IMG/VR virus record: IMGVR_UViG_3300046011_008537
Origin: a virus
Taxonomy: Duplodnaviria; Heunggongvirae; Uroviricota; Caudoviricetes
Reading direction: 5' to 3' (one strand)
Length of the DNA: 64,000 nucleotides
Shown here piece by piece: positions 1 to 64,000 of the stretch. The notes under the pieces are model-generated. The model was not told the DNA's origin, did not search any database, and worked only from the letters and a program-made list of their open reading frames with translations. The position numbers were made by a program, and so were the translations under genes. Within the stretch, counting starts at the first letter, position 1. Each line of letters starts with the position of its first letter.

Positions 1-494
1 TTGCACTAGGAGAAAATAGAAACCCAATACAAGCAACTATAGATAGAAATAGAGTTGTTAGGGATATTAGAGTTTCAAATACTTCATGGATAGATTTACA
101 AGAAGATTCAGTTTGGTTATATGATAGAATATGTGATATTGTATGTAAATTAAATTATCAATACTATAAATTTGATTTAAGCGGGTTTTATGAACATATG
201 CAATTTACTATATATGAAGGTAATGAATTAGGGCATTATGATTGGCATTTAGACAATAATTTAAATTCAGATTCTCCGCCAAGAAAATTATCTTTTGTTT
301 TACAATTATCAGATCCAAACGATTATGAAGGCGGCGATTTACAATTAATGCATTCAACAAATCCCGTAACTGTAAAAAAAGAAAAAGGGTTAGTAGTTGT
401 TTTTCCAAGTTTTACTTTACATAGAGTGACTCCAGTAACAAAAGGAATTAGAAAAACCTTAGTTGTTTGGGTGACTGGACCATCATTTAGATAA
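1..494 (+). CDS. Fe(II)/2OG-dependent oxygenase, PKHD/YbiX-like; 5' end truncated by window edge. Frame is open from nt 3.
   Basis: Open frame continues upstream of the ATG at 198 to the window start. Motifs HYDWHLD (HxD), distal His in FTLHRV, GGDL. C-terminal pattern resembles PKHD-type hydroxylases. Confidence 0.55.
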   Translation, partial: ALGENRNPIQATIDRNRVVRDIRVSNTSWIDLQEDSVWLYDRICDIVCKLNYQYYKFDLSGFYEHMQFTIYEGNELGHYDWHLDNNLNSDSPPRKLSFVLQLSDPNDYEGGDLQLMHSTNPVTVKKEKGLVVVFPSFTLHRVTPVTKGIRKTLVVWVTGPSFR

Positions 495-507
495 AGAGAT
501 TTATATT

Positions 508-1188
508 ATGAAAAAACCAAAAATATCCAGAAGAAGAAATACACATCAATATAAAAAAACTAATCAAATAGAATTAGAAACTTTTTTATATTTCCCGACA
601 GCGATTCATGCAACAAATCTTCCTGAGTTTTTGGATGTAGCCAATAAAGTATCTAAAGAGTTTCTAGGAAAACAAAAAGAAGAAATTAATGATGTTTATC
701 CTGTTCGTATGACTGGTCAGATATATAATGACGAAAGATTATCTGAATTATGCGATGCAATATTAGATCTTGGATGGAATGTTTTAGATCAACAAGGTTA
801 TGATATGCAACATTTTAGAGTTATATTAACCGAAATGTGGGTTCAACAACACCACAAATACTCTTTAATGGAGCATCATGTACATGGAGGAGATCAACTT
901 GTTGGATTTTATTTTCTTAAAGCGCCAAAAAATGGTTCAAAACCTATTTTTTATGACCCAAGACCAGCAAAAGTAATTACAGATTTACCATTAAAACCTT
1001 CAGCAGAAATTAATGCAGCAACAAATATTATAAATTTTGATGCAACTCCAGGAAGAATGTTTATCACAAATTCATTTCTTCCGCATTCGTTTTCAAAAAA
1101 CGCTTCTAATGAACCAACTGAATTTATACATTTTAATTTAAAGGTAGTTCCATATTTTAAAGAAACTTCTAATGTAGAAATTGTATGA
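508..1188 (+). CDS. cupin / putative 2OG-Fe(II) oxygenase-like protein (cyanophage-type conserved hypothetical)
   Basis: 226 aa. His cluster MEHHVHGGDQLVGFYFL and distal FLPHSF suggest a double-stranded beta-helix metal site. Pattern resembles marine phage conserved oxygenase-like proteins. Confidence 0.35.
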   Translation: MKKPKISRRRNTHQYKKTNQIELETFLYFPTAIHATNLPEFLDVANKVSKEFLGKQKEEINDVYPVRMTGQIYNDERLSELCDAILDLGWNVLDQQGYDMQHFRVILTEMWVQQHHKYSLMEHHVHGGDQLVGFYFLKAPKNGSKPIFYDPRPAKVITDLPLKPSAEINAATNIINFDATPGRMFITNSFLPHSFSKNASNEPTEFIHFNLKVVPYFKETSNVEIV

Positions 1189-1409
1189 AATATCTTATAA
1201 GATTTAATAAAACTAGAGGTAAACCAAATAGAGGTACAATGGAACACGTTTGGCGAGTGTTTGAGGAAGAAAAAGAATATCTTGTTAAACATGTTGAAAT
1301 TAATGTCCCATCATTTAGCGAAAGAACAGGCGAAGAATGGAATATTGCATGCGAAGGAATATTGACTTTAGATAGAGAAACGTCAACTGCAATTATAAAT
1401 ACAGAATAA
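1185..1409 (+). CDS. hypothetical protein
   Basis: 74-aa ORF, 4-nt overlap with upstream gene. No recognisable motif. Confidence 0.3.
   Translation: MKYLIRFNKTRGKPNRGTMEHVWRVFEEEKEYLVKHVEINVPSFSERTGEEWNIACEGILTLDRETSTAIINTE
1394..1401 (+). promoter_or_regulatory. T4-type late promoter box TATAAATA (first of two upstream of neck gene 13)
   Basis: Exact TATAAATA. Confidence 0.4.
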
Positions 1410-1427
1410 CCTTTTTACCGTCTCTGT

Positions 1428-1435
1428 TATAAATA
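1428..1435 (+). promoter_or_regulatory. T4-type late promoter TATAAATA upstream of gene 13
   Basis: Exact TATAAATA about 28 nt upstream of the ATG at 1464. RBS AAGGAG at 1452. Confidence 0.55.
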
Positions 1436-1463
1436 ATATAATACTACATATAAGGAGTTTTAA

Positions 1464-2210
1464 ATGGCTCAAGTTACAACAAGAGACGAATTAAAAGATT
1501 ATGCTCTAAGAAGATTAGGTGCTCCAGTTATCACTATCAATGTTGATGACGAACAATTAGAAGATAGAATTGATGATGCGATTCAATTCTATCAAGATTA
1601 TCATTATGATGCTACAGAATCTTTTTTCTGGAAGCACGAAATCACCCAACAAGACGTTGATCAAAAATATTTTACTATTGATCCGGGAATTTTAGGTATT
1701 ACTAGAATTTTTGCGTTAAATGAAACTATTACTAAAAATAATATGTTTGATTTAAGATATCAACTTCGTCTTCATGAATTATACGATTTTACATCAACAT
1801 CATATACTAATTTCTCCATTACAATGCAACATCTCCAAAATTTAAGTGAAATGTTTACTGGGGAAGTTCCAATTAGATTTCAACGTCATACTGGAAGATT
1901 ATATGTAGATTGGGGATGGGGTTCATCACAGATTCCAGTTGGGTCAATGGTTGTTGCTGAAGGATATAAAGCAATTGACCCAGAAACTTTTGAAAGCGTT
2001 TATAATGACCGTTGGCTAAAAGAATATGTTACCGCATTGTTTAAACGTCAATGGGGCGATAATATGAAAAAGTTTGGCGGTATTCAGCTTCCAGGTGGAT
2101 TAACTTTAAATGGTAAAGAAACTTTTGATGAAGCAATATCAGATATACAAAGATTAGAAAATGAAATGCAAGATAGATATGAATTGCCAGTTCAATTTTT
2201 AGTTGGATAA
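1464..2210 (+). CDS. 13: neck protein gp13-like
   Basis: Position in the conserved 13-14-15-16-17 block; late promoter and RBS AAGGAG. N-terminus ELKDYALRRLGAPVI resembles T4 gp13. Confidence 0.55.
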   Translation: MAQVTTRDELKDYALRRLGAPVITINVDDEQLEDRIDDAIQFYQDYHYDATESFFWKHEITQQDVDQKYFTIDPGILGITRIFALNETITKNNMFDLRYQLRLHELYDFTSTSYTNFSITMQHLQNLSEMFTGEVPIRFQRHTGRLYVDWGWGSSQIPVGSMVVAEGYKAIDPETFESVYNDRWLKEYVTALFKRQWGDNMKKFGGIQLPGGLTLNGKETFDEAISDIQRLENEMQDRYELPVQFLVG

Positions 2211-2215
2211 TTATT

Positions 2216-3082
2216 ATGCCAAGTAAATATTTTCAAAATTATGGTAAAGCAGCAGTCGAGATAAATTTAATCGAGGATCTCTACAACGAGGCGATAAACA
2301 TTCAAGGCTTCAGTGGGTACTATATTCCAAATTCGAACGTTGAAGGACGAGATTTAATCTATGGAGACGATCCTTTAAAGCAGTTTGACGACGCATATAA
2401 AATGGATATGTATTTGGTTAATACAATGGATTATGGAGACGAACAAGACTTTTTCTCGAAATTTGGATTAGAAGTAAGAAATCAAACTAAAATTCAAATA
2501 TCGTTTCGTGAATTTATGAAACGAACAACTAAACAGTTTGAACGCCCAATAGAAGGTAATTTAATTTTTATACCGTTTTTTAAAGATTCTGGAGAATTAT
2601 TTGAAATTAAATTTGTAAATACATCCAAAGATTTATATACTTTAGGTAGAGTTAGACCTTTCTATTATGAATTATCTCTTGAACCATTTAAATATAATGA
2701 CGAAAGTTTGGATACTGGTATTGATTCTATTGATATGATTGAGGTTCTTGAAGCATATAAAACTATTTTAGATGTTGGAGCGGGTACTGGTAATTATACT
2801 ATTGGAGAAATAATTTATCAAGGTAATGCTAATAATAAAGTTGCTTATGGTGAAGTTACTGCATGGGATAGCGCAAACTCTATTGTAACTATAATGAATA
2901 ATAGTGGAGAATTTTCTAATACAGCAGGATATATTTATGGCGCCAATAGTAATGCACAATATTTATTAACAACTATTGATGCTAGAGTTCATGAATCTCA
3001 ATTTGATAATATACCTATTTTCGATGAAGTCGTTGATTTTATTGATACTTCTGAAGGTTTTGGTAGTTTAAAATACAAATAA
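2216..3082 (+). CDS. 14: neck protein gp14-like
   Basis: Synteny between 13 and 15; 288 aa. Confidence 0.5.
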   Translation: MPSKYFQNYGKAAVEINLIEDLYNEAINIQGFSGYYIPNSNVEGRDLIYGDDPLKQFDDAYKMDMYLVNTMDYGDEQDFFSKFGLEVRNQTKIQISFREFMKRTTKQFERPIEGNLIFIPFFKDSGELFEIKFVNTSKDLYTLGRVRPFYYELSLEPFKYNDESLDTGIDSIDMIEVLEAYKTILDVGAGTGNYTIGEIIYQGNANNKVAYGEVTAWDSANSIVTIMNNSGEFSNTAGYIYGANSNAQYLLTTIDARVHESQFDNIPIFDEVVDFIDTSEGFGSLKYK

Positions 3083-3094
3083 GGTAAAAAAGAT

Positions 3095-4054
3095 ATGAGT
3101 TCATATAGATTACAATCAATAAGAAAAACTACTATAGCATTTGCTAGTCTATTTAAAGACATTCCATTAATAAAATATGACGATCAAGGGCGCGAATCAG
3201 AAAGAATAATTGTTCCAATTATTTATGGCGATAAAGAAAAATATGTAAAACGGTTAGACATTTCGCATGAAAAAGTACAAATAACATTACCTAGAATTGA
3301 ATATGGTTTAACATCAATGGTTTATGATGTAGATCGTAAATTAAATTCAGCAAATAAATTAATGGGTTGTGCTGCAGCTGGAGATATGTATATTAATTCT
3401 CCAATTCCATATAATTTTAATTTAGAGTTAGTGTTATATACTAGAAATATTGAAGATGCCAATCAAATAATGGAGTATATTTTATCGCATTTTACTCCAG
3501 ATTATAATATAAAAATTGTTATGGTTCCAGAAGCAGGTATCGTCAAAACTATACCAATAACATATAACGGCGAATCTGAAGAAGAAGATTCCACTGGATC
3601 GTACGATTCTCCAGTTAGGTCTGTGTTTAGAACATTAACATTTACTGCCAGAAGTTTTATTTACCAACCTCCATTAGAATATAAACCAATTTTACAAGCA
3701 AATACATTTGTTTATATACCAAGCCCAATTATGAGTTATACGTTAACTGATGGAACTGGATACTTTACGAAAGGAGAAAGCGTATTCCAGGGTTATTCTT
3801 ATGATAGAGCTTCAGCAAGAGGAAGTGTTGTAACTTGGAATGCTAATAACTTGATATTAACTCTTGATACTGTTGTTGGAACATTCGTTGCCAACTCAAT
3901 TATAACTAATTTAACTGGATCGGCTCAGTATATTATTGCTGAAACTCCAAATAAAGGATTAGCTTATGATACTGGCGTTACGCCAACTCCAAACACATTC
4001 CCAGTTGTTGGACCATATACAGTAAATCAATCTAACTTGGATTATACAACGTAA
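3095..4054 (+). CDS. 15: tail sheath stabiliser / tail completion gp15-like
   Basis: Synteny immediately upstream of the terminase small subunit; 319 aa. Confidence 0.5.
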   Translation: MSSYRLQSIRKTTIAFASLFKDIPLIKYDDQGRESERIIVPIIYGDKEKYVKRLDISHEKVQITLPRIEYGLTSMVYDVDRKLNSANKLMGCAAAGDMYINSPIPYNFNLELVLYTRNIEDANQIMEYILSHFTPDYNIKIVMVPEAGIVKTIPITYNGESEEEDSTGSYDSPVRSVFRTLTFTARSFIYQPPLEYKPILQANTFVYIPSPIMSYTLTDGTGYFTKGESVFQGYSYDRASARGSVVTWNANNLILTLDTVVGTFVANSIITNLTGSAQYIIAETPNKGLAYDTGVTPTPNTFPVVGPYTVNQSNLDYTT

Positions 4055-4056
4055 TT

Positions 4057-4494
4057 ATGACATCTAAATTTAATAAAACAATGGAGGAAATATTTAATGT
4101 TCCTTCATTGGTGAACGAAGAAGAAACTGAATTTGCAGAATTTTTACCTGCAGAACAATCAACTCATGATTTATCTACTTTATTAGATCACGATTTAAAA
4201 ACTGATTATGAAAAAACTAGAGAAAGTATTGATTCGTTAATTGCAAAAGGAACTGAAGCTATTGATGATATGTTGGCAATTGCTAGGCAATCAGAAAAAG
4301 CTCGCGATTTTGAAGTTGCTGGCAATATGATAAAAACTGTTGTTGATGCATCAAAAGAATTACTTGAAGTTCAAAAGAAAATGCGCGATATTACAGGTAA
4401 AAAAGAAAACGTCACTCAAAATATTAAAAATGCAGTTTTTGTTGGTTCTACTAAAGATTTAATACGATCTATTAAAAACGAGAATAATGAATGA
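4057..4494 (+). CDS. 16: terminase small subunit gp16
   Basis: 145 aa. C-terminal segment IKNAVFVGSTKDLIRSI resembles T4 gp16 IQNATVFMGSPTELMDEI. 4-nt overlap with gene 17. Confidence 0.7.
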   Translation: MTSKFNKTMEEIFNVPSLVNEEETEFAEFLPAEQSTHDLSTLLDHDLKTDYEKTRESIDSLIAKGTEAIDDMLAIARQSEKARDFEVAGNMIKTVVDASKELLEVQKKMRDITGKKENVTQNIKNAVFVGSTKDLIRSIKNENNE

Positions 4495-5399
4495 TTGATT
4501 TTGAGGGTAGCAATAAGTTATATTATAGAGATAATCCTAATCTAAGAAGAGCGGGTATTGAAAATTGGGAATTCGATCAACATCAAACAGATGAACTTAG
4601 AAAATGTATTAATGACCCAATATACTTTATTCGTAATTATGTAAAAATTATTAATCTTGATGAAGGTCTTGTCTATTTTGATATGCACGACTATCAAGAA
4701 GAAATGGTTCAAGCATTTCATGAAAATAGATTTTCTATTGTAAGGATTGGCCGGCAATCAGGTAAAACCACAACATCTGTTGGTTATCTTTTATGGTTAT
4801 CATTATTTACCGAAAATTATAATATTGCTATTACAGCTAATAAAAAATCATTAGCTGTTGAGATTCTTTCTCGATATCAATTAGCCTATGAAAATTTACC
4901 TATGTGGTTACAACAAGGTATTGTTATATGGAATAAAGGTAGTATTGAGTTAGAAAATGGTTCAAAAATGTTAGCAGCTTCTACTGCTGCTAGTTCCGTT
5001 CGTGGTGGATCATTTAATCTTGTATTTATGGACGAATTTGCTCACGTTCATAATAACTTAGCCGAAGAATTTTTTACTTCAACATATCCTGTAATTTCCT
5101 CAGGTAAAACAACAAAAATTATTATTGTATCTACTCCTCGTGGTATGAATTTATACTACAAAATGTGGATGGATGCAGTAAGTAAAAAGAGTGATTATAA
5201 AGCTGTTGATATTCATTGGTCTAGAGTTCCAGGGCGCGATGAAAACTGGAAAGAAACTACGATTAGAAATACTTCTGCTCGTCAGTTTAACCAAGAATTT
5301 GCATGCGTTACTGGGGATACAATAGTTGAAATACAGGATGAATTTGGTAATGAACAAAAAATTACAATGCGTAAATTACATTCGCTTATGAATTCCTAA
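4491..5399 (+). CDS. 17: terminase large subunit N-terminal fragment (ATPase domain, about 271 aa) fused to a short split-intein N-fragment (about 31 aa)
   Basis: Walker A GRQSGKTT and T4 gp17-like N-terminus. Ends with CVTGDTIVEIQDEFGNEQKITMRKLHSLMNS then stop; CVTGDT is a canonical intein block A at a Cys +1 junction. Confidence 0.85.
   Translation: MIDFEGSNKLYYRDNPNLRRAGIENWEFDQHQTDELRKCINDPIYFIRNYVKIINLDEGLVYFDMHDYQEEMVQAFHENRFSIVRIGRQSGKTTTSVGYLLWLSLFTENYNIAITANKKSLAVEILSRYQLAYENLPMWLQQGIVIWNKGSIELENGSKMLAASTAASSVRGGSFNLVFMDEFAHVHNNLAEEFFTSTYPVISSGKTTKIIIVSTPRGMNLYYKMWMDAVSKKSDYKAVDIHWSRVPGRDENWKETTIRNTSARQFNQEFACVTGDTIVEIQDEFGNEQKITMRKLHSLMNS
5304..5396 (+). mobile_element. split-intein N-terminal fragment (IntN, 31 codons) at the C-terminus of TerL-N
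   Basis: Cys codon at 5304. Block A motif C-V-T-G-D-T-I-V. Stop codon at 5397-5399. Confidence 0.75.
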
Positions 5400-5412
5400 G
5401 AATTCATAATAT

Positions 5413-5420
5413 TATAAATA
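5413..5420 (+). promoter_or_regulatory. late promoter TATAAATA upstream of the HNH gene inside the fractured terminase gene
   Basis: Exact TATAAATA. RBS TAGGAG at 5433-5438. Confidence 0.5.
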
Positions 5421-5446
5421 ATTATATTTATAATAGGAGCATATTT

Positions 5447-6043
5447 ATGTCAAAACATAGAAAAATATGGGAAGAGCATTATGGTAGTATTCCAAAAGAT
5501 TATGAAGGAAGAACATATGAAATACACCATATAGACGGTAATAGGAATAATAATGATATTACCAATTTGAAATGCGTATCAATATGCGAGCATTTTAATA
5601 TTCATCAAGCGCAAGAGGAATTCGGAGCTTGCGCTATGATAATGAAACGTATGGATATGTCAACAGAACAAATTTCTAATATACAAAAAGGAATTAAAAG
5701 ACCTGGAATTGGAGGAGTAAAAAAAGGAACTATTCCATGGAATAAAGGTAAAAAAATATTTGTTTCTGAAGATTTAAAAATAAAACGTTCTAAAAATAGC
5801 ACTGGGGAATTAAATTCTAAAGCAAAATTAAAAGAAAACCAAGTTATAGAAATATTAGAATTATATTTTAGTAGACCAAAATTAGAGTCAGAAGGAATAA
5901 CACAAAGAAACGGTAGAGTTGATTCATATGAATGGAGTTTTTCTAAGTTTTATGCAAATACTTATGAATTAACTCCAGCAGCTTTAATGCGATTATTAAC
6001 CAAAAAAAGTTGGAAACATGTTTGGGAAAAATACAAAATATAA
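5447..6043 (+). CDS. free-standing HNH homing endonuclease between the two terminase halves
   Basis: HNH motif EIHHIDGNRNNNDITNL...CVSICEHFNIH. Different frame from both terminase halves. Overlaps start of the IntC ORF. Confidence 0.8.
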   Translation: MSKHRKIWEEHYGSIPKDYEGRTYEIHHIDGNRNNNDITNLKCVSICEHFNIHQAQEEFGACAMIMKRMDMSTEQISNIQKGIKRPGIGGVKKGTIPWNKGKKIFVSEDLKIKRSKNSTGELNSKAKLKENQVIEILELYFSRPKLESEGITQRNGRVDSYEWSFSKFYANTYELTPAALMRLLTKKSWKHVWEKYKI

Positions 6044-6344
6044 AATAAAAACTATAAATGGATGGGAAAAGTTTAGAGGTGTAAATAAATTACATAAAAA
6101 ACGAACCGTTCAGATTATAACACAAAATAACTGTTTTCTTGATTGTACTATAGATCATAAAATAAAAACTCTTGATGGTTATAAAGAAATTAGCGAATTA
6201 TCTGATTTAGATTTTATAGAGACTATTCATGGATTTTCTAAAATTGATTTTATTTCTGAAAATTTTGAATTAGAAGAAGTTTTTGATGTCATAGATGCGG
6301 GAAACGATAAATGTTATTATACTAATGGAATTTTATCGCATAAT
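6018..6344 (+). mobile_element. split-intein C-terminal fragment (IntC)
   Basis: Terminal HN followed by Cys. Long IntC with short IntN makes an atypical split intein. Confidence 0.75.
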
Positions 6345-7247
6345 TGCGAATTTTTAGGTTCTACAAATACATTAATCGATGGATCAAAATTACAAACTCT
6401 TGTTGCAGTAGATCCATTAGATACTGATGATGAAATATTTGCTGGAATAACAATTCCAAATGAAATGGATGTATTTATTCCTCCAGTTAAAGAATCATTT
6501 GATGATGAAACTAAAAAACAAATAGATAAAGACCATATCTATGCAATGACTGTTGACGTTTCAGAGGGGAAAAACTTAGATTATGCTGCATTTTCCATTT
6601 TTGATGTATCAACAATTCCATATACACAAGTAGCTACATATAGAAATAATCAATTACATCCAATGTTATTTCCAGATATTATTAAAATGGCTGGAGAATA
6701 TTATAATAATGCATATGTATTAATTGAGGTTAATAATAATCCAACAGTAGCAGATACTTTATTTCAAGATTTAGAATATGAAAATGTATTAAAAGTTTAT
6801 GCAGGAAACAAAAAAGCTCAACAAATAAGCGAGAACGGTAAAGCAACACAAAATGGCGTAAATATGAGTCCATTAGTCAAACGTGTTGGCTGTACCACAT
6901 TAAAGACTTTAATTGAAACTGATAAATTACGAATTAATTCCAGCGAAACTATATATGAATTAACTCGATTTATTGCAACAAATAACTCATTTGCAGCTGA
7001 AGAAGGAGCTAATGATGATTTAGCGATGACTTTGGTTATTTTTGCTTGGTTATCAACTCAAAAATTATTTATAGAATTATCTTCTACAGATATCCGTAAA
7101 AGATTACAAATAGAAAATAATTATATTAAAGAAGATGATATTGACGTTCCACCTATGCCGCAATTTAGTAATCCATTAATGGATAGATTTACATTAGAAG
7201 ATGGTGATTTATGGGAAGTTGTTGAACCAGCAGGATTTTATTATTAA
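6018..7247 (+). CDS. 17: split-intein C-fragment (about 109 aa) fused to terminase large subunit C-terminal fragment (nuclease domain, 300 aa)
   Basis: Hint blocks: B-like TIDHKIKTLDG, F/G block VIDAGNDKCYYTNGILSHN immediately followed by Cys (C-extein +1 at nt 6345). Same reading frame as TerL-N. Confidence 0.85.
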   Translation: MFGKNTKYKIKTINGWEKFRGVNKLHKKRTVQIITQNNCFLDCTIDHKIKTLDGYKEISELSDLDFIETIHGFSKIDFISENFELEEVFDVIDAGNDKCYYTNGILSHNCEFLGSTNTLIDGSKLQTLVAVDPLDTDDEIFAGITIPNEMDVFIPPVKESFDDETKKQIDKDHIYAMTVDVSEGKNLDYAAFSIFDVSTIPYTQVATYRNNQLHPMLFPDIIKMAGEYYNNAYVLIEVNNNPTVADTLFQDLEYENVLKVYAGNKKAQQISENGKATQNGVNMSPLVKRVGCTTLKTLIETDKLRINSSETIYELTRFIATNNSFAAEEGANDDLAMTLVIFAWLSTQKLFIELSSTDIRKRLQIENNYIKEDDIDVPPMPQFSNPLMDRFTLEDGDLWEVVEPAGFYY

Positions 7248-7264
7248 ACATAAACGCTGAAAAT

Positions 7265-7272
7265 TATAAATA
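7265..7272 (+). promoter_or_regulatory. late promoter TATAAATA upstream of gene 18
   Basis: Exact TATAAATA. RBS AAGGAG at 7306. Confidence 0.55.
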
Positions 7273-7319
7273 CCTCTATGAAAACTGATTTTCTATTTTT
7301 ATAACAAGGAGTACAATTT

Positions 7320-9440
7320 ATGGGGTTTCAATTATCACCTGGAGTAAATGTATCAGAAATTGATTTAACTAACGTAGTTCCAGGAGTTAGTTCATCAATA
7401 GGAGCATTTGCCGGACAATTTAGCTGGGGACCAGCAGGTATCAGAACATTAGTAGATTCAGAAAATAGATTAGTTTCTACTTTCGGCAAACCTACAAATG
7501 AAAATTACGCATCATTCTTTACTGCTGCTAATTTCTTAGCGTATACAAACAATCTTAGAGTTGTTAGAGCTATAGACAATTCTAATACATTTAACTCAAC
7601 ATGTATTTCAGAATTTATTAATTTAAATTCTTTAACTGCAAATACTCGTTCAGGGAATACAGAAGTAGTATTTAACCAAAGCATTGGATCTTATTTGAGT
7701 AGCGGAGATAAATTTACATTAACTACAGTTGACGGTCCATTTATTTTGACTGCAAATACAGTTAACGGAAATGTCGTAAATGTTGTTGCTAATATCGTTG
7801 GAGCAGCAAATGGAGCAATTGCAGTTTTACCTACGTCTCAAACAGATGTAAGTATTGCAAACGAAGAAGATTATGAATTAAATTTTGATGCAGGAACATA
7901 TTCTAAATTTGGTGCATTTTTTGGCCGTTATCCAAGCGATTTAGGGAACTCATTAAGTATTTCTGTATGTTCTTCTAATACCTCATTTAGTCAAACAGGA
8001 TTAACTGCAAATACAACATTAGGCTTGCCATCTGTAACATTAAACGTTGGATATGCTAATACATTCTTGACTATTGGCGATATAGTAAAAGTTGGAGGAA
8101 CCGATTATCCTATTTCTGGATTTACTTCTACTTCTGCGACAAATACAGTTTTAGCAGTTTCTAAAAATGGAGCAGCAACTGCAACTAATATTACGGCATC
8201 AACAAGATGGGCGTATGCAGACCAATTTGACTCAAAACCTACTTCATCAGCATATGCTATTGATAGTAAAGGTGCGGAAAACGATGAATTACATATAATT
8301 GTAATTGATACTGATGGAAAAATTACAGGCGAAAAAGGAACTATATTAGAAAAATTTGCTCATGTATCAAAAGCGCAAGACGCTAAAACAGATGACGGCT
8401 CGCCAAGCTATTATGTAACTAAAATTTTAAATGAATCAAAATATATCTATGTTGCTAACCATTTAACTGGTTCGACAAATTGGGGTGATATGCTTGATAA
8501 TGGACTAGTTTACGATAAATTAACAAATTATTATCATAAATTGGGAAGAGGAACTAATGTTGCTCCATCTGCAGGAGATTTACAATTAGCATACGATAAA
8601 TTTAGTAATGCTGATGAAGTTGATATTTCTTTATTGTTATCTGGCGCTGCTGATGCTACTTTAGCTAATCATGTATTAGATATCGTAAATCAAAGAAGAG
8701 ATTGTGTTGCGTTTGTTTCTCCATTAAGAGCTGATGCGGTTGATTCAGTTAATTTAGATAACATTATTGAATATAGAAATGCATTAACTCCATCAACTTC
8801 TTATTCAGTATTTGATTCTGGATGGAAATATCAATTCGATAAATATAACAACAAATATCGTTATGTTCCATTAAATGGTGATACTGCGGGTTTATGTGCT
8901 AGAACTGATAATGTAAGAGATCCATGGTTTTCTCCTGCTGGATTTAATCGCGGTCAAATCTTAAATGCAATTAAATTGTCATGGAATCCAACTAAAGCTC
9001 AAAGAGATGAATTGTACAAAAATGGAATTAATCCAGTTGTTGCATTCCCAGGAGAAGGAATTATCCTTTATGGCGATAAAACAATGCAAATGAAACCATC
9101 TGCATTTGACAGAATTAATGTTCGTAGATTGTTTATTGTTCTTGAAAAAGCTATTGCAATTGCAGCAAAATACTCTCTATTTGAATTCAACGATTCGTTT
9201 ACAAGAGCGCAATTTATATCTATGGTTGAACCATTCTTAAGAGATGTAAAAGGACGTAGAGGTATCTATGATTTCTCGGTAATTTGCGATGAAACAAATA
9301 ATACTGCTGAAGTTATTGATACAAATAGATTCGTTGGTGATATTTACATTAAACCAGCTAGATCTATCAACTTTATCCAGTTGAATTTCGTAGCAGTTCG
9401 TACTGGTGTTGACTTTACTGAAATTGCAGGTAAATTCTAA
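7320..9440 (+). CDS. 18: tail sheath protein gp18
   Basis: 706 aa. Position and size; followed by tube protein gene. Confidence 0.85.
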   Translation: MGFQLSPGVNVSEIDLTNVVPGVSSSIGAFAGQFSWGPAGIRTLVDSENRLVSTFGKPTNENYASFFTAANFLAYTNNLRVVRAIDNSNTFNSTCISEFINLNSLTANTRSGNTEVVFNQSIGSYLSSGDKFTLTTVDGPFILTANTVNGNVVNVVANIVGAANGAIAVLPTSQTDVSIANEEDYELNFDAGTYSKFGAFFGRYPSDLGNSLSISVCSSNTSFSQTGLTANTTLGLPSVTLNVGYANTFLTIGDIVKVGGTDYPISGFTSTSATNTVLAVSKNGAATATNITASTRWAYADQFDSKPTSSAYAIDSKGAENDELHIIVIDTDGKITGEKGTILEKFAHVSKAQDAKTDDGSPSYYVTKILNESKYIYVANHLTGSTNWGDMLDNGLVYDKLTNYYHKLGRGTNVAPSAGDLQLAYDKFSNADEVDISLLLSGAADATLANHVLDIVNQRRDCVAFVSPLRADAVDSVNLDNIIEYRNALTPSTSYSVFDSGWKYQFDKYNNKYRYVPLNGDTAGLCARTDNVRDPWFSPAGFNRGQILNAIKLSWNPTKAQRDELYKNGINPVVAFPGEGIILYGDKTMQMKPSAFDRINVRRLFIVLEKAIAIAAKYSLFEFNDSFTRAQFISMVEPFLRDVKGRRGIYDFSVICDETNNTAEVIDTNRFVGDIYIKPARSINFIQLNFVAVRTGVDFTEIAGKF

Positions 9441-9452
9441 GTAACAGTTAGT

Positions 9453-9478
9453 TTGGTGACGGGGAGACTCGTCACCAA
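9453..9478 (+). terminator. stable hairpin (9-bp stem TTGGTGACG/CGTCACCAA) after gene 18 with no U-tract; attenuator or RNA-stabilising structure
   Basis: Perfect inverted repeat seen in sequence. Followed directly by late promoter. Confidence 0.45.
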
Positions 9479-9482
9479 CCAT

Positions 9483-9490
9483 TATAAATA
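9483..9490 (+). promoter_or_regulatory. late promoter TATAAATA upstream of gene 19
   Basis: Exact TATAAATA. RBS AAGGAG at 9520. Confidence 0.55.
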
Positions 9491-9533
9491 ATTAAAAGAA
9501 TATTTACGATTTTCAAATAAGGAGTATCCGAAC

Positions 9534-10073
9534 ATGGCGTTCAATATTGCAGAATTTAGATCAGCAATGATTGGTGATGGTGCTAGACCGAATTTATTTT
9601 CAGTTTCGCTTACATTTCCAACTGTTGCTAGTGCACCTGTTGCATCTAAACAATTAACATTTATGGCTCATGCTACAACATTACCTCCATCAATTATGGG
9701 CGTTGCATCACAATTTTACTTTGGTCGTCAAGTAAAATTTGCTGGCGATAGACAATTTCCAGATTGGAGTATTACAGTTATTAATGACGAAGATTTTAAT
9801 ATTAGAAATGCATTTGAATCTTGGTCAGATAAGTTAAATAGTCATTCACAAAACGTTCGTGCAGCTGGAGCAATCAATTCAACATTGTATTGCGCTGATG
9901 CTGTTGTTACGCAATACAGTAAAACTGGTGCACCAATCAAACAATATAAATTTGTTGGTATGTTCCCTAATACTGTTGATCCAATTGCTCTTGATTGGGG
10001 TTCAAATGATAGAATTGAAGAATTTGGTGTAACATTCTCGTATCAATACTGGGAATCTAAATCAGTAACCTAA
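9534..10073 (+). CDS. 19: tail tube protein gp19
   Basis: Alignable by eye with T4 gp19 (ARPNLF, FAGDRQFPDWSITVINDE, GVTFSYQYWE). Confidence 0.9.
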   Translation: MAFNIAEFRSAMIGDGARPNLFSVSLTFPTVASAPVASKQLTFMAHATTLPPSIMGVASQFYFGRQVKFAGDRQFPDWSITVINDEDFNIRNAFESWSDKLNSHSQNVRAAGAINSTLYCADAVVTQYSKTGAPIKQYKFVGMFPNTVDPIALDWGSNDRIEEFGVTFSYQYWESKSVT

Positions 10074-10115
10074 TATATAAGAATATACTATTAATATTTA
10101 AAAAGGTAATTTATT

Positions 10116-11792
10116 TTGGCTAAATTTTCATTATTCGGTTTTAAAATAGGGAAAGATACACCAGCACAGGAAGTGCTACCTTCTTTTTCAGCTCCAGTAC
10201 TAGATGATGGTGCAGTTACTATAACTGCAGCAGCGCATTATGGTACCACTATTGATTTAGATTCAAATTATAAAAATGATGTAGAGTTAATTACTCGATA
10301 TCGCGAAATGGCTATGCAACCAGAAATTGAAAGTGCTGTTGATGATATTATTAATGAAGCAATTATCAATGAAGATGGAGTTATTGTAAAATTAAAATTA
10401 GATAATTTGAAAGTTGCACCTAAAATAAAGAAAGCTATTGAAGATGAATTTGATAATATCTTGACTCTTTTGAATTTTAAACAATTGGGTCAAGATATCT
10501 TTAGAAGATATTATATTGATGGAAGAATGTATTATAATATTATTCTCGATAAAGCAAATCCAAATGCAGGTATTCAAGAATTAAGATATACAGATCCAAG
10601 AAAAATTACAAAAATTCGCGAAATTAAAAAAGTAAAAGATCAAACTACTGGTTATGATATTGTTGCTGGTTATGTTGAATATTATATCTATTCTGATACT
10701 ATATCAACAAAATCTAACTTAACAAATTCTGGATTAAGAATTGCTCCAGATTCAATGATTTGCGTTACATCAGGTTTATTGGACGCAAAAAGATCAATTA
10801 TATTAAGTAACTTACATAAATGCATTAAACCTCTAAATCAATTAAGAATGATCGAGGATGCTAGCGTAATTTACAAAGTATCAAGAGCTCCAGAAAGACG
10901 TATTTTTTATATTGATGTTGGTAATCTACCTAAAATGAAGGCAGAACAATATCTTAAAGATATTATGACAAAATATAAAAATAAAGTCGTTTATGATGCT
11001 ACAACAGGTGAAATCAGAGATGATAGAAGATTCCTTTCTATGATGGATGATTTCTGGTTACCTAGACGCTCTGATAATAAATCAACAGAAATTACTACAT
11101 TACCATCTTCTGCTGCATTTGATGATATGTCAATGGTAGAATATTTCGAGAAAAAATTATATAAAGCACTTAATGTTCCATTTTCTAGATTAGTTCAACC
11201 CGATAGTGCATTTGATGTTGGTACAAATCAAGTAATTTCTCGTGATGAAATTAAATTTGACAAATTTATCCAAAGATTAAGAAATAAATTTACTGACGTG
11301 TTTGATCAAGCATTAAAAGTTCAATGCCAATTAAAAGGTATTTGCTCTGATGATGAGTTTGATGTATACAAACAAGATTTCGATTATGCATTTGTTAGAG
11401 ATAATAATTATGCTGAAATGAAAGATTCAGAATTATTACAGAATAGATTAAATTTATTGGCAGTTGTTGATCCATATAAAGGCGTTTATTATTCTCAAGA
11501 ATGGATCCAAAAAAATATCCTTAAAATGGATGACGATGAAATCGAACAAATGCAAAAACAAATTGCACAAGAAATTAAAGATCAAGTATATCCGGACCCA
11601 AAATTAATGAATGATCCAATGGCGGGATTAGGCGGAGATCCAGGAGTTCCCGGAGAAGATCCTAATGCTGATCCAGATGGAGATGGTGTACCTAACGATG
11701 AAGATGCAAATGATCAAGATCCATCTGTAGGTAGATCTCCTTCAGGAAATAAAAAATCAAATAAACAAGCGCAGAATCCGTACTATGACTAA
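10116..11792 (+). CDS. 20: portal vertex protein gp20 (TTG start as in ORF track)
   Basis: 558 aa. Matches T4 gp20 segments (DDGA near N-term, conserved central region). Confidence 0.8.
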   Translation: MAKFSLFGFKIGKDTPAQEVLPSFSAPVLDDGAVTITAAAHYGTTIDLDSNYKNDVELITRYREMAMQPEIESAVDDIINEAIINEDGVIVKLKLDNLKVAPKIKKAIEDEFDNILTLLNFKQLGQDIFRRYYIDGRMYYNIILDKANPNAGIQELRYTDPRKITKIREIKKVKDQTTGYDIVAGYVEYYIYSDTISTKSNLTNSGLRIAPDSMICVTSGLLDAKRSIILSNLHKCIKPLNQLRMIEDASVIYKVSRAPERRIFYIDVGNLPKMKAEQYLKDIMTKYKNKVVYDATTGEIRDDRRFLSMMDDFWLPRRSDNKSTEITTLPSSAAFDDMSMVEYFEKKLYKALNVPFSRLVQPDSAFDVGTNQVISRDEIKFDKFIQRLRNKFTDVFDQALKVQCQLKGICSDDEFDVYKQDFDYAFVRDNNYAEMKDSELLQNRLNLLAVVDPYKGVYYSQEWIQKNILKMDDDEIEQMQKQIAQEIKDQVYPDPKLMNDPMAGLGGDPGVPGEDPNADPDGDGVPNDEDANDQDPSVGRSPSGNKKSNKQAQNPYYD

Positions 11793-12186
11793 AACATTAC
11801 ATAAAGATTTACCTCAGGTTCTAATTCTAAAAAGAACTTATGTCCAAAGATTCCCTAACGGGCAACAAGTAGCTTTGTATCACTCGGAGCACTTAAATCA
11901 ATTTATTACTGTTCCTTTGGACGGTTCTAGCTTTTCTAATACAACAGAATCAGTTTTAGAAAAGTTAACACAAATATCAGAGAATGATGATATAGGAGTT
12001 ATTATATTTGACGACCAGTCGGAGTTAAATATAAATAAAGAATGCGCTGATGTAATTTTAAATTTCATCAACAATAATGAAGAATTAGCAGAAGAATTAC
12101 ACGTTTCAGATAAAAGTTTCTTAGAAATTTTGGAACAGGCTGCTCAATTACAATCAACAGATTTATCGGAAGAATCTGGTCAATAA
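11785..12186 (+). CDS. acidic prohead core protein (gp67/gp68-like)
   Basis: 133 aa, acidic, between portal and prohead protease as in T4. Confidence 0.4.
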   Translation: MTKTLHKDLPQVLILKRTYVQRFPNGQQVALYHSEHLNQFITVPLDGSSFSNTTESVLEKLTQISENDDIGVIIFDDQSELNINKECADVILNFINNNEELAEELHVSDKSFLEILEQAAQLQSTDLSEESGQ

Positions 12187-12202
12187 CAGGAGTTAACAAA
12201 CG

Positions 12203-12844
12203 ATGAAATTGTTAAATGAGTTTACCGAAACAGAAGTTCTTGTAGAAGAAGCTAACGGTAAAAAGAATCATACTATTAAAGGTTATTTCATTCATTGTAA
12301 TGAACAAAACAGAAATGGTAGAGTTTATGTAAAAGAGCATATGCTACCTGAAGTAACAAGATATAAAAGAGATTATATTGATACTCGTAGATCTTTAGGT
12401 GAATTGTCTCACCCAGAAGGACCGCAAATTAATCCAGATAAAGTATCTCACCTTATTACCAAATTGGATTTTGATGATCACCGTTGTTATGGTGAAGCTA
12501 AAGTTTTAGATACTCCCAATGGAAATATCGTAAAATCATTTATTGATGCTGGCGTAAATTTTGGCGTATCAACAAGAGGATTGGGTTCTATCAAAGAATC
12601 TAATGGAATTAAATACGTCCAACCAGATTTTCGTTTAGTAACAGTTGATATTGTATTAGATCCATCAGGTAAAGATTGCTATGTTGAAGGTTTAATGGAA
12701 GGAAAGGAATGGATGTTTATTGAAGGTAAAGGTTGGGTTGAACAATATCTTGAAGAATCAAGAGATACTTTAAGAAAACTTACAGCTAAAGAAGTTGAAC
12801 CGATGGCTCTTAAAATCTTCGAAAACTTTTTAAGAAAACTCTAA
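12203..12844 (+). CDS. 21: prohead core protease gp21
   Basis: 213 aa. T4 gp21-like size and position. Motifs SHPEGP, GVSTRGLGS. Confidence 0.8.
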   Translation: MKLLNEFTETEVLVEEANGKKNHTIKGYFIHCNEQNRNGRVYVKEHMLPEVTRYKRDYIDTRRSLGELSHPEGPQINPDKVSHLITKLDFDDHRCYGEAKVLDTPNGNIVKSFIDAGVNFGVSTRGLGSIKESNGIKYVQPDFRLVTVDIVLDPSGKDCYVEGLMEGKEWMFIEGKGWVEQYLEESRDTLRKLTAKEVEPMALKIFENFLRKL

Positions 12845-12860
12845 TACAAAATTTAATTTA

Positions 12861-12868
12861 TATAAATA
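12861..12868 (+). promoter_or_regulatory. late promoter TATAAATA upstream of gene 22
   Basis: Exact TATAAATA. RBS TAGGAG. Confidence 0.5.
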
Positions 12869-12896
12869 ATTATTATAAAAATCTAATAGGAGATAT

Positions 12897-13979
12897 TTGA
12901 TGTCACAAGATAAAAATTTAAATCTTTCTGAAGCTGCAATGGATATTCTAAACAGCAACAGAAAAGACAAAGGCGCTAAACAAGATAAATTTGGCGAAGG
13001 CGAAAAATTACATGATACAGTTAATAAAACAACAGGTCATGATGTAGGAAATGCTGATTGGGAAAAATTGAGTGTTGAAGCTCCATCTGCAACTCCTCCA
13101 GGTCAAACACCACCTGTTGGCGCTGAACCAATGAAAAAATTAGCTCCACAACCAGCTGAAGCTTCTTCTAAAGTTGATACAAAAGTAAATCTTCATCCTA
13201 AAAAAGGTGTTAATGAAGAAGGCGAACCAGACGAAGATGAAGAAGAAGTAAACGAAGATATCGCAGCATTAATGGCTGGCGAAAACTTATCAGAAAGTTT
13301 TAAACGTAAAGCATCTGCTATTTTTGAAGCTGCTGTTAAATCTAAAGTTGGTGAATTAGCTGAAGAATTAGAAGCGCATTATGTTGCGCAATTTGAAGAA
13401 GCTTATGAAGATATGAAAGAAGATTTCACTGATAAAGTTGACGAATATTTAGATTACGTTACTGAATCGTGGATGGAAGAAAATAAATTAGCAGTTGAAT
13501 CAGGCTTAAGAACTGAAATTGCAGAAGGCTTTATTGAGTCTTTGAAAACCGTATTCGAAGAACACTATATCGATATTCCTGAAGAAAAATTCGATGTAGT
13601 AGAAGAATTAGCTTCTAAAGTAGAGGCATTAGAAAAACAAGTTAATGAAGAAATGAATAAAAACATTAACTTGAAACAAAAATTGTCAGAACAAAAGAAA
13701 GTTGAAGCTCTTCACGCAGTATGTGAAGGATTAACATTATCTCAAGCTGAAAAAATTAAAACTATCGCAGAGAGCGTAGAATTTGTAAGCGAAAATGATT
13801 TTGTTACACAAATGGAAGATATTAAAGAATCTTATTTCTCAGCATCTACCGTTAAACCAGCTTCTATCGAATCTTTAAATGACGTTATTGACTTAAATGA
13901 AGAAGTAAAACCAGCAAAAAGAGTTGATCCAACAATTGCTGCTTATGCTTCACGTATTTCACAAACAATTTTAAAATAA
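12897..13979 (+). CDS. 22: prohead scaffold protein gp22
   Basis: 360 aa, highly acidic coiled-coil, immediately upstream of the major capsid gene. Confidence 0.6.
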   Translation: MMSQDKNLNLSEAAMDILNSNRKDKGAKQDKFGEGEKLHDTVNKTTGHDVGNADWEKLSVEAPSATPPGQTPPVGAEPMKKLAPQPAEASSKVDTKVNLHPKKGVNEEGEPDEDEEEVNEDIAALMAGENLSESFKRKASAIFEAAVKSKVGELAEELEAHYVAQFEEAYEDMKEDFTDKVDEYLDYVTESWMEENKLAVESGLRTEIAEGFIESLKTVFEEHYIDIPEEKFDVVEELASKVEALEKQVNEEMNKNINLKQKLSEQKKVEALHAVCEGLTLSQAEKIKTIAESVEFVSENDFVTQMEDIKESYFSASTVKPASIESLNDVIDLNEEVKPAKRVDPTIAAYASRISQTILK

Positions 13980-14006
13980 AAATAAAAATTTAAGGAGTTT
14001 ATCTAA

Positions 14007-15341
14007 ATGGCTTTATTAAACGAAGAATTGCAAAATAAATGGAGTCCAGTTCTGGATCATCCAGAATTAGCAAAAATTACTGATCCATACAAAAAAGCAG
14101 TTACTGCAATTGTATTGGAAAATCAACAAGCAGCGATGGATTCAGATCGCGAAACATTGATGGAAGGAACACCAACTAATACAACTGGTGGTATTTCTAA
14201 CTTCGATCCAATTTTAATCAGTTTAGTACGTCGTGCTTTACCTAACTTGATTGCATATGACGTAGCTGGCGTTCAACCAATGACTGGTCCTACTGGATTA
14301 ATCTTTGCTTTACGCTCACGTTATGGCGCTCAAGGTAACGGTACATTCCCTAACGGTGGCGGTAACGAAGCATTCTATAACGAAGCTAATACTATTTTCT
14401 CTGGTATTATCGGCACAGGTGGTTCAACTACTACAGGTACAGCAAATTCAGCTGTAGGTTCTACAGGTCCATTAGCTAATTCAGCTTTTGATACTGGACA
14501 AGCAATGACAACTGCTATGGGTGAAGTATTAGGCGATGGTGCTGGTACTGTATTCGGCGAAATGTCAATTTCAATCGAAAAAGTTACTGTTTCTGCTAGA
14601 ACTCGTGCATTGAAAGCTGAATACAGCTTAGAAATGGCTCAAGATTTGAAAGCAATTCATGGTTTGGATGCTGAAACTGAATTATCAAACGTTTTATCTA
14701 CAGAAATTCTTGCTGAGATGAACCGCGAAGTAATTCGTACAATCTATACAGTAGCTAAAGCTGGTGCTCAATTCGGTACAGTTACTCCAGGCGTATTCGA
14801 CTTAGATACAGACTCAAATGGTCGTTGGTCAGTTGAAAGATTTAAAGGTTTGATTTATCATATCGAAAGAGAAGCTAATCAAATCGCTAAAACAACTCGT
14901 AGAGGAAAAGGTAACATCTTAATCGTTTCTTCTGACGTTGCTTCTGCTCTAGCAATGGCTGGCGTATTGCAATATACTCCTGCGCTATCAGCTGATTTAC
15001 AAGTTGATGATACTGGTAATACATATGCTGGTTTGTTACATGGTCGTATCAAAGTTTATATTGATCCTTACTTCGGTGGTTCATACCAAAACGTTGAATT
15101 ATGTACAGTTGGTTATAAAGGTACAAGTCCTTATGACTCTGGTTTATTCTACTGCCCATACGTTCCTTTACAAATGGTTCGTGCAGTTGATCCAGGTACT
15201 TTCCAACCAAAAATCGGCTTTAAAACTCGTTACGGTTTAGTAGCAAATCCATTCGCTGAAGGTACAACCCAAGGTCAAGGTTTGATTACTCCACGTAGCA
15301 ACAACTATTACAGAATCTTTGCTGTGAAAAACTTAATGTAA
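14007..15341 (+). CDS. 23: major capsid protein gp23
   Basis: 444 aa. Position; RBS AAGGAG. Strongly biased codon use typical of a highly expressed gene. Confidence 0.85.
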   Translation: MALLNEELQNKWSPVLDHPELAKITDPYKKAVTAIVLENQQAAMDSDRETLMEGTPTNTTGGISNFDPILISLVRRALPNLIAYDVAGVQPMTGPTGLIFALRSRYGAQGNGTFPNGGGNEAFYNEANTIFSGIIGTGGSTTTGTANSAVGSTGPLANSAFDTGQAMTTAMGEVLGDGAGTVFGEMSISIEKVTVSARTRALKAEYSLEMAQDLKAIHGLDAETELSNVLSTEILAEMNREVIRTIYTVAKAGAQFGTVTPGVFDLDTDSNGRWSVERFKGLIYHIEREANQIAKTTRRGKGNILIVSSDVASALAMAGVLQYTPALSADLQVDDTGNTYAGLLHGRIKVYIDPYFGGSYQNVELCTVGYKGTSPYDSGLFYCPYVPLQMVRAVDPGTFQPKIGFKTRYGLVANPFAEGTTQGQGLITPRSNNYYRIFAVKNLM

Positions 15342-15346
15342 TTTAG

Positions 15347-15393
15347 TTTTGTTTCATGGATGAAACAAAAAAGGGAGCTTCGGCTCCCTTTTT
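15347..15393. terminator. tandem hairpins (TTTTGTTTCA-TGGA-TGAAACAAAA, then GGGAGC-TTCG-GCTCCC + T5). Bidirectional intrinsic terminator between gene 23 (+) and the convergent minus-strand gene.
   Basis: Perfect inverted repeats. U-tracts on both strands. Confidence 0.7.
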
Positions 15394-15405
15394 CTATTTG
15401 GGAGT

Positions 15406-16215
15406 TTAGAAAAAACTATCTAAATCAAAAGACGTGGATCTTTGATATTTACCTCCACTGGTATCTCGTAAACGTAATTCAGCATGACCTGTAGTTTCAC
15501 GAACATATTTTGTACATAAATCAGGAAATCTACGAACCAAATCATCAGCACTTTTATCAATACGCTCAAGAGTTCGTTCAACTTGCATTCCTCCATCTTC
15601 AGTATAATATTTTGATATAACAGTAATATTATCTAATCGCGAAACTGACCCATCAAGAACGTAATGTTGAAGAGTTCGCTCAAAATCTTCTTTATCACAT
15701 AATTGAACCATACGATCTTGATGTTTATCGTTAATGCAGCCCCACAGCGACCCAATGCAGTAATATAAACCAGTCTTAGGGGTATAACTCATAAAAAACG
15801 CATTCGACGCTGCATAGACTCCACAGAGCATATTTTCGTTCTCCCGCATGATATTATACATCGGTTCAAATACTTCTTTATGGATATCTTCAATTGGCTC
15901 CATTTTCTTTTCATCAGCAGGAGCTTTGCGCATAATACTCGATAAATCATCATCAAAGTTTACAACAAATTCCCCCTCATCATAATAATTTCTAATGAAG
16001 TTTCTAATCGGTCCCATACCAACAACGCCTACAACAATATTTTTGTTATAAATGTTATCTTTTAATGATGTTTCGTATGCAGTCTTTTCGACATCATTAG
16101 CAACAAAGATTGTTACTGTACTTGGATCTACATTATATTTCTCCAATACACTTAAAGTTTTATCTCTAAGCGTATCAGATCGTTTATACGAAGGAATTGC
16201 AATATTCAATTTCAT
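15406..16215 (-). CDS. putative GT-A fold glycosyltransferase
   Basis: N-terminal IAIPSYKR (GT2-like) and DxD motif NFDDDL. 269 aa. One of only two substantial minus-strand genes in the window. Confidence 0.4.
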   Translation of the reverse strand: MKLNIAIPSYKRSDTLRDKTLSVLEKYNVDPSTVTIFVANDVEKTAYETSLKDNIYNKNIVVGVVGMGPIRNFIRNYYDEGEFVVNFDDDLSSIMRKAPADEKKMEPIEDIHKEVFEPMYNIMRENENMLCGVYAASNAFFMSYTPKTGLYYCIGSLWGCINDKHQDRMVQLCDKEDFERTLQHYVLDGSVSRLDNITVISKYYTEDGGMQVERTLERIDKSADDLVRRFPDLCTKYVRETTGHAELRLRDTSGGKYQRSTSFDLDSFF

Positions 16216-16239
16216 AATCTACCCTTTAATTTTAACTAA

Positions 16240-16275
16240 AAATAATATAAATATATTATACTATATTATTTTGAT
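16240..16275 (-). promoter_or_regulatory. candidate sigma70-like promoter on minus strand (TTTACA-17-TATAAT) for the GT-A gene
   Basis: Reverse complement of 16240-16275 reads cTTTACAatatcaaaataatatagTATAATa. Confidence 0.35.
16246..16253 (+). promoter_or_regulatory. TATAAATA late-promoter box on + strand about 100 nt upstream of the GIY-YIG gene
   Basis: Exact TATAAATA. Confidence 0.3.
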
Positions 16276-16360
16276 ATTGTAAAGCAAAAAAAATGCTTAT
16301 CACGATCCTGGCAGATCTATAAGCTCTAAACATTCGTTTTAACATTCATAGAGAATATCA

Positions 16361-17083
16361 ATGCCCAGCAAAAATATTTATACAAATAAAAATAAATTTA
16401 CCTTAAACTATTATGTTTATGCATACATAAGAACAATCGATTCAATAACAGCAAAAAGCGGCACGCCATATTATATAGGAAAAGGTATAAAAAATAGAGC
16501 ATTTAAAAAACACGGAAAAGTTCCTGTTCCTAAAGACAAAAATTATATAGTTTTTGTTGAAACTAATTTAACAGAAATCGGTGCATTAGCTATAGAACGA
16601 AAATTAATTAAATGGTATGGAAGAAAAGATTTAGGAACAGGAATTCTATTAAATAGAACTGATGGCGGAGACGGGATATCAAATCCATCAATATGTATTC
16701 GTAAAAAAATATCTATAGGGCAAAAAAATAGAATAATATCTGACAGCGAAAAACAAAATACAGCAAAAAGAATGATCGGTAATACATATGGAACTGGGAA
16801 AAATTTAAAAAACACTAATGCAGCAGGAAAAAGGTCAAAACAAGCTATAGAAAATTCAGCTTTAGCGCATAGAAAAATTTATAATATAATTTCTCCTAAT
16901 GGAAAGAATTATTTTATTTTAGGGTTAAAACAAATATGTAAGAAATTAAATTTAAATTATAGTGGTATGTTAAATGTATCAAGAGGAATAAAATTACACC
17001 AAAATGGATGGAAATGTATTAAGGTTGGGAAGATACAAGATTTCCCCAACCTTAATTTAACTTCTCTAGAAGAAATCTTCTAA
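16361..17083 (+). CDS. GIY-YIG homing endonuclease (seg-like)
   Basis: GIY-YIG motif YVYAYIR...PYYIGKG; basic C-terminal DNA-binding region. Confidence 0.7.
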
Positions 17084-18484
17084 TCCATTACATTCGTTTG
17101 CAGATTTTAACCAAGGGTGACGTTCAATTAACCATTTTTCTCCAACGTCGCCTTTTGCTTTTAAGAAATCATACCATTCTTTTGCTGCAGAATAATTATA
17201 GTTTTTATCTGGAGTATCAGCCCACATTCCTGGAGTAATACCATTCCAACGATATCTTTGGTTTGGATGATTTGGGTTTAATCTGCGACTATCAATAAAT
17301 TCTCTTCTTGCATCTTCATAATCATAAGACCCAAGTTCTAACATTTTTTCATGAAAAAAGGCTATAATAGAAATTCTTTCTGAATTTGGATTATTCTTTA
17401 TCATTTCAGTATTGCCATGCAAACCTGCTTGATTATTTACTAATAATAAATCAGTAGGTCTAATATCAACTGCATACCCAATTTCAGGAAATACCAAATA
17501 ACACCCAGAATAGTCATCATTATTGCTAATTACACAAAGATTAGCAAACCCGTTTTCCATATTAGCAGGATCGTAATGACCCGCTGTTCTAAAGTCTCTA
17601 TTTACTGTAATTGTCGTAAATGGAGTATCCGGTACAACAAATCTTTGATCGATCGATTCTGCAGCACGTTTTTGATTACCATAACGCCATGGCAGCATAT
17701 CTTTAAAACCTTTAGCTAAAGATTGTAAGAATGGATAAGACTTAGAAAACTTTTCTAGATTATCTCTTGTATAGGTAGTTGGTCTACCAAAAGGAATTCT
17801 AGGATATCTATCATACCAACCAGCAATACCAGAATTTACGACATTAGCATAAGTCGTTTTACTAATCAATTTATCTAATACTCGTTGAGCTTCAGCTTTT
17901 GCTTCATCAATAGTTAATGCGCATAATTTATCGATAAAGTCATTAAATACAAATTTCTCAGCTCTAATTTGCTCAGTCAACCAGACGACACCACGACTAT
18001 CATCAGATTTAAGATTTTTATACTTAGCTCGTATTAAATCAACATCTGCCTTTGGCGTATATCCGCCAAATACTGAAGTCGAATTTTTATGTGCAAAGAA
18101 TTCTAATAAATCAAATTGTTCATCAGTAACCCATTCTCTTCCTGCGCATGTAGCAGTTCTTGGACCACCAGCCATACCACGATTTTGCGTTTCAACAGCT
18201 GCATCTCGTAAACCAGCATAAGCGGCATCAGCTTCTTCTTTAGTAAAAAAGTTTTTACGAAATTTAAATACGATATTTTTTTCAGATAATCCTTTTGAAC
18301 AACCAGAACAATTCATATCATTATCGCAATTTTCTTCGGCAGTAAAATCTGCGCAATCTGGAGGAAGATATACATCTAAATCTTCTTCAACTAATATCTT
18401 ATAATGGCTTTCATCAAGCCATTTACCAACCAAATCGGGTCTTGGAGTTACCTCTTCTGGTTTTAAAACTACAACTTTTACCAT
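17066..18484 (-). CDS. large 2OG-Fe(II) dioxygenase (472 aa) with N-terminal Cys-rich region; candidate nucleic-acid base hydroxylase
   Basis: Facial triad HYD (HxD)...LHGNTE (His)...RIS (RxS) in a DSBH-like spacing. N-terminal CxxC cluster [19 protein letters not shown]. Convergent with the GIY-YIG gene. Confidence 0.55.
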
Positions 18485-18494
18485 CTATATCTCC

Positions 18495-18530
18495 TATTGT
18501 AAGATTCAAGTATATTGTACTACATAACTT
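18495..18530 (-). promoter_or_regulatory. candidate early promoter on minus strand (TTTACT-17-TACAAT preceded by A-tract) for the dioxygenase gene
   Basis: Reverse complement reads aaaaaaagcTTTACTttttttaagttatgtagTACAAT. Confidence 0.3.
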
Positions 18531-18564
18531 AAAAAAAGTAAAGCTTTTTTTGTATTTAGAATTT

Positions 18565-18572
18565 TATAAATA
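18565..18572 (+). promoter_or_regulatory. late promoter TATAAATA upstream of the gp19 paralog
   Basis: Exact TATAAATA 28 nt upstream of the ATG at 18600. Confidence 0.5.
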
Positions 18573-18599
18573 CAAGTAAATAAATTATAAGGATTTTTT

Positions 18600-19139
18600 A
18601 TGGCTTTCGAAGATACAAACGTCTGTAATACCGATTTATTACAGTCATCGAAGTTTACTTTTATAATTCCAAGATTAACAGAGGTTCAGTTTTTCTGTCA
18701 AGCTGTTAATATTCCTGGAGTAAACACGCAAAGTACAGTTCAGTTATCTCCATTTAGGGATATGGGTGTTCCAGGCGATAAAATGGAATACGAAGATCTT
18801 AATGTAGAATTTCTTGTTGATGAAGAATTGCGCTCTTGGGCGTCAATTTATTATTGGATTAAAGGTTATACGCAAGCCGAAACTTGGGATGATTATAAAA
18901 ATTTAGATAAATTATCAAAATATAGTCAATACGAATATTTAAATACTCCACAATATGCAGATGCATTATTAACAACATTATCTGCAGCTGACGATAAACC
19001 AAAAGTACAAATACATTTTATTGATTTGTTTCCTGTATATGTTTCTGCTATACCTTTAGATGTTAGGATTAGTTCTGAAAAAATTATTACTGCTACAGCA
19101 ACATTTAGATTTAAAAGGTATGAAATAGCATTAGTTTAA
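18600..19139 (+). CDS. tail tube family paralog (gp19-like fold; possibly tail-tube terminator gp3-like or baseplate tube protein)
   Basis: 179 aa. N-terminal pattern FTFIIPRL...CQAVNIPGV and C-terminal ATFRFKRYE mirror gp19 (LTFMAHATTLPPSI...GVTFSYQYWE). Own late promoter. Confidence 0.45.
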   Translation: MAFEDTNVCNTDLLQSSKFTFIIPRLTEVQFFCQAVNIPGVNTQSTVQLSPFRDMGVPGDKMEYEDLNVEFLVDEELRSWASIYYWIKGYTQAETWDDYKNLDKLSKYSQYEYLNTPQYADALLTTLSAADDKPKVQIHFIDLFPVYVSAIPLDVRISSEKIITATATFRFKRYEIALV

Positions 19140-19179
19140 TCGCCTATATATTTTTGTAATGTTTATTTGAGAATTTAAA

Positions 19180-19620
19180 ATGATAAAACTTGACGCAATT
19201 ATAGAATATTGGAAAACAGATAGTCAAATCGACGAATCTAAACCTCATCAAGAATTAGTAAATACTCCTCTTTTGCACGCGAAATATGTCGAGATTCTTT
19301 CTCAGCATAGACTCGCTGCACAGAAAGCAAAATTCGACCATGCAAAGATGAAGAAAATTCGTAGGGAGTATTACCTAGGAAATCTTGCAAAGGAAACCTT
19401 GGACGAGTATGGATGGGATCAGTTCGACTTAAAGATTGGCACTAAAGGTAACATTGACACTTATCTTGAAGCTGACGATTTTTTAATAAAAATTCTTGAA
19501 AAAAAAGCATACTATGAAGAATGTATATACGTTTGTGAAGCTATCCTTAAAGAAATTAATAATAGAACTTGGCAACTCAGGGAATATATGACTTATGCCA
19601 GATTCCTAGCAGGAAATTAA
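19180..19620 (+). CDS. uvsY: recombination mediator UvsY
   Basis: 146 aa. Pattern matches T4 UvsY (LHAKYVEIL, YYLGN, C-terminal W..R..M..A..L). Confidence 0.7.
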   Translation: MIKLDAIIEYWKTDSQIDESKPHQELVNTPLLHAKYVEILSQHRLAAQKAKFDHAKMKKIRREYYLGNLAKETLDEYGWDQFDLKIGTKGNIDTYLEADDFLIKILEKKAYYEECIYVCEAILKEINNRTWQLREYMTYARFLAGN

Positions 19621-19621
19621 A

Positions 19622-21127
19622 ATGATAATTGAAATCGAAAAACATAATGAAACTTATGCTATCCTTAAATGCGATAAGGGGATTGCGCAAGAATTAAGCG
19701 ATTACTTTTCTTTCTTTGCTACTGGATATAAATTTATGCCTAGTTTTAAATCGAGACTCTGGGATGGAAAAGTTCGTTTAGCAAAAATATTACCAAATGG
19801 AGATATGGAGTTTTTTATTGGTTTAATCCCTCAATTAGAAGCATTCGCTAAAGATAGAGGTTATACTATAGAACACAATTATAAAGATAACTACGACCCA
19901 GTTACGGACACTGAGCTGCACAAATTTATTACTACATTAAATATTCATTCTAATGGAAAGAAAATTGAAGTTAGAGATTATCAATTTAAAGGCGTTCTCG
20001 ATTTTCTTAATGAAAAACGTTTAATGTTATTATCCCCGACAAGTTCAGGTAAAAGTTGTATCCTTTATATTATTGTTAGATATTTGTTAGCACATAAAAG
20101 AAAGAAAGGTTTACTGTTGGTTCCAAACACATCATTATGCCATCAGCTTACATCAGATTTTGCTGATTATTCAAGCCATAATGGATGGGATGTAAATAAA
20201 CATATTCATATGATATTTGCCGGTCAAGATAAAAATGCCGACAAACAACTATACATTAGCACGTGGCAATCATTATTTAATCATAAGAGCCGAACTTATT
20301 TTGACCAATTTGATTTTGTATTATGCGATGAAGCTCATTTAGCATCTGCAAATAGTTTAACAGGTATTGTACAAAAATGCATTAATGCTGATTATCGAGT
20401 TGGGGTTACTGGAACTCTAAATGGACAAAAAATACATTCATTGCAATTAGAAAGTTTATTTGGTCAAGTTAGAAAAGTTATTACAACCAAACAATTAATG
20501 GATAACAAACAAGTTACGAAACTAAGCATTAAATGTATCGTACTAAAATATCCCGAGGAAACGTGTAAATTATCTAAAGGTTTAAAGTATCAACAAGAAC
20601 TAGAATATTTAATTGCTAATGCTGGTAGAAATAAATTTATTAAGAATCTATCATTATCATTAAAAGGGAATACGTTATTATTATATCAATATGTTGAAAA
20701 ACATGGAGATGTACTATATGACTTAATTTCAAATTCAAAACATGCTGTTAATAAAAAGATATATTATATTCATGGTAATATTAAGGCTGAAGAAAGAGAA
20801 GAAATTAGAAAGGCAATGGAGACTGAACATAATGTAATTTTAATAGGTTCTGTTGGAACAGTGTCTACTGGAACTAATATTAAAAACCTACATAATATTA
20901 TATTTGCTAGCCCTTCTAAATCTAGAATAAGAAACCTCCAAGCTATTGGTCGCGTTTTACGTTTAAATGAAAATAAAGATGAAGCAGTATTATATGACCT
21001 TGCTGATGATTTACGGTATAAAAAACATCAAAACTATACTCTAACACATTTCCAAGAAAGAATCAAGATTTACAATGAAGAAAAATTTGATTATAAAATT
21101 ATTAAAGTAGATATGGAAACATTATGA
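19622..21127 (+). CDS. uvsW: DNA helicase UvsW (SF2)
   Basis: Aligns by eye with T4 UvsW: LSPTSSGKS Walker A, DEAH-box DEAH, GRVLR motif VI. Confidence 0.85.
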   Translation: MIIEIEKHNETYAILKCDKGIAQELSDYFSFFATGYKFMPSFKSRLWDGKVRLAKILPNGDMEFFIGLIPQLEAFAKDRGYTIEHNYKDNYDPVTDTELHKFITTLNIHSNGKKIEVRDYQFKGVLDFLNEKRLMLLSPTSSGKSCILYIIVRYLLAHKRKKGLLLVPNTSLCHQLTSDFADYSSHNGWDVNKHIHMIFAGQDKNADKQLYISTWQSLFNHKSRTYFDQFDFVLCDEAHLASANSLTGIVQKCINADYRVGVTGTLNGQKIHSLQLESLFGQVRKVITTKQLMDNKQVTKLSIKCIVLKYPEETCKLSKGLKYQQELEYLIANAGRNKFIKNLSLSLKGNTLLLYQYVEKHGDVLYDLISNSKHAVNKKIYYIHGNIKAEEREEIRKAMETEHNVILIGSVGTVSTGTNIKNLHNIIFASPSKSRIRNLQAIGRVLRLNENKDEAVLYDLADDLRYKKHQNYTLTHFQERIKIYNEEKFDYKIIKVDMETL

Positions 21128-21501
21128 CCGAAAAATTTGAAATTAAAATTGTTAGATTAAAAACTGGTGAAGACTTAATTGGATTTTATTATCAAGATAA
21201 AGAATCCAATACTGTAATAATAAAATACCCAAAAACATTCTACCCTACTATTGATATCGAAAACGAAACTGAAGAAATTATTATGGTTGATTGGATGCCT
21301 TTAGAAGCATTTCCCCTTCAAGAAGCACCTATTCCAATGGATCACATTTTATTTGTTTCTTATTCATCTATAGAGTTTGGATATCGATATCTTGATGCAA
21401 TATTGGAATATCTAGATCCCGAATCAACATTAGCTAAACAAATTAAAGAAACAATAATAGCTGAAACAGATATTCCGCCAGAAGGATATAGTATTCACTA
21501 A
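21124..21501 (+). CDS. UvsW.1-like small protein
   Basis: Immediately follows uvsW with a 4-nt overlap, as does T4 uvsW.1. Confidence 0.4.
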   Translation: MTEKFEIKIVRLKTGEDLIGFYYQDKESNTVIIKYPKTFYPTIDIENETEEIIMVDWMPLEAFPLQEAPIPMDHILFVSYSSIEFGYRYLDAILEYLDPESTLAKQIKETIIAETDIPPEGYSIH

Positions 21502-21706
21502 TTTAATCCTCTTCGAGGATCTGCTACGCAGTAATTCTATTTTGAGACTTTAATGTTTATGGAACGAGCTTTAGCGAAGTTCCAAACAACACTTAGAGTA
21601 TAATGTAACCTACAAATTTAATTTCGTCAAGCACTTTTTTTCAACTTATTATATTTTAACGAGAAATAGTTCTTGACGAAAATTAACCCTCCATAAGAAA
21701 TAATTC

Positions 21707-21735
21707 TTGCTATTTTAGCTTTTTTATAGTATAAT
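21707..21735 (+). promoter_or_regulatory. sigma70-type promoter TTGCTA-17-TATAAT upstream of gene 55
   Basis: Perfect -10, 17-nt spacer. Confidence 0.45.
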
Positions 21736-21771
21736 ACTGTTAAATAACTGATAATACATGGAGTAATTGCT

Positions 21772-22437
21772 ATGAAAGAATTAAAATTTGATTTCGCCGA
21801 TGTCCCAGATTTTACTGAAGAAATACCTTCTTTATTAGAAGATCTTCCGGAAGAAAAACCCGTTGTTGCTAAAGTAAAAAGAAAAAAAGTTACTAGAGAA
21901 TATATTAATAATGCTGATTTTTGCGCTGCTTTAGAGAAATATAAAGCTGATTGCGCTCTTGCTAAAGCTGAAGGGAAAATTAAACCTAGAATTCCAAATT
22001 ATATTGGAGAATGTTTCGTTAAATTATCAGAGGGATTAGCTCGTAGACCTAATTTCTTTGGGTATTCATATAAAGATGAAATGATTGCTGATGGAATTGA
22101 AAACTGTTTAATGTATTTTGAAAATTTTGATTCAGCAAAAACTAAAAATCCCTTTGCTTATTTTACTCAGATTCTTTGGTGGTGTTTTGTTCGTAGGATC
22201 CAAAAAGAAAAAAAACAACAGTATATAAAATATAAAGCAACAGAAAATTTCGGTATTCTTGATGAAGCTGAGTTATTGGAACTTGGTGAAGGTCAAATTA
22301 AACAAATTGAAGTTTATGATAATATGTATGATTTTATTCAAAAATTTGAAGATACTGAATTCAAAAAAAGCACTAAAAGTCCTGTAGCGAAGAAAAAGAA
22401 AAAAGCTAAAGGGATTGAAACTTTCTTGGAGGATTAA
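21772..22437 (+). CDS. 55: late-transcription sigma factor gp55
   Basis: Aligns with T4 gp55: GYSYKDEMIADGIENCLMYFENFD, KNPFAYFTQI. Confidence 0.75.
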   Translation: MKELKFDFADVPDFTEEIPSLLEDLPEEKPVVAKVKRKKVTREYINNADFCAALEKYKADCALAKAEGKIKPRIPNYIGECFVKLSEGLARRPNFFGYSYKDEMIADGIENCLMYFENFDSAKTKNPFAYFTQILWWCFVRRIQKEKKQQYIKYKATENFGILDEAELLELGEGQIKQIEVYDNMYDFIQKFEDTEFKKSTKSPVAKKKKKAKGIETFLED

Positions 22438-23501
22438 TGAGTAAAATTGTATTTTTAGGTGATACGCATTTTGGTTGTCGCGGGGATAGTCAACATTTTC
22501 ATGAATTTTTTGATAAATTCTATACTGATGTATTTTTTCCTTATTTAATTGCTAATAATGTTAAACACGTTATTCAATTAGGTGACATTTTTGATAGACG
22601 TAAATATTCTAACCATTATACTCTTGATGAAGCAAAAAGATATTTCTTTTCTAGATTTGATAAATTGGATATACAATTAACTACGCTATTAGGAAATCAC
22701 GACCTCTTTTATAAAGAATCATTGAGTATTAGTAGTTCTGGGTTATTCTTAACACAATTTAAAAATGTAACTGTTGTAAAAGAACCAACTAAACTTCTTA
22801 ATGGAATTTCTATTATTCCATGGATTTGTAAAGAAAATTATCAAGAATGTTTAAATTTTATTAAACAAGATACTTCTACTGTTTGTGTTGGGCATTTTGA
22901 AATAGAAGGTTTTAAGATGTACCAAAGTAGTATCCTATCGGAGCATGGATTGTCCGCTAAGGCGTTTTCTAATTATGAAAGGGTATTATCCGGTCATTAT
23001 CATCACGCGTCTAAGAGAGGGAATATCGAGTACATAGGGACTCCTTATGAGATGACTTGGCAAGATTATGCCGATCCAAAAGGTTTTAGAGTTTTTGACT
23101 TAGAAACTAGGGAATTGGAAACTGTACTTAATCCAAATTCAATTTTCTATAAGATGGATTATGATGATTCTGGATCTAGTGATGTCACTAATTCCAGTTA
23201 TCTTGATAAAGAATTTTTATCTAACGTAATTGGTAAATATGTTAAGATTCAAGTTAAGGCCAAAACTAATCCATATTTGTTTGATTTATTTGTCGATCAA
23301 GTTTATGCGAATAACCCTATAGATGTATCAATTACTGAAGATGTAGTTGATTTAGAAATTGATGAGGATGTTGATGAAACTGATGATACATTAACAATTA
23401 CTTACAAATATATTGATAGTATTAATCAACAAGAATTAGATAAAAACAAATTGAAGACTATGATGTCTAATTTATATACTGAAGCAATGGCGGTTGAATA
23501 A
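22437..23501 (+). CDS. 47: recombination nuclease subunit gp47 (Mre11/SbcD-like)
   Basis: Phosphoesterase motifs GDTH, GDIFD, GNHD, GHFE, GHYH. T4 gp47-like length. Confidence 0.8.
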   Translation: MSKIVFLGDTHFGCRGDSQHFHEFFDKFYTDVFFPYLIANNVKHVIQLGDIFDRRKYSNHYTLDEAKRYFFSRFDKLDIQLTTLLGNHDLFYKESLSISSSGLFLTQFKNVTVVKEPTKLLNGISIIPWICKENYQECLNFIKQDTSTVCVGHFEIEGFKMYQSSILSEHGLSAKAFSNYERVLSGHYHHASKRGNIEYIGTPYEMTWQDYADPKGFRVFDLETRELETVLNPNSIFYKMDYDDSGSSDVTNSSYLDKEFLSNVIGKYVKIQVKAKTNPYLFDLFVDQVYANNPIDVSITEDVVDLEIDEDVDETDDTLTITYKYIDSINQQELDKNKLKTMMSNLYTEAMAVE

Positions 23502-25222
23502 TGGTAATTTTTGAAACAATCCGGTTTAAAAACTTTCTTTCCTATGGAAATAACTTTACTGAAATTGAATTAAATAAAGATAGAACTACTTTATCCACTG
23601 GAATTAACGGGCAAGGCAAATCAACATTTATTGATGCAATTACCTTTGCCCTTTATGGAAAACCTTTTAGAAAAATTAACAAAAGCGGTTTAATAAATTC
23701 AATTAATAAATCTGAATTGGTTACTGAAGTTGAGTTTTCTATTGGTCCAAACAAATATAAAATTATTCGTGGTATTAAACCAAATATTTTTGAAGTTTAT
23801 TGTAATGGCGATTTAGTTCGCCAAGACGCAAAAGTAAAAGATTATCAAGAACAATTAGAAAGATATATACTTAAAATGAGTTATAAATCTTTTACTCAAG
23901 TTGTTATTCTTGGCTCAGCTAGATATACTCCTTTTATGCAGTTATCAGCTGGAGATAGACGCTCTGTTATTGAAGATTTGCTTGATATTCAGATTTTTTC
24001 TAACATGAACTCTATTGTTAAAGATAAAGTATCTGGAATTAAAGAAACTGTTCAAGATTGTAAATTTAATATTGAATTATTTAAAGACAAAATAGAACTT
24101 CAAAAACAAAATATTAAACGTACCAATCAAGTTTCTGATGAACTAATTCTTAGAAAAAAAGAATTAATTGCAAATACTTGTGTTGAAGTTGAAGATTTAC
24201 AGCAAACTATCTCTGAGTTATTGTCTGAAAACGAACGACTGGGTCATGAAATTTCTGATATGGATGTCGTTGAAAAAAAGAAAAATAAATTATTATTAAT
24301 TGAAGGTAAATTGCGCGATAATATATCTAAGGTAGAAAAAGATAATACATTCTATTATTCAAATGATAATTGTCCAACATGCCGTCAATCTATTAATTCT
24401 GTGTTTAAACAGGAAATTATTGAAAAAAATAGCACTAAATTAATAGAATTAGTTGATGGCGAAAAAAAATTATCTAAGGAATTAAAGGTTGCTACTGATA
24501 GATTAGTTGCTATATCCAAGATAAACGCTAAAATTTTAAAGAATTCAAGTATTTTATCAGAGAAAAATTCAAATATTGTTTCTGCGCAAAAATATATAAA
24601 ACTAGTTTCTAATGAAATTGATCAACTAAAAGATTCATCAAATACCGCTGATAATGGTTCAGATAAACTGCAAGAATTAATTGAATCATTAGATATTTAT
24701 GTTGAAAAATATGAAGAATATATAAATGAAAAAAGTTATTATGATTTTATTTCTGTTATGTTAAAAGATGGAGGAATTAAAACTCGTATAATTAAACAGT
24801 ATCTTCCTATTTTAAACAAATATATAAATCAGTATTTGGCTCAATTAGATTTCTTTGTTAATTTTAATATTAATGAAAATTTTGAAGAAGTAATTAAATC
24901 GCGTCATAGAGATGAATTTACTTATGCAAATTTTTCTGAGGGCGAAAAAACTAGGTTAGATTTAGCTATTTTATTTTCATTTAGACAACTAGCTAGATTA
25001 AAAAATTCAGTAAATACCAATTTATTAATTCTTGACGAAATAATGGACGGCAGTCTTGATACTGGGGGTACTGATGTTTTTATGAATTTATTATCATCAG
25101 TTGATAAAAGTACAAATATATTTGTTATTAGTCATAAGTCTGATCAAGTATCAGATAAATTCGATACTGTATTAAAGTTCGAAAAAATAAAAAACTTTTC
25201 AAAGATGAAGGTTATACAATGA
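23501..25222 (+). CDS. 46: recombination ATPase subunit gp46 (Rad50/SbcC-like)
   Basis: N-terminal Walker A GINGQGKST, central coiled coil with CPTC zinc hook, C-terminal signature and Walker B (LILDE). Confidence 0.8.
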   Translation: MVIFETIRFKNFLSYGNNFTEIELNKDRTTLSTGINGQGKSTFIDAITFALYGKPFRKINKSGLINSINKSELVTEVEFSIGPNKYKIIRGIKPNIFEVYCNGDLVRQDAKVKDYQEQLERYILKMSYKSFTQVVILGSARYTPFMQLSAGDRRSVIEDLLDIQIFSNMNSIVKDKVSGIKETVQDCKFNIELFKDKIELQKQNIKRTNQVSDELILRKKELIANTCVEVEDLQQTISELLSENERLGHEISDMDVVEKKKNKLLLIEGKLRDNISKVEKDNTFYYSNDNCPTCRQSINSVFKQEIIEKNSTKLIELVDGEKKLSKELKVATDRLVAISKINAKILKNSSILSEKNSNIVSAQKYIKLVSNEIDQLKDSSNTADNGSDKLQELIESLDIYVEKYEEYINEKSYYDFISVMLKDGGIKTRIIKQYLPILNKYINQYLAQLDFFVNFNINENFEEVIKSRHRDEFTYANFSEGEKTRLDLAILFSFRQLARLKNSVNTNLLILDEIMDGSLDTGGTDVFMNLLSSVDKSTNIFVISHKSDQVSDKFDTVLKFEKIKNFSKMKVIQ

Positions 25223-25830
25223 GCGAGTTTATATATAATACTGCTGATGTAGTTTCTCAGGCTGCAGCAGTGCCTGAACCTCAATTTCTTGGTTATGAAT
25301 TATGTGATCAAAAAGATCCAGTTTTAACTACAAAGTTAAAACACTTCGATTTTACCAATACTGAATTAAATTCTAGCGAAATTGCTTCAAAGTTAATTGC
25401 AACATGTAAATTCCATAAAGTATATGGAATTGCTGCAAATCAATGCGGATTAGAACACAAAGTATTAGTTGCTGGCGCTGAGGATAATTTTGTTGCATTT
25501 TTTAACCCTATTGTTATTGAATCGCATGGCGAAATTTTATTAGAAGAATCTGATTTAAGTAATATGGGTTTATTAATTGCAGTTAAACGCCCTACTACAG
25601 TTATTGTTTCATATCAAGATTTCGAAGGAAATGAAAAGATGACTAGGTTCGATGGTTTAACTTCAAGAATTATTCAACAAGGAATAGATAGATTAAATGG
25701 AATTGATTTTAAAACTAAAGTTTCTAAATTTGTTTTAGAACGAGCTGAAACTGCTCTAAATAAAAAAATTAAGAAATTCATAAAGAGTCACATAATTACG
25801 AAAAAGAGAGGTAAAAATGGCAAGAAGTAA
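25219..25830 (+). CDS. peptide deformylase homolog with degenerate metal site (pseudo-PDF?)
   Basis: Motif 1 GIAANQCG present. Motif 2 EGCLS replaced by EESDLS. Motif 3 HEIDH replaced by QGIDR. Otherwise colinear with E. coli PDF. Confidence 0.55.
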   Translation: MSEFIYNTADVVSQAAAVPEPQFLGYELCDQKDPVLTTKLKHFDFTNTELNSSEIASKLIATCKFHKVYGIAANQCGLEHKVLVAGAEDNFVAFFNPIVIESHGEILLEESDLSNMGLLIAVKRPTTVIVSYQDFEGNEKMTRFDGLTSRIIQQGIDRLNGIDFKTKVSKFVLERAETALNKKIKKFIKSHIITKKRGKNGKK

Positions 25831-26125
25831 ATGTCGTACATGCGTAACTATTTCTACTATTTGGAAATTAAGTAAAATACATTTTAGGCATTTTATAGAA
25901 GATATTCGAGCATTTAATGAAGTTCAAGAATATTCATGTAAAATTCATTATGCTGAGGATATTTCAAAAATTCCTTTAATTCCATCCAGGGAAGCCGAAG
26001 CAATTAAAAAGGTACGAGAAACTGCTGCATCTAAATATAATTCCGAGATTACCGAAAAGATATTCGCAATACCAGAAGATATACAAAATAAAATTAACGA
26101 ACAAATTTTAAAAGAGACTACTTAA
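25817..26125 (+). CDS. hypothetical protein
   Basis: 102-aa ORF in operon-like arrangement. No motif. Confidence 0.3.
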   Translation: MARSKCRTCVTISTIWKLSKIHFRHFIEDIRAFNEVQEYSCKIHYAEDISKIPLIPSREAEAIKKVRETAASKYNSEITEKIFAIPEDIQNKINEQILKETT

Positions 26126-26128
26126 ATT

Positions 26129-26923
26129 ATGGAAATTAAATTATCAAAAGAAAATCTAGAAGGCAAAAAACTATTTGTTGCTACGCCAATGTATGGCGGT
26201 AGTTGTCTTGGTGCTTATATGAAGTCTTGTTTAGACTTACAAATGGCCGGATTACAATATGGATTGGAAATTAAATTCTCGTTCTTATTTAATGAAAGTT
26301 TAATTCAGCGAGCAAGAAATTATTTGGTTGATGAATTTTTACGTTCTGATTGTTCTCATATGATGTTTATTGATGCTGATATTGGTTTTAATGCAATGGA
26401 TGTTATTGCCATGTTAGTATTAGATAAAGATATTATTGGCGCTCCGTACCCAAAGAAAACTATTAAATGGGAAAATATTAAAAAGGCAATTATTAAAAAT
26501 CCTAATATTTCGACTGGAGAATTAGAGAGATTAGGTGGAGATATTGTATTTAATCCTGTTGCTGGAACTAAACAGTTTAATGTTACTGAGCCATTACAAG
26601 TTCTTGAGATTGGAACTGGTATGATGATGATTCGTAAAGATGTTCTATCTAAATTTAAAGAAGCGTTTCCGCAATATGAATATACGCCCGATCATGTTGG
26701 AACTCAACATTTTGGTGGTGATAGAAAAATTCATTCGTATTTTAACGTTGAAATTGATGAAGAATCTAATCGCGTATTAAGCGAAGATTATCACTTCTGT
26801 CAACAATGTAGAAAAATCGGAATTGAAGTTTGGATGGCGCCATGGGTTAACTGTTTACATGTCGGAAGCTATCAGTTCCAAGGTAATTTACCAGCTGTAG
26901 CAAATTATCTCGGCGAACTGTAA
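26129..26923 (+). CDS. hypothetical protein, possible GT-A-like transferase (DAD motif)
   Basis: 264 aa. FIDADIGF DxD-like motif. Weak call. Confidence 0.3.
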   Translation: MEIKLSKENLEGKKLFVATPMYGGSCLGAYMKSCLDLQMAGLQYGLEIKFSFLFNESLIQRARNYLVDEFLRSDCSHMMFIDADIGFNAMDVIAMLVLDKDIIGAPYPKKTIKWENIKKAIIKNPNISTGELERLGGDIVFNPVAGTKQFNVTEPLQVLEIGTGMMMIRKDVLSKFKEAFPQYEYTPDHVGTQHFGGDRKIHSYFNVEIDEESNRVLSEDYHFCQQCRKIGIEVWMAPWVNCLHVGSYQFQGNLPAVANYLGEL

Positions 26924-26941
26924 AATAATTTAAAAAAGTGC

Positions 26942-26970
26942 TTGACTTTATAGAGGTGTTAATATATAAT
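26942..26970 (+). promoter_or_regulatory. strong T4 early-type promoter TTGACT-17-TATAAT with upstream AAAAAAGTGC element; 7-bp inverted repeat (TAGAGGT/ACCTCTA) brackets the -10
   Basis: Perfect consensus hexamers and spacing. Confidence 0.65.
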
Positions 26971-27018
26971 ACCTCTATACTAAAAAAGTTAGAAATAATT
27001 TTAAAAAAGTTGTAAAAA

Positions 27019-27051
27019 TTGACTAAATAGAATAAAGTATTTTTATAAATA
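27019..27051 (+). promoter_or_regulatory. second promoter: TTGACT -35 with overlapping late TATAAATA box (27044-27051) upstream of tRNA cluster
   Basis: TTGACT then TATAAATA 19-20 nt downstream. Confidence 0.4.
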
Positions 27052-27072
27052 GGTACTTTACCAAGAATATTT

Positions 27073-27147
27073 GCCTTTTTAGTATAATGGCTATTACAGT
27101 TGACTTGTAATCTTCAGATCTCAGTTCGATTCTGGGAAGAGGCTCCA
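27073..27147 (+). tRNA. probable tRNA-Thr (anticodon TGT) with weak anticodon stem (two U-U mismatches); encoded CCA
   Basis: Acceptor GCCTTTT/AAGAGGC, D-loop AATGGCTA, loop CUUGUAA, canonical T-arm CTCAG-TTCGATT-CTGGG, CCA. Confidence 0.5.
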
Positions 27148-27155
27148 AATTATTA

Positions 27156-27232
27156 CTCCCATTAGCTCAGTCTGGTAGAGCGATCCGTTTGGGGCGGATA
27201 GGTCGGCAGTTCGAATCTGTCATGGGAGACCA
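27156..27232 (+). tRNA. tRNA-Pro (anticodon TGG), encoded CCA
   Basis: Full cloverleaf: CTCCCAT/ATGGGAG acceptor, GCTC/GAGC D-stem, ATCCG-TTTGGGG-CGGAT, GGCAG-TTCGAAT-CTGTC. Confidence 0.85.
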
Positions 27233-27233
27233 A

Positions 27234-27866
27234 ATGTTTATTGAGAATTATATTATGATTATAGGTTTACTTGGTTTTATTGGTTCCGGAAAAGGAACTG
27301 CTGGCGATATTTTAGTAGAAAATGATTTTACTGCTTTATCCTTTGCTGGTTCGTTAAAGGATGCAGTATCTTCTATTTTTGGTTGGGATAGAGCTCTATT
27401 AGAAGGTGATACTGAAGAATCGCGAGTTTTTCGTGAAACTGTTGATAATTTTTGGTCAGTTAAATTTGGTAAATCTATAACGCCTAGATATATTTTACAG
27501 TATTTTGGTACAGAAGTTTGTAGAAATAATTTACTTGATAGTATTTGGGTTGATTCTCTAGAAAGAAAAATTCAACAGTATGATAATGTAGTTATTACTG
27601 ATGTTAGATTTAAAAATGAAATTAGTTTTTTAAGGTCTATTGGGGCTAAATTTATACATATTGACAGAAAAGAAACGCGACCTGAATGGTATGGATTTCT
27701 TGACTCAGTAGATAGACCTGTATTTGTAGCTTATGCTGAAGCTAGAGATATTCATAAATCTGAATATGAATGGTATAGTAATCCTCATATTGACTATATA
27801 ATTCAAAATAATGGAACTCTACAAGAATTAGAGCTAAAAATATTAGATGTAATTGTAAATAATTAA
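27234..27866 (+). CDS. 1: dNMP kinase gp1 (start 2 nt after tRNA-Pro; alternative start 27255 gives exact T4 gp1 P-loop register)
   Basis: P-loop MIIGLLGFIGSGKGTAGD aligns with T4 gp1 MKLIFLSGVKRSGKDTTAD. ORF-track start at 27189 overlaps tRNA-Pro and is rejected. Confidence 0.65.
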   Translation: MFIENYIMIIGLLGFIGSGKGTAGDILVENDFTALSFAGSLKDAVSSIFGWDRALLEGDTEESRVFRETVDNFWSVKFGKSITPRYILQYFGTEVCRNNLLDSIWVDSLERKIQQYDNVVITDVRFKNEISFLRSIGAKFIHIDRKETRPEWYGFLDSVDRPVFVAYAEARDIHKSEYEWYSNPHIDYIIQNNGTLQELELKILDVIVNN

Positions 27867-27868
27867 AT

Positions 27869-28540
27869 ATGATTTCTAAATATCTAACACAAATACAAAA
27901 TGACGGGTTACAAATAGATGTTGTTTATGATATTGGCGCTCATCAAGGTAGTTGGTCTAGTTATTTAAAATCCAACGTTTTACCTGTTAGCGATTTTTAT
28001 TTATTTGAAGCTGACTCAATACATCAGTCTTCTTTAGAAGAATTAGGTTTTCCATATTTTATTGGAGTATTAAGTAATCCTGGGAGAAAATTTGTTGAGT
28101 TTTATAACACAAATTCAACTGATTGTAGCACTGGTAGTTCTTATTATAAAGAAAATACTGTTTATTATGATAATTTTTCTGCAGTTAAATTTCCTTGTAC
28201 AACGTTAGAATCACTTATAATTGAATATGGTTTACCAATACCTAATCTACTAAAAATAGATACGCAAGGTTCTGAATTAGATATTTTGCGCGGCGTTGAA
28301 TCATATATAGATAATATTGATTTGATATATTTAGAATGCCCTATAATTAAATATAACATTCATGCTCCATCTATTCAAGATTATATAGATTATATGAAAG
28401 AAAAAGGATTTATTCCTACTGAAGTAATGGAAATCCATAGATATGAACATGTATTATTACAAATAGATATTATGTTTATTAATTGCGCAACAAAAGAATG
28501 GCTTTATGGTCCAACTGAATTTAGTCGACCTTTAGTTTAA
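27869..28540 (+). CDS. FkbM-family SAM-dependent methyltransferase
   Basis: DIGAHQGSW ... LLKIDTQGSELDIL ... LIYLE pattern typical of FkbM-domain methyltransferases. Confidence 0.55.
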   Translation: MISKYLTQIQNDGLQIDVVYDIGAHQGSWSSYLKSNVLPVSDFYLFEADSIHQSSLEELGFPYFIGVLSNPGRKFVEFYNTNSTDCSTGSSYYKENTVYYDNFSAVKFPCTTLESLIIEYGLPIPNLLKIDTQGSELDILRGVESYIDNIDLIYLECPIIKYNIHAPSIQDYIDYMKEKGFIPTEVMEIHRYEHVLLQIDIMFINCATKEWLYGPTEFSRPLV

Positions 28541-28548
28541 AAGATAAT

Positions 28549-28623
28549 TCCCTAGTAGCTCAGTGGTAGAGCTGACGGCTGTTAACCGTCCGGTCGGTGG
28601 TTCGAACCCATCCTAGGGAGCCA
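28549..28623 (+). tRNA. tRNA-Asn (anticodon GTT), encoded CCA
   Basis: TCCCTAG/CTAGGGA acceptor, loop CUGUUAA, T-arm GGTGG-TTCGAAC-CCATC. Confidence 0.85.
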
Positions 28624-28640
28624 AATAAGACCCATTAGGT

Positions 28641-28714
28641 GTGACTATGACGGAATTGGTAGACGTCCTCGATTGTGATTCGAGATTTTGTGGGTTCAAG
28701 TCCCACTAGTCACC
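28641..28714 (+). tRNA. tRNA-His (anticodon GTG); no encoded G-1 or CCA; flanked by 9-bp inverted repeat extending the acceptor stem
   Basis: GTGACTA/TAGTCAC acceptor, loop UUGUGAU, T-arm GTGGG-TTCAAGT-CCCAC. CCCATTAGG at 28631-28639 pairs with CCTAATGGG at 28715-28723. Confidence 0.8.
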
Positions 28715-28737
28715 CCTAATGGGTTTAAAAAATAATT

Positions 28738-28812
28738 GTCGCTATCGTCTATCGGTTAGGACACAAGATTTTCATTCTTGTAAGCGGGGTTCGATTCCCC
28801 GTAGCGACGCCA
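28738..28812 (+). tRNA. tRNA-Glu (anticodon TTC), encoded CCA
   Basis: GTCGCTA/TAGCGAC acceptor, loop UUUUCAU, T-arm CGGGG-TTCGATT-CCCCG. Confidence 0.85.
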
Positions 28813-28817
28813 ATATT

Positions 28818-28894
28818 GGGTAGGTAGTTTAATTGGATAAAACATGTGCCTCCAAAACACAAAGATGAGAGTTCAAATCTTTCTCTGCCCGCCA
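28818..28894 (+). tRNA. tRNA-Trp (anticodon CCA), encoded CCA
   Basis: GGGTAGG/TCTGCCC acceptor with G-U pairs, loop CUCCAAA, T-arm GAGAG-TTCAAAT-CTTTC. Confidence 0.75.
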
Positions 28895-28916
28895 ATTAAT
28901 TTAATACGAGGAAGTT

Positions 28917-29099
28917 ATGAAAACTTTATTTTTGATTATTTTATGTTTATTTGTAACAGGTTGTGCTAGTTCTGGTGATTTAGCTAAATTACAGGATGAT
29001 CATGCTGCTTTAACTGCAAAGGTTGAATCTTTGACAAATTCAAATAAACAGTGTGATAAAAAATTAGATAATTTCTTCAAAAAAGTTCAGAAGAAATAA
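28917..29099 (+). CDS. small Lpp-like coiled-coil lipoprotein embedded in the tRNA cluster
   Basis: Signal peptide + lipobox VTGC. Heptad-like SSGDLAKLQDDHAALTAKVESLTN resembling Braun lipoprotein. RBS GAGGAAG. Confidence 0.5.
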   Translation: MKTLFLIILCLFVTGCASSGDLAKLQDDHAALTAKVESLTNSNKQCDKKLDNFFKKVQKK

Positions 29100-29104
29100 T
29101 ATAT

Positions 29105-29180
29105 GCCCCTTTAGCTCAATGGTTAGAGCGTCCGACTCATAATCGGTTGGTTCTAGGTTCAAGTCCTAGGAGGGGCACCA
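29105..29180 (+). tRNA. tRNA with CAT anticodon (elongator Met or Ile2/lysidine type; not initiator-like), encoded CCA
   Basis: GCCCCTT/GAGGGGC acceptor, loop CUCAUAA, T-arm CTAGG-TTCAAGT-CCTAG. G1-C72 paired. Confidence 0.8.
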
Positions 29181-29186
29181 AATATT

Positions 29187-29260
29187 GCGGGATTAGTTTA
29201 ATGGTAGAACAGCAGATTTCCAATCTCCTAGTGAGGGTTCGATTCCCTTATCCCGCTCCA
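29187..29260 (+). tRNA. tRNA-Gly (anticodon TCC), encoded CCA
   Basis: GCGGGAT/ATCCCGC acceptor, loop UUUCCAA, T-arm GAGGG-TTCGATT-CCCTT. Confidence 0.8.
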
Positions 29261-29292
29261 AATTTTATTATGTATTTTATTATGGGAGATTT

Positions 29293-29844
29293 ATGAAACA
29301 TAGATCATATAATGTTGATGGATATGCAATAGATGTCTATGACGATCTATTTACATTAGCTGAAAGAACTCATTTCTATAACTATATTTCTAATTCAAGT
29401 TTTCGGTTTGGCTGGGAAGATACTAGTGAAATTGAATACGGTAATTATAGATATTTTTATTCAGCATATAATCAAGAAGATCGTAATAATTTAGGAATTT
29501 TTGATTCATTAAGTCGTCATGAAGGTTTGCGATATACCCTTAGTCAATATAATATTAACAAAAGTATTGTTAATTTATCAATTCCGGTAAATACATATTT
29601 TAACCATAGTCATGTTGAAGACAAAGTTTTATTATATTATGTAAACCTTCGATGGAAAGAAGAATGGGGTGGAGAAACTCTTTTCTATGATGATAGTTTA
29701 AACGATATTTTATTTGCAAGCCCATTTACTCCAGGTAGATTAATTTTATTTGATGGACAAATTCCGCATACATTAAGACCGCAGGCTGGTTCAGCTCCGC
29801 ATTTCCGTTTCACATTTACAACATTCTTTACTAAAAACTTATGA
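29293..29844 (+). CDS. 2OG-Fe(II) oxygenase family protein
   Basis: 183 aa. HSHVED (HxE/D-type), distal GQIPHTLRP His...Arg. DSBH-like. Confidence 0.45.
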   Translation: MKHRSYNVDGYAIDVYDDLFTLAERTHFYNYISNSSFRFGWEDTSEIEYGNYRYFYSAYNQEDRNNLGIFDSLSRHEGLRYTLSQYNINKSIVNLSIPVNTYFNHSHVEDKVLLYYVNLRWKEEWGGETLFYDDSLNDILFASPFTPGRLILFDGQIPHTLRPQAGSAPHFRFTFTTFFTKNL

Positions 29845-30263
29845 TTGAAAATAAACCTAGATCTTGTGGCGATTGTTCAGCTTGTTGCGAAGGATGGCTC
29901 CATGGAGAAGCGCACGGGCATAAATTTTGGCCAGGAAGGCAATGTCATTTTAATGGAAAAAATGGTTGTACTATTTATGAAGATAGACCGGAAAATCCAT
30001 GTAAATCTTTTAAATGTTTGTGGTTATCTGGGGAACAAAATGTTCCCGCGTGGATGAAACCGGATGAATGTAAAGTTATTCTCTCGTACCAAAATAAAAA
30101 CGGAAAACCTTATATTTTAGTTTCTGAAGCAGGTAAACCTTTAAGTGCTGAAGTTTTATCTTGGTTATTTATGGAATATTTTAATGGTAATATAGGGAAT
30201 TTTGCATATGAACTAAATGGTGGTATGAATTTTGTTGGGGACAATGAATTTTTAAATACATAA
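29841..30263 (+). CDS. CxxCxxCC-type putative Zn/Fe-chelating domain protein (YkgJ-like)
   Basis: CGDCSACCEGW near N-terminus plus additional Cys/His. Confidence 0.4.
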   Translation: MIENKPRSCGDCSACCEGWLHGEAHGHKFWPGRQCHFNGKNGCTIYEDRPENPCKSFKCLWLSGEQNVPAWMKPDECKVILSYQNKNGKPYILVSEAGKPLSAEVLSWLFMEYFNGNIGNFAYELNGGMNFVGDNEFLNT

Positions 30264-30269
30264 AATTGC

Positions 30270-30298
30270 TTGACTTTTTATGTGTATTAAGTTATACT
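30270..30298 (+). promoter_or_regulatory. early-type promoter TTGACT-17-TATACT (upstream AAATTGC element) for gene 45
   Basis: Hexamers and spacing read directly. Confidence 0.5.
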
Positions 30299-30345
30299 AT
30301 ATATGTACTGTGTACTTTTGTTATTATTTTAAATAAGGTGATTAA

Positions 30346-31029
30346 ATGAAAATTTCTCAAGAAACAACTGCTATTCTAAAAAACTTTGCTCACATCAATC
30401 AAGGCATCTTTTTTAGAAAAGGTAATACTGTTTCAACTATGAGTCCAGGTAAAAATATTTTATCTGTGGCTACTATCTCAGATACAATTCCTCAAGACTT
30501 TGGTATTTACGATTTAAATAATTTCTTATCCGTTGCTTCTTTATTTAAAGAAGGTCCAGAATTAGAATTTGATGATAAACATGTTATTATTAAAGGTCGC
30601 GGAGGTCGTAGTAAAATTAAATATCGCGTTGCTGATCAATCAATGATTGTTGTCCCACCAGAAAAACTTCCTAATGTTCCAGCTCCAGATGTTAAATTTA
30701 CATTCTCTAAAGAAGATTTTGAATGGGTGTTAAAAACTGCAACCGTTCTTGGTGCACCTCATGTTGCTGTTGAATCAGATGGTACTACAGTTTCCTTAGT
30801 TACTTTCGATGAAGCAAATGATTCAAGTCATGTTAATTCATTAGAAATGGCTGACGTTGATCCAGAAGGTAAAGTATTTAAATTAGTATTTAAAGCTGAA
30901 AATTTAAAAGTTATCCCAGATACCTATTCAGTTGAGATTTCAAGTAAAGGTATCTCAGCATGGACTTCTACTACAGCTGAATTAAAATATTGGATTACTA
31001 TTGAAACTAGTTCAACATTTGGTAAATAA
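30346..31029 (+). CDS. 45: sliding clamp gp45
   Basis: 227 aa (T4 228 aa). N-terminal TTAILKNFAHINQGI aligns with T4 TTALLKNFATINSGI. Confidence 0.8.
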   Translation: MKISQETTAILKNFAHINQGIFFRKGNTVSTMSPGKNILSVATISDTIPQDFGIYDLNNFLSVASLFKEGPELEFDDKHVIIKGRGGRSKIKYRVADQSMIVVPPEKLPNVPAPDVKFTFSKEDFEWVLKTATVLGAPHVAVESDGTTVSLVTFDEANDSSHVNSLEMADVDPEGKVFKLVFKAENLKVIPDTYSVEISSKGISAWTSTTAELKYWITIETSSTFGK

Positions 31030-31210
31030 AATATGAGCGATTTTAATAATACAATGTTAGATAACTGGAATTCTTATATTCCAGCTACTTCAAGTTATAA
31101 AATGAAACAAATATTTTTGTTTACTTTATTAGATGCTTATATTAGTGAAGAAGTTGATAAAAAAGAATTAATACATGGCATTAAATCAATTTTGACAGAG
31201 GAATAATATT

Positions 31211-31495
31211 ATGACTGAAACTTTAGAAACAGTATTTGGTACGCTTGATGATAAACAATTAAAAATTCTTACTGATGGGTTGAAAGAAATTTCAGTTCAT
31301 TTTTCTAGAGTTGAGCGCGAAAAAGAAGCAATTAAAGATATCGTTGATGCCGTTAAAGATCAAATTGAGTTACCAAAGAAAATTATTAATCGTTTAGCTA
31401 AAACGTATCATAAACAAAATTTTGCTGAACAAAATACTGAAGATAAAGAATTTGCTAAACTTTATGTAAGTGTTGTATCAGGTCATACAGCTTAA
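31211..31495 (+). CDS. hypothetical protein
   Basis: 94-aa ORF with RBS. Followed by terminator. Confidence 0.3.
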   Translation: MTETLETVFGTLDDKQLKILTDGLKEISVHFSRVEREKEAIKDIVDAVKDQIELPKKIINRLAKTYHKQNFAEQNTEDKEFAKLYVSVVSGHTA

Positions 31496-31505
31496 ATTGA
31501 TTTTT

Positions 31506-31528
31506 GGGTGGCTTCGGTCACCCTTTTT
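31506..31528 (+). terminator. intrinsic terminator GGGTGGC-TTCG-GTCACCC + T5
   Basis: GC-rich hairpin with UUCG tetraloop and U-tract. Lies inside the ORF-track N-extension of gene 44, which argues for the ATG at 31555 as true start. Confidence 0.65.
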
Positions 31529-31554
31529 ATTATTTTTATTTTGGAGTTTATATT

Positions 31555-32496
31555 ATGATACGTGAGCATATGTTATGGTGCGAAAAATACAGACCAGAAA
31601 AAATTTCAGATTGTATTCTTCCTGAATCAATCAAATCGACATTCCAAGAATTTGTTACTCAAAACAAAATCCCTCATTTATTAATTGCAGGTTCAGCTGG
31701 CGTTGGTAAAACAACTATTGCAAAAGCCTTATGTAAAGAAACAGATTGCGACTATATTGTCATTAATGGTTCTGATGAAAATGGTATTGATGTTCTTCGT
31801 GGTAAAATTAAAAATTATGCATCTTCAGTTAGTTTATCTGGCGGACGTAAAGTAATTATTATTGATGAAGCAGATTATTTAAATGCTAATTCACTACAAC
31901 CAGCTTTGCGTAATGCAATTGAAGAGTTTTCTCGTAACTGTTCTTTTATATTTACTTGTAACTATAAAAACCGTATTATTGAACCGCTACATTCAAGATG
32001 TTCAGTTGTCGATGTAAAGATTACAAAAGAAGATAAACAGAAATTAATGGCTCAGTTTTTTAAACGAGTTTGTTGGATTTTAGATGAAGAAAAAGTTGAA
32101 TATAACAAAGAAGTTGTAGCTCAGGTTATTGCTAAATATTATCCAGATAATCGTAGAGTTTTAAACGAACTTCAGCGTTATGCAATGGGTGGTGTTATTG
32201 ATGCGGGTTTATTATCACAAGTTTCTGATGTAAATTTAACACCATTAATTAAAGGTTTAAAAGAAAAATCGTTTGCTGACGTTAGAAAATGGGTTGTTGA
32301 TAACTTAGATAATGATAGTCAAACAATTTATCGCAAGATGTATGATTCAATGTATGATATTTTAAAGCCAAATTCAATACCCCAGTTAGTGTTATTAATT
32401 GGTCGATATCAATATCAAACAGCTTTTGTTATTGATCACGAGATTAATTTAATGGCTTTCTTTACAGAATGTATGGTTGACTTAGAATTCAAATAG
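31555..32496 (+). CDS. 44: clamp loader large subunit gp44 (AAA+)
   Basis: Walker A AGSAGVGKTT, DEAD-like IIIDEAD, SRC-like motif. RBS GGAG. Confidence 0.8.
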   Translation: MIREHMLWCEKYRPEKISDCILPESIKSTFQEFVTQNKIPHLLIAGSAGVGKTTIAKALCKETDCDYIVINGSDENGIDVLRGKIKNYASSVSLSGGRKVIIIDEADYLNANSLQPALRNAIEEFSRNCSFIFTCNYKNRIIEPLHSRCSVVDVKITKEDKQKLMAQFFKRVCWILDEEKVEYNKEVVAQVIAKYYPDNRRVLNELQRYAMGGVIDAGLLSQVSDVNLTPLIKGLKEKSFADVRKWVVDNLDNDSQTIYRKMYDSMYDILKPNSIPQLVLLIGRYQYQTAFVIDHEINLMAFFTECMVDLEFK

Positions 32497-32503
32497 GTGA
32501 TTT

Positions 32504-32887
32504 ATGGATTTGTTTAAAGAAGTTTTACCATCATTGCTTCAATATAAAAAATCTATTATTACATCCGATAACGAAAAACAATACGAACCTTATATTGTAA
32601 ATCGAGCATTAAGTCAGCATAATGATTGTTTGTTATATGTAAATGAAATGAATCAGTATTCTGGTTTAGATAAAAAAATGCAATATGATTTTTACCTAAA
32701 TATATTAGTTGCTAAGAAAAGACCTTTTCAAAAATGGTATAAAGCAAGCGAATCAAAAGATATTCAGGTAATTAAGGAGTATTTCGGTTATTCATCAGAA
32801 AAAGCTAAAGATGCATTAAGAATTCTTACTCCTGAACAAATTGATAAAATTAAGGAAGTTGTTGATAAAACAGGAGTTATAAAATGA
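32504..32887 (+). CDS. 62: clamp loader small subunit gp62
   Basis: Position after 44. Segments VNRALSQHNDC / YDFYLNILVAKKRPFQKWYK resemble T4 gp62. Confidence 0.55.
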   Translation: MDLFKEVLPSLLQYKKSIITSDNEKQYEPYIVNRALSQHNDCLLYVNEMNQYSGLDKKMQYDFYLNILVAKKRPFQKWYKASESKDIQVIKEYFGYSSEKAKDALRILTPEQIDKIKEVVDKTGVIK

Positions 32888-33285
32888 GTGACATTTTTAA
32901 TGGATATGGCGTTGAGGTATTTATTGATGAAAATAATTTTTTAAAAATTAAAGAAACATTATCTAGAATTGGCGTATTATCTAAAAAAGATAAAACTTTA
33001 TATCAATCATGTCATATTTTACATAAACAAAGTAGATATGTAATTATCCATTTTAAAGAATTATTTGGTCTAGATAACAAATCTCATGAAATTAGTGAAA
33101 ATGATATTGCTAGAAGAAATACTATTGTAAATCTTTTAAGAGATTGGGAATTATTGGAAATTAGACACGAAGATGAATGTAAATCTCCGTTAGTTCCTAT
33201 TAGTCAAATTAAAATTTTATCGTATAAAGAAAAAGATGAATATAATTTGGTTAGTAAATATAACATTGGCAAAGTTAAAAAATAA
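32884..33285 (+). CDS. regA: translational repressor RegA
   Basis: Aligns with T4 RegA (LKIKETLSRIGV..KDKTLYQSCHIL..YVIIHFKEL). Confidence 0.8.
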   Translation: MSDIFNGYGVEVFIDENNFLKIKETLSRIGVLSKKDKTLYQSCHILHKQSRYVIIHFKELFGLDNKSHEISENDIARRNTIVNLLRDWELLEIRHEDECKSPLVPISQIKILSYKEKDEYNLVSKYNIGKVKK

Positions 33286-33548
33286 TGCCTGGAGTTACTA
33301 GAAAAAGTACGGATTCAGCTGGAGGTAAATTAGCTGCTGGATCCGGTGATGTATTTGTTAATGGAGCTGCAGCAGTTAGAATAGGTGATGCAGTTACAGG
33401 TCATGGGGTCGCCCCTCATGATTCCCCAACTATGGCTGCTGGTTCTGGTTCAGTATTTGTTAATGGCATTGCAGTTTGTCGAGCTGGCGATGCCGCTACT
33501 TGTGGCCATTCAGCGTCAGGGTCGGGAGACGTTTTTGCTGGTGGCTAA
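33285..33548 (+). CDS. PAAR-repeat protein (gp5.4-like spike tip)
   Basis: Three PAAR-like repeats (GDVFVNGAAAVRIGD, GSVFVNGIAVCRAGD) with conserved His/Cys, as in T4 gp5.4. Confidence 0.6.
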   Translation: MPGVTRKSTDSAGGKLAAGSGDVFVNGAAAVRIGDAVTGHGVAPHDSPTMAAGSGSVFVNGIAVCRAGDAATCGHSASGSGDVFAGG

Positions 33549-33629
33549 ATAGTTTTGCGAGAATGGTTCTCGTGGAAAAATGACCTGCTTCGGGGGTCGA
33601 AATTAAATCTTGCTTTTAAGGAGAAAAAT

Positions 33630-34058
33630 ATGTACGCTAAAGACTTAACTACTTTTAGAACAATTCATAATTCAGCATTAATTGGTTTTGACGAATTATT
33701 TCGTAGAATCAATGAATTGGAAAAGCCGCAAACTGGGTTTCCTCCATATGATATTATTAAACAGTCTGAAGAGAAGTTTGTTATCAAAATGGCAGTTGCT
33801 GGATATACAAAAGATCAAATCTCAGTTACTTTAGATACAGGTAAACTTGTTGTTACAGGTAAAATTAAACCAGATGAATCTAAAAAAGATTCGGAATTCT
33901 TATATAAAGGAATTGCTGAAAGAGATTTTACTAGAACATTTACCATAGCTGATACAGTTGAAGTCGATAAAGTATCATTATCCGATGGTATGTTATATGT
34001 ATCGCTAAGAAATGTAATACCAGATAACAAAAAGCCTAAAATATTTCAAATAGAATAA
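33630..34058 (+). CDS. small heat-shock protein (Hsp20/alpha-crystallin)
   Basis: Alpha-crystallin domain PPYDIIKQSEEKFVIKMAVAGY...GMLYVSL. Start chosen at the ATG preceded by RBS AAGGAG; ORF-track start at 33555 rejected. Confidence 0.7.
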   Translation: MYAKDLTTFRTIHNSALIGFDELFRRINELEKPQTGFPPYDIIKQSEEKFVIKMAVAGYTKDQISVTLDTGKLVVTGKIKPDESKKDSEFLYKGIAERDFTRTFTIADTVEVDKVSLSDGMLYVSLRNVIPDNKKPKIFQIE

Positions 34059-34076
34059 TTAGGTTTTATAACTATA

Positions 34077-34108
34077 GGGGCAATCAGAAATGGTTGCCCT
34101 TTTTTTTT
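34077..34108 (+). terminator. intrinsic terminator GGGGCAA-N-TTGCCC + T9
   Basis: Hairpin + long U-tract after hsp20. Confidence 0.7.
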
Positions 34109-34110
34109 GC

Positions 34111-34139
34111 TTGACGAAAAATGACTTATATAGTATAAT
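34111..34139 (+). promoter_or_regulatory. early-type promoter TTGACG-17-TATAAT
   Basis: Perfect -10, 17-nt spacer, upstream T/A tract + GC. Confidence 0.55.
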
Positions 34140-34168
34140 ATTATTATAGTTTAAATGTAGGAGGTATT

Positions 34169-34441
34169 ATGTCTTATAGCCGTTGGTCTTGTTCAGATTG
34201 GTATGCATTTCATACAACTGAATCCGGTGAAACAAAAGAAACTCAAAAACTAGCTTTATGGTATGCTGGAGCTGATGAAAATCCAATTTATACCTATGAA
34301 GAATTAAAAGTAATTACGCCAGAAATAATTAGAGCAAGGTGTGATATGGAAATTGGTGAAAGTAATATGGAAGAAGCGTTTTATATTATAAAGCAATTTA
34401 TATTTGATATTGATGATGAATTTAACCCTGATAAAAAATGA
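34169..34441 (+). CDS. hypothetical protein
   Basis: 90 aa. RBS GGAGG. Confidence 0.3.
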   Translation: MSYSRWSCSDWYAFHTTESGETKETQKLALWYAGADENPIYTYEELKVITPEIIRARCDMEIGESNMEEAFYIIKQFIFDIDDEFNPDKK

Positions 34442-34950
34442 AAGATAAATTTGTTAAATACTTTATGGATGTCGCCGAGAGAACTGCTCAGTTGTCCTAT
34501 GCGACTCGTTTACAAGTTGGTACGGTCATAGTAAAGAATAATCGTATCATTAGCTGTGGGTACAATGGAATGCCTGCAGGGTGGACGCCTAATGATTGTG
34601 AATATCCAGTTTCTATTGATAATGTTGAATTTTCAAAATTACCTCTTGACGAACAAGCTAGATTCACGTATAATTTCAATAAAAATGAGTGGGAAGGATT
34701 AAAAACCTATGATGAGTTAATTCATTCTGAAGCAAATGCAATTAGTCAGTTAGCGCGTTCAACAGAATCTGGTATAGGTGCAACAATTATTTGTACTCAT
34801 AGTCCTTGTTTACAGTGCGCAAAAATTATATACAGTTCTGGTATAAAAACTTTATATTATAAAAACGAATATCGTTCAGCCGCAGGTATTCGTTTTCTTG
34901 AAAAATGCGGTGTTAAAATATATAAAATTGAGGAAGAAAATGACAGTTAA
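34438..34950 (+). CDS. cd: dCMP deaminase
   Basis: Zinc motifs HSEANAI and CTHSPCLQCAK (H(A/C)E...PCxxC). Confidence 0.8.
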   Translation: MKDKFVKYFMDVAERTAQLSYATRLQVGTVIVKNNRIISCGYNGMPAGWTPNDCEYPVSIDNVEFSKLPLDEQARFTYNFNKNEWEGLKTYDELIHSEANAISQLARSTESGIGATIICTHSPCLQCAKIIYSSGIKTLYYKNEYRSAAGIRFLEKCGVKIYKIEEENDS

Positions 34951-35263
34951 ACAATTTAAATTATTATCTGGTGAAACAGTTCTTGGAACATATCTTGGTC
35001 CATGCGAAACGAGACCTGAATGTGATTTATTCGAAGATACGATTCAATTAGTTATTACTGACTCATTGGAAAATCCAAAAGAACAATCAGTTGGTTTTGC
35101 TCCATTTCCGGAATATAATAACCCAAAAAATAAAAATAAGATTGAAATTAATAAAAATTTAGTTGTATTCTATATTGAACCAGATGAACAATTTGTTGAA
35201 CAATATAATAAAATTTTTGGTAAAATCTTAACTGCGCCACAAAAAATCTTTACAGGAAAATAA
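34898..35263 (+). CDS. hypothetical protein upstream of DNA polymerase (true start possibly 34940)
   Basis: ORF overlaps cd 3' end; internal Met at 34940. Confidence 0.3.
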   Translation: MKNAVLKYIKLRKKMTVKQFKLLSGETVLGTYLGPCETRPECDLFEDTIQLVITDSLENPKEQSVGFAPFPEYNNPKNKNKIEINKNLVVFYIEPDEQFVEQYNKIFGKILTAPQKIFTGK

Positions 35264-37780
35264 ATGTCAAAATTCTACACTGACGTATCTATATTAGGGA
35301 ATAGTATTTTATACAAAGGGATTGAAAATGGTAAGCGAGTTCAGTTCAAATATGAATATTCGCCTAAAGTTTATGTTAAATCAAATAAACAAAGTGATTG
35401 GAAAAATCTTTTCGGTCAATATGTTGAAGAAATCCAACCTGGAGATATTAAAGAAACCCGTGATTTTATTAAAAGATACGAAGATGTAGATAATTTTGAA
35501 ATTTATGGTGATATCGGATTCGATGTCCAATTTATCTCTGATCAATTTCCAAAAGTTATTGATTGGGATATAGAATACATTAATTCATATGTATTGGATA
35601 TCGAAACTGCAACAGAAAATTCCGGTTTTCCATCTCCTGATTTAGCAGCAGAAGAAGTTCTTCTTATCACTATGAAAAACATGAAAACAAAACGCTCTAC
35701 AACTTTTATGTCTAGAGAATATACTGGAAATAAAAAAGAAAACTGTGAGTTTATTTTATGTGATGATGAGTATTCTTTATTGAACCGTTTTGTTGATTTC
35801 TGGAAACATAGCGATATTGATATTATTACAGGTTGGAACGTTGAAGGGTTCGATATAAAATATCTTGTTAATCGTATTGCTAAAATTATTAGCGAAGATA
35901 GAGTTAAGGATTTAAGTCCATGGAACAGGATTAAAGAACGAAAAACTAAAGACGATTTTGGTAAACCAACAACTCTATTTGAAATTGTTGGAGTTAACGT
36001 TGTTGACTTTCGAGATCTTTATAAAAAATACGGACAGAAAAAACCAGAAAATTTACGATTAGAAACTGTAGCTCAGTTAGTTTTAGGTCATGGTAAATTA
36101 GATCATAGTGAATTTGATACATTTAAAGATTTTTACACTAATGGTTGGAATAAGTTTGTGGATTATAACATTATCGACTGCGATAGAGTCGATGAGCTAG
36201 AAGATTCAGAAAAACTTATTGATTTGTGCTTAACCATGAGTTATTTGGCCAAAATTAATTATGGTGATATTTATAGCCAAATTAGAATGTGGGATGCAAT
36301 TATTTTTAATCATTTAAAAGCGAATAAAATTGTAATTCCACCTAGATCTAAAAATAGTAAAAATGAACAGTTTGAAGGTGCTTTTGTTCGTGAACCAGTT
36401 CCTGGGTTTTATCGTAATATTGCTAGTTTCGATGCCACTAGTTTGTATCCAAGTATTTTACAAACATGGAATATTTCGTTGGAAACTTTTACTGGTATGT
36501 TTGATGGTAATATTACAACTAAAGGTTTATTAGATAAAGAATATACTTTTCCAGAAGAATATGCTGTTGCAGCTAATGGTGCTATGTATCGCAAAGACAA
36601 AGTTGGTATGATTCCTGAGTTGATTGACGTTTATATGAAAAAACGTAAAGAGGCGAAATCAACAATGTTAAAATATGAATCTGAAATGGAGTTATTAAAA
36701 GCTAATAAAGATTATGATAAAAAAGAATACAAAAGAATATCTAATTTAATTTCAAAGTTTAATAATGAGCAGATGGCATTTAAAATTGCTATGAATAGTT
36801 TGTATGGAGCTTTAGGTAACGCTTTCTTTAGATATTACACCTTAGAAAATGCTCGAGCTGTAACTTTATCTGGTCAATACATTATTATTTCCGTTGGTGA
36901 ATTTGTTAAATTAAAATTAGATAAAATGTTTAAAGCTGATTATCCATGGGTAATTTATCAAGATACAGATTCAATTTATCTTTCGTTAGAACCTATTGTT
37001 AATAAATTTTATTCTGATAAAGAATTTAAAGAAATTGTTCCTGTTTTAAGTAAAATTTGTAAAGAAAAGATTGATCCAATTATTAATGAATGTTGTGATG
37101 ATTTGCAAGCCTATACTCATGTAAAACGTAACTGTATTTCATTTAAACTTGAGGGTATTAGTTCTAATGGTTTTTGGACTGGTAAAAAACGATATGCATT
37201 AAATGTGTATGAAAATGAAGGTGTTGTTTATAACGAACCTAAGATAAAAATTATGGGTCTTGAAGTTGTTAAATCTTCAACTCCATTAGTTATTCGCGAT
37301 AAACTTCGTAGCTCAGTTGGTTTGATTTTAAATGGAACTGAAGAGGATATTCAAAATTTTGTTTCTGAAGTAAAAAGCGAGTTTAAAAAATATTCTGTCG
37401 AAGAGATTGCGTTTCCTCGTGGAGTAAATGGTATTGAAAAGTATTCTGATTCAGAAACCATTTATGGTAATAAATGTCCGATTCATACTAAAGGTTCGAT
37501 CCTATATAACAATAAACTTCGTGAAATGAGTCTTCAGAATAGATATGAAATGATTGGTGAAGGTGCGCATATTAAATTTTGTTATTTAAAATTACCTAAT
37601 CCATTAAAACATGAAGTAATTTCATTTCCAGTTTCAATTCCACCTGAGTTTGATTTAGAACAATATGTAGATTACGATAAACAGTATGAAAAAACTTTCT
37701 TGGACCCATTAAATGGTATGTTGGAAGCCATTGGTTGGTCGCATGAAAGAAGAAATTGTATTGATGACTTTTTTGCTTAA
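35264..37780 (+). CDS. 43: DNA polymerase gp43 (family B)
   Basis: 838 aa. Exo motifs (DIET, YNIIDC), pol motifs (DxxSLYPS, KIAMNSLYG, YQDTDS). Confidence 0.9.
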   Translation: MSKFYTDVSILGNSILYKGIENGKRVQFKYEYSPKVYVKSNKQSDWKNLFGQYVEEIQPGDIKETRDFIKRYEDVDNFEIYGDIGFDVQFISDQFPKVIDWDIEYINSYVLDIETATENSGFPSPDLAAEEVLLITMKNMKTKRSTTFMSREYTGNKKENCEFILCDDEYSLLNRFVDFWKHSDIDIITGWNVEGFDIKYLVNRIAKIISEDRVKDLSPWNRIKERKTKDDFGKPTTLFEIVGVNVVDFRDLYKKYGQKKPENLRLETVAQLVLGHGKLDHSEFDTFKDFYTNGWNKFVDYNIIDCDRVDELEDSEKLIDLCLTMSYLAKINYGDIYSQIRMWDAIIFNHLKANKIVIPPRSKNSKNEQFEGAFVREPVPGFYRNIASFDATSLYPSILQTWNISLETFTGMFDGNITTKGLLDKEYTFPEEYAVAANGAMYRKDKVGMIPELIDVYMKKRKEAKSTMLKYESEMELLKANKDYDKKEYKRISNLISKFNNEQMAFKIAMNSLYGALGNAFFRYYTLENARAVTLSGQYIIISVGEFVKLKLDKMFKADYPWVIYQDTDSIYLSLEPIVNKFYSDKEFKEIVPVLSKICKEKIDPIINECCDDLQAYTHVKRNCISFKLEGISSNGFWTGKKRYALNVYENEGVVYNEPKIKIMGLEVVKSSTPLVIRDKLRSSVGLILNGTEEDIQNFVSEVKSEFKKYSVEEIAFPRGVNGIEKYSDSETIYGNKCPIHTKGSILYNNKLREMSLQNRYEMIGEGAHIKFCYLKLPNPLKHEVISFPVSIPPEFDLEQYVDYDKQYEKTFLDPLNGMLEAIGWSHERRNCIDDFFA

Positions 37781-37793
37781 AGGAAAATAAAAT

Positions 37794-38876
37794 ATGAGTT
37801 TGTTAGATAAAATTAAAAAGAATAGTACAATTAAAGAAACTTCGGTTCTTTCTAAATCAAAATTCTTTGTTGATAAAGATATGATTCAAACGCCAATTCC
37901 AATTATTAATGTGGCTTTATCTGGTTCATTAGATGGAGGGTTTACTCCTGGATTTACTATGTGGGCTGGTCCAAGTAAACATTTTAAAACTGCATTTAGT
38001 TTATTAATGGCTAAATCGTATATGGATAAATATCCAGAATCAGTTTTGTTATTTTATGATTCAGAGTTTGGTACGCCGCAATCATATTTCCAATCTTTTG
38101 GTATTGATATGGATAGAGTGATCCACACTCCTCTTAAAAACGTCGAGGAATTGAAGTTTGATATAATGAATCAGATTGATAATATTGTCCGTGGAGATCG
38201 AATTCTTATCCTTATAGACTCTATTGGTAATTTGGCTAGTAAGAAAGAAGTTGATGATGCCTTAGATGGTAAATCAACAGCTGATATGACAAGAGCTAAA
38301 CAATTAAAATCTTTGTTTAGAATGATTACTCCTCATTTAATGTTAAAAGATATTCCATTGGTAGCTGTTAATCATACCTATAAAACAATGGAACTTTATG
38401 CAAAAGATGTTGTTGGTGGCGGTACTGGTTCATATTATGCAGCTGATAACATTTATATTTTAGGTCGCCAACAAGAAAAAGAAGGAACTGAAGTAATTGG
38501 ATATAACTTTATTATTAACGTTGAGAAATCTCGATATACCAAAGAGAAATCTAAAATTCCAGTTTGCGTAAGTTTTAAAGGTGGTATTAGTAAATGGTCT
38601 GGTTTAATTGATTTAGCATTAGAATCTGGTATCGTTATTAAACCGAGTAATGGTTGGTATCAAAAAGTTAATTTAGCAACTGGTGAACTTTTAGAGAAAA
38701 AATATCGATTAAAAGAAACTGAATCTGCTGAATTTTGGGATCCTATTTTGGAAAGCACTCAATTTAAAGCATTTATTGAAAGTAAATATAAAGTATCTCA
38801 TGGAGATATTTTTGGTAATGATATTGATGAAGATATTGATGCTGTATTTGCTGATGAGGAATTGGAAGATGCATAG
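37794..38876 (+). CDS. uvsX: recombinase UvsX (RecA-like)
   Basis: Near-colinear with T4 UvsX (GPSKHFKT Walker A, FYDSEFG, IDSIGNLASKKE). Confidence 0.9.
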   Translation: MSLLDKIKKNSTIKETSVLSKSKFFVDKDMIQTPIPIINVALSGSLDGGFTPGFTMWAGPSKHFKTAFSLLMAKSYMDKYPESVLLFYDSEFGTPQSYFQSFGIDMDRVIHTPLKNVEELKFDIMNQIDNIVRGDRILILIDSIGNLASKKEVDDALDGKSTADMTRAKQLKSLFRMITPHLMLKDIPLVAVNHTYKTMELYAKDVVGGGTGSYYAADNIYILGRQQEKEGTEVIGYNFIINVEKSRYTKEKSKIPVCVSFKGGISKWSGLIDLALESGIVIKPSNGWYQKVNLATGELLEKKYRLKETESAEFWDPILESTQFKAFIESKYKVSHGDIFGNDIDEDIDAVFADEELEDA

Positions 38877-39072
38877 ATTAACTAGAATTGATATTAATGA
38901 TATTTTTTATGTAACGCTTATTATTAGTTTTCTTTGTTGGACAATAGCATCTTGGTTTACTCATATTATAGTTTGTATTAACAATAAAGAATGGTTATTT
39001 TTAATTGCCGGAGCCATAATGGCTCCAATTGCGTGGGTTCATGGAACTGGCGTTTGGTTTAATGTTTGGTAG
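38870..39072 (+). CDS. small membrane protein (2 TM)
   Basis: ATG overlapping uvsX stop (ATGCATAG). Hydrophobic segments. ORF-track longer start at 38776 lies inside uvsX. Confidence 0.3.
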
Positions 39073-39081
39073 GAGAAAAAA

Positions 39082-39420
39082 ATGGTTGACGAAAGAACAG
39101 TTGTAGAGTATAATTTCATTGAGGTCAATGGAGCAAATGGATTAAAATTAGAATCCGGTGAATTTGACGGGGTTATCGTAACATTAAGCGATCTTAGTGT
39201 TCAAGATGATGGTACAGATAATCCAGATGGATCTGCTGTGTTAAGTTTTAATTATGATGTCGTTTATGACGCCGAAAAACCAAAAGAATTATTTGAAACT
39301 ATAGATTTTAAAAATACTATAGGTGATATATTAATGAAAATTCTTACTGACAGTATTAAAGAAGCAGGAGAAAATATTGAATCTGAATACGCTGATTTTG
39401 AAGAACCTTCATTACTCTGA
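39082..39420 (+). CDS. acidic hypothetical protein
   Basis: 112 aa. RBS GGAG. Confidence 0.3.
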   Translation: MVDERTVVEYNFIEVNGANGLKLESGEFDGVIVTLSDLSVQDDGTDNPDGSAVLSFNYDVVYDAEKPKELFETIDFKNTIGDILMKILTDSIKEAGENIESEYADFEEPSLL

Positions 39421-40774
39421 AGAATTTACGAGAAAAGTATTACCTTTTTTAAGGGCAGATTATTTTAATGATAGAAATGAACGAACAATTTTTAACGAGA
39501 TTAGTTCGTTCATTACAAATTATGGAAATATTCCAACATATGAAGCTCTTATTATTCAGTTAAATGAAAAAACAGTTTCCGAAGAAGAACATAAAGAAAC
39601 TCTTACATTATTAAATGAATTGCATGAAGCTAAATCTGAAACTGTAGATTTGGAATGGTTAGTTGATAAAACGGAAACTTTTTGTCAAGACCAAGCAATC
39701 TTTAATGCTGTTAGAGAATCTATTACAATTCTCGATGGAAAACATAAAGATTTATCAAAAGGAAGTATTCCTACGTTATTATCTGAAGCATTATCTGTTT
39801 CTTTTGACTCAAGCGTTGGTCATGATTATTTGGGTGATGCTGATAGCCGTTATGAATATTATCATAGAACTGAAGAAAAAGTTCCTTTCGGGCTAAACTA
39901 TTTTAATCTTATAACAAATGGTGGATTACCAAAGAAAACTTTAAATGTTATCTTAGCTCCACCTCATGGCGGTAAAAGTTTAATGATGTGTAACTTTGCA
40001 GCTGATTTTCAAACAGCAGGTAAAAATGTTTTATACATAACTTGTGAAATGGCTGAAGAAGAAATTGCAAAACGTATTGATGCTAATTTGCTTAGAATAT
40101 CTATGGATGATTTAATGCAAATGGATAAATCGTCTTTTGATAAAAAGATTAATTATGTTAAATCAAAAACTGTTGGTAAGTTATTTGTCAAAGAATACCC
40201 AACAGCTGCAGCTAATGTAAATCATTTTAGAACTTTATTAAATGAATTGCGTTTAAAAAAGAATTTCGTTCCAGATGTAGTGTTTATTGATTATTTAAAT
40301 ATTTGTGCTAGTTCTAGAATGAAGATGTCTGGTAGTATCAACACTTATACATATATTCAGGCTATTGCGCAAGAATTGCGTGGCTTTGCTCAGGAGTTTA
40401 GTATTCCTGTTGTAACAGCAACTCAGACAACTAGAAGCGGATCTCAAAGTAGTGATGTTGATATGAGTGATGTATCTGAATCATTTGGTGTTCCTGCTAT
40501 TGCTGATTTTATGTGTGCAATCATTAACAGCGAAGAATTATATGATTTAAATCAAATGATGATTAAACAGTTAAAAAATCGTTATAGAGATTTAAATTTA
40601 AATAAACGATTTGTTGTTGGTGTTGATCGAGCTAAAATGAAATTGTTTGATGTTGAACAATCAGCTCAGGAAGGTATTACTGATGCTGGAAGCATGGATC
40701 CATCTGAGTCGTATAAATCTATGCAAAAACAAAATAAATTTGAAAAGAAATCATTTGATGGGTTTAAAGTATGA
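39377..40774 (+). CDS. 41: replicative DnaB-like helicase gp41
   Basis: Aligns with T4 gp41: Walker A APPHGGKS, ISMEMAEE, RQ finger region. Confidence 0.85.
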   Translation: MNLNTLILKNLHYSEEFTRKVLPFLRADYFNDRNERTIFNEISSFITNYGNIPTYEALIIQLNEKTVSEEEHKETLTLLNELHEAKSETVDLEWLVDKTETFCQDQAIFNAVRESITILDGKHKDLSKGSIPTLLSEALSVSFDSSVGHDYLGDADSRYEYYHRTEEKVPFGLNYFNLITNGGLPKKTLNVILAPPHGGKSLMMCNFAADFQTAGKNVLYITCEMAEEEIAKRIDANLLRISMDDLMQMDKSSFDKKINYVKSKTVGKLFVKEYPTAAANVNHFRTLLNELRLKKNFVPDVVFIDYLNICASSRMKMSGSINTYTYIQAIAQELRGFAQEFSIPVVTATQTTRSGSQSSDVDMSDVSESFGVPAIADFMCAIINSEELYDLNQMMIKQLKNRYRDLNLNKRFVVGVDRAKMKLFDVEQSAQEGITDAGSMDPSESYKSMQKQNKFEKKSFDGFKV

Positions 40775-41490
40775 CAAAAAGTGCAGTAGTAATAATTCCA
40801 ACAACAGGAGCTGATACTCTTATAGAAACAATTGAGAGTGTTGCCAAACAAACATATGATAATGTTACTGCCCTTATTGTGGTTGATGGAAAACAATTTG
40901 CATCTAAAGTAAGGAAACTGCTTTTAGGTAAAGGTTTTAGTATTCCTTTGCGAGTTGAATATCTAGATGAAAATGTTGGAGCTAACGGCTTTTATGGTCA
41001 TAGGATTTATGCAGCTTATTCTCATTTAGTTAATGAGGATTATATTTTCTTTCTTGATCAAGATAATTTGTTTGAGTCAAATCATATTGAAACTATGATT
41101 GCTAAATTAGAATCAACTAATTCTGATTGGGCGTATAGTTTGCGTAATATTTGCGATAAAAATGGAAATTATATTTATCAAGATAATTGCGAAAGTTTAG
41201 GTAAATGGGAAGCATGGACTAATTGTTATCATATAGATACTAATTGTTATTGTTTTTCAAATAAAGTTGCTGTTACTATTGCGGGAGCTTGGCACGGCGG
41301 ATGGGGTCAAGATAGAATTGTATTCCAGGCACTAAAACAATATTTTCCTAATTTTGAATGTTCTAACTATTATACAGTTAATTATAGGCTTGATGGTAAC
41401 GAGGGATCTGCTACTAAAGATTTTTTTGAGCATGGAAATAAATTAATGAGCGAAAAATATAATAATAAATTTCCATGGAGTAAAATATGA
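40771..41490 (+). CDS. family 2 glycosyltransferase
   Basis: N-terminal VVIIPTTGADTLIETIESVAKQTY and DxD (LDQD). Overlaps gene 41 by 4 nt. Confidence 0.65.
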   Translation: MTKSAVVIIPTTGADTLIETIESVAKQTYDNVTALIVVDGKQFASKVRKLLLGKGFSIPLRVEYLDENVGANGFYGHRIYAAYSHLVNEDYIFFLDQDNLFESNHIETMIAKLESTNSDWAYSLRNICDKNGNYIYQDNCESLGKWEAWTNCYHIDTNCYCFSNKVAVTIAGAWHGGWGQDRIVFQALKQYFPNFECSNYYTVNYRLDGNEGSATKDFFEHGNKLMSEKYNNKFPWSKI

Positions 41491-42140
41491 AAATTGATAT
41501 ACATACATTATATTGGAATAATGGAGAATATTTAATTAAATCGCAAAAAAAAGTAATGGATCATTTTCAAATACCAGTAATATATCATAATTTAGATGAT
41601 TATCCACACGGTAAATGGATGGATGAAGTTCTTGAAAACAGTACGTCAGATATTGTTGGATTTTTTGATAATGATTGCGTCCCTTTAAATAGACAAATTG
41701 TTGATTATGCAATAAATTATGTTGCAACAAATAAAACGTTTATTGGTACAGCTCAAGTATCAAATCATATTGCGCCATATTCGCATATATTTGCTGCTCC
41801 GTGTTTTTTCTTTATTTGTCGAGAAGCATGGATACAGCTTGGTAAACCTTCTTTTTCTGAAAATACAAGATCAGATGTTGCTGAAGAAGTTTCTTATAGA
41901 GCTGAAGAACATAAATTATCATATAAAGCTTTATATCCAACTCATTTTGAGCGAGAATCAACAGAAGGTATTTGGAAATTAAGTAACTATGGATATTTTG
42001 GTATAGGAACTGTTTTTGCTAATTCCATCTATCATTTATATCAAGGTCGTTTTAAACAAAATGCAGATTTATTTGCTAAACGTTGCCAAGAAATAATTGA
42101 TGGTACGTTTACTACAAACGGTATGCGTAATTCAATTTAG
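41487..42140 (+). CDS. hypothetical protein (possible transferase)
   Basis: 217 aa. DNDC motif. 4-nt overlap coupling. Confidence 0.3.
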   Translation: MKIDIHTLYWNNGEYLIKSQKKVMDHFQIPVIYHNLDDYPHGKWMDEVLENSTSDIVGFFDNDCVPLNRQIVDYAINYVATNKTFIGTAQVSNHIAPYSHIFAAPCFFFICREAWIQLGKPSFSENTRSDVAEEVSYRAEEHKLSYKALYPTHFERESTEGIWKLSNYGYFGIGTVFANSIYHLYQGRFKQNADLFAKRCQEIIDGTFTTNGMRNSI

Positions 42141-42149
42141 GAAATAATT

Positions 42150-42962
42150 ATGAGTAAAATTAGTATAGTAACTGCTTTTTTTGATATTGGTAGGGGAGAA
42201 TGGACTCCAGATAAAGGATTGCCTCATTATTTACAAAGATCTACTGATGTTTATATCAAAAGGTTTTCTTATTTGTTGAACTTAGATACAGATATTACTG
42301 TTTATACATCTCCTGACCTTGTTAATACGTTGACAGAATTAAGCGTTGGTAAATTAGCAAAAACAACTATAGTTGGAATTGATTTATCTGAATTTGATAG
42401 TATAAAAGAACGTATTGTAGATATTCAGCAAAACGAATTATTTAAAAATAGTATTTCTCCGAATCAGCTAAAAAATCCTGAATATTGGAATTCAGATTAT
42501 GTATTGGTTACTAACTTAAAAGCATATTTCGTCGATTTATCTATTAAAAATGGATTATCTAAAAATGATATGGTTGCTTGGATTGATTTTGGTTATTGTA
42601 GAAGCGAACAAAATATACCACAAAGTAATTCCTGGGAATATAATTTTGACCCAACAAAACTTCATTTATTTGCATATAAGCAATATGATGGTAAAAATAT
42701 ATTAGAAATAATTGCAACAAATGATGTATACATACTTGGAGCTAAAGTTGTTGCGCATAAATCTATGTGGTCAATTATGGCACAATTAATGAAATCTTCT
42801 CAAGATAAATTATTTGAAAATAATTTTGTTGATGACGATCAAGGTTTATGGTTAATTTCCAGTTTAATGGAACCCTATTTATTTGAGTTGCATACAATAC
42901 CAGATCATCAATTAGGTGGAGATCCTTTTGTTTTGTTTAACGAGTTTAACGATACTGTATGA
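42150..42962 (+). CDS. HtrL/YibB-like (LPS-core-associated) family protein?
   Basis: N-terminal IVTAFFDIGRGEW pattern. Confidence 0.25.
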   Translation: MSKISIVTAFFDIGRGEWTPDKGLPHYLQRSTDVYIKRFSYLLNLDTDITVYTSPDLVNTLTELSVGKLAKTTIVGIDLSEFDSIKERIVDIQQNELFKNSISPNQLKNPEYWNSDYVLVTNLKAYFVDLSIKNGLSKNDMVAWIDFGYCRSEQNIPQSNSWEYNFDPTKLHLFAYKQYDGKNILEIIATNDVYILGAKVVAHKSMWSIMAQLMKSSQDKLFENNFVDDDQGLWLISSLMEPYLFELHTIPDHQLGGDPFVLFNEFNDTV

Positions 42963-44341
42963 ATAAATTAATAATTTTTGATTTAGATGGCGTTTTAATA
43001 GATTCTAGGAATTTACATTATTATGCTTTAAATGAAGCATTAAGTCATATTGATGATAGCTATACTATAAGTATAGAAGAGCATTTAAGCGTTTATGATG
43101 GATTAAATACTACAAAAAAGCTTAAATTATTAACTCAAACTAAAGGTTTAGAACCTAAACATTATGATACTATTTGGGAAAATAAACAAAATGCTACATT
43201 TAAATATATAAAAGAATTTCAGGAACACTTTTTATTACAAAAGATATTTGCTAAAATAAAAAATAGAGGTTATAAAATTGCTGTTGCTAGTAACTCAATA
43301 AGAGAAACTGTAAAATTATCTTTATTGAGTATCGGTGTATTAGAATTTGTTGACTATTACGTTAGTAATGAAGATGTAACTAGAACTAAACCATATCCAG
43401 AAATGTATTGGAAATGTATGATAGCTATGAATGCTCTTCCTAAAAATACAATAATTGTTGAAGATAGTCATATTGGTAGACAAGGAGCTATAGATTCTGG
43501 CGCGCATTTATTAGCAGTTGATGATTCTCATGAAGTTAATTCAGAACATATATTAGATAGGATTTATAATATGATGGATAAAATCGAAGGAGTTGGTAAA
43601 AAGCCTTTGCCATGGAAAGATACAAAATTAACAGTATTAATTCCAATGGCTGGCGCGGGTAGTAGGTTTTCTGCTGCAGGTTATACTTTCCCTAAACCTT
43701 TAATTGAGGTTAGAGGAAAACCTATGATTCAAGTTGTTGTTGAAAACTTGAATATAGAAGCTAATTATGTATTTTTAGTACAAAAAGAACACTATGAGCA
43801 ATACAATTTAAAATATTTGTTAAATTTAATTGCGCCAAATTGTGAAATTGTATTGGTTGATGGTATTACTGAAGGTGCTGCTTGTACAACTTTATTAGCT
43901 AAAAAGTATATTAATAATGATAATCCATTGGTTATGACTAATTCTGATCAATTTATTGAATGGAATTCTAATGAATGTTTATATGCATTTTCAGCTGATG
44001 CTATTGATGGAGGTATATTAACATTTAATGCTACACACCCTAAATGGTCATATGCTAAAGTCGATGAAACTGGTTTTGTTTCTGAAGTTGCAGAAAAGAA
44101 AGTTATATCTGATCAAGCAACAGTAGGAGTTTATTATTGGAAAAAAGGTTCTGATTATGTTAAATATGCTGAACAAATGATTGAAAAGGATATACGAACT
44201 AATAATGAGTTTTATGTATGTCCAGTATTTAATGAAGCTATTGCTGATGGTAAAAAAATACGAGTAAAAACTGTTGAAAAAATGTGGGGTATTGGTACTC
44301 CTGAAGATTTAAATTATTTTCTAGATAATCATAAAGAATGA
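42959..44341 (+). CDS. bifunctional HAD-superfamily phosphatase/phosphomutase + sugar-phosphate nucleotidyltransferase
   Basis: N-term HAD motif I LIIFDLDGVLIDS and motif III/IV region. C-term NTase G-loop LIPMAGAGSRF and PKPLIEV. Confidence 0.6.
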   Translation: MNKLIIFDLDGVLIDSRNLHYYALNEALSHIDDSYTISIEEHLSVYDGLNTTKKLKLLTQTKGLEPKHYDTIWENKQNATFKYIKEFQEHFLLQKIFAKIKNRGYKIAVASNSIRETVKLSLLSIGVLEFVDYYVSNEDVTRTKPYPEMYWKCMIAMNALPKNTIIVEDSHIGRQGAIDSGAHLLAVDDSHEVNSEHILDRIYNMMDKIEGVGKKPLPWKDTKLTVLIPMAGAGSRFSAAGYTFPKPLIEVRGKPMIQVVVENLNIEANYVFLVQKEHYEQYNLKYLLNLIAPNCEIVLVDGITEGAACTTLLAKKYINNDNPLVMTNSDQFIEWNSNECLYAFSADAIDGGILTFNATHPKWSYAKVDETGFVSEVAEKKVISDQATVGVYYWKKGSDYVKYAEQMIEKDIRTNNEFYVCPVFNEAIADGKKIRVKTVEKMWGIGTPEDLNYFLDNHKE

Positions 44342-45141
44342 AAAACATTATATTTTTTATAACTCATAAAACATTAGGCGTTGAACACGCTACAGCTTGT
44401 TTTTATAGTTTATCTAAACAAGAAAATGTTTCTGGTAAATTTGATGCCTTATATATTTACAATACGCACCAAGATGAATTATCAAATGATACGTTAATAG
44501 ATTTATACGAAAAATTTAATTTAAATACTTTTTTTGCTGAAATTAAATTATTTGATTATAATCCTAATACCGAAAAGGCATTAGGTGCAGATATATCAAC
44601 TATTAGAAATTACGTTACGGAAAATTATGTTCAAGAAGATAGAGTTTTATTATTAAAATCTGATTGCCTTTTATCTAAAAATTATTTTAGCGATATTCTT
44701 TCTTTACCTGTAGATATTCCCGCATATTTTGTTGCTCCATTTATTTGTGCAAAAGAAAGAATAACTGATACTGAAATATTTGAATATATTTCTAGAGATT
44801 CGTATATTCAGTCAGATGATATAACGTTTTTTGTGGAAGATCAAATAGGTAGTAGTAATAATGATTTTAATAACCGTCCTGAAGTAAATATAACTGATAA
44901 TAGCATAAAATTTACTTCTTGTTATGTTATTAGAGATTTTTCTTGTCATTTCCTTTCTGTTGGATTATTTGATTTCGTACATATAGCTGTTCAGAGTTGG
45001 GGTGGGGTTAATTTTTCTTCTTTATTTAAGTATTTTATTGGAACTAATCGAAGTTTTGTAGTTCACAAATATCATAGTATTGTTAGTGAAAACAGAGTTA
45101 CAGATAGAGAAGGTCCAGTTGTTTCTTGGTTAAAGAGTTAG
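44338..45141 (+). CDS. hypothetical protein
   Basis: 267 aa. Overlap-coupled. Confidence 0.3.
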   Translation: MKNIIFFITHKTLGVEHATACFYSLSKQENVSGKFDALYIYNTHQDELSNDTLIDLYEKFNLNTFFAEIKLFDYNPNTEKALGADISTIRNYVTENYVQEDRVLLLKSDCLLSKNYFSDILSLPVDIPAYFVAPFICAKERITDTEIFEYISRDSYIQSDDITFFVEDQIGSSNNDFNNRPEVNITDNSIKFTSCYVIRDFSCHFLSVGLFDFVHIAVQSWGGVNFSSLFKYFIGTNRSFVVHKYHSIVSENRVTDREGPVVSWLKS

Positions 45142-45144
45142 TGT

Positions 45145-45810
45145 ATGAGAATAGCAGTTTTAATAGCAGGTCATATAAGATCATGGGATTTTTGTAAACA
45201 AAATTTTTTAGAAAATTTGTATAACGCCAATCATCAAATTGATGTTTTTGTTGACACGTATAATGAAATTTTTAGGTCAGATTATCATCTTCATAAAGAA
45301 TATGAAATGAATATTATTAAAAATTCTGATCAAATTAAACAAATGTTTTCTGGTATTAATGTTGTAAATTTTGGTATAGAACCTGAGGTTGTTGGACCCC
45401 CTCAAGATATGCAAAAAAGAAAATTATTACGAGTATTTAATGATTTTTTACAACATGAAAATATTTATGGAACATATGATTTAGTTATAAGATATAGATT
45501 TGATATATTATTAAATAAACCTTTAAATTATGAATATATATTACAAGAATGTACCAATAATCCTAAATTAATTTTTATTGGTGATGGTGCTGTTCATATG
45601 CCGCAAAACGATATGATGGCAATATGTAATTTCGATGCATTTAAAATATATTTAAATAGATTAAATACTTATCCATATCAACTTGATCCAATGATACATC
45701 ATTATAGTATGGATCATTTAATAGCAGATTTTGGAATTGAATATAGCCAAACAATTGGTATTTCTATTGTTAGGCTTGATGGTAATAAAAATTATAGGAT
45801 TGAAAAATAA
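45145..45810 (+). CDS. uncharacterised putative transferase, paralog A
   Basis: Paralogous to 46511-47182 (IAVLIAGHIRSW/TAILLVGNIRTW; YDLVIRYRFD/YDLVIKTRCD). Confidence 0.35.
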   Translation: MRIAVLIAGHIRSWDFCKQNFLENLYNANHQIDVFVDTYNEIFRSDYHLHKEYEMNIIKNSDQIKQMFSGINVVNFGIEPEVVGPPQDMQKRKLLRVFNDFLQHENIYGTYDLVIRYRFDILLNKPLNYEYILQECTNNPKLIFIGDGAVHMPQNDMMAICNFDAFKIYLNRLNTYPYQLDPMIHHYSMDHLIADFGIEYSQTIGISIVRLDGNKNYRIEK

Positions 45811-46514
45811 TGGTGAATTTATATAATAATGAATCAGATATACATGATAATCAAAATATTTATGATTCGTTTAATAATTTTATTTTTAGTAATGATAGAA
45901 ATGTTTTTAATAAATTACATAGTAAATTTGAATTTTACGATAAAACAAAACATTTACTTGGAGATATTGTAGAATGCGGGGTATTTAAAGGTTCTGGTTT
46001 ATTATCTTGGTTGAAAATTTTGGATATTAATGAACCGCATAGTATTAAAAAGGTTATGGGTTTTGATTTTTTTAATCCATCATTTGTAGATGAATTAAAA
46101 GATGAAACTGATAAACGAACAATGCAACAAGTTTTTGATCGAGATAAAGATTTAGATTTAAATTCTATTTCATATGATGGTATATCTAAAAAAATTATTT
46201 CAGCTGGATTTAATACTTCTAAGTTTGAATTGATACAAGGTGATGTTAGTAAAACTTCTAAACAAATTGTTGTTTCTAGACCTGGATTTAGAATTAGCAT
46301 TTTATATCTTGATATGGATTTAGCAGAACCAACATATGATGCATTAGTTAATTTTTGGGATAATATTGTTTCAGGTGGTATTGTTGTATTTGATGAATAC
46401 GCATATCATAGTTGGAGCGAAGCTAATGGGGTAGATAAATTTATAAGAGAATTTGGTATTGAATTACATAGAACAAATATTAAAGCCCCTACTGCATATA
46501 TTATTAAACCATGA
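45810..46514 (+). CDS. TylF/MycF-type SAM-dependent O-methyltransferase
   Basis: ECGVFKGSG glycine-rich SAM motif and C-terminal GGIVVFDEY pattern of macrocin O-methyltransferase family. Confidence 0.55.
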   Translation: MVNLYNNESDIHDNQNIYDSFNNFIFSNDRNVFNKLHSKFEFYDKTKHLLGDIVECGVFKGSGLLSWLKILDINEPHSIKKVMGFDFFNPSFVDELKDETDKRTMQQVFDRDKDLDLNSISYDGISKKIISAGFNTSKFELIQGDVSKTSKQIVVSRPGFRISILYLDMDLAEPTYDALVNFWDNIVSGGIVVFDEYAYHSWSEANGVDKFIREFGIELHRTNIKAPTAYIIKP

Positions 46515-47182
46515 AAACTGCAATATTATTAGTTGGAAACATAAGAACTTGGTCTTATTGTAAAGAAAATTTTTTACAAACATTTGGACATTTAAATCCT
46601 GATATTTTTGTGTCGACGTATAATTTACAGTATAATCATCATCCATATATACGAAATTTAATTGGAGATAATGAAGATGCATGGCTAACCAATGAAGAAA
46701 TTGCTGATATTTTTTCTGGAATTAATGTTAAAAATATTAGTATTGATAGTAATTTACATTATAATTTGCCTGAAGATGTTAATAGTTTATTTACCGGATT
46801 AGAAACTACATTTTTTCAATATCTTAAATTTTTTCAATCTGTTCAAATAATGAATGAATATGATGAATATGATTTGGTTATTAAGACTCGTTGCGATTTA
46901 TTATATAACCCAATTAATTTTGATAATGTTTTAAATTCTATTATTATTGATTCGGGTAATGTTTATCCTAATGATTGTATTTTAATCGCAAATAAAAATA
47001 ATATTGTAAATATTTCTGAATTTATTATGCAAGAATTTTTTAATCCAATATATAGCAATAGTCATGATACTCCTCCACATGGACTATTGTGTAATGCTAT
47101 TAACCATTTAAATATTCCTGTTCAGCAACAAAAAATTATGAATTGTGTTGTTAGAAAGGGAAATAAAATACAACAATATTAA
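46511..47182 (+). CDS. uncharacterised putative transferase, paralog B
   Basis: See paralog A. Confidence 0.35.
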   Translation: MKTAILLVGNIRTWSYCKENFLQTFGHLNPDIFVSTYNLQYNHHPYIRNLIGDNEDAWLTNEEIADIFSGINVKNISIDSNLHYNLPEDVNSLFTGLETTFFQYLKFFQSVQIMNEYDEYDLVIKTRCDLLYNPINFDNVLNSIIIDSGNVYPNDCILIANKNNIVNISEFIMQEFFNPIYSNSHDTPPHGLLCNAINHLNIPVQQQKIMNCVVRKGNKIQQY

Positions 47183-47183
47183 T

Positions 47184-47630
47184 ATGAAAATTATATCGCA
47201 TAGAGGAAATTTAACTGGACCTTGTTCAGATACAGAAAATCATCCCGATCAAATTAATTTATGTATATCTAAAGGATATGATGTAGAAATTGATTTGTGG
47301 TTTATAGATGGAGATTATTTTCTAGGGCATGACACTCCAACTTATAAAACTTCTTTTAGTTTTTTATTGGAAAGAAAGGATAAATTATGGATTCATTGCA
47401 AAAATCAAGATGCTGTATTTGCGTTGAATAACACTGGATTTAATTATTTTTGGCATCAAGAAGATGATATTACATTAACTTCTCAAGAATTTATTTGGGC
47501 TTATCCAGATAAGCATGCAAAATATTTTAAAAACCTTGTTATATTGGATTTTACAAAAAACGTTAATTTTGATTTTTATAAAAGCCGTGGAGTATATGCA
47601 GTTTGCATTGATTATATTATAGGTAATTAA
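47184..47630 (+). CDS. glycerophosphodiester phosphodiesterase (GDPD)-family protein, short form
   Basis: HRGN...TENHP...DVEIDLWFIDGDYFLGHD pattern of GDPD catalytic motifs. Start at MKIISHRG; ORF-track start at 47145 rejected. Confidence 0.45.
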   Translation: MKIISHRGNLTGPCSDTENHPDQINLCISKGYDVEIDLWFIDGDYFLGHDTPTYKTSFSFLLERKDKLWIHCKNQDAVFALNNTGFNYFWHQEDDITLTSQEFIWAYPDKHAKYFKNLVILDFTKNVNFDFYKSRGVYAVCIDYIIGN

Positions 47631-47631
47631 A

Positions 47632-48600
47632 ATGAAAATAGCTTTTCAAACGAATACAATTTGTCATAGAGGTACCACTGTGGCAATTTTAGATTATGCA
47701 AAATATAATCAGGAAATTTTAGGTAATGAGAGTATAATTGTTTATCCTACAAATTTTAGTGATTCTGGAGTTAGTTCTGATTCATTAACGCAACAAGATG
47801 TTTTGGTGGAAGTTAAGAAACAATTTACCGTAATCGGTTATACTTCTCTTGCTGAATTGGATAAAATAGTAGAAGATAATAATGTTGATGCTACTTATTT
47901 TATTAAAGGTGGATTTAATGATGGTTTAGTTACAACAAAATCTAAAAATTTAATTCATGCAGTATTTCAGGCTAATCAGCCTCATGGAGACAAATATGTT
48001 TATATCTCAGAATGGTTGTCTGATTATGTTAGTAATGGTAAAATTGATTTTGTTCCACATATAGTTGATTTACCAAAAACTAAACAAACTAATTTTAGAG
48101 AAAAATTAGGAATAGATAAAAATAAAATAGTTGTTGGTCGAATTGGTGGGTTGCGCCAATTCGATATTCCTTTTGTGTTAGAAACTATTGCTCAATTTGC
48201 ATACAAAAATTTAGATTATGTTTTTGTATTTGTAAATACATTTAAATTCATTAATTTGCCAAATGTTATATTTATTGATCCAATAATTGATGAACAAGAA
48301 AAAACTGATTTTATTTTATCTTGTGATGCGATGATTCATGGTAGAAGCGATGGAGAATCTTTTGGTTTAGCTATTTGTGAAGGGTTATTTCATAATAAAC
48401 CTGTATTTTGTTTTAATGGTGGTCGTGATAAACATCATATAACTTTATTAAAAGATAGTGGATTATTATATAATAATGCTATTGAATTGCGCGATATGTT
48501 ACTTAATGTTAAATTATATAATAAAAATTATTCTAAATTAGTAGAAAAATTTAACCCGCATACAGTTATGGAAAAGTTTAAAACCGTTTTCCTTGATTAA
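47632..48600 (+). CDS. GT4-like (retaining) glycosyltransferase
   Basis: E-x7-E motif region GRSDGESFGLAICEGLFHNKPVF. Confidence 0.55.
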   Translation: MKIAFQTNTICHRGTTVAILDYAKYNQEILGNESIIVYPTNFSDSGVSSDSLTQQDVLVEVKKQFTVIGYTSLAELDKIVEDNNVDATYFIKGGFNDGLVTTKSKNLIHAVFQANQPHGDKYVYISEWLSDYVSNGKIDFVPHIVDLPKTKQTNFREKLGIDKNKIVVGRIGGLRQFDIPFVLETIAQFAYKNLDYVFVFVNTFKFINLPNVIFIDPIIDEQEKTDFILSCDAMIHGRSDGESFGLAICEGLFHNKPVFCFNGGRDKHHITLLKDSGLLYNNAIELRDMLLNVKLYNKNYSKLVEKFNPHTVMEKFKTVFLD

Positions 48601-48606
48601 AAGTGC

Positions 48607-48635
48607 TTGACAATATAGATGTTTTATATTATAAT
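48607..48635 (+). promoter_or_regulatory. early-type promoter TTGACA-17-TATAAT (upstream AAGTGC element) inside the sugar island; 7-bp inverted repeat ATAGATG/CATCTAT brackets the -10
   Basis: Perfect consensus hexamers. Confidence 0.6.
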
Positions 48636-48663
48636 AGGGCATCTATTTAAAAAAAGGTGATAT

Positions 48664-49569
48664 ATGAAAGTATTGGTTACTGGTGGTTGCGGTTTTATTG
48701 GAAGTCATTTAATTGATGCACTAGTTGACTCTGGTTATACCGTTGTTAATGTTGATGATTTGTCAGCTGATAATGATCAATTTTATTTTAATGAAAACGT
48801 TAAAAATTATCATTTTGATATTTGTAATACTAAACAATTAATTTCAGTTAGTAAAGGGTGTGAATTTATATTTCATTTAGCCGCTGAATCTAGATTAGGT
48901 GCTTCTATTGCTAATCCAAGAAAGGCAATTGATTCTAATATTAAAGGCGTTGTTTCTGTATTAGAAGCAGCAAAAGCAAATAAGATTAAAGGTATTGTTT
49001 TCTCTTCAACTTCTTCAATATATGGATTAAATACAAATTTTCCATTAAAAGAAACTGAGCGAGAAGATTGTTTAAACGCATATGCATCAACTAAATATGC
49101 AGCAGAATTATTTTTGAGAAACTATTATGAAATTTACGGAATTAAATCAGTTATTCTTCGCTATTTTAATGTTTATGGCGAACGTTCTCCCAAATCTGGC
49201 CAATATGCGCTAGTATTGGGTATCTTTGAAAAATTATTAAAAGATGGTAAACCATTAACAGTTACTGGTGATGGAACCCAAGAGCGAGATTTTATACATG
49301 TAAAAGATATTGCTCAGGCTAATATACGGTGTATTGCTAATTTTGATGCAAACCCAGATATGTGGAAAGCTCAAGTATTTAATATTGGATATGGACAAAC
49401 AAAAACTATTAATGAAATTGCTAATACTTTATCAGATAGTATTGTTTATATTAAAAAACCCGCTGGTGAGGCATTAAATAATTTATCAGATAATACTAAA
49501 TTTAAGTTAGCAACAGATTGGGTTCCAACTATAAATGTGCTTGACTGGATTAAAGAAAAACTATTATAA
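48664..49569 (+). CDS. NAD-dependent sugar epimerase/dehydratase (GalE-like SDR)
   Basis: Rossmann VLVTGGCGFIGSHL and catalytic YASTKYAAE (YxxxK). Confidence 0.8.
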   Translation: MKVLVTGGCGFIGSHLIDALVDSGYTVVNVDDLSADNDQFYFNENVKNYHFDICNTKQLISVSKGCEFIFHLAAESRLGASIANPRKAIDSNIKGVVSVLEAAKANKIKGIVFSSTSSIYGLNTNFPLKETEREDCLNAYASTKYAAELFLRNYYEIYGIKSVILRYFNVYGERSPKSGQYALVLGIFEKLLKDGKPLTVTGDGTQERDFIHVKDIAQANIRCIANFDANPDMWKAQVFNIGYGQTKTINEIANTLSDSIVYIKKPAGEALNNLSDNTKFKLATDWVPTINVLDWIKEKLL

Positions 49570-49577
49570 TATAAATA
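49570..49577 (+). promoter_or_regulatory. late promoter TATAAATA upstream of the His-rich ORF
   Basis: Exact TATAAATA. Confidence 0.45.
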
Positions 49578-49614
49578 GTTAATTATATTATACACATTAA
49601 ACCAGAGAGGTTAT

Positions 49615-50787
49615 ATGCTAAGTTTTAAAGATTTTCTTGTTGAGAACGAGGAAGAAGGTGCTAAATTAAAGCACATTAAACATCCAGAAGATAGAGTTTT
49701 TGAAGGTTCAAATGGATATGCTCATGCTCGAGGTGCATTGCATCATGCGCATGATGCAATTAAATCTGGAGAACATAGCACTAACCTTACCATGAAATAC
49801 GATGGATCTCCTTCCATCGTATATGGTCATCATCCAGAGAATGGTAAATTCTTTGTGGCAAGCAAATCTGCATTTAATAAAAATCCAAAAATAAATTATA
49901 CTCACGAAGATATTGAGCAAAACCATGGCCATGCTCCTGGATTAGTTGAGAAGTTAAAAGATTCGTTGGATCATTTACATAAAATTACTCCAAAAAAGGG
50001 TGTATATCAAGGCGATTTAATGTTTAGTGGAGATGATAAGAAACATAATGATAATGGATCCGTATCATTTACTCCAAATACAATTAAATATACTGCTCAC
50101 GGCGAAGAAGCAGATAAAGTTAAAAAAGCAAAATTAGGTGTTGTTACTCATACTCAGTATCATGGAGATACCTTATCTTCTATGAAAGCTGATCCTCATC
50201 CAGATTTACATAATTTTAAATCTCATGATCATGTTTGGAGTAAAACTCCAGAACATGATACCAAAAACGTTCATTACAGCGAATCTGATCAAGCTAAATT
50301 TCAAAAACATATGGATGCCGCTGATAAAATTCATAAAGCGCATAAAGATACTATATATGATTCTACAGCACCTCATGGTGGTGACAGTGGGCATTTAGCG
50401 ACATATATTAATCATACGGTTAGAACTGGCGAAAAACCTTCTGCAGATGGATTGCAGAATCATATAGCAGGTAAATATGAAAAACAAATTGATAAGTTAA
50501 AAAGTGATGCAGGTAAAGCTAGAAAACATACTGAACTGACTAGTCATCTATCTCATATTGCTGGTAATTCTGATCATTATAATCGTTTATTAAAAATGCA
50601 TGGCCATTTACAGTCGGCTAAAAATATTTTAACCAAAACATTAAATCAACATGAAGGTGGATTAGAACACCATATTGGTGACAAAAGAACTAATCCGGAA
50701 GGATTTGTTATTCATCATAATGGAGAACCAACTAAACTTGTTAATAGAGAAGAATTTTCTAAAGCTAATTTGTTAAAGGTACGTTAA
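49615..50787 (+). CDS. His-rich protein with possible nucleotidyltransferase-ligase-like motifs (KYDGS...EGFVI); function unknown
   Basis: Motif I-like TMKYDGSPS (compare T4 Rnl1 TKEDGSLVS) and motif IV-like EGFVIHH near C-terminus. Long His/Lys/Asp-rich middle. Late promoter. Confidence 0.3.
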   Translation: MLSFKDFLVENEEEGAKLKHIKHPEDRVFEGSNGYAHARGALHHAHDAIKSGEHSTNLTMKYDGSPSIVYGHHPENGKFFVASKSAFNKNPKINYTHEDIEQNHGHAPGLVEKLKDSLDHLHKITPKKGVYQGDLMFSGDDKKHNDNGSVSFTPNTIKYTAHGEEADKVKKAKLGVVTHTQYHGDTLSSMKADPHPDLHNFKSHDHVWSKTPEHDTKNVHYSESDQAKFQKHMDAADKIHKAHKDTIYDSTAPHGGDSGHLATYINHTVRTGEKPSADGLQNHIAGKYEKQIDKLKSDAGKARKHTELTSHLSHIAGNSDHYNRLLKMHGHLQSAKNILTKTLNQHEGGLEHHIGDKRTNPEGFVIHHNGEPTKLVNREEFSKANLLKVR

Positions 50788-51410
50788 TGAGCACTAAAAA
50801 TCCTGTTGTTACTGCTTTTGGTAGAATGAATCCACCTACAACTGGGCACTTACAGTTAATTAATGCTGTTCGTTCTACTGCAGAAAAAGAAAATGCTGAT
50901 CATGATATTATCGCTTCAGGTAGTCATGATCCAAAGAAAAATCCATTAACTTCAGAACACAAATTAAAACATTTATCTAGATATTCTCCTGGAACTAATT
51001 TCTCGGTAGCGGATTCTAAATCCCCAACATTATTACATCATTTATCTAAATTACACGATAAAGGTCATGATCATTTAATTTATGTTGCGGGTTCGGATCG
51101 CACAAAAGGTATGGAAGAATTAATACATAAATATAATGGAGTACCTTCTAAACATGGATATTATAATTTTAAAAAAATAGAAGTACGTTCTGCTGGACAT
51201 AGAGATCCAAATGCAGAAGGAACTGCTGGTATGTCTGGAACTAAAATGCGAGAATTTGCTAAAAACAATGATTTTCATTCATTTAGACAAGGAGTTCCAT
51301 CTCACGTTTCAGATGATCATGCAAAAGAATTGATGAGTGATGTTAAATCTGGTATGAATGTTCATGAATCATATATTCGTGGATTTTTAAACAAAATAAG
51401 ACTATTTTAA
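50787..51410 (+). CDS. HxGH nucleotidyltransferase (NadM-type NMN adenylyltransferase-like / cytidylyltransferase superfamily)
   Basis: AFGRMNPPTTGHLQLI (GRxxPxHxGH) and downstream SGTKMRE (ISSTxxR-like). Confidence 0.55.
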   Translation: MSTKNPVVTAFGRMNPPTTGHLQLINAVRSTAEKENADHDIIASGSHDPKKNPLTSEHKLKHLSRYSPGTNFSVADSKSPTLLHHLSKLHDKGHDHLIYVAGSDRTKGMEELIHKYNGVPSKHGYYNFKKIEVRSAGHRDPNAEGTAGMSGTKMREFAKNNDFHSFRQGVPSHVSDDHAKELMSDVKSGMNVHESYIRGFLNKIRLF

Positions 51411-51411
51411 A

Positions 51412-52221
51412 ATGCAAAATAAACAAGCAATTTTTATTATCGGATCTCCTGGATCCGGAAAGGATGTCGTAATTAGAGATATTGCATCTAATTACGGTAT
51501 TGTAGAATTTACGTCAACTCAAATTGATGAGATGTTGTATAATGACGCAGTATTTAAACGAGCTAAATCGGAAAAACAAGATTCTCTTTTAGAAAGATAT
51601 TCCATACTCGTTACTGGAAATTTATTCGATCTGGGGTTTGTTATAACTAAAGATATATTAGAAACAATTGGTTATACAACGCATTTAATTGTTGTTGAGG
51701 CTAATTTAGGAATTGCTGTAGAACGATTAAAAGATAGAAAAAATTTAAAAGAATCATTGGATAGAATTAGTGTTGGAAATGCAAATAGACAAGCAATTAT
51801 TAGTTTATTTAACTCTTATATTACTGTGGATAATTCAAAATCATTGGATTTAACTGAATCAAGAGAATTTATTTATGATATTTTAGAAGATTTAACATTT
51901 AAATCAGATTTACGTTTAGAAGAAATTGTAAAAATTAATTTGAAGAAAAAGGTTAATAAAATTGTTCCATTAAAACTTCCTGCTGATTCTTCTGATACTA
52001 GAAGTATGACTCCAGGAACATGGTCTGTTTATAATGGAGTTGCTGAATCAGTTGAATCGCCTAATTATGATATTTCTCCAATAGCTACTGGTCCTATGCA
52101 AAGTACCGCGTCTTCAACAGTTAGTATGCAATCTGATCAAGATAAAGAAAATACTAGAAAAGTGTTGAATAAAATTAAAAAAATAAATTTTAAAAAGGTG
52201 GTTCCCCGTGGAATTGGATGA
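51412..52221 (+). CDS. P-loop kinase (adenylate/nucleoside/polynucleotide-kinase-like) with disordered C-terminal tail
   Basis: Walker A IFIIGSPGSGKD. About 150-aa kinase-like core then low-complexity tail. Confidence 0.5.
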   Translation: MQNKQAIFIIGSPGSGKDVVIRDIASNYGIVEFTSTQIDEMLYNDAVFKRAKSEKQDSLLERYSILVTGNLFDLGFVITKDILETIGYTTHLIVVEANLGIAVERLKDRKNLKESLDRISVGNANRQAIISLFNSYITVDNSKSLDLTESREFIYDILEDLTFKSDLRLEEIVKINLKKKVNKIVPLKLPADSSDTRSMTPGTWSVYNGVAESVESPNYDISPIATGPMQSTASSTVSMQSDQDKENTRKVLNKIKKINFKKVVPRGIG

Positions 52222-52921
52222 ACAAATGCATAATAAATTTACTTCATTAAAGTCTTTATTTAAATCTACTGATCCATCAAAGCATTTTCATGGAACTAAA
52301 CCTAGAAAATTCTCTACTGGGAAAGATCAAATGGATCCATCTCATGCACAGTTAACTTCTAAATCAAATTCAAATAATGCTCCTGTATCAATGGGATTTA
52401 AAGATAAGTTACTGAATCATTATAGAGAAAATTTTACTGAATTAAATGAAGATAACTCAACTAGGATTTACCGTAATGCATTATCTGCTAAATCAGCTTA
52501 TGCTGGAATTAAACTGTATTCAAAATATACTAATCCACAAATATTAAAAAATACTCGTAAATTTGCAAATAGAGAAAAACAGATAACTAAATCTGATAGT
52601 GAAAATAAAGCTGATACTGCATTAATGACTACTATAAACAGAGAGCATGAACATAATTATGAAATGCAACATCATCAACAGCATCATCCAGAGCCAGTAG
52701 AACCTAGATTAAAACAGCGCGTTTTATCTAAATTTATGCCAAAGAAACCAAATGTTTCTAGTTCTGCTATGCATAATTCGCGACAAATTGCACAGAAACA
52801 AGATTCATTAGCGGTTCATCGTGCGCCTACTGCTCATGCTGTACATATAGATACAACTCCATCGCATTCAATTAGTCATCCAACTCCAGTGCATCCAGTA
52901 AAACCAAACAAAACTAAATAA
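52208..52921 (+). CDS. low-complexity His/Pro-rich hypothetical protein
   Basis: 237 aa, compositionally biased. Confidence 0.3.
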   Translation: MELDEQMHNKFTSLKSLFKSTDPSKHFHGTKPRKFSTGKDQMDPSHAQLTSKSNSNNAPVSMGFKDKLLNHYRENFTELNEDNSTRIYRNALSAKSAYAGIKLYSKYTNPQILKNTRKFANREKQITKSDSENKADTALMTTINREHEHNYEMQHHQQHHPEPVEPRLKQRVLSKFMPKKPNVSSSAMHNSRQIAQKQDSLAVHRAPTAHAVHIDTTPSHSISHPTPVHPVKPNKTK

Positions 52922-52935
52922 TAGGAGATATATAA

Positions 52936-53349
52936 ATGGATTTACAAAGTATTAAAGCGCTTAAATTAGAAAATTCTTTATCTGATATTGAAATTACAGA
53001 AGAAATTGAACAAATTAATGAAGTTAGTAATTATGACCAAGTTGTAACTTATTATAGACATTTAGGATTAGATCCATATAAATTGCGTGGAATTACCGGA
53101 GCAAAACTTCGCGATAAAATTAAGAATTCTCCTGCATTTAAAGCATGGTTACAATTAAAAAATAGATTAGAAGATGTAGAACAAGATTCAACGAAATCAT
53201 TAGTTGAAACAATTAAAGATGCTAAGAAAGATAGTATTGGAAAAAAGGCAAAAGTAACATTTTACGGTTATCCAGATAAAAATGCTAAAGTAAGTAATAC
53301 TGACTTGGAGCAGGCTAATACTCCAAATAATTATCTTAACCAAAATTAA
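52936..53349 (+). CDS. hypothetical protein
   Basis: 137 aa. RBS GGAG. Confidence 0.3.
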   Translation: MDLQSIKALKLENSLSDIEITEEIEQINEVSNYDQVVTYYRHLGLDPYKLRGITGAKLRDKIKNSPAFKAWLQLKNRLEDVEQDSTKSLVETIKDAKKDSIGKKAKVTFYGYPDKNAKVSNTDLEQANTPNNYLNQN

Positions 53350-53368
53350 AACTTATTACCTATAAATT

Positions 53369-53752
53369 ATGGATGACTTGACTGAAGATAATTTTTTATT
53401 ATTTGCTGCAAAACATTATTATTCTGTGCATTATTCTATGACTGAATTTAATTCCGATTTAAAAAGAATAATTTACATTAAACGATTGTTAAAGAAATAT
53501 AAAAAATCCGGCGAATTAGCTGAACGGTTAATTTTAAATCATTTAATATTATTATATAACGTTTTTGAACCAACTATAGCTGTAAATAAAATGTTGTTTT
53601 TTAAATTAGATGATAATTGCTATAGTGCATTAAAAACGTTTTTAGTTTATCTAAATAGAATGCCTACAGAAATTTTGTATGATGGAACTAAATTAATTTC
53701 CTCTGATATTCCTTTAGATATGGAAATCGCAAAAATATTAAGAGAATTATGA
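53369..53752 (+). CDS. hypothetical protein
   Basis: 127 aa. Confidence 0.3.
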   Translation: MDDLTEDNFLLFAAKHYYSVHYSMTEFNSDLKRIIYIKRLLKKYKKSGELAERLILNHLILLYNVFEPTIAVNKMLFFKLDDNCYSALKTFLVYLNRMPTEILYDGTKLISSDIPLDMEIAKILREL

Positions 53753-53926
53753 AAACATTTAAACAATTTTTAGAAGAAGATGGAGAAGGTGCTCCTGCTG
53801 CGGTTAGTACCGCTCCAACTAATACTACAAATGGTATAGCAGGACTTAAAGATCCTGGAGTAAAAATGCCAAGAAAAAAACAATCTACAGTTATGACTGG
53901 AACTCCAATAACAAGGGCAGGATAAA

Positions 53927-54451
53927 ATGGATAATAAATATAAAAATAAATTAACTTCTATTATTGAAGATTGCGGTTTTAATAGAACACGTAAAGCTAA
54001 TCAAAAAGAAATAGAACAAGCTTTATTTGAAGCTACAAAACCTGGATATCCGCCTGAAGAAGCTCAAGATCCAAGTTCAAAAGAAGGAATTTCCAATGCA
54101 ATTGCTTCTGAATTTTTTGCTCGCTGTAGAGCTCTAGCTACAACTACTCATTTTGCTCATTTAAGTACAGATTCTTTTTCAGAACATTCTGCTCTAACAA
54201 CTTTTTATGAAGAAATTGTTGAAACTGTAGATAAATTCTGTGAAGCTTATATTGGATTATATGGTAAATTTATTAGTTTGCCTCCAATTGTTGCTGAAAT
54301 GAAAATCGCAGTTGATGCTATTATAGAATTTAGGGATTGGATTTCTAAAAATAGAGGATTAATTACTGATGATACTTCTATGCAAAATATAATTGACGAA
54401 TCTGTTGAATTATGCAATACTACAATTTATAAATTACAAAAATTAAAATAA
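53927..54451 (+). CDS. hypothetical protein
   Basis: 174 aa. Confidence 0.3.
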   Translation: MDNKYKNKLTSIIEDCGFNRTRKANQKEIEQALFEATKPGYPPEEAQDPSSKEGISNAIASEFFARCRALATTTHFAHLSTDSFSEHSALTTFYEEIVETVDKFCEAYIGLYGKFISLPPIVAEMKIAVDAIIEFRDWISKNRGLITDDTSMQNIIDESVELCNTTIYKLQKLK

Positions 54452-54654
54452 CTGGTATTTGTTATGATGACTGTCAAAGAGGCAACCCCGATGATCCATT
54501 ATAATAATTATAACGATAAAGAAATATTATCAAAAAGTAATATAGCAAAAAGACTTAACTTATTGCGATCTTTAGAAAATTATTCTCATAAACTAGATAA
54601 ATTACTTGAACAAACATCAAAAATAGAAGATATTTCTCTAAAGGCGGGCAGATA

Positions 54655-55113
54655 ATGGCAGATAATTCAACGTTGCATGATGTAAGAGTCGAAACGTTAT
54701 CGGAATTAAAAGTTGAAGTTGCAGTCTTAAAACAAGAAGTCGGATTTATTAATAGGCTTTTTAGTAGAATCGAAGACGTAATTGATAAAATCGATACTCA
54801 ACATGCAGCAGTATTAGATAAAACTACGAAAATAGAATATAACCTTCTTAATACTAAAGATGAATTAGAAGATTTATATAAAATATTAGAAGACTCTGAG
54901 AAAAATATTTCAAGTAGAATTAATGCTATTGAGAAGTTATTAACAGAGGAAATTAATTCTATGAATAAAACTTTAACTGATAGAGTTGATAAAAATGAAG
55001 CCAAAACTGTAGACCTATTACAATACAAATGGTTATTGTGGGGCGGCGGTGTAGTTGTTTTATGGATATTTTCAAATATTGATATGCTTAAAAAATTATT
55101 TGTAATAAAATAA
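54655..55113 (+). CDS. coiled-coil protein with C-terminal transmembrane anchor
   Basis: 152 aa. Heptad-rich, C-terminal WLLWGGGVVVLWIF. Confidence 0.35.
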   Translation: MADNSTLHDVRVETLSELKVEVAVLKQEVGFINRLFSRIEDVIDKIDTQHAAVLDKTTKIEYNLLNTKDELEDLYKILEDSEKNISSRINAIEKLLTEEINSMNKTLTDRVDKNEAKTVDLLQYKWLLWGGGVVVLWIFSNIDMLKKLFVIK

Positions 55114-55146
55114 TGCTTTACTTTTTTATCTTTTCGTAGTATAATA

Positions 55147-55174
55147 AGCCTGAATATAAACTTCAGGCTTTTTT
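55147..55174 (+). terminator. intrinsic terminator AGCCTGAA-N7-TTCAGGCT + T6
   Basis: Perfect 8-bp stem and U-tract. Confidence 0.7.
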
Positions 55175-55177
55175 ATA

Positions 55178-56179
55178 ATGAGCATTTGGATAGATAGAAA
55201 ATACATTTTAATGTTATCACCTAAGTTGGAACTCTTTAAACAAAAGAATACCAACCTATATACCATGCGTTGCCCATATTGCGGCGACTCTCAGAAAATG
55301 AAATCAAAAACTCGTGGATTCGTTTATGCAAAAAACGATAATTATTTCTACACGTGTTTTAATTGCGATAAAGGAACAACTCTTAGATCTTTGCTTGGTT
55401 ATCTAGATCCTCATCTAGAACAAGAATATATCATGGAAAATTTCCAGGAAAAATTTACTGGAAAGAAAACTAATTCTATTGATAAACCTGCAATTCCAAA
55501 ATTTAAAATTCAAGATAAAAAAATAGATTTACCTACTATTGCTGATTTAGATGATAGTCATATTGCTAAAAAGTATATCTTAGATCGCAAAATACCAGAA
55601 AAATATCTTAAATATCTATTTTTTACTGATGATTTTAAGGCTTTTGTTGAATCAGTTTCCGATAAAAAACTTGATCAAACTGGTCCAAGGGTAATTATTC
55701 CATTTTATTCTAGATCTGGTGATTTAGTTGCATTTCAGGGAAGAGCTCTTGATAGTTATTCCATGAGATATATAACAGTAAAGATTGACAGGGAACAAGA
55801 AAAGATTTTTGGGCTGGATAAAGTTGATCCAATGAAGCTGATTTATGTTGTAGAGGGTCCATTCGATTCTTTATTCCTACCAAACGCGATCGCAACTGCA
55901 GACTCAAATTTGGCTGCTGCAGCTAATGTGTTTGATAAGAGTAAGTTGATACTAATCCCTGACTGCGAGCCTAGAAACGCGAATATCGTTAAAAATATCG
56001 GGAAGTTTATTAAGAATGGGTTCTCTGTTTGTTTATTACCAGAATCATTTGGAGTTAAGGATATTAATGATGCAATAAAAAATGGCTTGACGCAGGAGGA
56101 ATTATTAGTTATAATAAGTAATAACACCTTCTCTGGGTTACGAGCTGAACTGGAATACTTAAATTGGAAGAAAATATGA
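55178..56179 (+). CDS. 61: DNA primase gp61
   Basis: Zn-ribbon CPYCGDS...CFNC and TOPRIM region (EGPFDSLF) as in T4 gp61. Confidence 0.8.
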   Translation: MSIWIDRKYILMLSPKLELFKQKNTNLYTMRCPYCGDSQKMKSKTRGFVYAKNDNYFYTCFNCDKGTTLRSLLGYLDPHLEQEYIMENFQEKFTGKKTNSIDKPAIPKFKIQDKKIDLPTIADLDDSHIAKKYILDRKIPEKYLKYLFFTDDFKAFVESVSDKKLDQTGPRVIIPFYSRSGDLVAFQGRALDSYSMRYITVKIDREQEKIFGLDKVDPMKLIYVVEGPFDSLFLPNAIATADSNLAAAANVFDKSKLILIPDCEPRNANIVKNIGKFIKNGFSVCLLPESFGVKDINDAIKNGLTQEELLVIISNNTFSGLRAELEYLNWKKI

Positions 56180-56358
56180 CAACTAAAATAGAAAAAATTA
56201 ATGCTAGCGAAGATGGAAATACGAAATTCCTTATTGATGGTCTAGAATACATGAGAGTTAGTGGCATTTGGTTTAGATGGGATAAATATCAGGTAAAATA
56301 TATTCCCGAAGATAGACCGGAATTAGAAAGTTTATATTTGGAGACTTTTGGAAAATGA
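56164..56358 (+). CDS. hypothetical small protein
   Basis: 64 aa overlapping primase 3' end. Confidence 0.25.
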   Translation: MEENMTTKIEKINASEDGNTKFLIDGLEYMRVSGIWFRWDKYQVKYIPEDRPELESLYLETFGK

Positions 56359-56414
56359 TTCATTCTAATTTACGAAAAACTCCGAATGAATAAATAATTT
56401 ATTTTGGAGATATT

Positions 56415-57212
56415 ATGTTTTTACAAAATAAATATACAAATTTTTATTATGCTATTATTGAAAATTCAAAACAACGGGATTTACCTCAATATTATGAAAA
56501 GCATCATATTATACCGAAATGTTTAAATGGAAATGATTCTATTGATAATATCGCGAATTTAACTGCTAGGGAACATTTTATTTGTCATTTATTATTGACT
56601 AAAATGGTAGAAAATAATTCGGGGATTAAATTCGCTTTACATATGATGACGAATGTTAATGGAAATCAACAAAGAAATTATAAAATTAATTCTCGAATAT
56701 ATGATTATATTAAAAAGTTAAATTCAGAAGCTTGTTCTGAACGTAATCGTAATAGAGTATATACAACTGGAAGAAAAAAATATTTTAATACAATTATTGG
56801 AAAATATGAATTTTTTAATGACGGGGATATTATACCAGAAAGTTATACTAAAGGTTGGAATGCGGATTTTAAAGTAAATATATCATCTAAAAATAAAGGT
56901 CGAGTATATTACTATAATCCAGAAACTTTTGAAACTAAAGCATTTACTGCTGAACACACTATTCCTAATGGTTGGATAAAAGGTAATCCAAATGCTGATA
57001 CATCAAGCGTTACGCAAATAAAAGGAAAAAAATATTTCCATAATCCGCTAACTTACGAAGAAAAACGATTAGATTTTTGTCCAGATGAATGGGTTAGTGG
57101 TAGAATATTTGTTTGGATTACAGATGGTAAACAAAATTTACAATACAATAAATATGAATCTATGCTACCTGGATTTAGATATGGTAGGACTAACATGAAA
57201 AAAGGAAAATAA
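56415..57212 (+). CDS. HNH homing endonuclease with repeated C-terminal DNA-binding modules
   Basis: KHHIIPKCLNGNDSIDNIANLTAREHFICH; repeated G(R/K)xYYxNP modules. Confidence 0.7.
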   Translation: MFLQNKYTNFYYAIIENSKQRDLPQYYEKHHIIPKCLNGNDSIDNIANLTAREHFICHLLLTKMVENNSGIKFALHMMTNVNGNQQRNYKINSRIYDYIKKLNSEACSERNRNRVYTTGRKKYFNTIIGKYEFFNDGDIIPESYTKGWNADFKVNISSKNKGRVYYYNPETFETKAFTAEHTIPNGWIKGNPNADTSSVTQIKGKKYFHNPLTYEEKRLDFCPDEWVSGRIFVWITDGKQNLQYNKYESMLPGFRYGRTNMKKGK

Positions 57213-57216
57213 ATCT

Positions 57217-58101
57217 ATGATAAAAAATGATTATGGTATTAAAGTTAAAATGATTGCAGATTCATTTTATGATTTTGATAATAGAATCTGCACTCTTCAA
57301 TTACGGTATCATCGATTTATTCATCAAGAAGTATTAACGCATAGGGTATTTTCTAGATCTGCGTCTAGTTCTAGAGCAATTCCAATTAGTAAAATTATTT
57401 CTCAAGTTTGGAATGACCCAGCTATGCCTGTTTACTGGGGAGCTAATGTTTCTGGAATGCAAGCTAATGAAGAATTAACTGGATGGAAATTATCTGCTGC
57501 TAAATTTATTTGGAAAACTTCAGCTAAAGTTGCTTGTGCTTTTGCTTATGGGTTTAGTAAAATTGGATTACATAAACAAATTGGTAATAGAATTTTAGAG
57601 CCATGGCAATATATTAATGTTATTATTACTTCAACAGAATGGGATAACTTTTTTGATTTAAGAATTCATCCGGATGCTCAGCCTGAGATTCAAACTCTAG
57701 CTAAAGCAATTTATGATGCTATTCAATCCAGTGAATCTGTTGAAAGGGAACACGCTGAATGGCATTTACCGTACATTACTGATGACGAACGAAAATATTA
57801 TGATGAAGAAGATTTATTAAAAGCTTCAACAGCTCGTTGTGCTAGAGTTAGTTACAGTAATCATGATGGTAGTGCTGCTAATTTGGCAAATGATATTATA
57901 TTACACGATAGATTGGTTGGTTCGGTTCCAATTCATGCTAGTCCAGCTGAACATCAAGCAACTCCAGGAGATCCATCATATTGGTATCGTAACTTTAGAG
58001 GCTGGATACAGTATCGCGATAGAGTAGAACAAAAATTAAATAAATTTAACGCAGAGGATCACCAATATGAGTTCCAGCTTGAATTACATAACAGCTATTA
58101 A
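57217..58101 (+). CDS. thyX: flavin-dependent thymidylate synthase ThyX
   Basis: ThyX signature region THRVFSRSASSSRAIP (RHR-x7-S-type). Confidence 0.65.
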   Translation: MIKNDYGIKVKMIADSFYDFDNRICTLQLRYHRFIHQEVLTHRVFSRSASSSRAIPISKIISQVWNDPAMPVYWGANVSGMQANEELTGWKLSAAKFIWKTSAKVACAFAYGFSKIGLHKQIGNRILEPWQYINVIITSTEWDNFFDLRIHPDAQPEIQTLAKAIYDAIQSSESVEREHAEWHLPYITDDERKYYDEEDLLKASTARCARVSYSNHDGSAANLANDIILHDRLVGSVPIHASPAEHQATPGDPSYWYRNFRGWIQYRDRVEQKLNKFNAEDHQYEFQLELHNSY

Positions 58102-58299
58102 TGTTCAAAAACAATATTATTATGATTTAAATTTTAAATCTGATTTGGATCAAAAAATGATTGAACAACAAGAGTTTAAACAAGTTCAATTACAAAATAA
58201 ATGTCATAATGATAATTTAGTGTACGATCCATATTGGATTAATGGAGTAAATTATCATGCATCATTAAGTAAACACAATTATATTAGATAGAGGAAATT

Positions 58300-58710
58300 A
58301 TGAGTAAAGTTGAATTAAAAGATTATGAAGCATTTGTCCAATCAACAATTTCACAACCATCGTCAATTTTTGGTATTCTGGAATCAAGGTTGAGCGAATT
58401 GGATGGTAATAAATTAGGAATTTTAATTCCTGAATTATTAACTGCTTCTTTTGGTTTAACTGCTGAGGCAGGTGAATTTACTGAAGTTGTTAAGAAAATC
58501 GTATTTCAAGGTAAACCGCTAGATGAAGATAATATCTTTCACTTGAAGCGCGAATTAGGTGATATTTTATGGTATGCAGTTGTTGCTTGTAATGCATTAA
58601 ATATTACGTTAGAAGATGCTATTGTAATGAACGTCGAGAAGTTATCTGCTAGATATCCGCAAGGTTTTGATATTATTAAATCAGAAGTTAGACAAGAAGG
58701 TGACGTGTAA
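58300..58710 (+). CDS. mazG: MazG-like nucleotide pyrophosphohydrolase
   Basis: EAGEFTE...ELGDILWY pattern. Confidence 0.7.
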   Translation: MSKVELKDYEAFVQSTISQPSSIFGILESRLSELDGNKLGILIPELLTASFGLTAEAGEFTEVVKKIVFQGKPLDEDNIFHLKRELGDILWYAVVACNALNITLEDAIVMNVEKLSARYPQGFDIIKSEVRQEGDV

Positions 58711-58895
58711 TGGGTAGAGCAATTATTGAAGCAGGTTTTGTTTTAATATTGTATTTTTTGATTATCGGAATTGTTTGTCCGTATCTAGTTTCGGCTAGAG
58801 ATGACATTGAAGTAATTTCTGGTTTTGTTTTAATTGTATTAACTGCTGCAACAGTACCATCTGTTGTAAAATATATTTTTAGAGACGTTAAATGA
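58710..58895 (+). CDS. small 2-TM membrane protein (possible NfeD-like partner of the SPFH protein)
   Basis: 61 aa, two hydrophobic helices, overlap-coupled to downstream SPFH gene. Confidence 0.3.
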   Translation: MGRAIIEAGFVLILYFLIIGIVCPYLVSARDDIEVISGFVLIVLTAATVPSVVKYIFRDVK

Positions 58896-59737
58896 AAAAA
58901 TTATTATGGTTGTTAGTGATTCCATTCCTTGTTGCTTGTTCTAATGTTCCTCCAGGTTATACTGGAATTAAGGTATTTTTAAATGGCGGCGACAAGGGCG
59001 TGGATAGTCAAGTATTAGGCGTTGGGCGTTACTGGATTAGTTTTAATGAAGACTTATTCTTATTTCCGACATTTACACAAAATCATGTTTGGACTAAAGC
59101 TTCTACTGAAGGTAGCCCAAATGATGATTCGTTTACATTTCAAACCAGACAAGGTTTAACTGTAAATACTGATGTTGGTATTAGTTATCATATCGAACCA
59201 GATAAAGTAACTGATATTTTCCAGAAATATCGTAAAGGCGTTAGTGAAATTACTCATGTTGTATTACGCAATAGCGTGCGAGATGCGTTTAACAAAGCTG
59301 CTTCATCTAGAGATATTGAATCTGTTTATGGTGAGGGTAAAAGCGCTTTAATTGATGACGTAACTACTCTTGTTCGTCATGAAATGGATCCAGTTGGCAT
59401 TAAAATAGAAAGCGTTTATTTAGTTGGCGATATGCGTTTACCGGAATCGATCGTTGATTCTATTAATGCTAAAATTCAAGCATTACAAAAAACTCAACAA
59501 CGAGAAAATGAAGTAGCGCAATCAAAAGCTGAGGCAGATAAAACTATTGCTGAAGCTCGAGGTGTAGCTGAATCTAAGATTGCTATTGCTAAAGCAGAAG
59601 CTGAGGCGATTGAAATTAAAGGTGCTGCATTGAGAAATAACCCAAGCGTGCTTGAGCTAAATAAAATCGATAAATGGAATGGTGAATTGCCTCAGTATAT
59701 GACTGGACCAGTTCCAATGTTAAATTTTACAAAATAA
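58892..59737 (+). CDS. SPFH/band-7 (prohibitin/HflC-like) lipoprotein
   Basis: Lipobox LVACS; SPFH-like core and Ala/Glu-rich coiled coil (AEADKTIAEARG...AKAEAEAIE). Confidence 0.6.
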   Translation: MKKLLWLLVIPFLVACSNVPPGYTGIKVFLNGGDKGVDSQVLGVGRYWISFNEDLFLFPTFTQNHVWTKASTEGSPNDDSFTFQTRQGLTVNTDVGISYHIEPDKVTDIFQKYRKGVSEITHVVLRNSVRDAFNKAASSRDIESVYGEGKSALIDDVTTLVRHEMDPVGIKIESVYLVGDMRLPESIVDSINAKIQALQKTQQRENEVAQSKAEADKTIAEARGVAESKIAIAKAEAEAIEIKGAALRNNPSVLELNKIDKWNGELPQYMTGPVPMLNFTK

Positions 59738-59810
59738 AACTTTATAATTAGTATATGGATAATGAGTTGCAGGGATGCGACTATTTTAATTTTTATTGAA
59801 AAGGACTAAT

Positions 59811-60800
59811 ATGGCTATTAGATTACTGACGCCAAAAGAAACATACACTGTTGATTACCCAGTGGCGATTGAATTTGCTAGAAAACAGCAAGAAATTATG
59901 TGGTTTGACTTCGAAATTGAAGTTGAAAAAGACTTACATGATATAAAAACTAATTTTAACGAAGCAGAATTATATGGATTGACTTCTACTTTAAAATTAT
60001 TTACCAAATATGAAATTTCAGTTAACGAATACTGGAAAAATTATGTTGCTCAGGTATTTCCGAGACCTGACATTCAAAGAATGGCTGATGCCTTTGCATT
60101 TATGGAAACTAATGTCCATGCTCCTTTTTATAATAAAATTAACCAAGTTTTAGGTTTAGATACTGATGAATTTTACTTATCATATCTAGATGATGAAGTT
60201 TTAGTTAATAGAATGAAATGGATCGGTAAACGTTTATCGAAAAGAGAAACTTTAATGGATAAATTAAAATCCGTTGGAATTTTCTCTATGGTTGAAGGCG
60301 CTGTTTTATTTGGTCAGTTTGCTTTTATTAAACATTTTAATTCAAATGGTAAAAATAAAGCAATTAATGTAAATGCTGGAATTAACTTTTCTGCTATTGA
60401 TGAATCTTTACATTCGCAAGGCGGTGCTTGGTTATTCAGAACATTATTATCCGAAGCAAAAGTTGATGGACAAATTAGCGAAGAAGATGAAGCGCATTTA
60501 CGTGCTGAATTAGAAGAAACTGCTAGAGTAATTAGAGAACATGATGGATTTATTAATGGTAAAACTTTTGAAAAAGGTAGCATTAAAGGTATTACCGAGA
60601 ATCAAATAAATCATTTTACTGAATCTAGATTAGATATGTGTTTAAAAGAATTGGGGTACAAATCTATTTTTAAACCAACTTATAATCCCATTTCAGAATG
60701 GTTTTACAAAGATTTAGAATCAACTACGTTGCACGATTTTTTTAGTTCGACTGGTAGTGATTACAACCGCAACTGGAAAGAGGCAAGATTTGTATGGTAA
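59811..60800 (+). CDS. nrdB: ribonucleotide reductase small subunit-like diiron protein (NrdB)
   Basis: Ferritin-like ExxH motifs (METNVHAPFY with Tyr at H+4; DESLHSQ). ATG with RBS AAGGA preferred over the ORF-track TTG at 59796. Confidence 0.6.
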   Translation: MAIRLLTPKETYTVDYPVAIEFARKQQEIMWFDFEIEVEKDLHDIKTNFNEAELYGLTSTLKLFTKYEISVNEYWKNYVAQVFPRPDIQRMADAFAFMETNVHAPFYNKINQVLGLDTDEFYLSYLDDEVLVNRMKWIGKRLSKRETLMDKLKSVGIFSMVEGAVLFGQFAFIKHFNSNGKNKAINVNAGINFSAIDESLHSQGGAWLFRTLLSEAKVDGQISEEDEAHLRAELEETARVIREHDGFINGKTFEKGSIKGITENQINHFTESRLDMCLKELGYKSIFKPTYNPISEWFYKDLESTTLHDFFSSTGSDYNRNWKEARFVW

Positions 60801-62503
60801 AGCACGAAAAATCAATTTATGATGAATTGAGTGATGAGAGAAAAGAGTTACAAGAAACTGGTCAACTGCCTGCATGGTGCACAACTATTGCTTGGCAAAT
60901 GCTTAAGGAGAAAAACCTTTCTGCTGAGTGTCCAGATTTAAAATCAGTTTATAATCGAATAACTAAACATGCTGCAAAATATACTCCAAATCCTGATGAA
61001 TGGCAACCTAAATTTTTTGAATTATTATGGAATGGTTGGTTGGCTGCCTCTACTCCAGTTTTATCTAATATGGGAACTGGATTTGGTTGTCCTGTTAGTT
61101 GTTCTGGAGGAGAAATTCCAGATAGCGTTTTTGGATTCTATGGAGCTCAACAAGAGGCTGCTGTATTAAGTAAAAATGGTTTCGGTACTAGTGGCTACCT
61201 AGGAAAGATTAGACACCGTGGAGCTCCTATCAAGGGCGTTAAAGGAGGAGCGTCAGGCGTTCTCCCAGTCTTTAAAGATTTTATTCAAATGTCCAGAGAT
61301 ATTTCTCAAGGTAGTCAACGTCGCGGAGCTTGGGCTGGATATATTGAAATTGATCATCCAGATTTTTATGAGATTGTAAATTTTATTAGCAAAAACCCAG
61401 ATGATGCAAATCTCGGTTGGGTTGTTACTGATGAATTTATTGCTAGATTGGATACCAATGATAATGATGCGGTTTTACGTTATCAATTAGCCTTAAAAAC
61501 TAAAATGATTACTGGAAAGGGTTATTTCTTTTTTGTTGATCGAGTTAATAATCTTAGTCCTCAAATGTATAAAGATAAAGGGTTAAGAGTAAATGCATCT
61601 AATCTTTGTACTGAAATTACTCTTCATTCAAGTAAAGATTATACATTCTCGTGTGTTTTATCTTCAATGAATGCTTCGCTTTATGATGAGTGGAAAGATA
61701 CGGATGCAGTATTTAATGCAACAGTATTCCTAGATTGTGTTAATCAAGATTTAATTGAAATCGGTAAAACTCAACCTGGAATGGAAAAAGTTGTTGCTTT
61801 TGCTACAGCATCTAGAGCTCTTGGATTGGGTATGCTTGGGTTCCATACATATTTACAAGACCATGGTATTCCATTTGAATCAATAGACGCTTATTATAAA
61901 AATACTGAGATCTTTAAACATTTAGATGTGGAATCATTACGAGCATCTAAATGGATGGCAGAAAATTGGGGTGAACCGGAATGGTGTGTAGGTTATGGTG
62001 TAAGAAATACTCATCGAGTTGCTATTGCTCCAAATCTCAGTTCAGCTTTAATCTGTGGTTCTGTTAGTCAGGGAATTGAACCAATTTATAAAAATGCTTA
62101 TGTTCAAAATACCTCTGCTGGTAAAATGGATCGAGTTAATCCATCGCTGTTAACAATAATGAAAAGCAAAGGCGTTTATACAGATGCAGTGGTTAAAGAC
62201 ATTATAAGTAATAACGGTTCAGTACAACATGTTACTTGGTTAGATGATAATGAAAAAGCAGTATTTAAAACAGCTTTTGAGATTGATCAAAAACAAATTG
62301 TTAGATTAGCATCAGCTCGTCAACGTTATATTGATCAAGCTCAGAGCATTAATTTTTTCTTTTCAGCTGATGAGGATGAAGAATATATTAGCGAAGTTCA
62401 TAAATTGGCATTTAAAGATCCATGGATTAAATCATTGTATTATGTTAGATCTGAAAATGGAGTAAATGTTACTAAAGAATCTTGTTTAGCATGCCACGGA
62501 TAA
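60794..62503 (+). CDS. nrdA: ribonucleotide reductase catalytic subunit (compact, no ATP cone)
   Basis: Active-site NLCTEI, first-strand Cys (GFGCPVSC), RRGAWAGYIEIDHPD, C-terminal CLAC redox pair. Confidence 0.75.
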   Translation: MVKHEKSIYDELSDERKELQETGQLPAWCTTIAWQMLKEKNLSAECPDLKSVYNRITKHAAKYTPNPDEWQPKFFELLWNGWLAASTPVLSNMGTGFGCPVSCSGGEIPDSVFGFYGAQQEAAVLSKNGFGTSGYLGKIRHRGAPIKGVKGGASGVLPVFKDFIQMSRDISQGSQRRGAWAGYIEIDHPDFYEIVNFISKNPDDANLGWVVTDEFIARLDTNDNDAVLRYQLALKTKMITGKGYFFFVDRVNNLSPQMYKDKGLRVNASNLCTEITLHSSKDYTFSCVLSSMNASLYDEWKDTDAVFNATVFLDCVNQDLIEIGKTQPGMEKVVAFATASRALGLGMLGFHTYLQDHGIPFESIDAYYKNTEIFKHLDVESLRASKWMAENWGEPEWCVGYGVRNTHRVAIAPNLSSALICGSVSQGIEPIYKNAYVQNTSAGKMDRVNPSLLTIMKSKGVYTDAVVKDIISNNGSVQHVTWLDDNEKAVFKTAFEIDQKQIVRLASARQRYIDQAQSINFFFSADEDEEYISEVHKLAFKDPWIKSLYYVRSENGVNVTKESCLACHG

Positions 62504-62507
62504 CTAT

Positions 62508-63149
62508 ATGAATTATAAGAAAATTTACGATTCTTTATGTTTAAGAGGTAAATTATTAAGAGAAAATTTAGAATATTCTGAATGTCACCATATCATACCG
62601 AAATGTATGGGTGGTGATAATTCTAGCGAAAATTTAACAAAATTAACTGCTAGAGAACATTATATAGCACATTACCTTTTAATTAAAATATATCCAAAAA
62701 ATTATAAATTATTGTGCGCGTTTGGTATGATGAAAAATACTAATGAGTTTCAAAATAGGATTTTTACATCTAAACAGTATTCTATTATGAAGGCAGCTTA
62801 TTCTAAAGCTATGAAATTAAATAATCCTATGAAAAATCCGGATATTGTGTTAAAAACGCTCGAAACAAAGGCAGCAAGATATAAATCTGGAGAAATTTCA
62901 ATAAGAAACTTATCTGAGCAAGAAAAACATGATATTTCTAATAGAATGAAAGGTAACAATAACCCAACAAATCGATTTCCTGAAAAACATAACTTTAAAA
63001 ATAATAGTTATGTGCGGGGTAAATTGTGTTATAATAATGGGGTAAAAAATAAATATTTTTCTCCAGATGATATGATACCAGAAGGATTCGTTAAGGGAAA
63101 TAAACCATATAAACGAATTAGAAATGGTATAGAATCAAATCACGGTTAA
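62508..63149 (+). CDS. HNH homing endonuclease (paralog of 56415-57212)
   Basis: ECHHIIPKCMGGDNSSENLTKLTAREHYIAH. Confidence 0.7.
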   Translation: MNYKKIYDSLCLRGKLLRENLEYSECHHIIPKCMGGDNSSENLTKLTAREHYIAHYLLIKIYPKNYKLLCAFGMMKNTNEFQNRIFTSKQYSIMKAAYSKAMKLNNPMKNPDIVLKTLETKAARYKSGEISIRNLSEQEKHDISNRMKGNNNPTNRFPEKHNFKNNSYVRGKLCYNNGVKNKYFSPDDMIPEGFVKGNKPYKRIRNGIESNHG

Positions 63150-63162
63150 TAGGAAAATTATT

Positions 63163-63483
63163 ATGACTAAATTAAATAAATTGGTTTTTACTCTTTCTGA
63201 TAAAAAAGAAATAAGTTTATCTAATGCTGATGCGTTAGAATTGTATAATGAATTGAATAAAATTTTTGGTAAATTAACGATAACTAGTCCTGCTACTAGC
63301 CAAACTTTTACCTTTGATAATGTTGATCCACCTTGGTATCCAAATGATAACTCTTATTTTTCTTTTGGTGGAGCAATAACAGGATCCATGGCTAGTGATA
63401 CAATCACTATAACAAATCCTTATCCTAATGATTATTCTTGCACTTCAGCTCCACCTGCTAAAAAATACTGTCAATGCAGTTAA
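63163..63483 (+). CDS. hypothetical protein
   Basis: 106 aa. Confidence 0.3.
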   Translation: MTKLNKLVFTLSDKKEISLSNADALELYNELNKIFGKLTITSPATSQTFTFDNVDPPWYPNDNSYFSFGGAITGSMASDTITITNPYPNDYSCTSAPPAKKYCQCS

Positions 63484-63601
63484 ATGCTAAATAAGGTAAG
63501 AAAACTAAATTTCATTGCTATACTGGGGTTATTTTTAATCCCAGTAATTTTTACAACAACTATTTTTTATTATGCTTTACTGTTGATAATAGGATTATAC
63601 T

Positions 63602-63784
63602 ATGCCATTGCGCGATTACGAATGCCCAAGCTGTAAAGAAGTTTGGGAAGAATTAAGAAAAGACCAATCTGATCCCCTAAACTGTAAATATTGTGCAGCT
63701 GAATCTCCTAAACGATTAATCGCTCGTACTAATTTTGCTCTAAAAGGTAATGGATGGTATAAAACAGACTTTAAACATAAATAA
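63602..63784 (+). CDS. FmdB-like zinc-ribbon protein
   Basis: CPSCKE...CKYCAAE paired CxxC. Confidence 0.4.
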   Translation: MPLRDYECPSCKEVWEELRKDQSDPLNCKYCAAESPKRLIARTNFALKGNGWYKTDFKHK

Positions 63785-63803
63785 AAAGAGGACAAGGAAG
63801 TCT

Positions 63804-63959
63804 ATGATAACGAAAATAACTTGTTTTGAATGCGACTCAGAATATCAAATTCACTCTCAACAGGGATGCCTTACCGATGATATTAGGTATTGTATCGTAT
63901 GTGGTAGTGAAATTGAAACGGAAATTGATGACGAAGAAGAAATTGAAGATGAAGAATAA
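63804..63959 (+). CDS. small zinc-ribbon protein with acidic tail
   Basis: CFECDSE...CIVCGSE. RBS AAGAGGA before the ATG at 63804; ORF-track start at 63750 rejected. Confidence 0.35.
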   Translation: MITKITCFECDSEYQIHSQQGCLTDDIRYCIVCGSEIETEIDDEEEIEDEE

Positions 63960-64000
63960 CCCTAAGTAAAGTTATCTTAACTTGAATAGGTAAAAATCAA

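Follow-up and report, generated by a model that had tools for sequence, protein, structure and literature searches.

Several described systems bear on the locus analysed here. Nucleic-acid end-healing and sealing is represented by T4 Pnk together with RNA ligase 1/2, by bacterial Pnkp/Hen1 and by the fungal/plant tRNA ligase Trl1, which serve as comparators for the module that we describe. T4 Pnk and Rnl1 are ordinary cytoplasmic enzymes, and we know of no end-healing/sealing system that has a HIGH-type nucleotidyltransferase. HIGH-type enzymes are instead represented by the NadM-type NMNATs and by NadR. A further point of comparison is provided by T4 internal proteins IPI, IPII, IPIII and Alt and the capsid-targeting sequence (CTS) of T4, which reads MKTYQEFIAE and whose positional rules we take from the literature. 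Phage NAD+ reconstitution pathways have also been described by Osterman et al. (2024).

Here we analyse a module of three genes in a 64,000-nucleotide window (the whole stretch of DNA under study) from a marine T4-like phage. The genes encode a DUF6267 protein, a nucleotidyltransferase (NTase) and a kinase, and they form the core of a module conserved among marine T4-like myoviruses, the Kyanoviridae and relatives. DUF6267 is found in about 470 and the NTase in about 560 sequenced phage records, and there are thousands of metagenomic relatives. DUF6267 and its neighbouring “cytidyltransferase” are near-universal in the Kyanoviridae, a family of cyanophages and pelagiphages that is dominant in ocean viromes, and were previously a pair without an assigned function. 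The predicted ligase fold of DUF6267, its linkage or fusion to the NTase, kinase and a phosphatase, and the leaders carried by these proteins provide a testable biochemical hypothesis for this pair.

Operon layout and transcription

The features of the window that are referred to below are as follows:

12203-12844, + strand: gp21-type head maturation protease, predicted to remove the leader in trans
12897-13979, + strand: gp22 scaffold, adjoining gp21
21772-22437, + strand: gp55-type late sigma factor (phrog_234, 1.4e-54), the trans-acting factor for TATAAATA promoters
49541-49570, + strand: sigma-70-like promoter TTGACT-18-TATAAT (11/12 matches; consensus match only)
49570-49577, + strand: T4-type late promoter core TATAAATA, 45 nt 5' of the DUF6267 ATG
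49605-49610, + strand: ribosome-binding site GAGAGG as read from the sequence, its last base 4 nt before the DUF6267 ATG
49615-50787, + strand: ORF, DUF6267 protein of 390 aa
49615-49644, + strand: predicted capsid-targeting leader MLSFKDFLVE, DUF6267 residues 1-10, in the T4 CTS register
50787-51410, + strand: ORF, NTase of 207 aa, annotated “cytidyltransferase” in cyanophages
51412-52221, + strand: ORF, kinase of 269 aa
51412-51906, + strand: P-loop kinase domain, residues ~1-165, with Walker A GSPGSGKD
51907-52221, + strand: kinase C-terminal extension, with a low-complexity linker that varies and, after it, the conserved basic terminal peptide KKINFKKVVPRGIG
52208-52921, + strand: His-/Pro-/Ser-/Lys-rich basic ORF of 237 aa
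53749-53925, + strand: ORF of 58 aa that starts MKTFKQFLEE, the only other window ORF with the CTS register
55146-55170, + strand: intrinsic-terminator-like hairpin followed by a T run (consensus match only)

All three ORFs that the original prediction had placed at 49570-52221 are present there. The DUF6267 and NTase genes meet at TAATG and the NTase and kinase genes at TAAaATG, junctions which indicate that the three genes are tightly coupled and that translation of the NTase is coupled to that of DUF6267 via TAATG. The 237-aa ORF that comes after the kinase gene is the third most His-rich in the window and has no Pfam or PHROG match. Its product may be an internal protein encoded in the DUF6267 transcription unit, the sole analogy being a basic low-complexity virion protein that is encoded 3' of the NTase in phage S-SZBM1. 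The hairpin at 55146-55170 is the sole terminator-like one on the + strand from 49300 to 55300, which suggests a transcription unit of ~5.6 kb that extends from 49570 to 55170.

A late promoter had been proposed for the 390-aa protein, and TATAAATA is indeed located 45 nt upstream of its gene. The motif as such is not enriched across the window (15 copies versus ~20 expected). Its placement is more informative, as all but one of the 11 + strand copies fall between genes, and 7 sit 34-55 nt before ORF starts that include those of the sheath, tube and scaffold. The copy upstream of DUF6267 has the spacing seen at the sheath, tube and gp22 genes. Conservation extends to related loci, 33 of 76 of which have the motif ahead of DUF6267, versus 2.3% of random 160-nt windows. 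The sigma-70-like promoter abuts or overlaps the late promoter at 49570 and, judged by its match to consensus, could provide additional early expression of the operon, so expression may not be purely late; the region contains 27 matches of this kind versus 35.6 expected, which is no enrichment.

DUF6267: predicted ligase fold and capsid-targeting leader

The 390-aa ORF matches Pfam DUF6267 (E 8.8e-100), which is the only family found in a Pfam search, and has 6232 homologues. It had been described as His-rich, and with 10.8% His it ranks at the top of the 67 window ORFs, for which the median is 2.0%. The predicted model (pLDDT 85.8) exhibits the fold of a nucleotidyltransferase domain with RNA ligases, not DNA ligases, as its top matches. 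On the basis of this model, DUF6267 appears to be a covalent nucleotidyltransferase with a polynucleotide-ligase fold. The original suggestion of an Rnl1-like motif I is therefore correct at the level of the fold, and the motif I and EGxV on which it was founded are present as LTMKYDGSPS and PEGFVI.

Putative ligase motifs in DUF6267 are I (K61-Y-D-G), III (Q132-G-D134), IIIa (F152xPNTIxY159), IV (P361-E-G-F-V365) and V (K374-L-V-N-R378), with III, IIIa, IV and V assigned by pattern alone. Residues K61, D63 and G64 are invariant in 16 sequences that range down to 31% identity as well as in 39 closer sequences. Also invariant are Q132/G133/D134, F152...Y159, P361/E362/G363/V365 and K374/V376/R378, which follow one another in ligase order and with ligase-like spacing. 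There are several departures from the usual pattern. Motif III has Asp in place of the Glu that is usual in ligases, motif V reads K-x-x-x-R, a helical insertion of ~120 residues (about 223-343) separates motif IIIa from motif IV, and a C-terminal OB domain is absent. Phmmer and profile searches of the PDB with DUF6267 gave no ligase match, and hhalign comparison with T4 Rnl2 gave a probability of 0.13%.

The first ten residues of DUF6267 have the arrangement of a T4-type CTS, which calls for aromatics at both position 4 and position 7, L/I at 8 and E at 10. In MLSFKDFLVE, F4 and F7 occupy the targeting positions while L8 and E10 occupy the gp21 processing positions, and by analogy with T4 cleavage is predicted after E10. 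This strict register is found at only 2 of the 476 ATG starts in the window, the second being that of the 58-aa ORF, which from its sequence is a candidate small internal peptide. A leader is present in 77 of 111 DUF6267 homologues (69%), in 31% of NTase-first proteins and in 27% of kinases versus 2.9% of other ORFs; in this window DUF6267 alone has one, the NTase and kinase being leaderless. Residues 1-19 are disordered in the predicted model and leaderless DUF6267 homologues begin just before a HLEHxED motif. The window also encodes gp21 (phrog_207, 5e-67), gp22 (phrog_237, 2.5e-74) and gp55, as expected for a phage with T4-type internal proteins.

Members of this module have been reported from phage particles. 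Leader-bearing NTase homologues were detected in the virion proteomes of S-SZBM1 (ORF140, leader MRFRQFIIEA) and S-CREM2 (ORF154, leader MKNFSSFLTE), while the leaderless DUF6267 of S-SZBM1 (ORF141) was not reported in the virion proteome; such detections are possibly abundant late proteins that co-purify with particles, according to the authors of PMC10665884. We infer that the DUF6267 protein of this window is packaged in the capsid. The leader and the virion association had escaped the original prediction and they change the biological picture, since a capsid-targeting leader on DUF6267 points to what is probably a head-packed enzyme kit that is co-injected with DNA, not to ordinary NAD metabolism.

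The NTase, the kinase and their linkage

The NTase is a HIGH-superfamily (Rossmann-type) nucleotidyltransferase with an NMNAT/PPAT-like fold that matches PF01467 at 1.2e-6 and phrog_3041 at 1.5e-58 and has 892 homologues. The GRxxPxxxGH and SGTxxR motifs originally noted in ORF 50787-51410 are present as FGRMNPPTTGH and MSGTKMR. Together with SHDPKKNPLT, GSDR and SAGHRDPNAEG...SGTKMR, they give this protein both the (H/T)xGH and the ISxTxxR-type motif that accompany the HIGH Rossmann fold. Fold comparison ranks NadM highest (13.4), followed by M. jannaschii NMNAT (12.5), NadD (~12) and NadR (10.8). Family models are less decisive. The NTase scores 15.3 bits against TIGR00482, far below the curated NMNAT cutoff of 112. 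Among 37 family members, the NMNAT models are weakly matched by 19, 17 and 10 (the last two counts being those for TIGR01526 and NF002243) and PPAT by 9. Membership of the NMNAT and NadR families fails every curated threshold.

ORF 51412-52221 had been called a P-loop kinase, and it is one, related to Zeta/AAA_33/PSTK-type kinases. In addition to the Walker A GSPGSGKD, its domain contains LIVVEA, a hydrophobic strand that includes E96, as well as R105...R109 in a LID-like segment, and there are 62 homologues. The window kinase itself is below every family cutoff (AAA_33 18.1 bits versus a cutoff of 27). AAA_33, a broad family that is not specific to polynucleotide kinases, is weakly matched by 29 of 30 members of the kinase family. 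An orthologue in phage HTVC008M scores above the Pfam thresholds, with 50 bits for Zeta_toxin and 43.9 bits for AAA_33, and has the tRNA-directed kinase PSTK as its best NCBIfam match (2.5e-10); the profile of the window kinase family aligns with this protein at an hhalign probability of 93.7% (E 1.9e-7). The window kinase domain also shares 32% identity with the kinase portion of NTase-kinase fusions. The family matches listed are AAA_33, AAA_18 and Zeta_toxin, with no AAA_28/RNK (NadR) among them. The C-terminal extension, as defined from an alignment of 30 family members, has a possible docking or targeting role.

Linkage was counted in 74 assessable related loci. The NTase is located within 5 kb downstream of DUF6267 in 70 of these (95%) while a kinase is present in ~25%. 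Thus, the strictly conserved partnership is that of the ligase-fold protein with the NTase and not that of the NTase with the kinase. A census of fusions identified 7 DUF6267-NTase proteins, one of them the 591-aa protein of S-PM2, and at least 13 NTase-kinase proteins, in addition to 5 stand-alone adjacent kinases. A leader-bearing HAD phosphatase (DxDxT) adjoins the module in at least 15 related loci, with the gene order DUF6267, HAD, then NTase...kinase in one of them (L075); a tblastn search found no such phosphatase in the 64-kb window.

Readings of the module and known systems

We tentatively favor the view that this is a virion-delivered module for nucleic-acid end-healing and sealing, which is the best reading of the evidence although we give it somewhat less than an even chance. 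We infer all of its catalytic activities as well as its substrate, which may be phage DNA or RNA. In this model, the gp55-type late promoter TATAAATA at 49570 would drive the coupled DUF6267-NTase-kinase operon. The leader would guide DUF6267 into the prohead scaffolding core, where the gp21 protease would trim it after Glu10, and DUF6267 would be retained in the DNA-filled head until ejected with the genome into the next host. Once there, the ligase-fold protein, with Lys61 as its predicted AMP-accepting nucleophile, would join 3'-OH and 5'-phosphate ends, with the P-loop kinase phosphorylating 5'-OH ends and the leader-bearing HAD phosphatase of many relatives removing 3'-phosphates. As the obligate partner of DUF6267, the NTase would make or regenerate an adenylyl donor such as an NAD+-type dinucleotide; alternatively, it may adenylylate a terminal phosphate. 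Because HIGH-type enzymes are absent from known end-healing systems, the most conserved partner is without an established role in this model. A bolder version of this model, which we regard as a long shot, is that DUF6267 is a new family of polynucleotide ligases that the most abundant marine myoviruses carry in their capsids along with an NMNAT-like donor maker, forming a pre-loaded strand-break repair kit co-injected with the genome. In this version the NMNAT-like enzyme would make or recycle an NAD+-type dinucleotide (NMN + ATP) for the ligase, which would explain the fusions. Such a kit, to which the 5'-kinase and 3'-phosphatase would have been added in some lineages, would mend phage DNA damaged by sunlight or nucleases, or RNA cleaved by the host, ahead of phage gene expression.

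It is possible, but rather unlikely, that the module instead functions in NAD+ supply as a counter-defence. The NTase would then be an NMN/NaMN adenylyltransferase and the kinase an NR kinase, constituting a split NadR-like route (NR -> NMN -> NAD+) that rebuilds NAD+ in hosts with NAD-depleting defence, perhaps as early as the onset of infection in view of its delivery by the virion, with DUF6267 either an NAD+-consuming partner or functionally separate. The top fold matches of the NTase are NMNATs, weak matches to NMNAT models are commoner than those to PPAT, and the motifs GRMxPxxxGH, SxSHxxxxNP(L/F)T and SGTxxR resemble those of archaeal NMNATs. Databases and literature also label homologues NMNAT or “NadR-like”. 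The original proposal that the pair corresponds to the two halves of NadR holds in that NTase-kinase fusions share the NadR domain order, but not at the level of family membership, as every NMNAT, NadR and NR-kinase threshold is failed (15 bits versus 112 in the example given above) and the kinase has relatives in AAA_33, Zeta toxin and PSTK and no NadR RNK match. A pure NAD-salvage model also fails to explain why the kinase is present in ~25% of loci when the ligase-fold partner, sometimes fused, is present in ~95%. Moreover, neighbouring HAD phosphatases would oppose an NR kinase, and the module is universal among phages that infect SAR11, Prochlorococcus and similar hosts, which have few defence systems. 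End-healing and sealing is better supported than stand-alone NAD salvage, with neither proven.

Three further readings are less likely still. One, which we consider improbable, is that DUF6267 serves the Kyanoviridae, which lack a gp30-type ligase, as their replicative or recombination DNA ligase, sealing Okazaki fragments or nicks before packaging with a cofactor supplied by the NTase. According to a review, gp30 is one of the quasicore genes that marine cyanophages lack, and Synechococcus, Prochlorococcus and Cyanophage are outside the ten most frequent genus names (at least 63 records each) among the 2645 phage records with gp30, while ~456 records under these three names encode DUF6267. 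The ligase fold and the conserved position of DUF6267 between gp41 helicase and gp61 primase, in the replication gene cluster, fit as well. However, phage DLP6 encodes a gp30 ligase alongside the DUF6267-NTase pair, the fold resembles RNA ligases more than DNA ligases and is without an OB domain, and a late promoter with a capsid-targeting leader is unexpected for an Okazaki-fragment ligase. We consider it highly improbable that the pair is a phosphopantetheine adenylyltransferase and a dephospho-CoA kinase. JGI auto-annotation does call many kinase homologues “dephospho-CoA kinase”, and bifunctional CoA synthase has the order NTase then kinase, as in the fusions. The CoaE model nevertheless covers only the P-loop of the kinase (E 0.03, residues 7-35), the PPAT matches of the NTase family are below cutoff so that neither CoaD nor CoaE membership is supported, and this pairing offers no rationale for ligase-fold coupling or capsid targeting. 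Hardly credible, finally, is a sugar- or alcohol-phosphate cytidylyltransferase (TagD/CCT-like) that serves the neighbouring glycosylation island at 40771-49569. The locus is directly 3' of this epimerase and glycosyltransferase island, the Pfam family is named CTP_transf_like and “cytidyltransferase” is the historical annotation of homologues. Yet GCT and CCT folds score 9.3 and 8.9, well below the adenylyltransferases (12.5-13.4), there is no TagD-type NCBIfam match, and the NTase is still partnered with DUF6267 in Syn1, HTVC008M, Melnitz, DLP6 and S-SZBM1, all of which are without a sugar island at this position. Neither fold, family nor sugar-gene linkage therefore points to the glycerol-3-P/choline-P cytidylyltransferase that the original prediction had named as the assignment that would count against it.

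These findings suggest that non-enterobacterial T4-like phages also deliver enzymes via capsid targeting, beyond small anti-restriction proteins. If both packaging and repair activity are confirmed, the module would be, to our knowledge, the first virion-borne nucleic-acid repair kit in a bacteriophage, and it would be relevant to the survival of marine phages exposed to UV and to the nucleases of their hosts. The recent “NMNAT / anti-NAD-depletion” label on the NTase would also need re-examination.

When compared with known systems, DUF6267 has no detectable sequence homology to any Rnl family. Relative to T4 Pnk/Rnl, Pnkp/Hen1 and Trl1, it has the IIIa-IV insertion and no C-terminal domain, its obligate partner is a HIGH-type adenylyltransferase that is absent from those systems, and the kinase and phosphatase are optional. 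Unlike T4 Pnk and Rnl1, the module is predicted to be late-expressed and has capsid-targeting leaders. The NTase shares the HIGH Rossmann fold, GRxxPxxxGH and SGTxxR with NadM-type NMNATs and NadR, its best structural matches, and in relatives a P-loop kinase comes after it within the same polypeptide, as in NadR. It differs from NMNAT in having Thr for the first His of HxGH, as in PPAT, and from NadR in its strict linkage to a ligase-fold protein and in a kinase that is not of RNK type. No Nampt or Nudix partner is found in the 6 kb of the window downstream of the operon promoter. TmcAL and MJ0951 (UPF0348), acyl-adenylate-forming HIGH enzymes that act on tRNA, rank below NMNAT and PPAT as matches, and unlike TmcAL the NTase has no C-terminal tRNA-binding domain. 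The cargo proteins are unrelated to T4 IPs and Alt, and they differ from these in that the leader is present or absent on different module members by lineage and is here read from sequence, with processing and injection predicted. Like IPI, IPII, IPIII and Alt, DUF6267 has a 10-residue CTS and predicted late expression in a phage with gp21 and gp22, and virions have been found to contain homologues. The predicted cargo is an enzyme, as is Alt.

Genomic setting and expression of the locus

The window derives from a marine T4-like myovirus with a GC content of 30%. Its closest cultured relatives are members of the Kyanoviridae (Pelagibacter phage HTVC008M, Methylophilales phage Melnitz and cyanophages) with protein identity of ~30%, while matches to phages at the DNA level are short and cover only 2-5% of the query. 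The window encodes head and tail proteins (sheath, tube, gp20 portal, gp21 protease, gp22 scaffold and gp23 capsid) as well as UvsW, the gp55 late sigma factor, gp46, the clamp loader, gp43 polymerase, UvsX and gp41 helicase. The helicase gene is followed by a sugar-modification island, three ORFs that are the subject of this analysis, several small ORFs and the gp61 primase gene, beyond which are genes for thymidylate synthase, MazG and NrdB/NrdA. Inside this nucleotide-metabolism block of thymidylate synthase, MazG, NrdB and NrdA are two paralogues (56415-57212 and 62508-63149) that encode homing endonucleases; both belong to PHROG 655 and match an HNH endonuclease family more weakly. An ORF call of the window confirmed all three originally described ORFs and placed them head to tail on the plus strand.

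Features of the locus
40771-49569: sugar island, ~9 kb, inserted between the gp41 helicase and DUF6267 genes
49570-49577, + strand: TATAAATA, T4-type late promoter core
49615-50787, + strand: ORF, DUF6267 protein, 390 aa
50787-51410, + strand: ORF, nucleotidyltransferase (NTase), 207 aa
51412-52221, + strand: ORF, kinase, 269 aa

The DUF6267 stop codon overlaps the NTase start (TAATG) and a single base separates the NTase stop from the kinase start, so that the three genes are translationally coupled. A copy of the late promoter core TATAAATA is positioned 45 nt ahead of the DUF6267 start codon. Across the AT-rich window the motif is no more frequent than expected, yet 10 of its 11 plus strand copies are intergenic, and seven are located 34-55 nt before ORF starts that include those of sheath, tube and scaffold. 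Of 76 related loci, 33 have it upstream of DUF6267, as compared to 2.3% of random windows. A near-consensus sigma-70-type promoter (TTGACT-18-TATAAT, 11 of 12 matches) in the 49541-49577 region overlaps TATAAATA by one base, a sequence arrangement suggesting that the operon could be expressed both early and late. Between 49300 and 55300 the only terminator-like hairpin on the plus strand is at 55146-55170, just before the primase gene. Consequently, one late transcription unit may extend from 49570 to 55170 and take in about ten ORFs, among them those for DUF7207 and a Dps-like DUF5856 protein.

Predicted identities of the three proteins

Along its full length the 390-aa protein belongs to Pfam DUF6267 (E 8.8e-100), a family with 6232 metagenomic relatives that tblastn detects in 470 sequenced phage records, nearly all of them from cyanophages or pelagiphages. 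In cellular genomes, DUF6267 occurs solely on MAG contigs of mutually inconsistent taxonomy, which almost certainly represent phage DNA binned in error; in effect the family is thus confined to phages and provides no informative cellular context. No literature was found on DUF6267. Fold comparison matched the protein to Naegleria RNA ligase (9.2), T. brucei REL1 (8.3), T4 Rnl2 (7.9), S. solfataricus DNA ligase (7.5), T4 Rnl1 (7.4) and Trl1 tRNA ligase (6.8), with many more DNA ligases ranking below Trl1. In a viral structure library the confident matches are all unannotated phage proteins, and RNA ligases are the first named folds. Residues that are invariant in an alignment that took in sequences down to 31% identity fit the ligase motif pattern, in correct order and with plausible spacing.

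Putative ligase motifs of the DUF6267 protein, each invariant in the alignment
Motif I: K61-x-D63-G64
Motif III: Q132-G-D134
Motif IIIa: F152-x-P-N-T-I-x-Y159
Motif IV: P361-E-G-x-V365
Motif V: K374-x-V-x-R378

An inserted helical segment of ~120 residues stands between motifs IIIa and IV, and the C-terminus is located directly past motif V. Searches of PDB sequences with phmmer and with a profile gave nothing useful. An hhalign comparison of the DUF6267 profile with T4 Rnl2 was not significant, and thus the ligase assignment is based on fold and motifs and not on sequence homology. The original prediction had remarked on an Rnl1-like motif I and an EGxV motif, which was a good lead. We regard the DUF6267 protein as a ligase-fold enzyme with an activity that is predicted from its modeled structure and conserved residues.

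Fold matches of the NTase are led by NadM NMNAT (13.4), PPAT (12.7), archaeal NMNAT (12.5) and NadD (about 12), followed by NadR (10.8), TmcAL (10.7) and FAD synthetase (10.7). Among 37 members of the NTase family, NCBIfam searches gave weak matches to NMNAT models in 19, 17 and 10 members versus nine for PPAT, every one of them far below curated cutoffs. Together, the fold and NCBIfam matches define the NTase as a distinct family nearest to NMNAT and PPAT. In phmmer and profile searches of PDB sequences, only MJ0951 (0.004) and PPAT (0.41) were recovered. A role as a cytidylyltransferase of the sugar island was rejected, with the fold matches to GCT (9.3) and CCT (8.9) ranking below those named above. 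Along with ORFs that match no PHROG, this island encodes a HAD-fused protein (42959-44341), an NAD-dependent epimerase and a glycosyltransferase that is GT1-like by a weak Pfam match. The corresponding position has no such island in Syn1, HTVC008M, Melnitz, DLP6 or S-SZBM1, all of which keep the DUF6267 and NTase pair.

The kinase has a Walker A motif (GSPGSGKD) in a kinase domain of ~165 residues; a disordered linker of variable sequence follows, and the C-terminus is a conserved basic peptide. It has 62 relatives, all uncultured, and tblastn found no match in sequenced phages. It scores under every family cutoff, with AAA_33, AAA_18 and Zeta_toxin as the most consistent weak matches, and PDB sequences gave nothing beyond P-loop-level matches to adenylate kinases. 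Two links help to identify the kinase. It shares 32% identity (E 5e-12) with the C-terminal half of naturally occurring NTase-kinase fusions. Furthermore, its family profile matches a stand-alone kinase of HTVC008M whose gene is situated between those for DUF6267 and the NTase (hhalign probability 93.7%, E 1.9e-7); the HTVC008M protein scores above the Pfam cutoffs for Zeta_toxin and AAA_33, and its top match in NCBIfam is PSTK, a tRNA-directed kinase (2.5e-10). Beyond the P-loop, no support was found for the proposed NadR-type NR kinase, nor for a dephospho-CoA kinase.

Predicted capsid-targeting leaders and virion association of homologues

Residues 1-10 of the DUF6267 protein (MLSFKDFLVE) match the T4 capsid-targeting sequence MKTYQEFIAE at exactly the positions that are important in T4, where targeting depends on residues 4 and 7 and cleavage by gp21 on residues 8 and 10. 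The gp21 protease, gp22 scaffold and gp55 are all encoded in the window. This predicted leader register occurs in two of the 476 ATG-initiated frames of the window, DUF6267 and a 58-aa ORF at 53749, and within the module it is on DUF6267 only, with the NTase and kinase being leaderless. Across related loci the leader is carried by DUF6267 in 69% of cases, by NTase-first proteins in 31% and by stand-alone kinases in 27%, three classes with unrelated folds, and by 2.9% of other ORFs, mostly genes flanking the module. A cultured phage with the leader on its DUF6267 protein is DLP6 (MMKFTQFLAE). Residues 1-19 of DUF6267 are disordered in the model, and leaderless homologues start just before a conserved HLEHxED motif, in keeping with a detachable propeptide.

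Published virion proteomes detected the NTase homologue ORF140 of S-SZBM1, which starts MRFRQFIIEA, and the NTase ORF154 of S-CREM2, whose sequence begins MKNFSSFLTE and whose gene is preceded by TATAAATA at a distance of 27 nt. Co-purification is possible, as the authors of PMC10665884 caution. The leaderless S-SZBM1 DUF6267 protein, ORF141, was not reported. The S-SZBM1 virion protein ORF139, a basic low-complexity protein encoded downstream of the NTase, was rejected as a DUF6267 homologue, which is instead ORF141. We infer that the DUF6267 protein of the window is packaged.

Several additional observations concern leaders and composition. The 58-aa ORF (53749-53925) starts MKTFKQFLEEDGEG, and predicted cleavage would leave a 48-residue basic peptide, making its product a candidate small internal peptide. 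In the kinase family, the region corresponding to 51907-52221 contains a hypervariable low-complexity linker followed by the conserved basic peptide KKINFKKVVPxGI, which could be a docking or targeting signal of this kinase that has no N-terminal leader. A leader-like start is also present on a 330-420 aa protein without a Pfam match that is encoded immediately upstream of DUF6267 in related loci L015 (3964-5208), L017 (4125-5369), L019 (4695-5936), L021 (1017-2255), L030 (5015-6001), L039 (3770-4771), L045 (4724-5998) and others. This gives the gp41-gp61 interval the look of a cluster of genes for leader-bearing (internal) proteins; in the window, the sugar island occupies the place of this upstream gene. 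Finally, the three most His-rich of the 67 window ORFs are adjacent, namely DUF6267 (10.8%), the NTase (8.2%) and the ORF at 52208-52921 (7.6%), against a median of 2.0%. The HTVC008M and Syn1 DUF6267 homologues are much less His-rich, as judged by eye from the alignment, so the enrichment looks like a clade-specific compositional shift; metal binding and pH-dependent DNA binding inside the head are possible causes.

Module composition and possible function

The analysis drew on 80 viral-contig loci and 46 MAG loci that encode DUF6267 relatives; their ORFs were searched with an HMM per component, and linkage counts are based on 74 loci that have enough downstream sequence. The NTase is the most tightly linked partner, occurring on the same strand within 5 kb of DUF6267 in 70 of these 74 loci (95%), and a kinase is present in 18-20 of them (about 25%). 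DUF6267-NTase fusions were found seven times in the census, in eight loci by another HMM search and also in S-PM2 (A0A0M6VVW4), and there are 13 NTase-kinase fusions. Other NTase fusion partners are an SH3-like segment, DUF5824 and a further C-terminal domain. A DxDxT HAD phosphatase family directly adjoins DUF6267 in at least 15 loci, as in L075 where the gene order is DUF6267, HAD (7733-8422) and then NTase...kinase. The window itself contains no DUF5824, SH3-like segment or HAD phosphatase of the module.

Variation in NTase architecture is considerable. Loci L017, L019, L021, L024 and L064, which have a fused DUF6267-NTase, encode a second, more divergent NTase paralogue a few genes downstream that is fused to an SH3-like segment. 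In HTVC008M (L001, 7401-9191), Melnitz (L002, 6634-8586) and DLP6 (L004, 3809-5977) the NTase is the N-terminal domain of a 600-720 aa protein that also holds an SH3-like segment, long basic low-complexity linkers and DUF5824 (PF19141), to which Melnitz adds a Cys-rich C-terminal domain that elsewhere is a separate small ORF. NTase homologues of the jumbo phages PA5oct (L006, Pseudomonas) and Muenster (L005, Klebsiella) have no adjacent, easily detected DUF6267. The PA5oct gene sits among structural genes confirmed by mass spectrometry, and BFVD contains a distant DUF6267-like PA5oct protein (A0A4Y5JUK8, E 4e-5).

The locus as originally observed is confirmed and its interpretation partly supported. 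Between the two readings offered, an end-healing trio or NAD salvage by a split NadR, the former is favored because of the invariant ligase-fold partner, the PNK/PSTK/Zeta-type kinase relatives and the DxDxT phosphatase in many lineages. Supply of NAD+ as the primary function is a serious rival and is a label already used in some cyanophage papers and records, but it leaves the ligase-fold partner, the fusions and the HAD neighbors unexplained. Two facts point to DUF6267 as the "missing" replicative ligase: its gene lies between gp41 and gp61, and Kyanoviridae apparently are without a gp30-type ligase (none of their genus names is among the ten most frequent in the 2645 records with gp30 matches). 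However, the late promoter and leader on DUF6267 count against this role, and the presence of both gp30 and DUF6267 in DLP6 weakens the idea of a simple gp30 replacement.

The catalytic functions that we infer for the module would have it heal and seal nucleic-acid ends. In such a system the NTase may make or recycle an adenylyl donor for the ligase (e.g., an NAD+-type dinucleotide), or may adenylylate a terminal phosphate. The locus probably has a role other than ordinary metabolism; it forms the center of an enzyme module that is widespread and uncharacterised and that appears to be targeted to the capsid. The ligase-fold, kinase and phosphatase components of this module would constitute a set of activities that is shared with T4 Pnk and Rnl, Pnkp and Trl1. 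What is unusual relative to known end-healing and sealing systems is the T4-type capsid-targeting leaders and the HIGH-type adenylyltransferase partner, which to our knowledge is contained in no known repair system.
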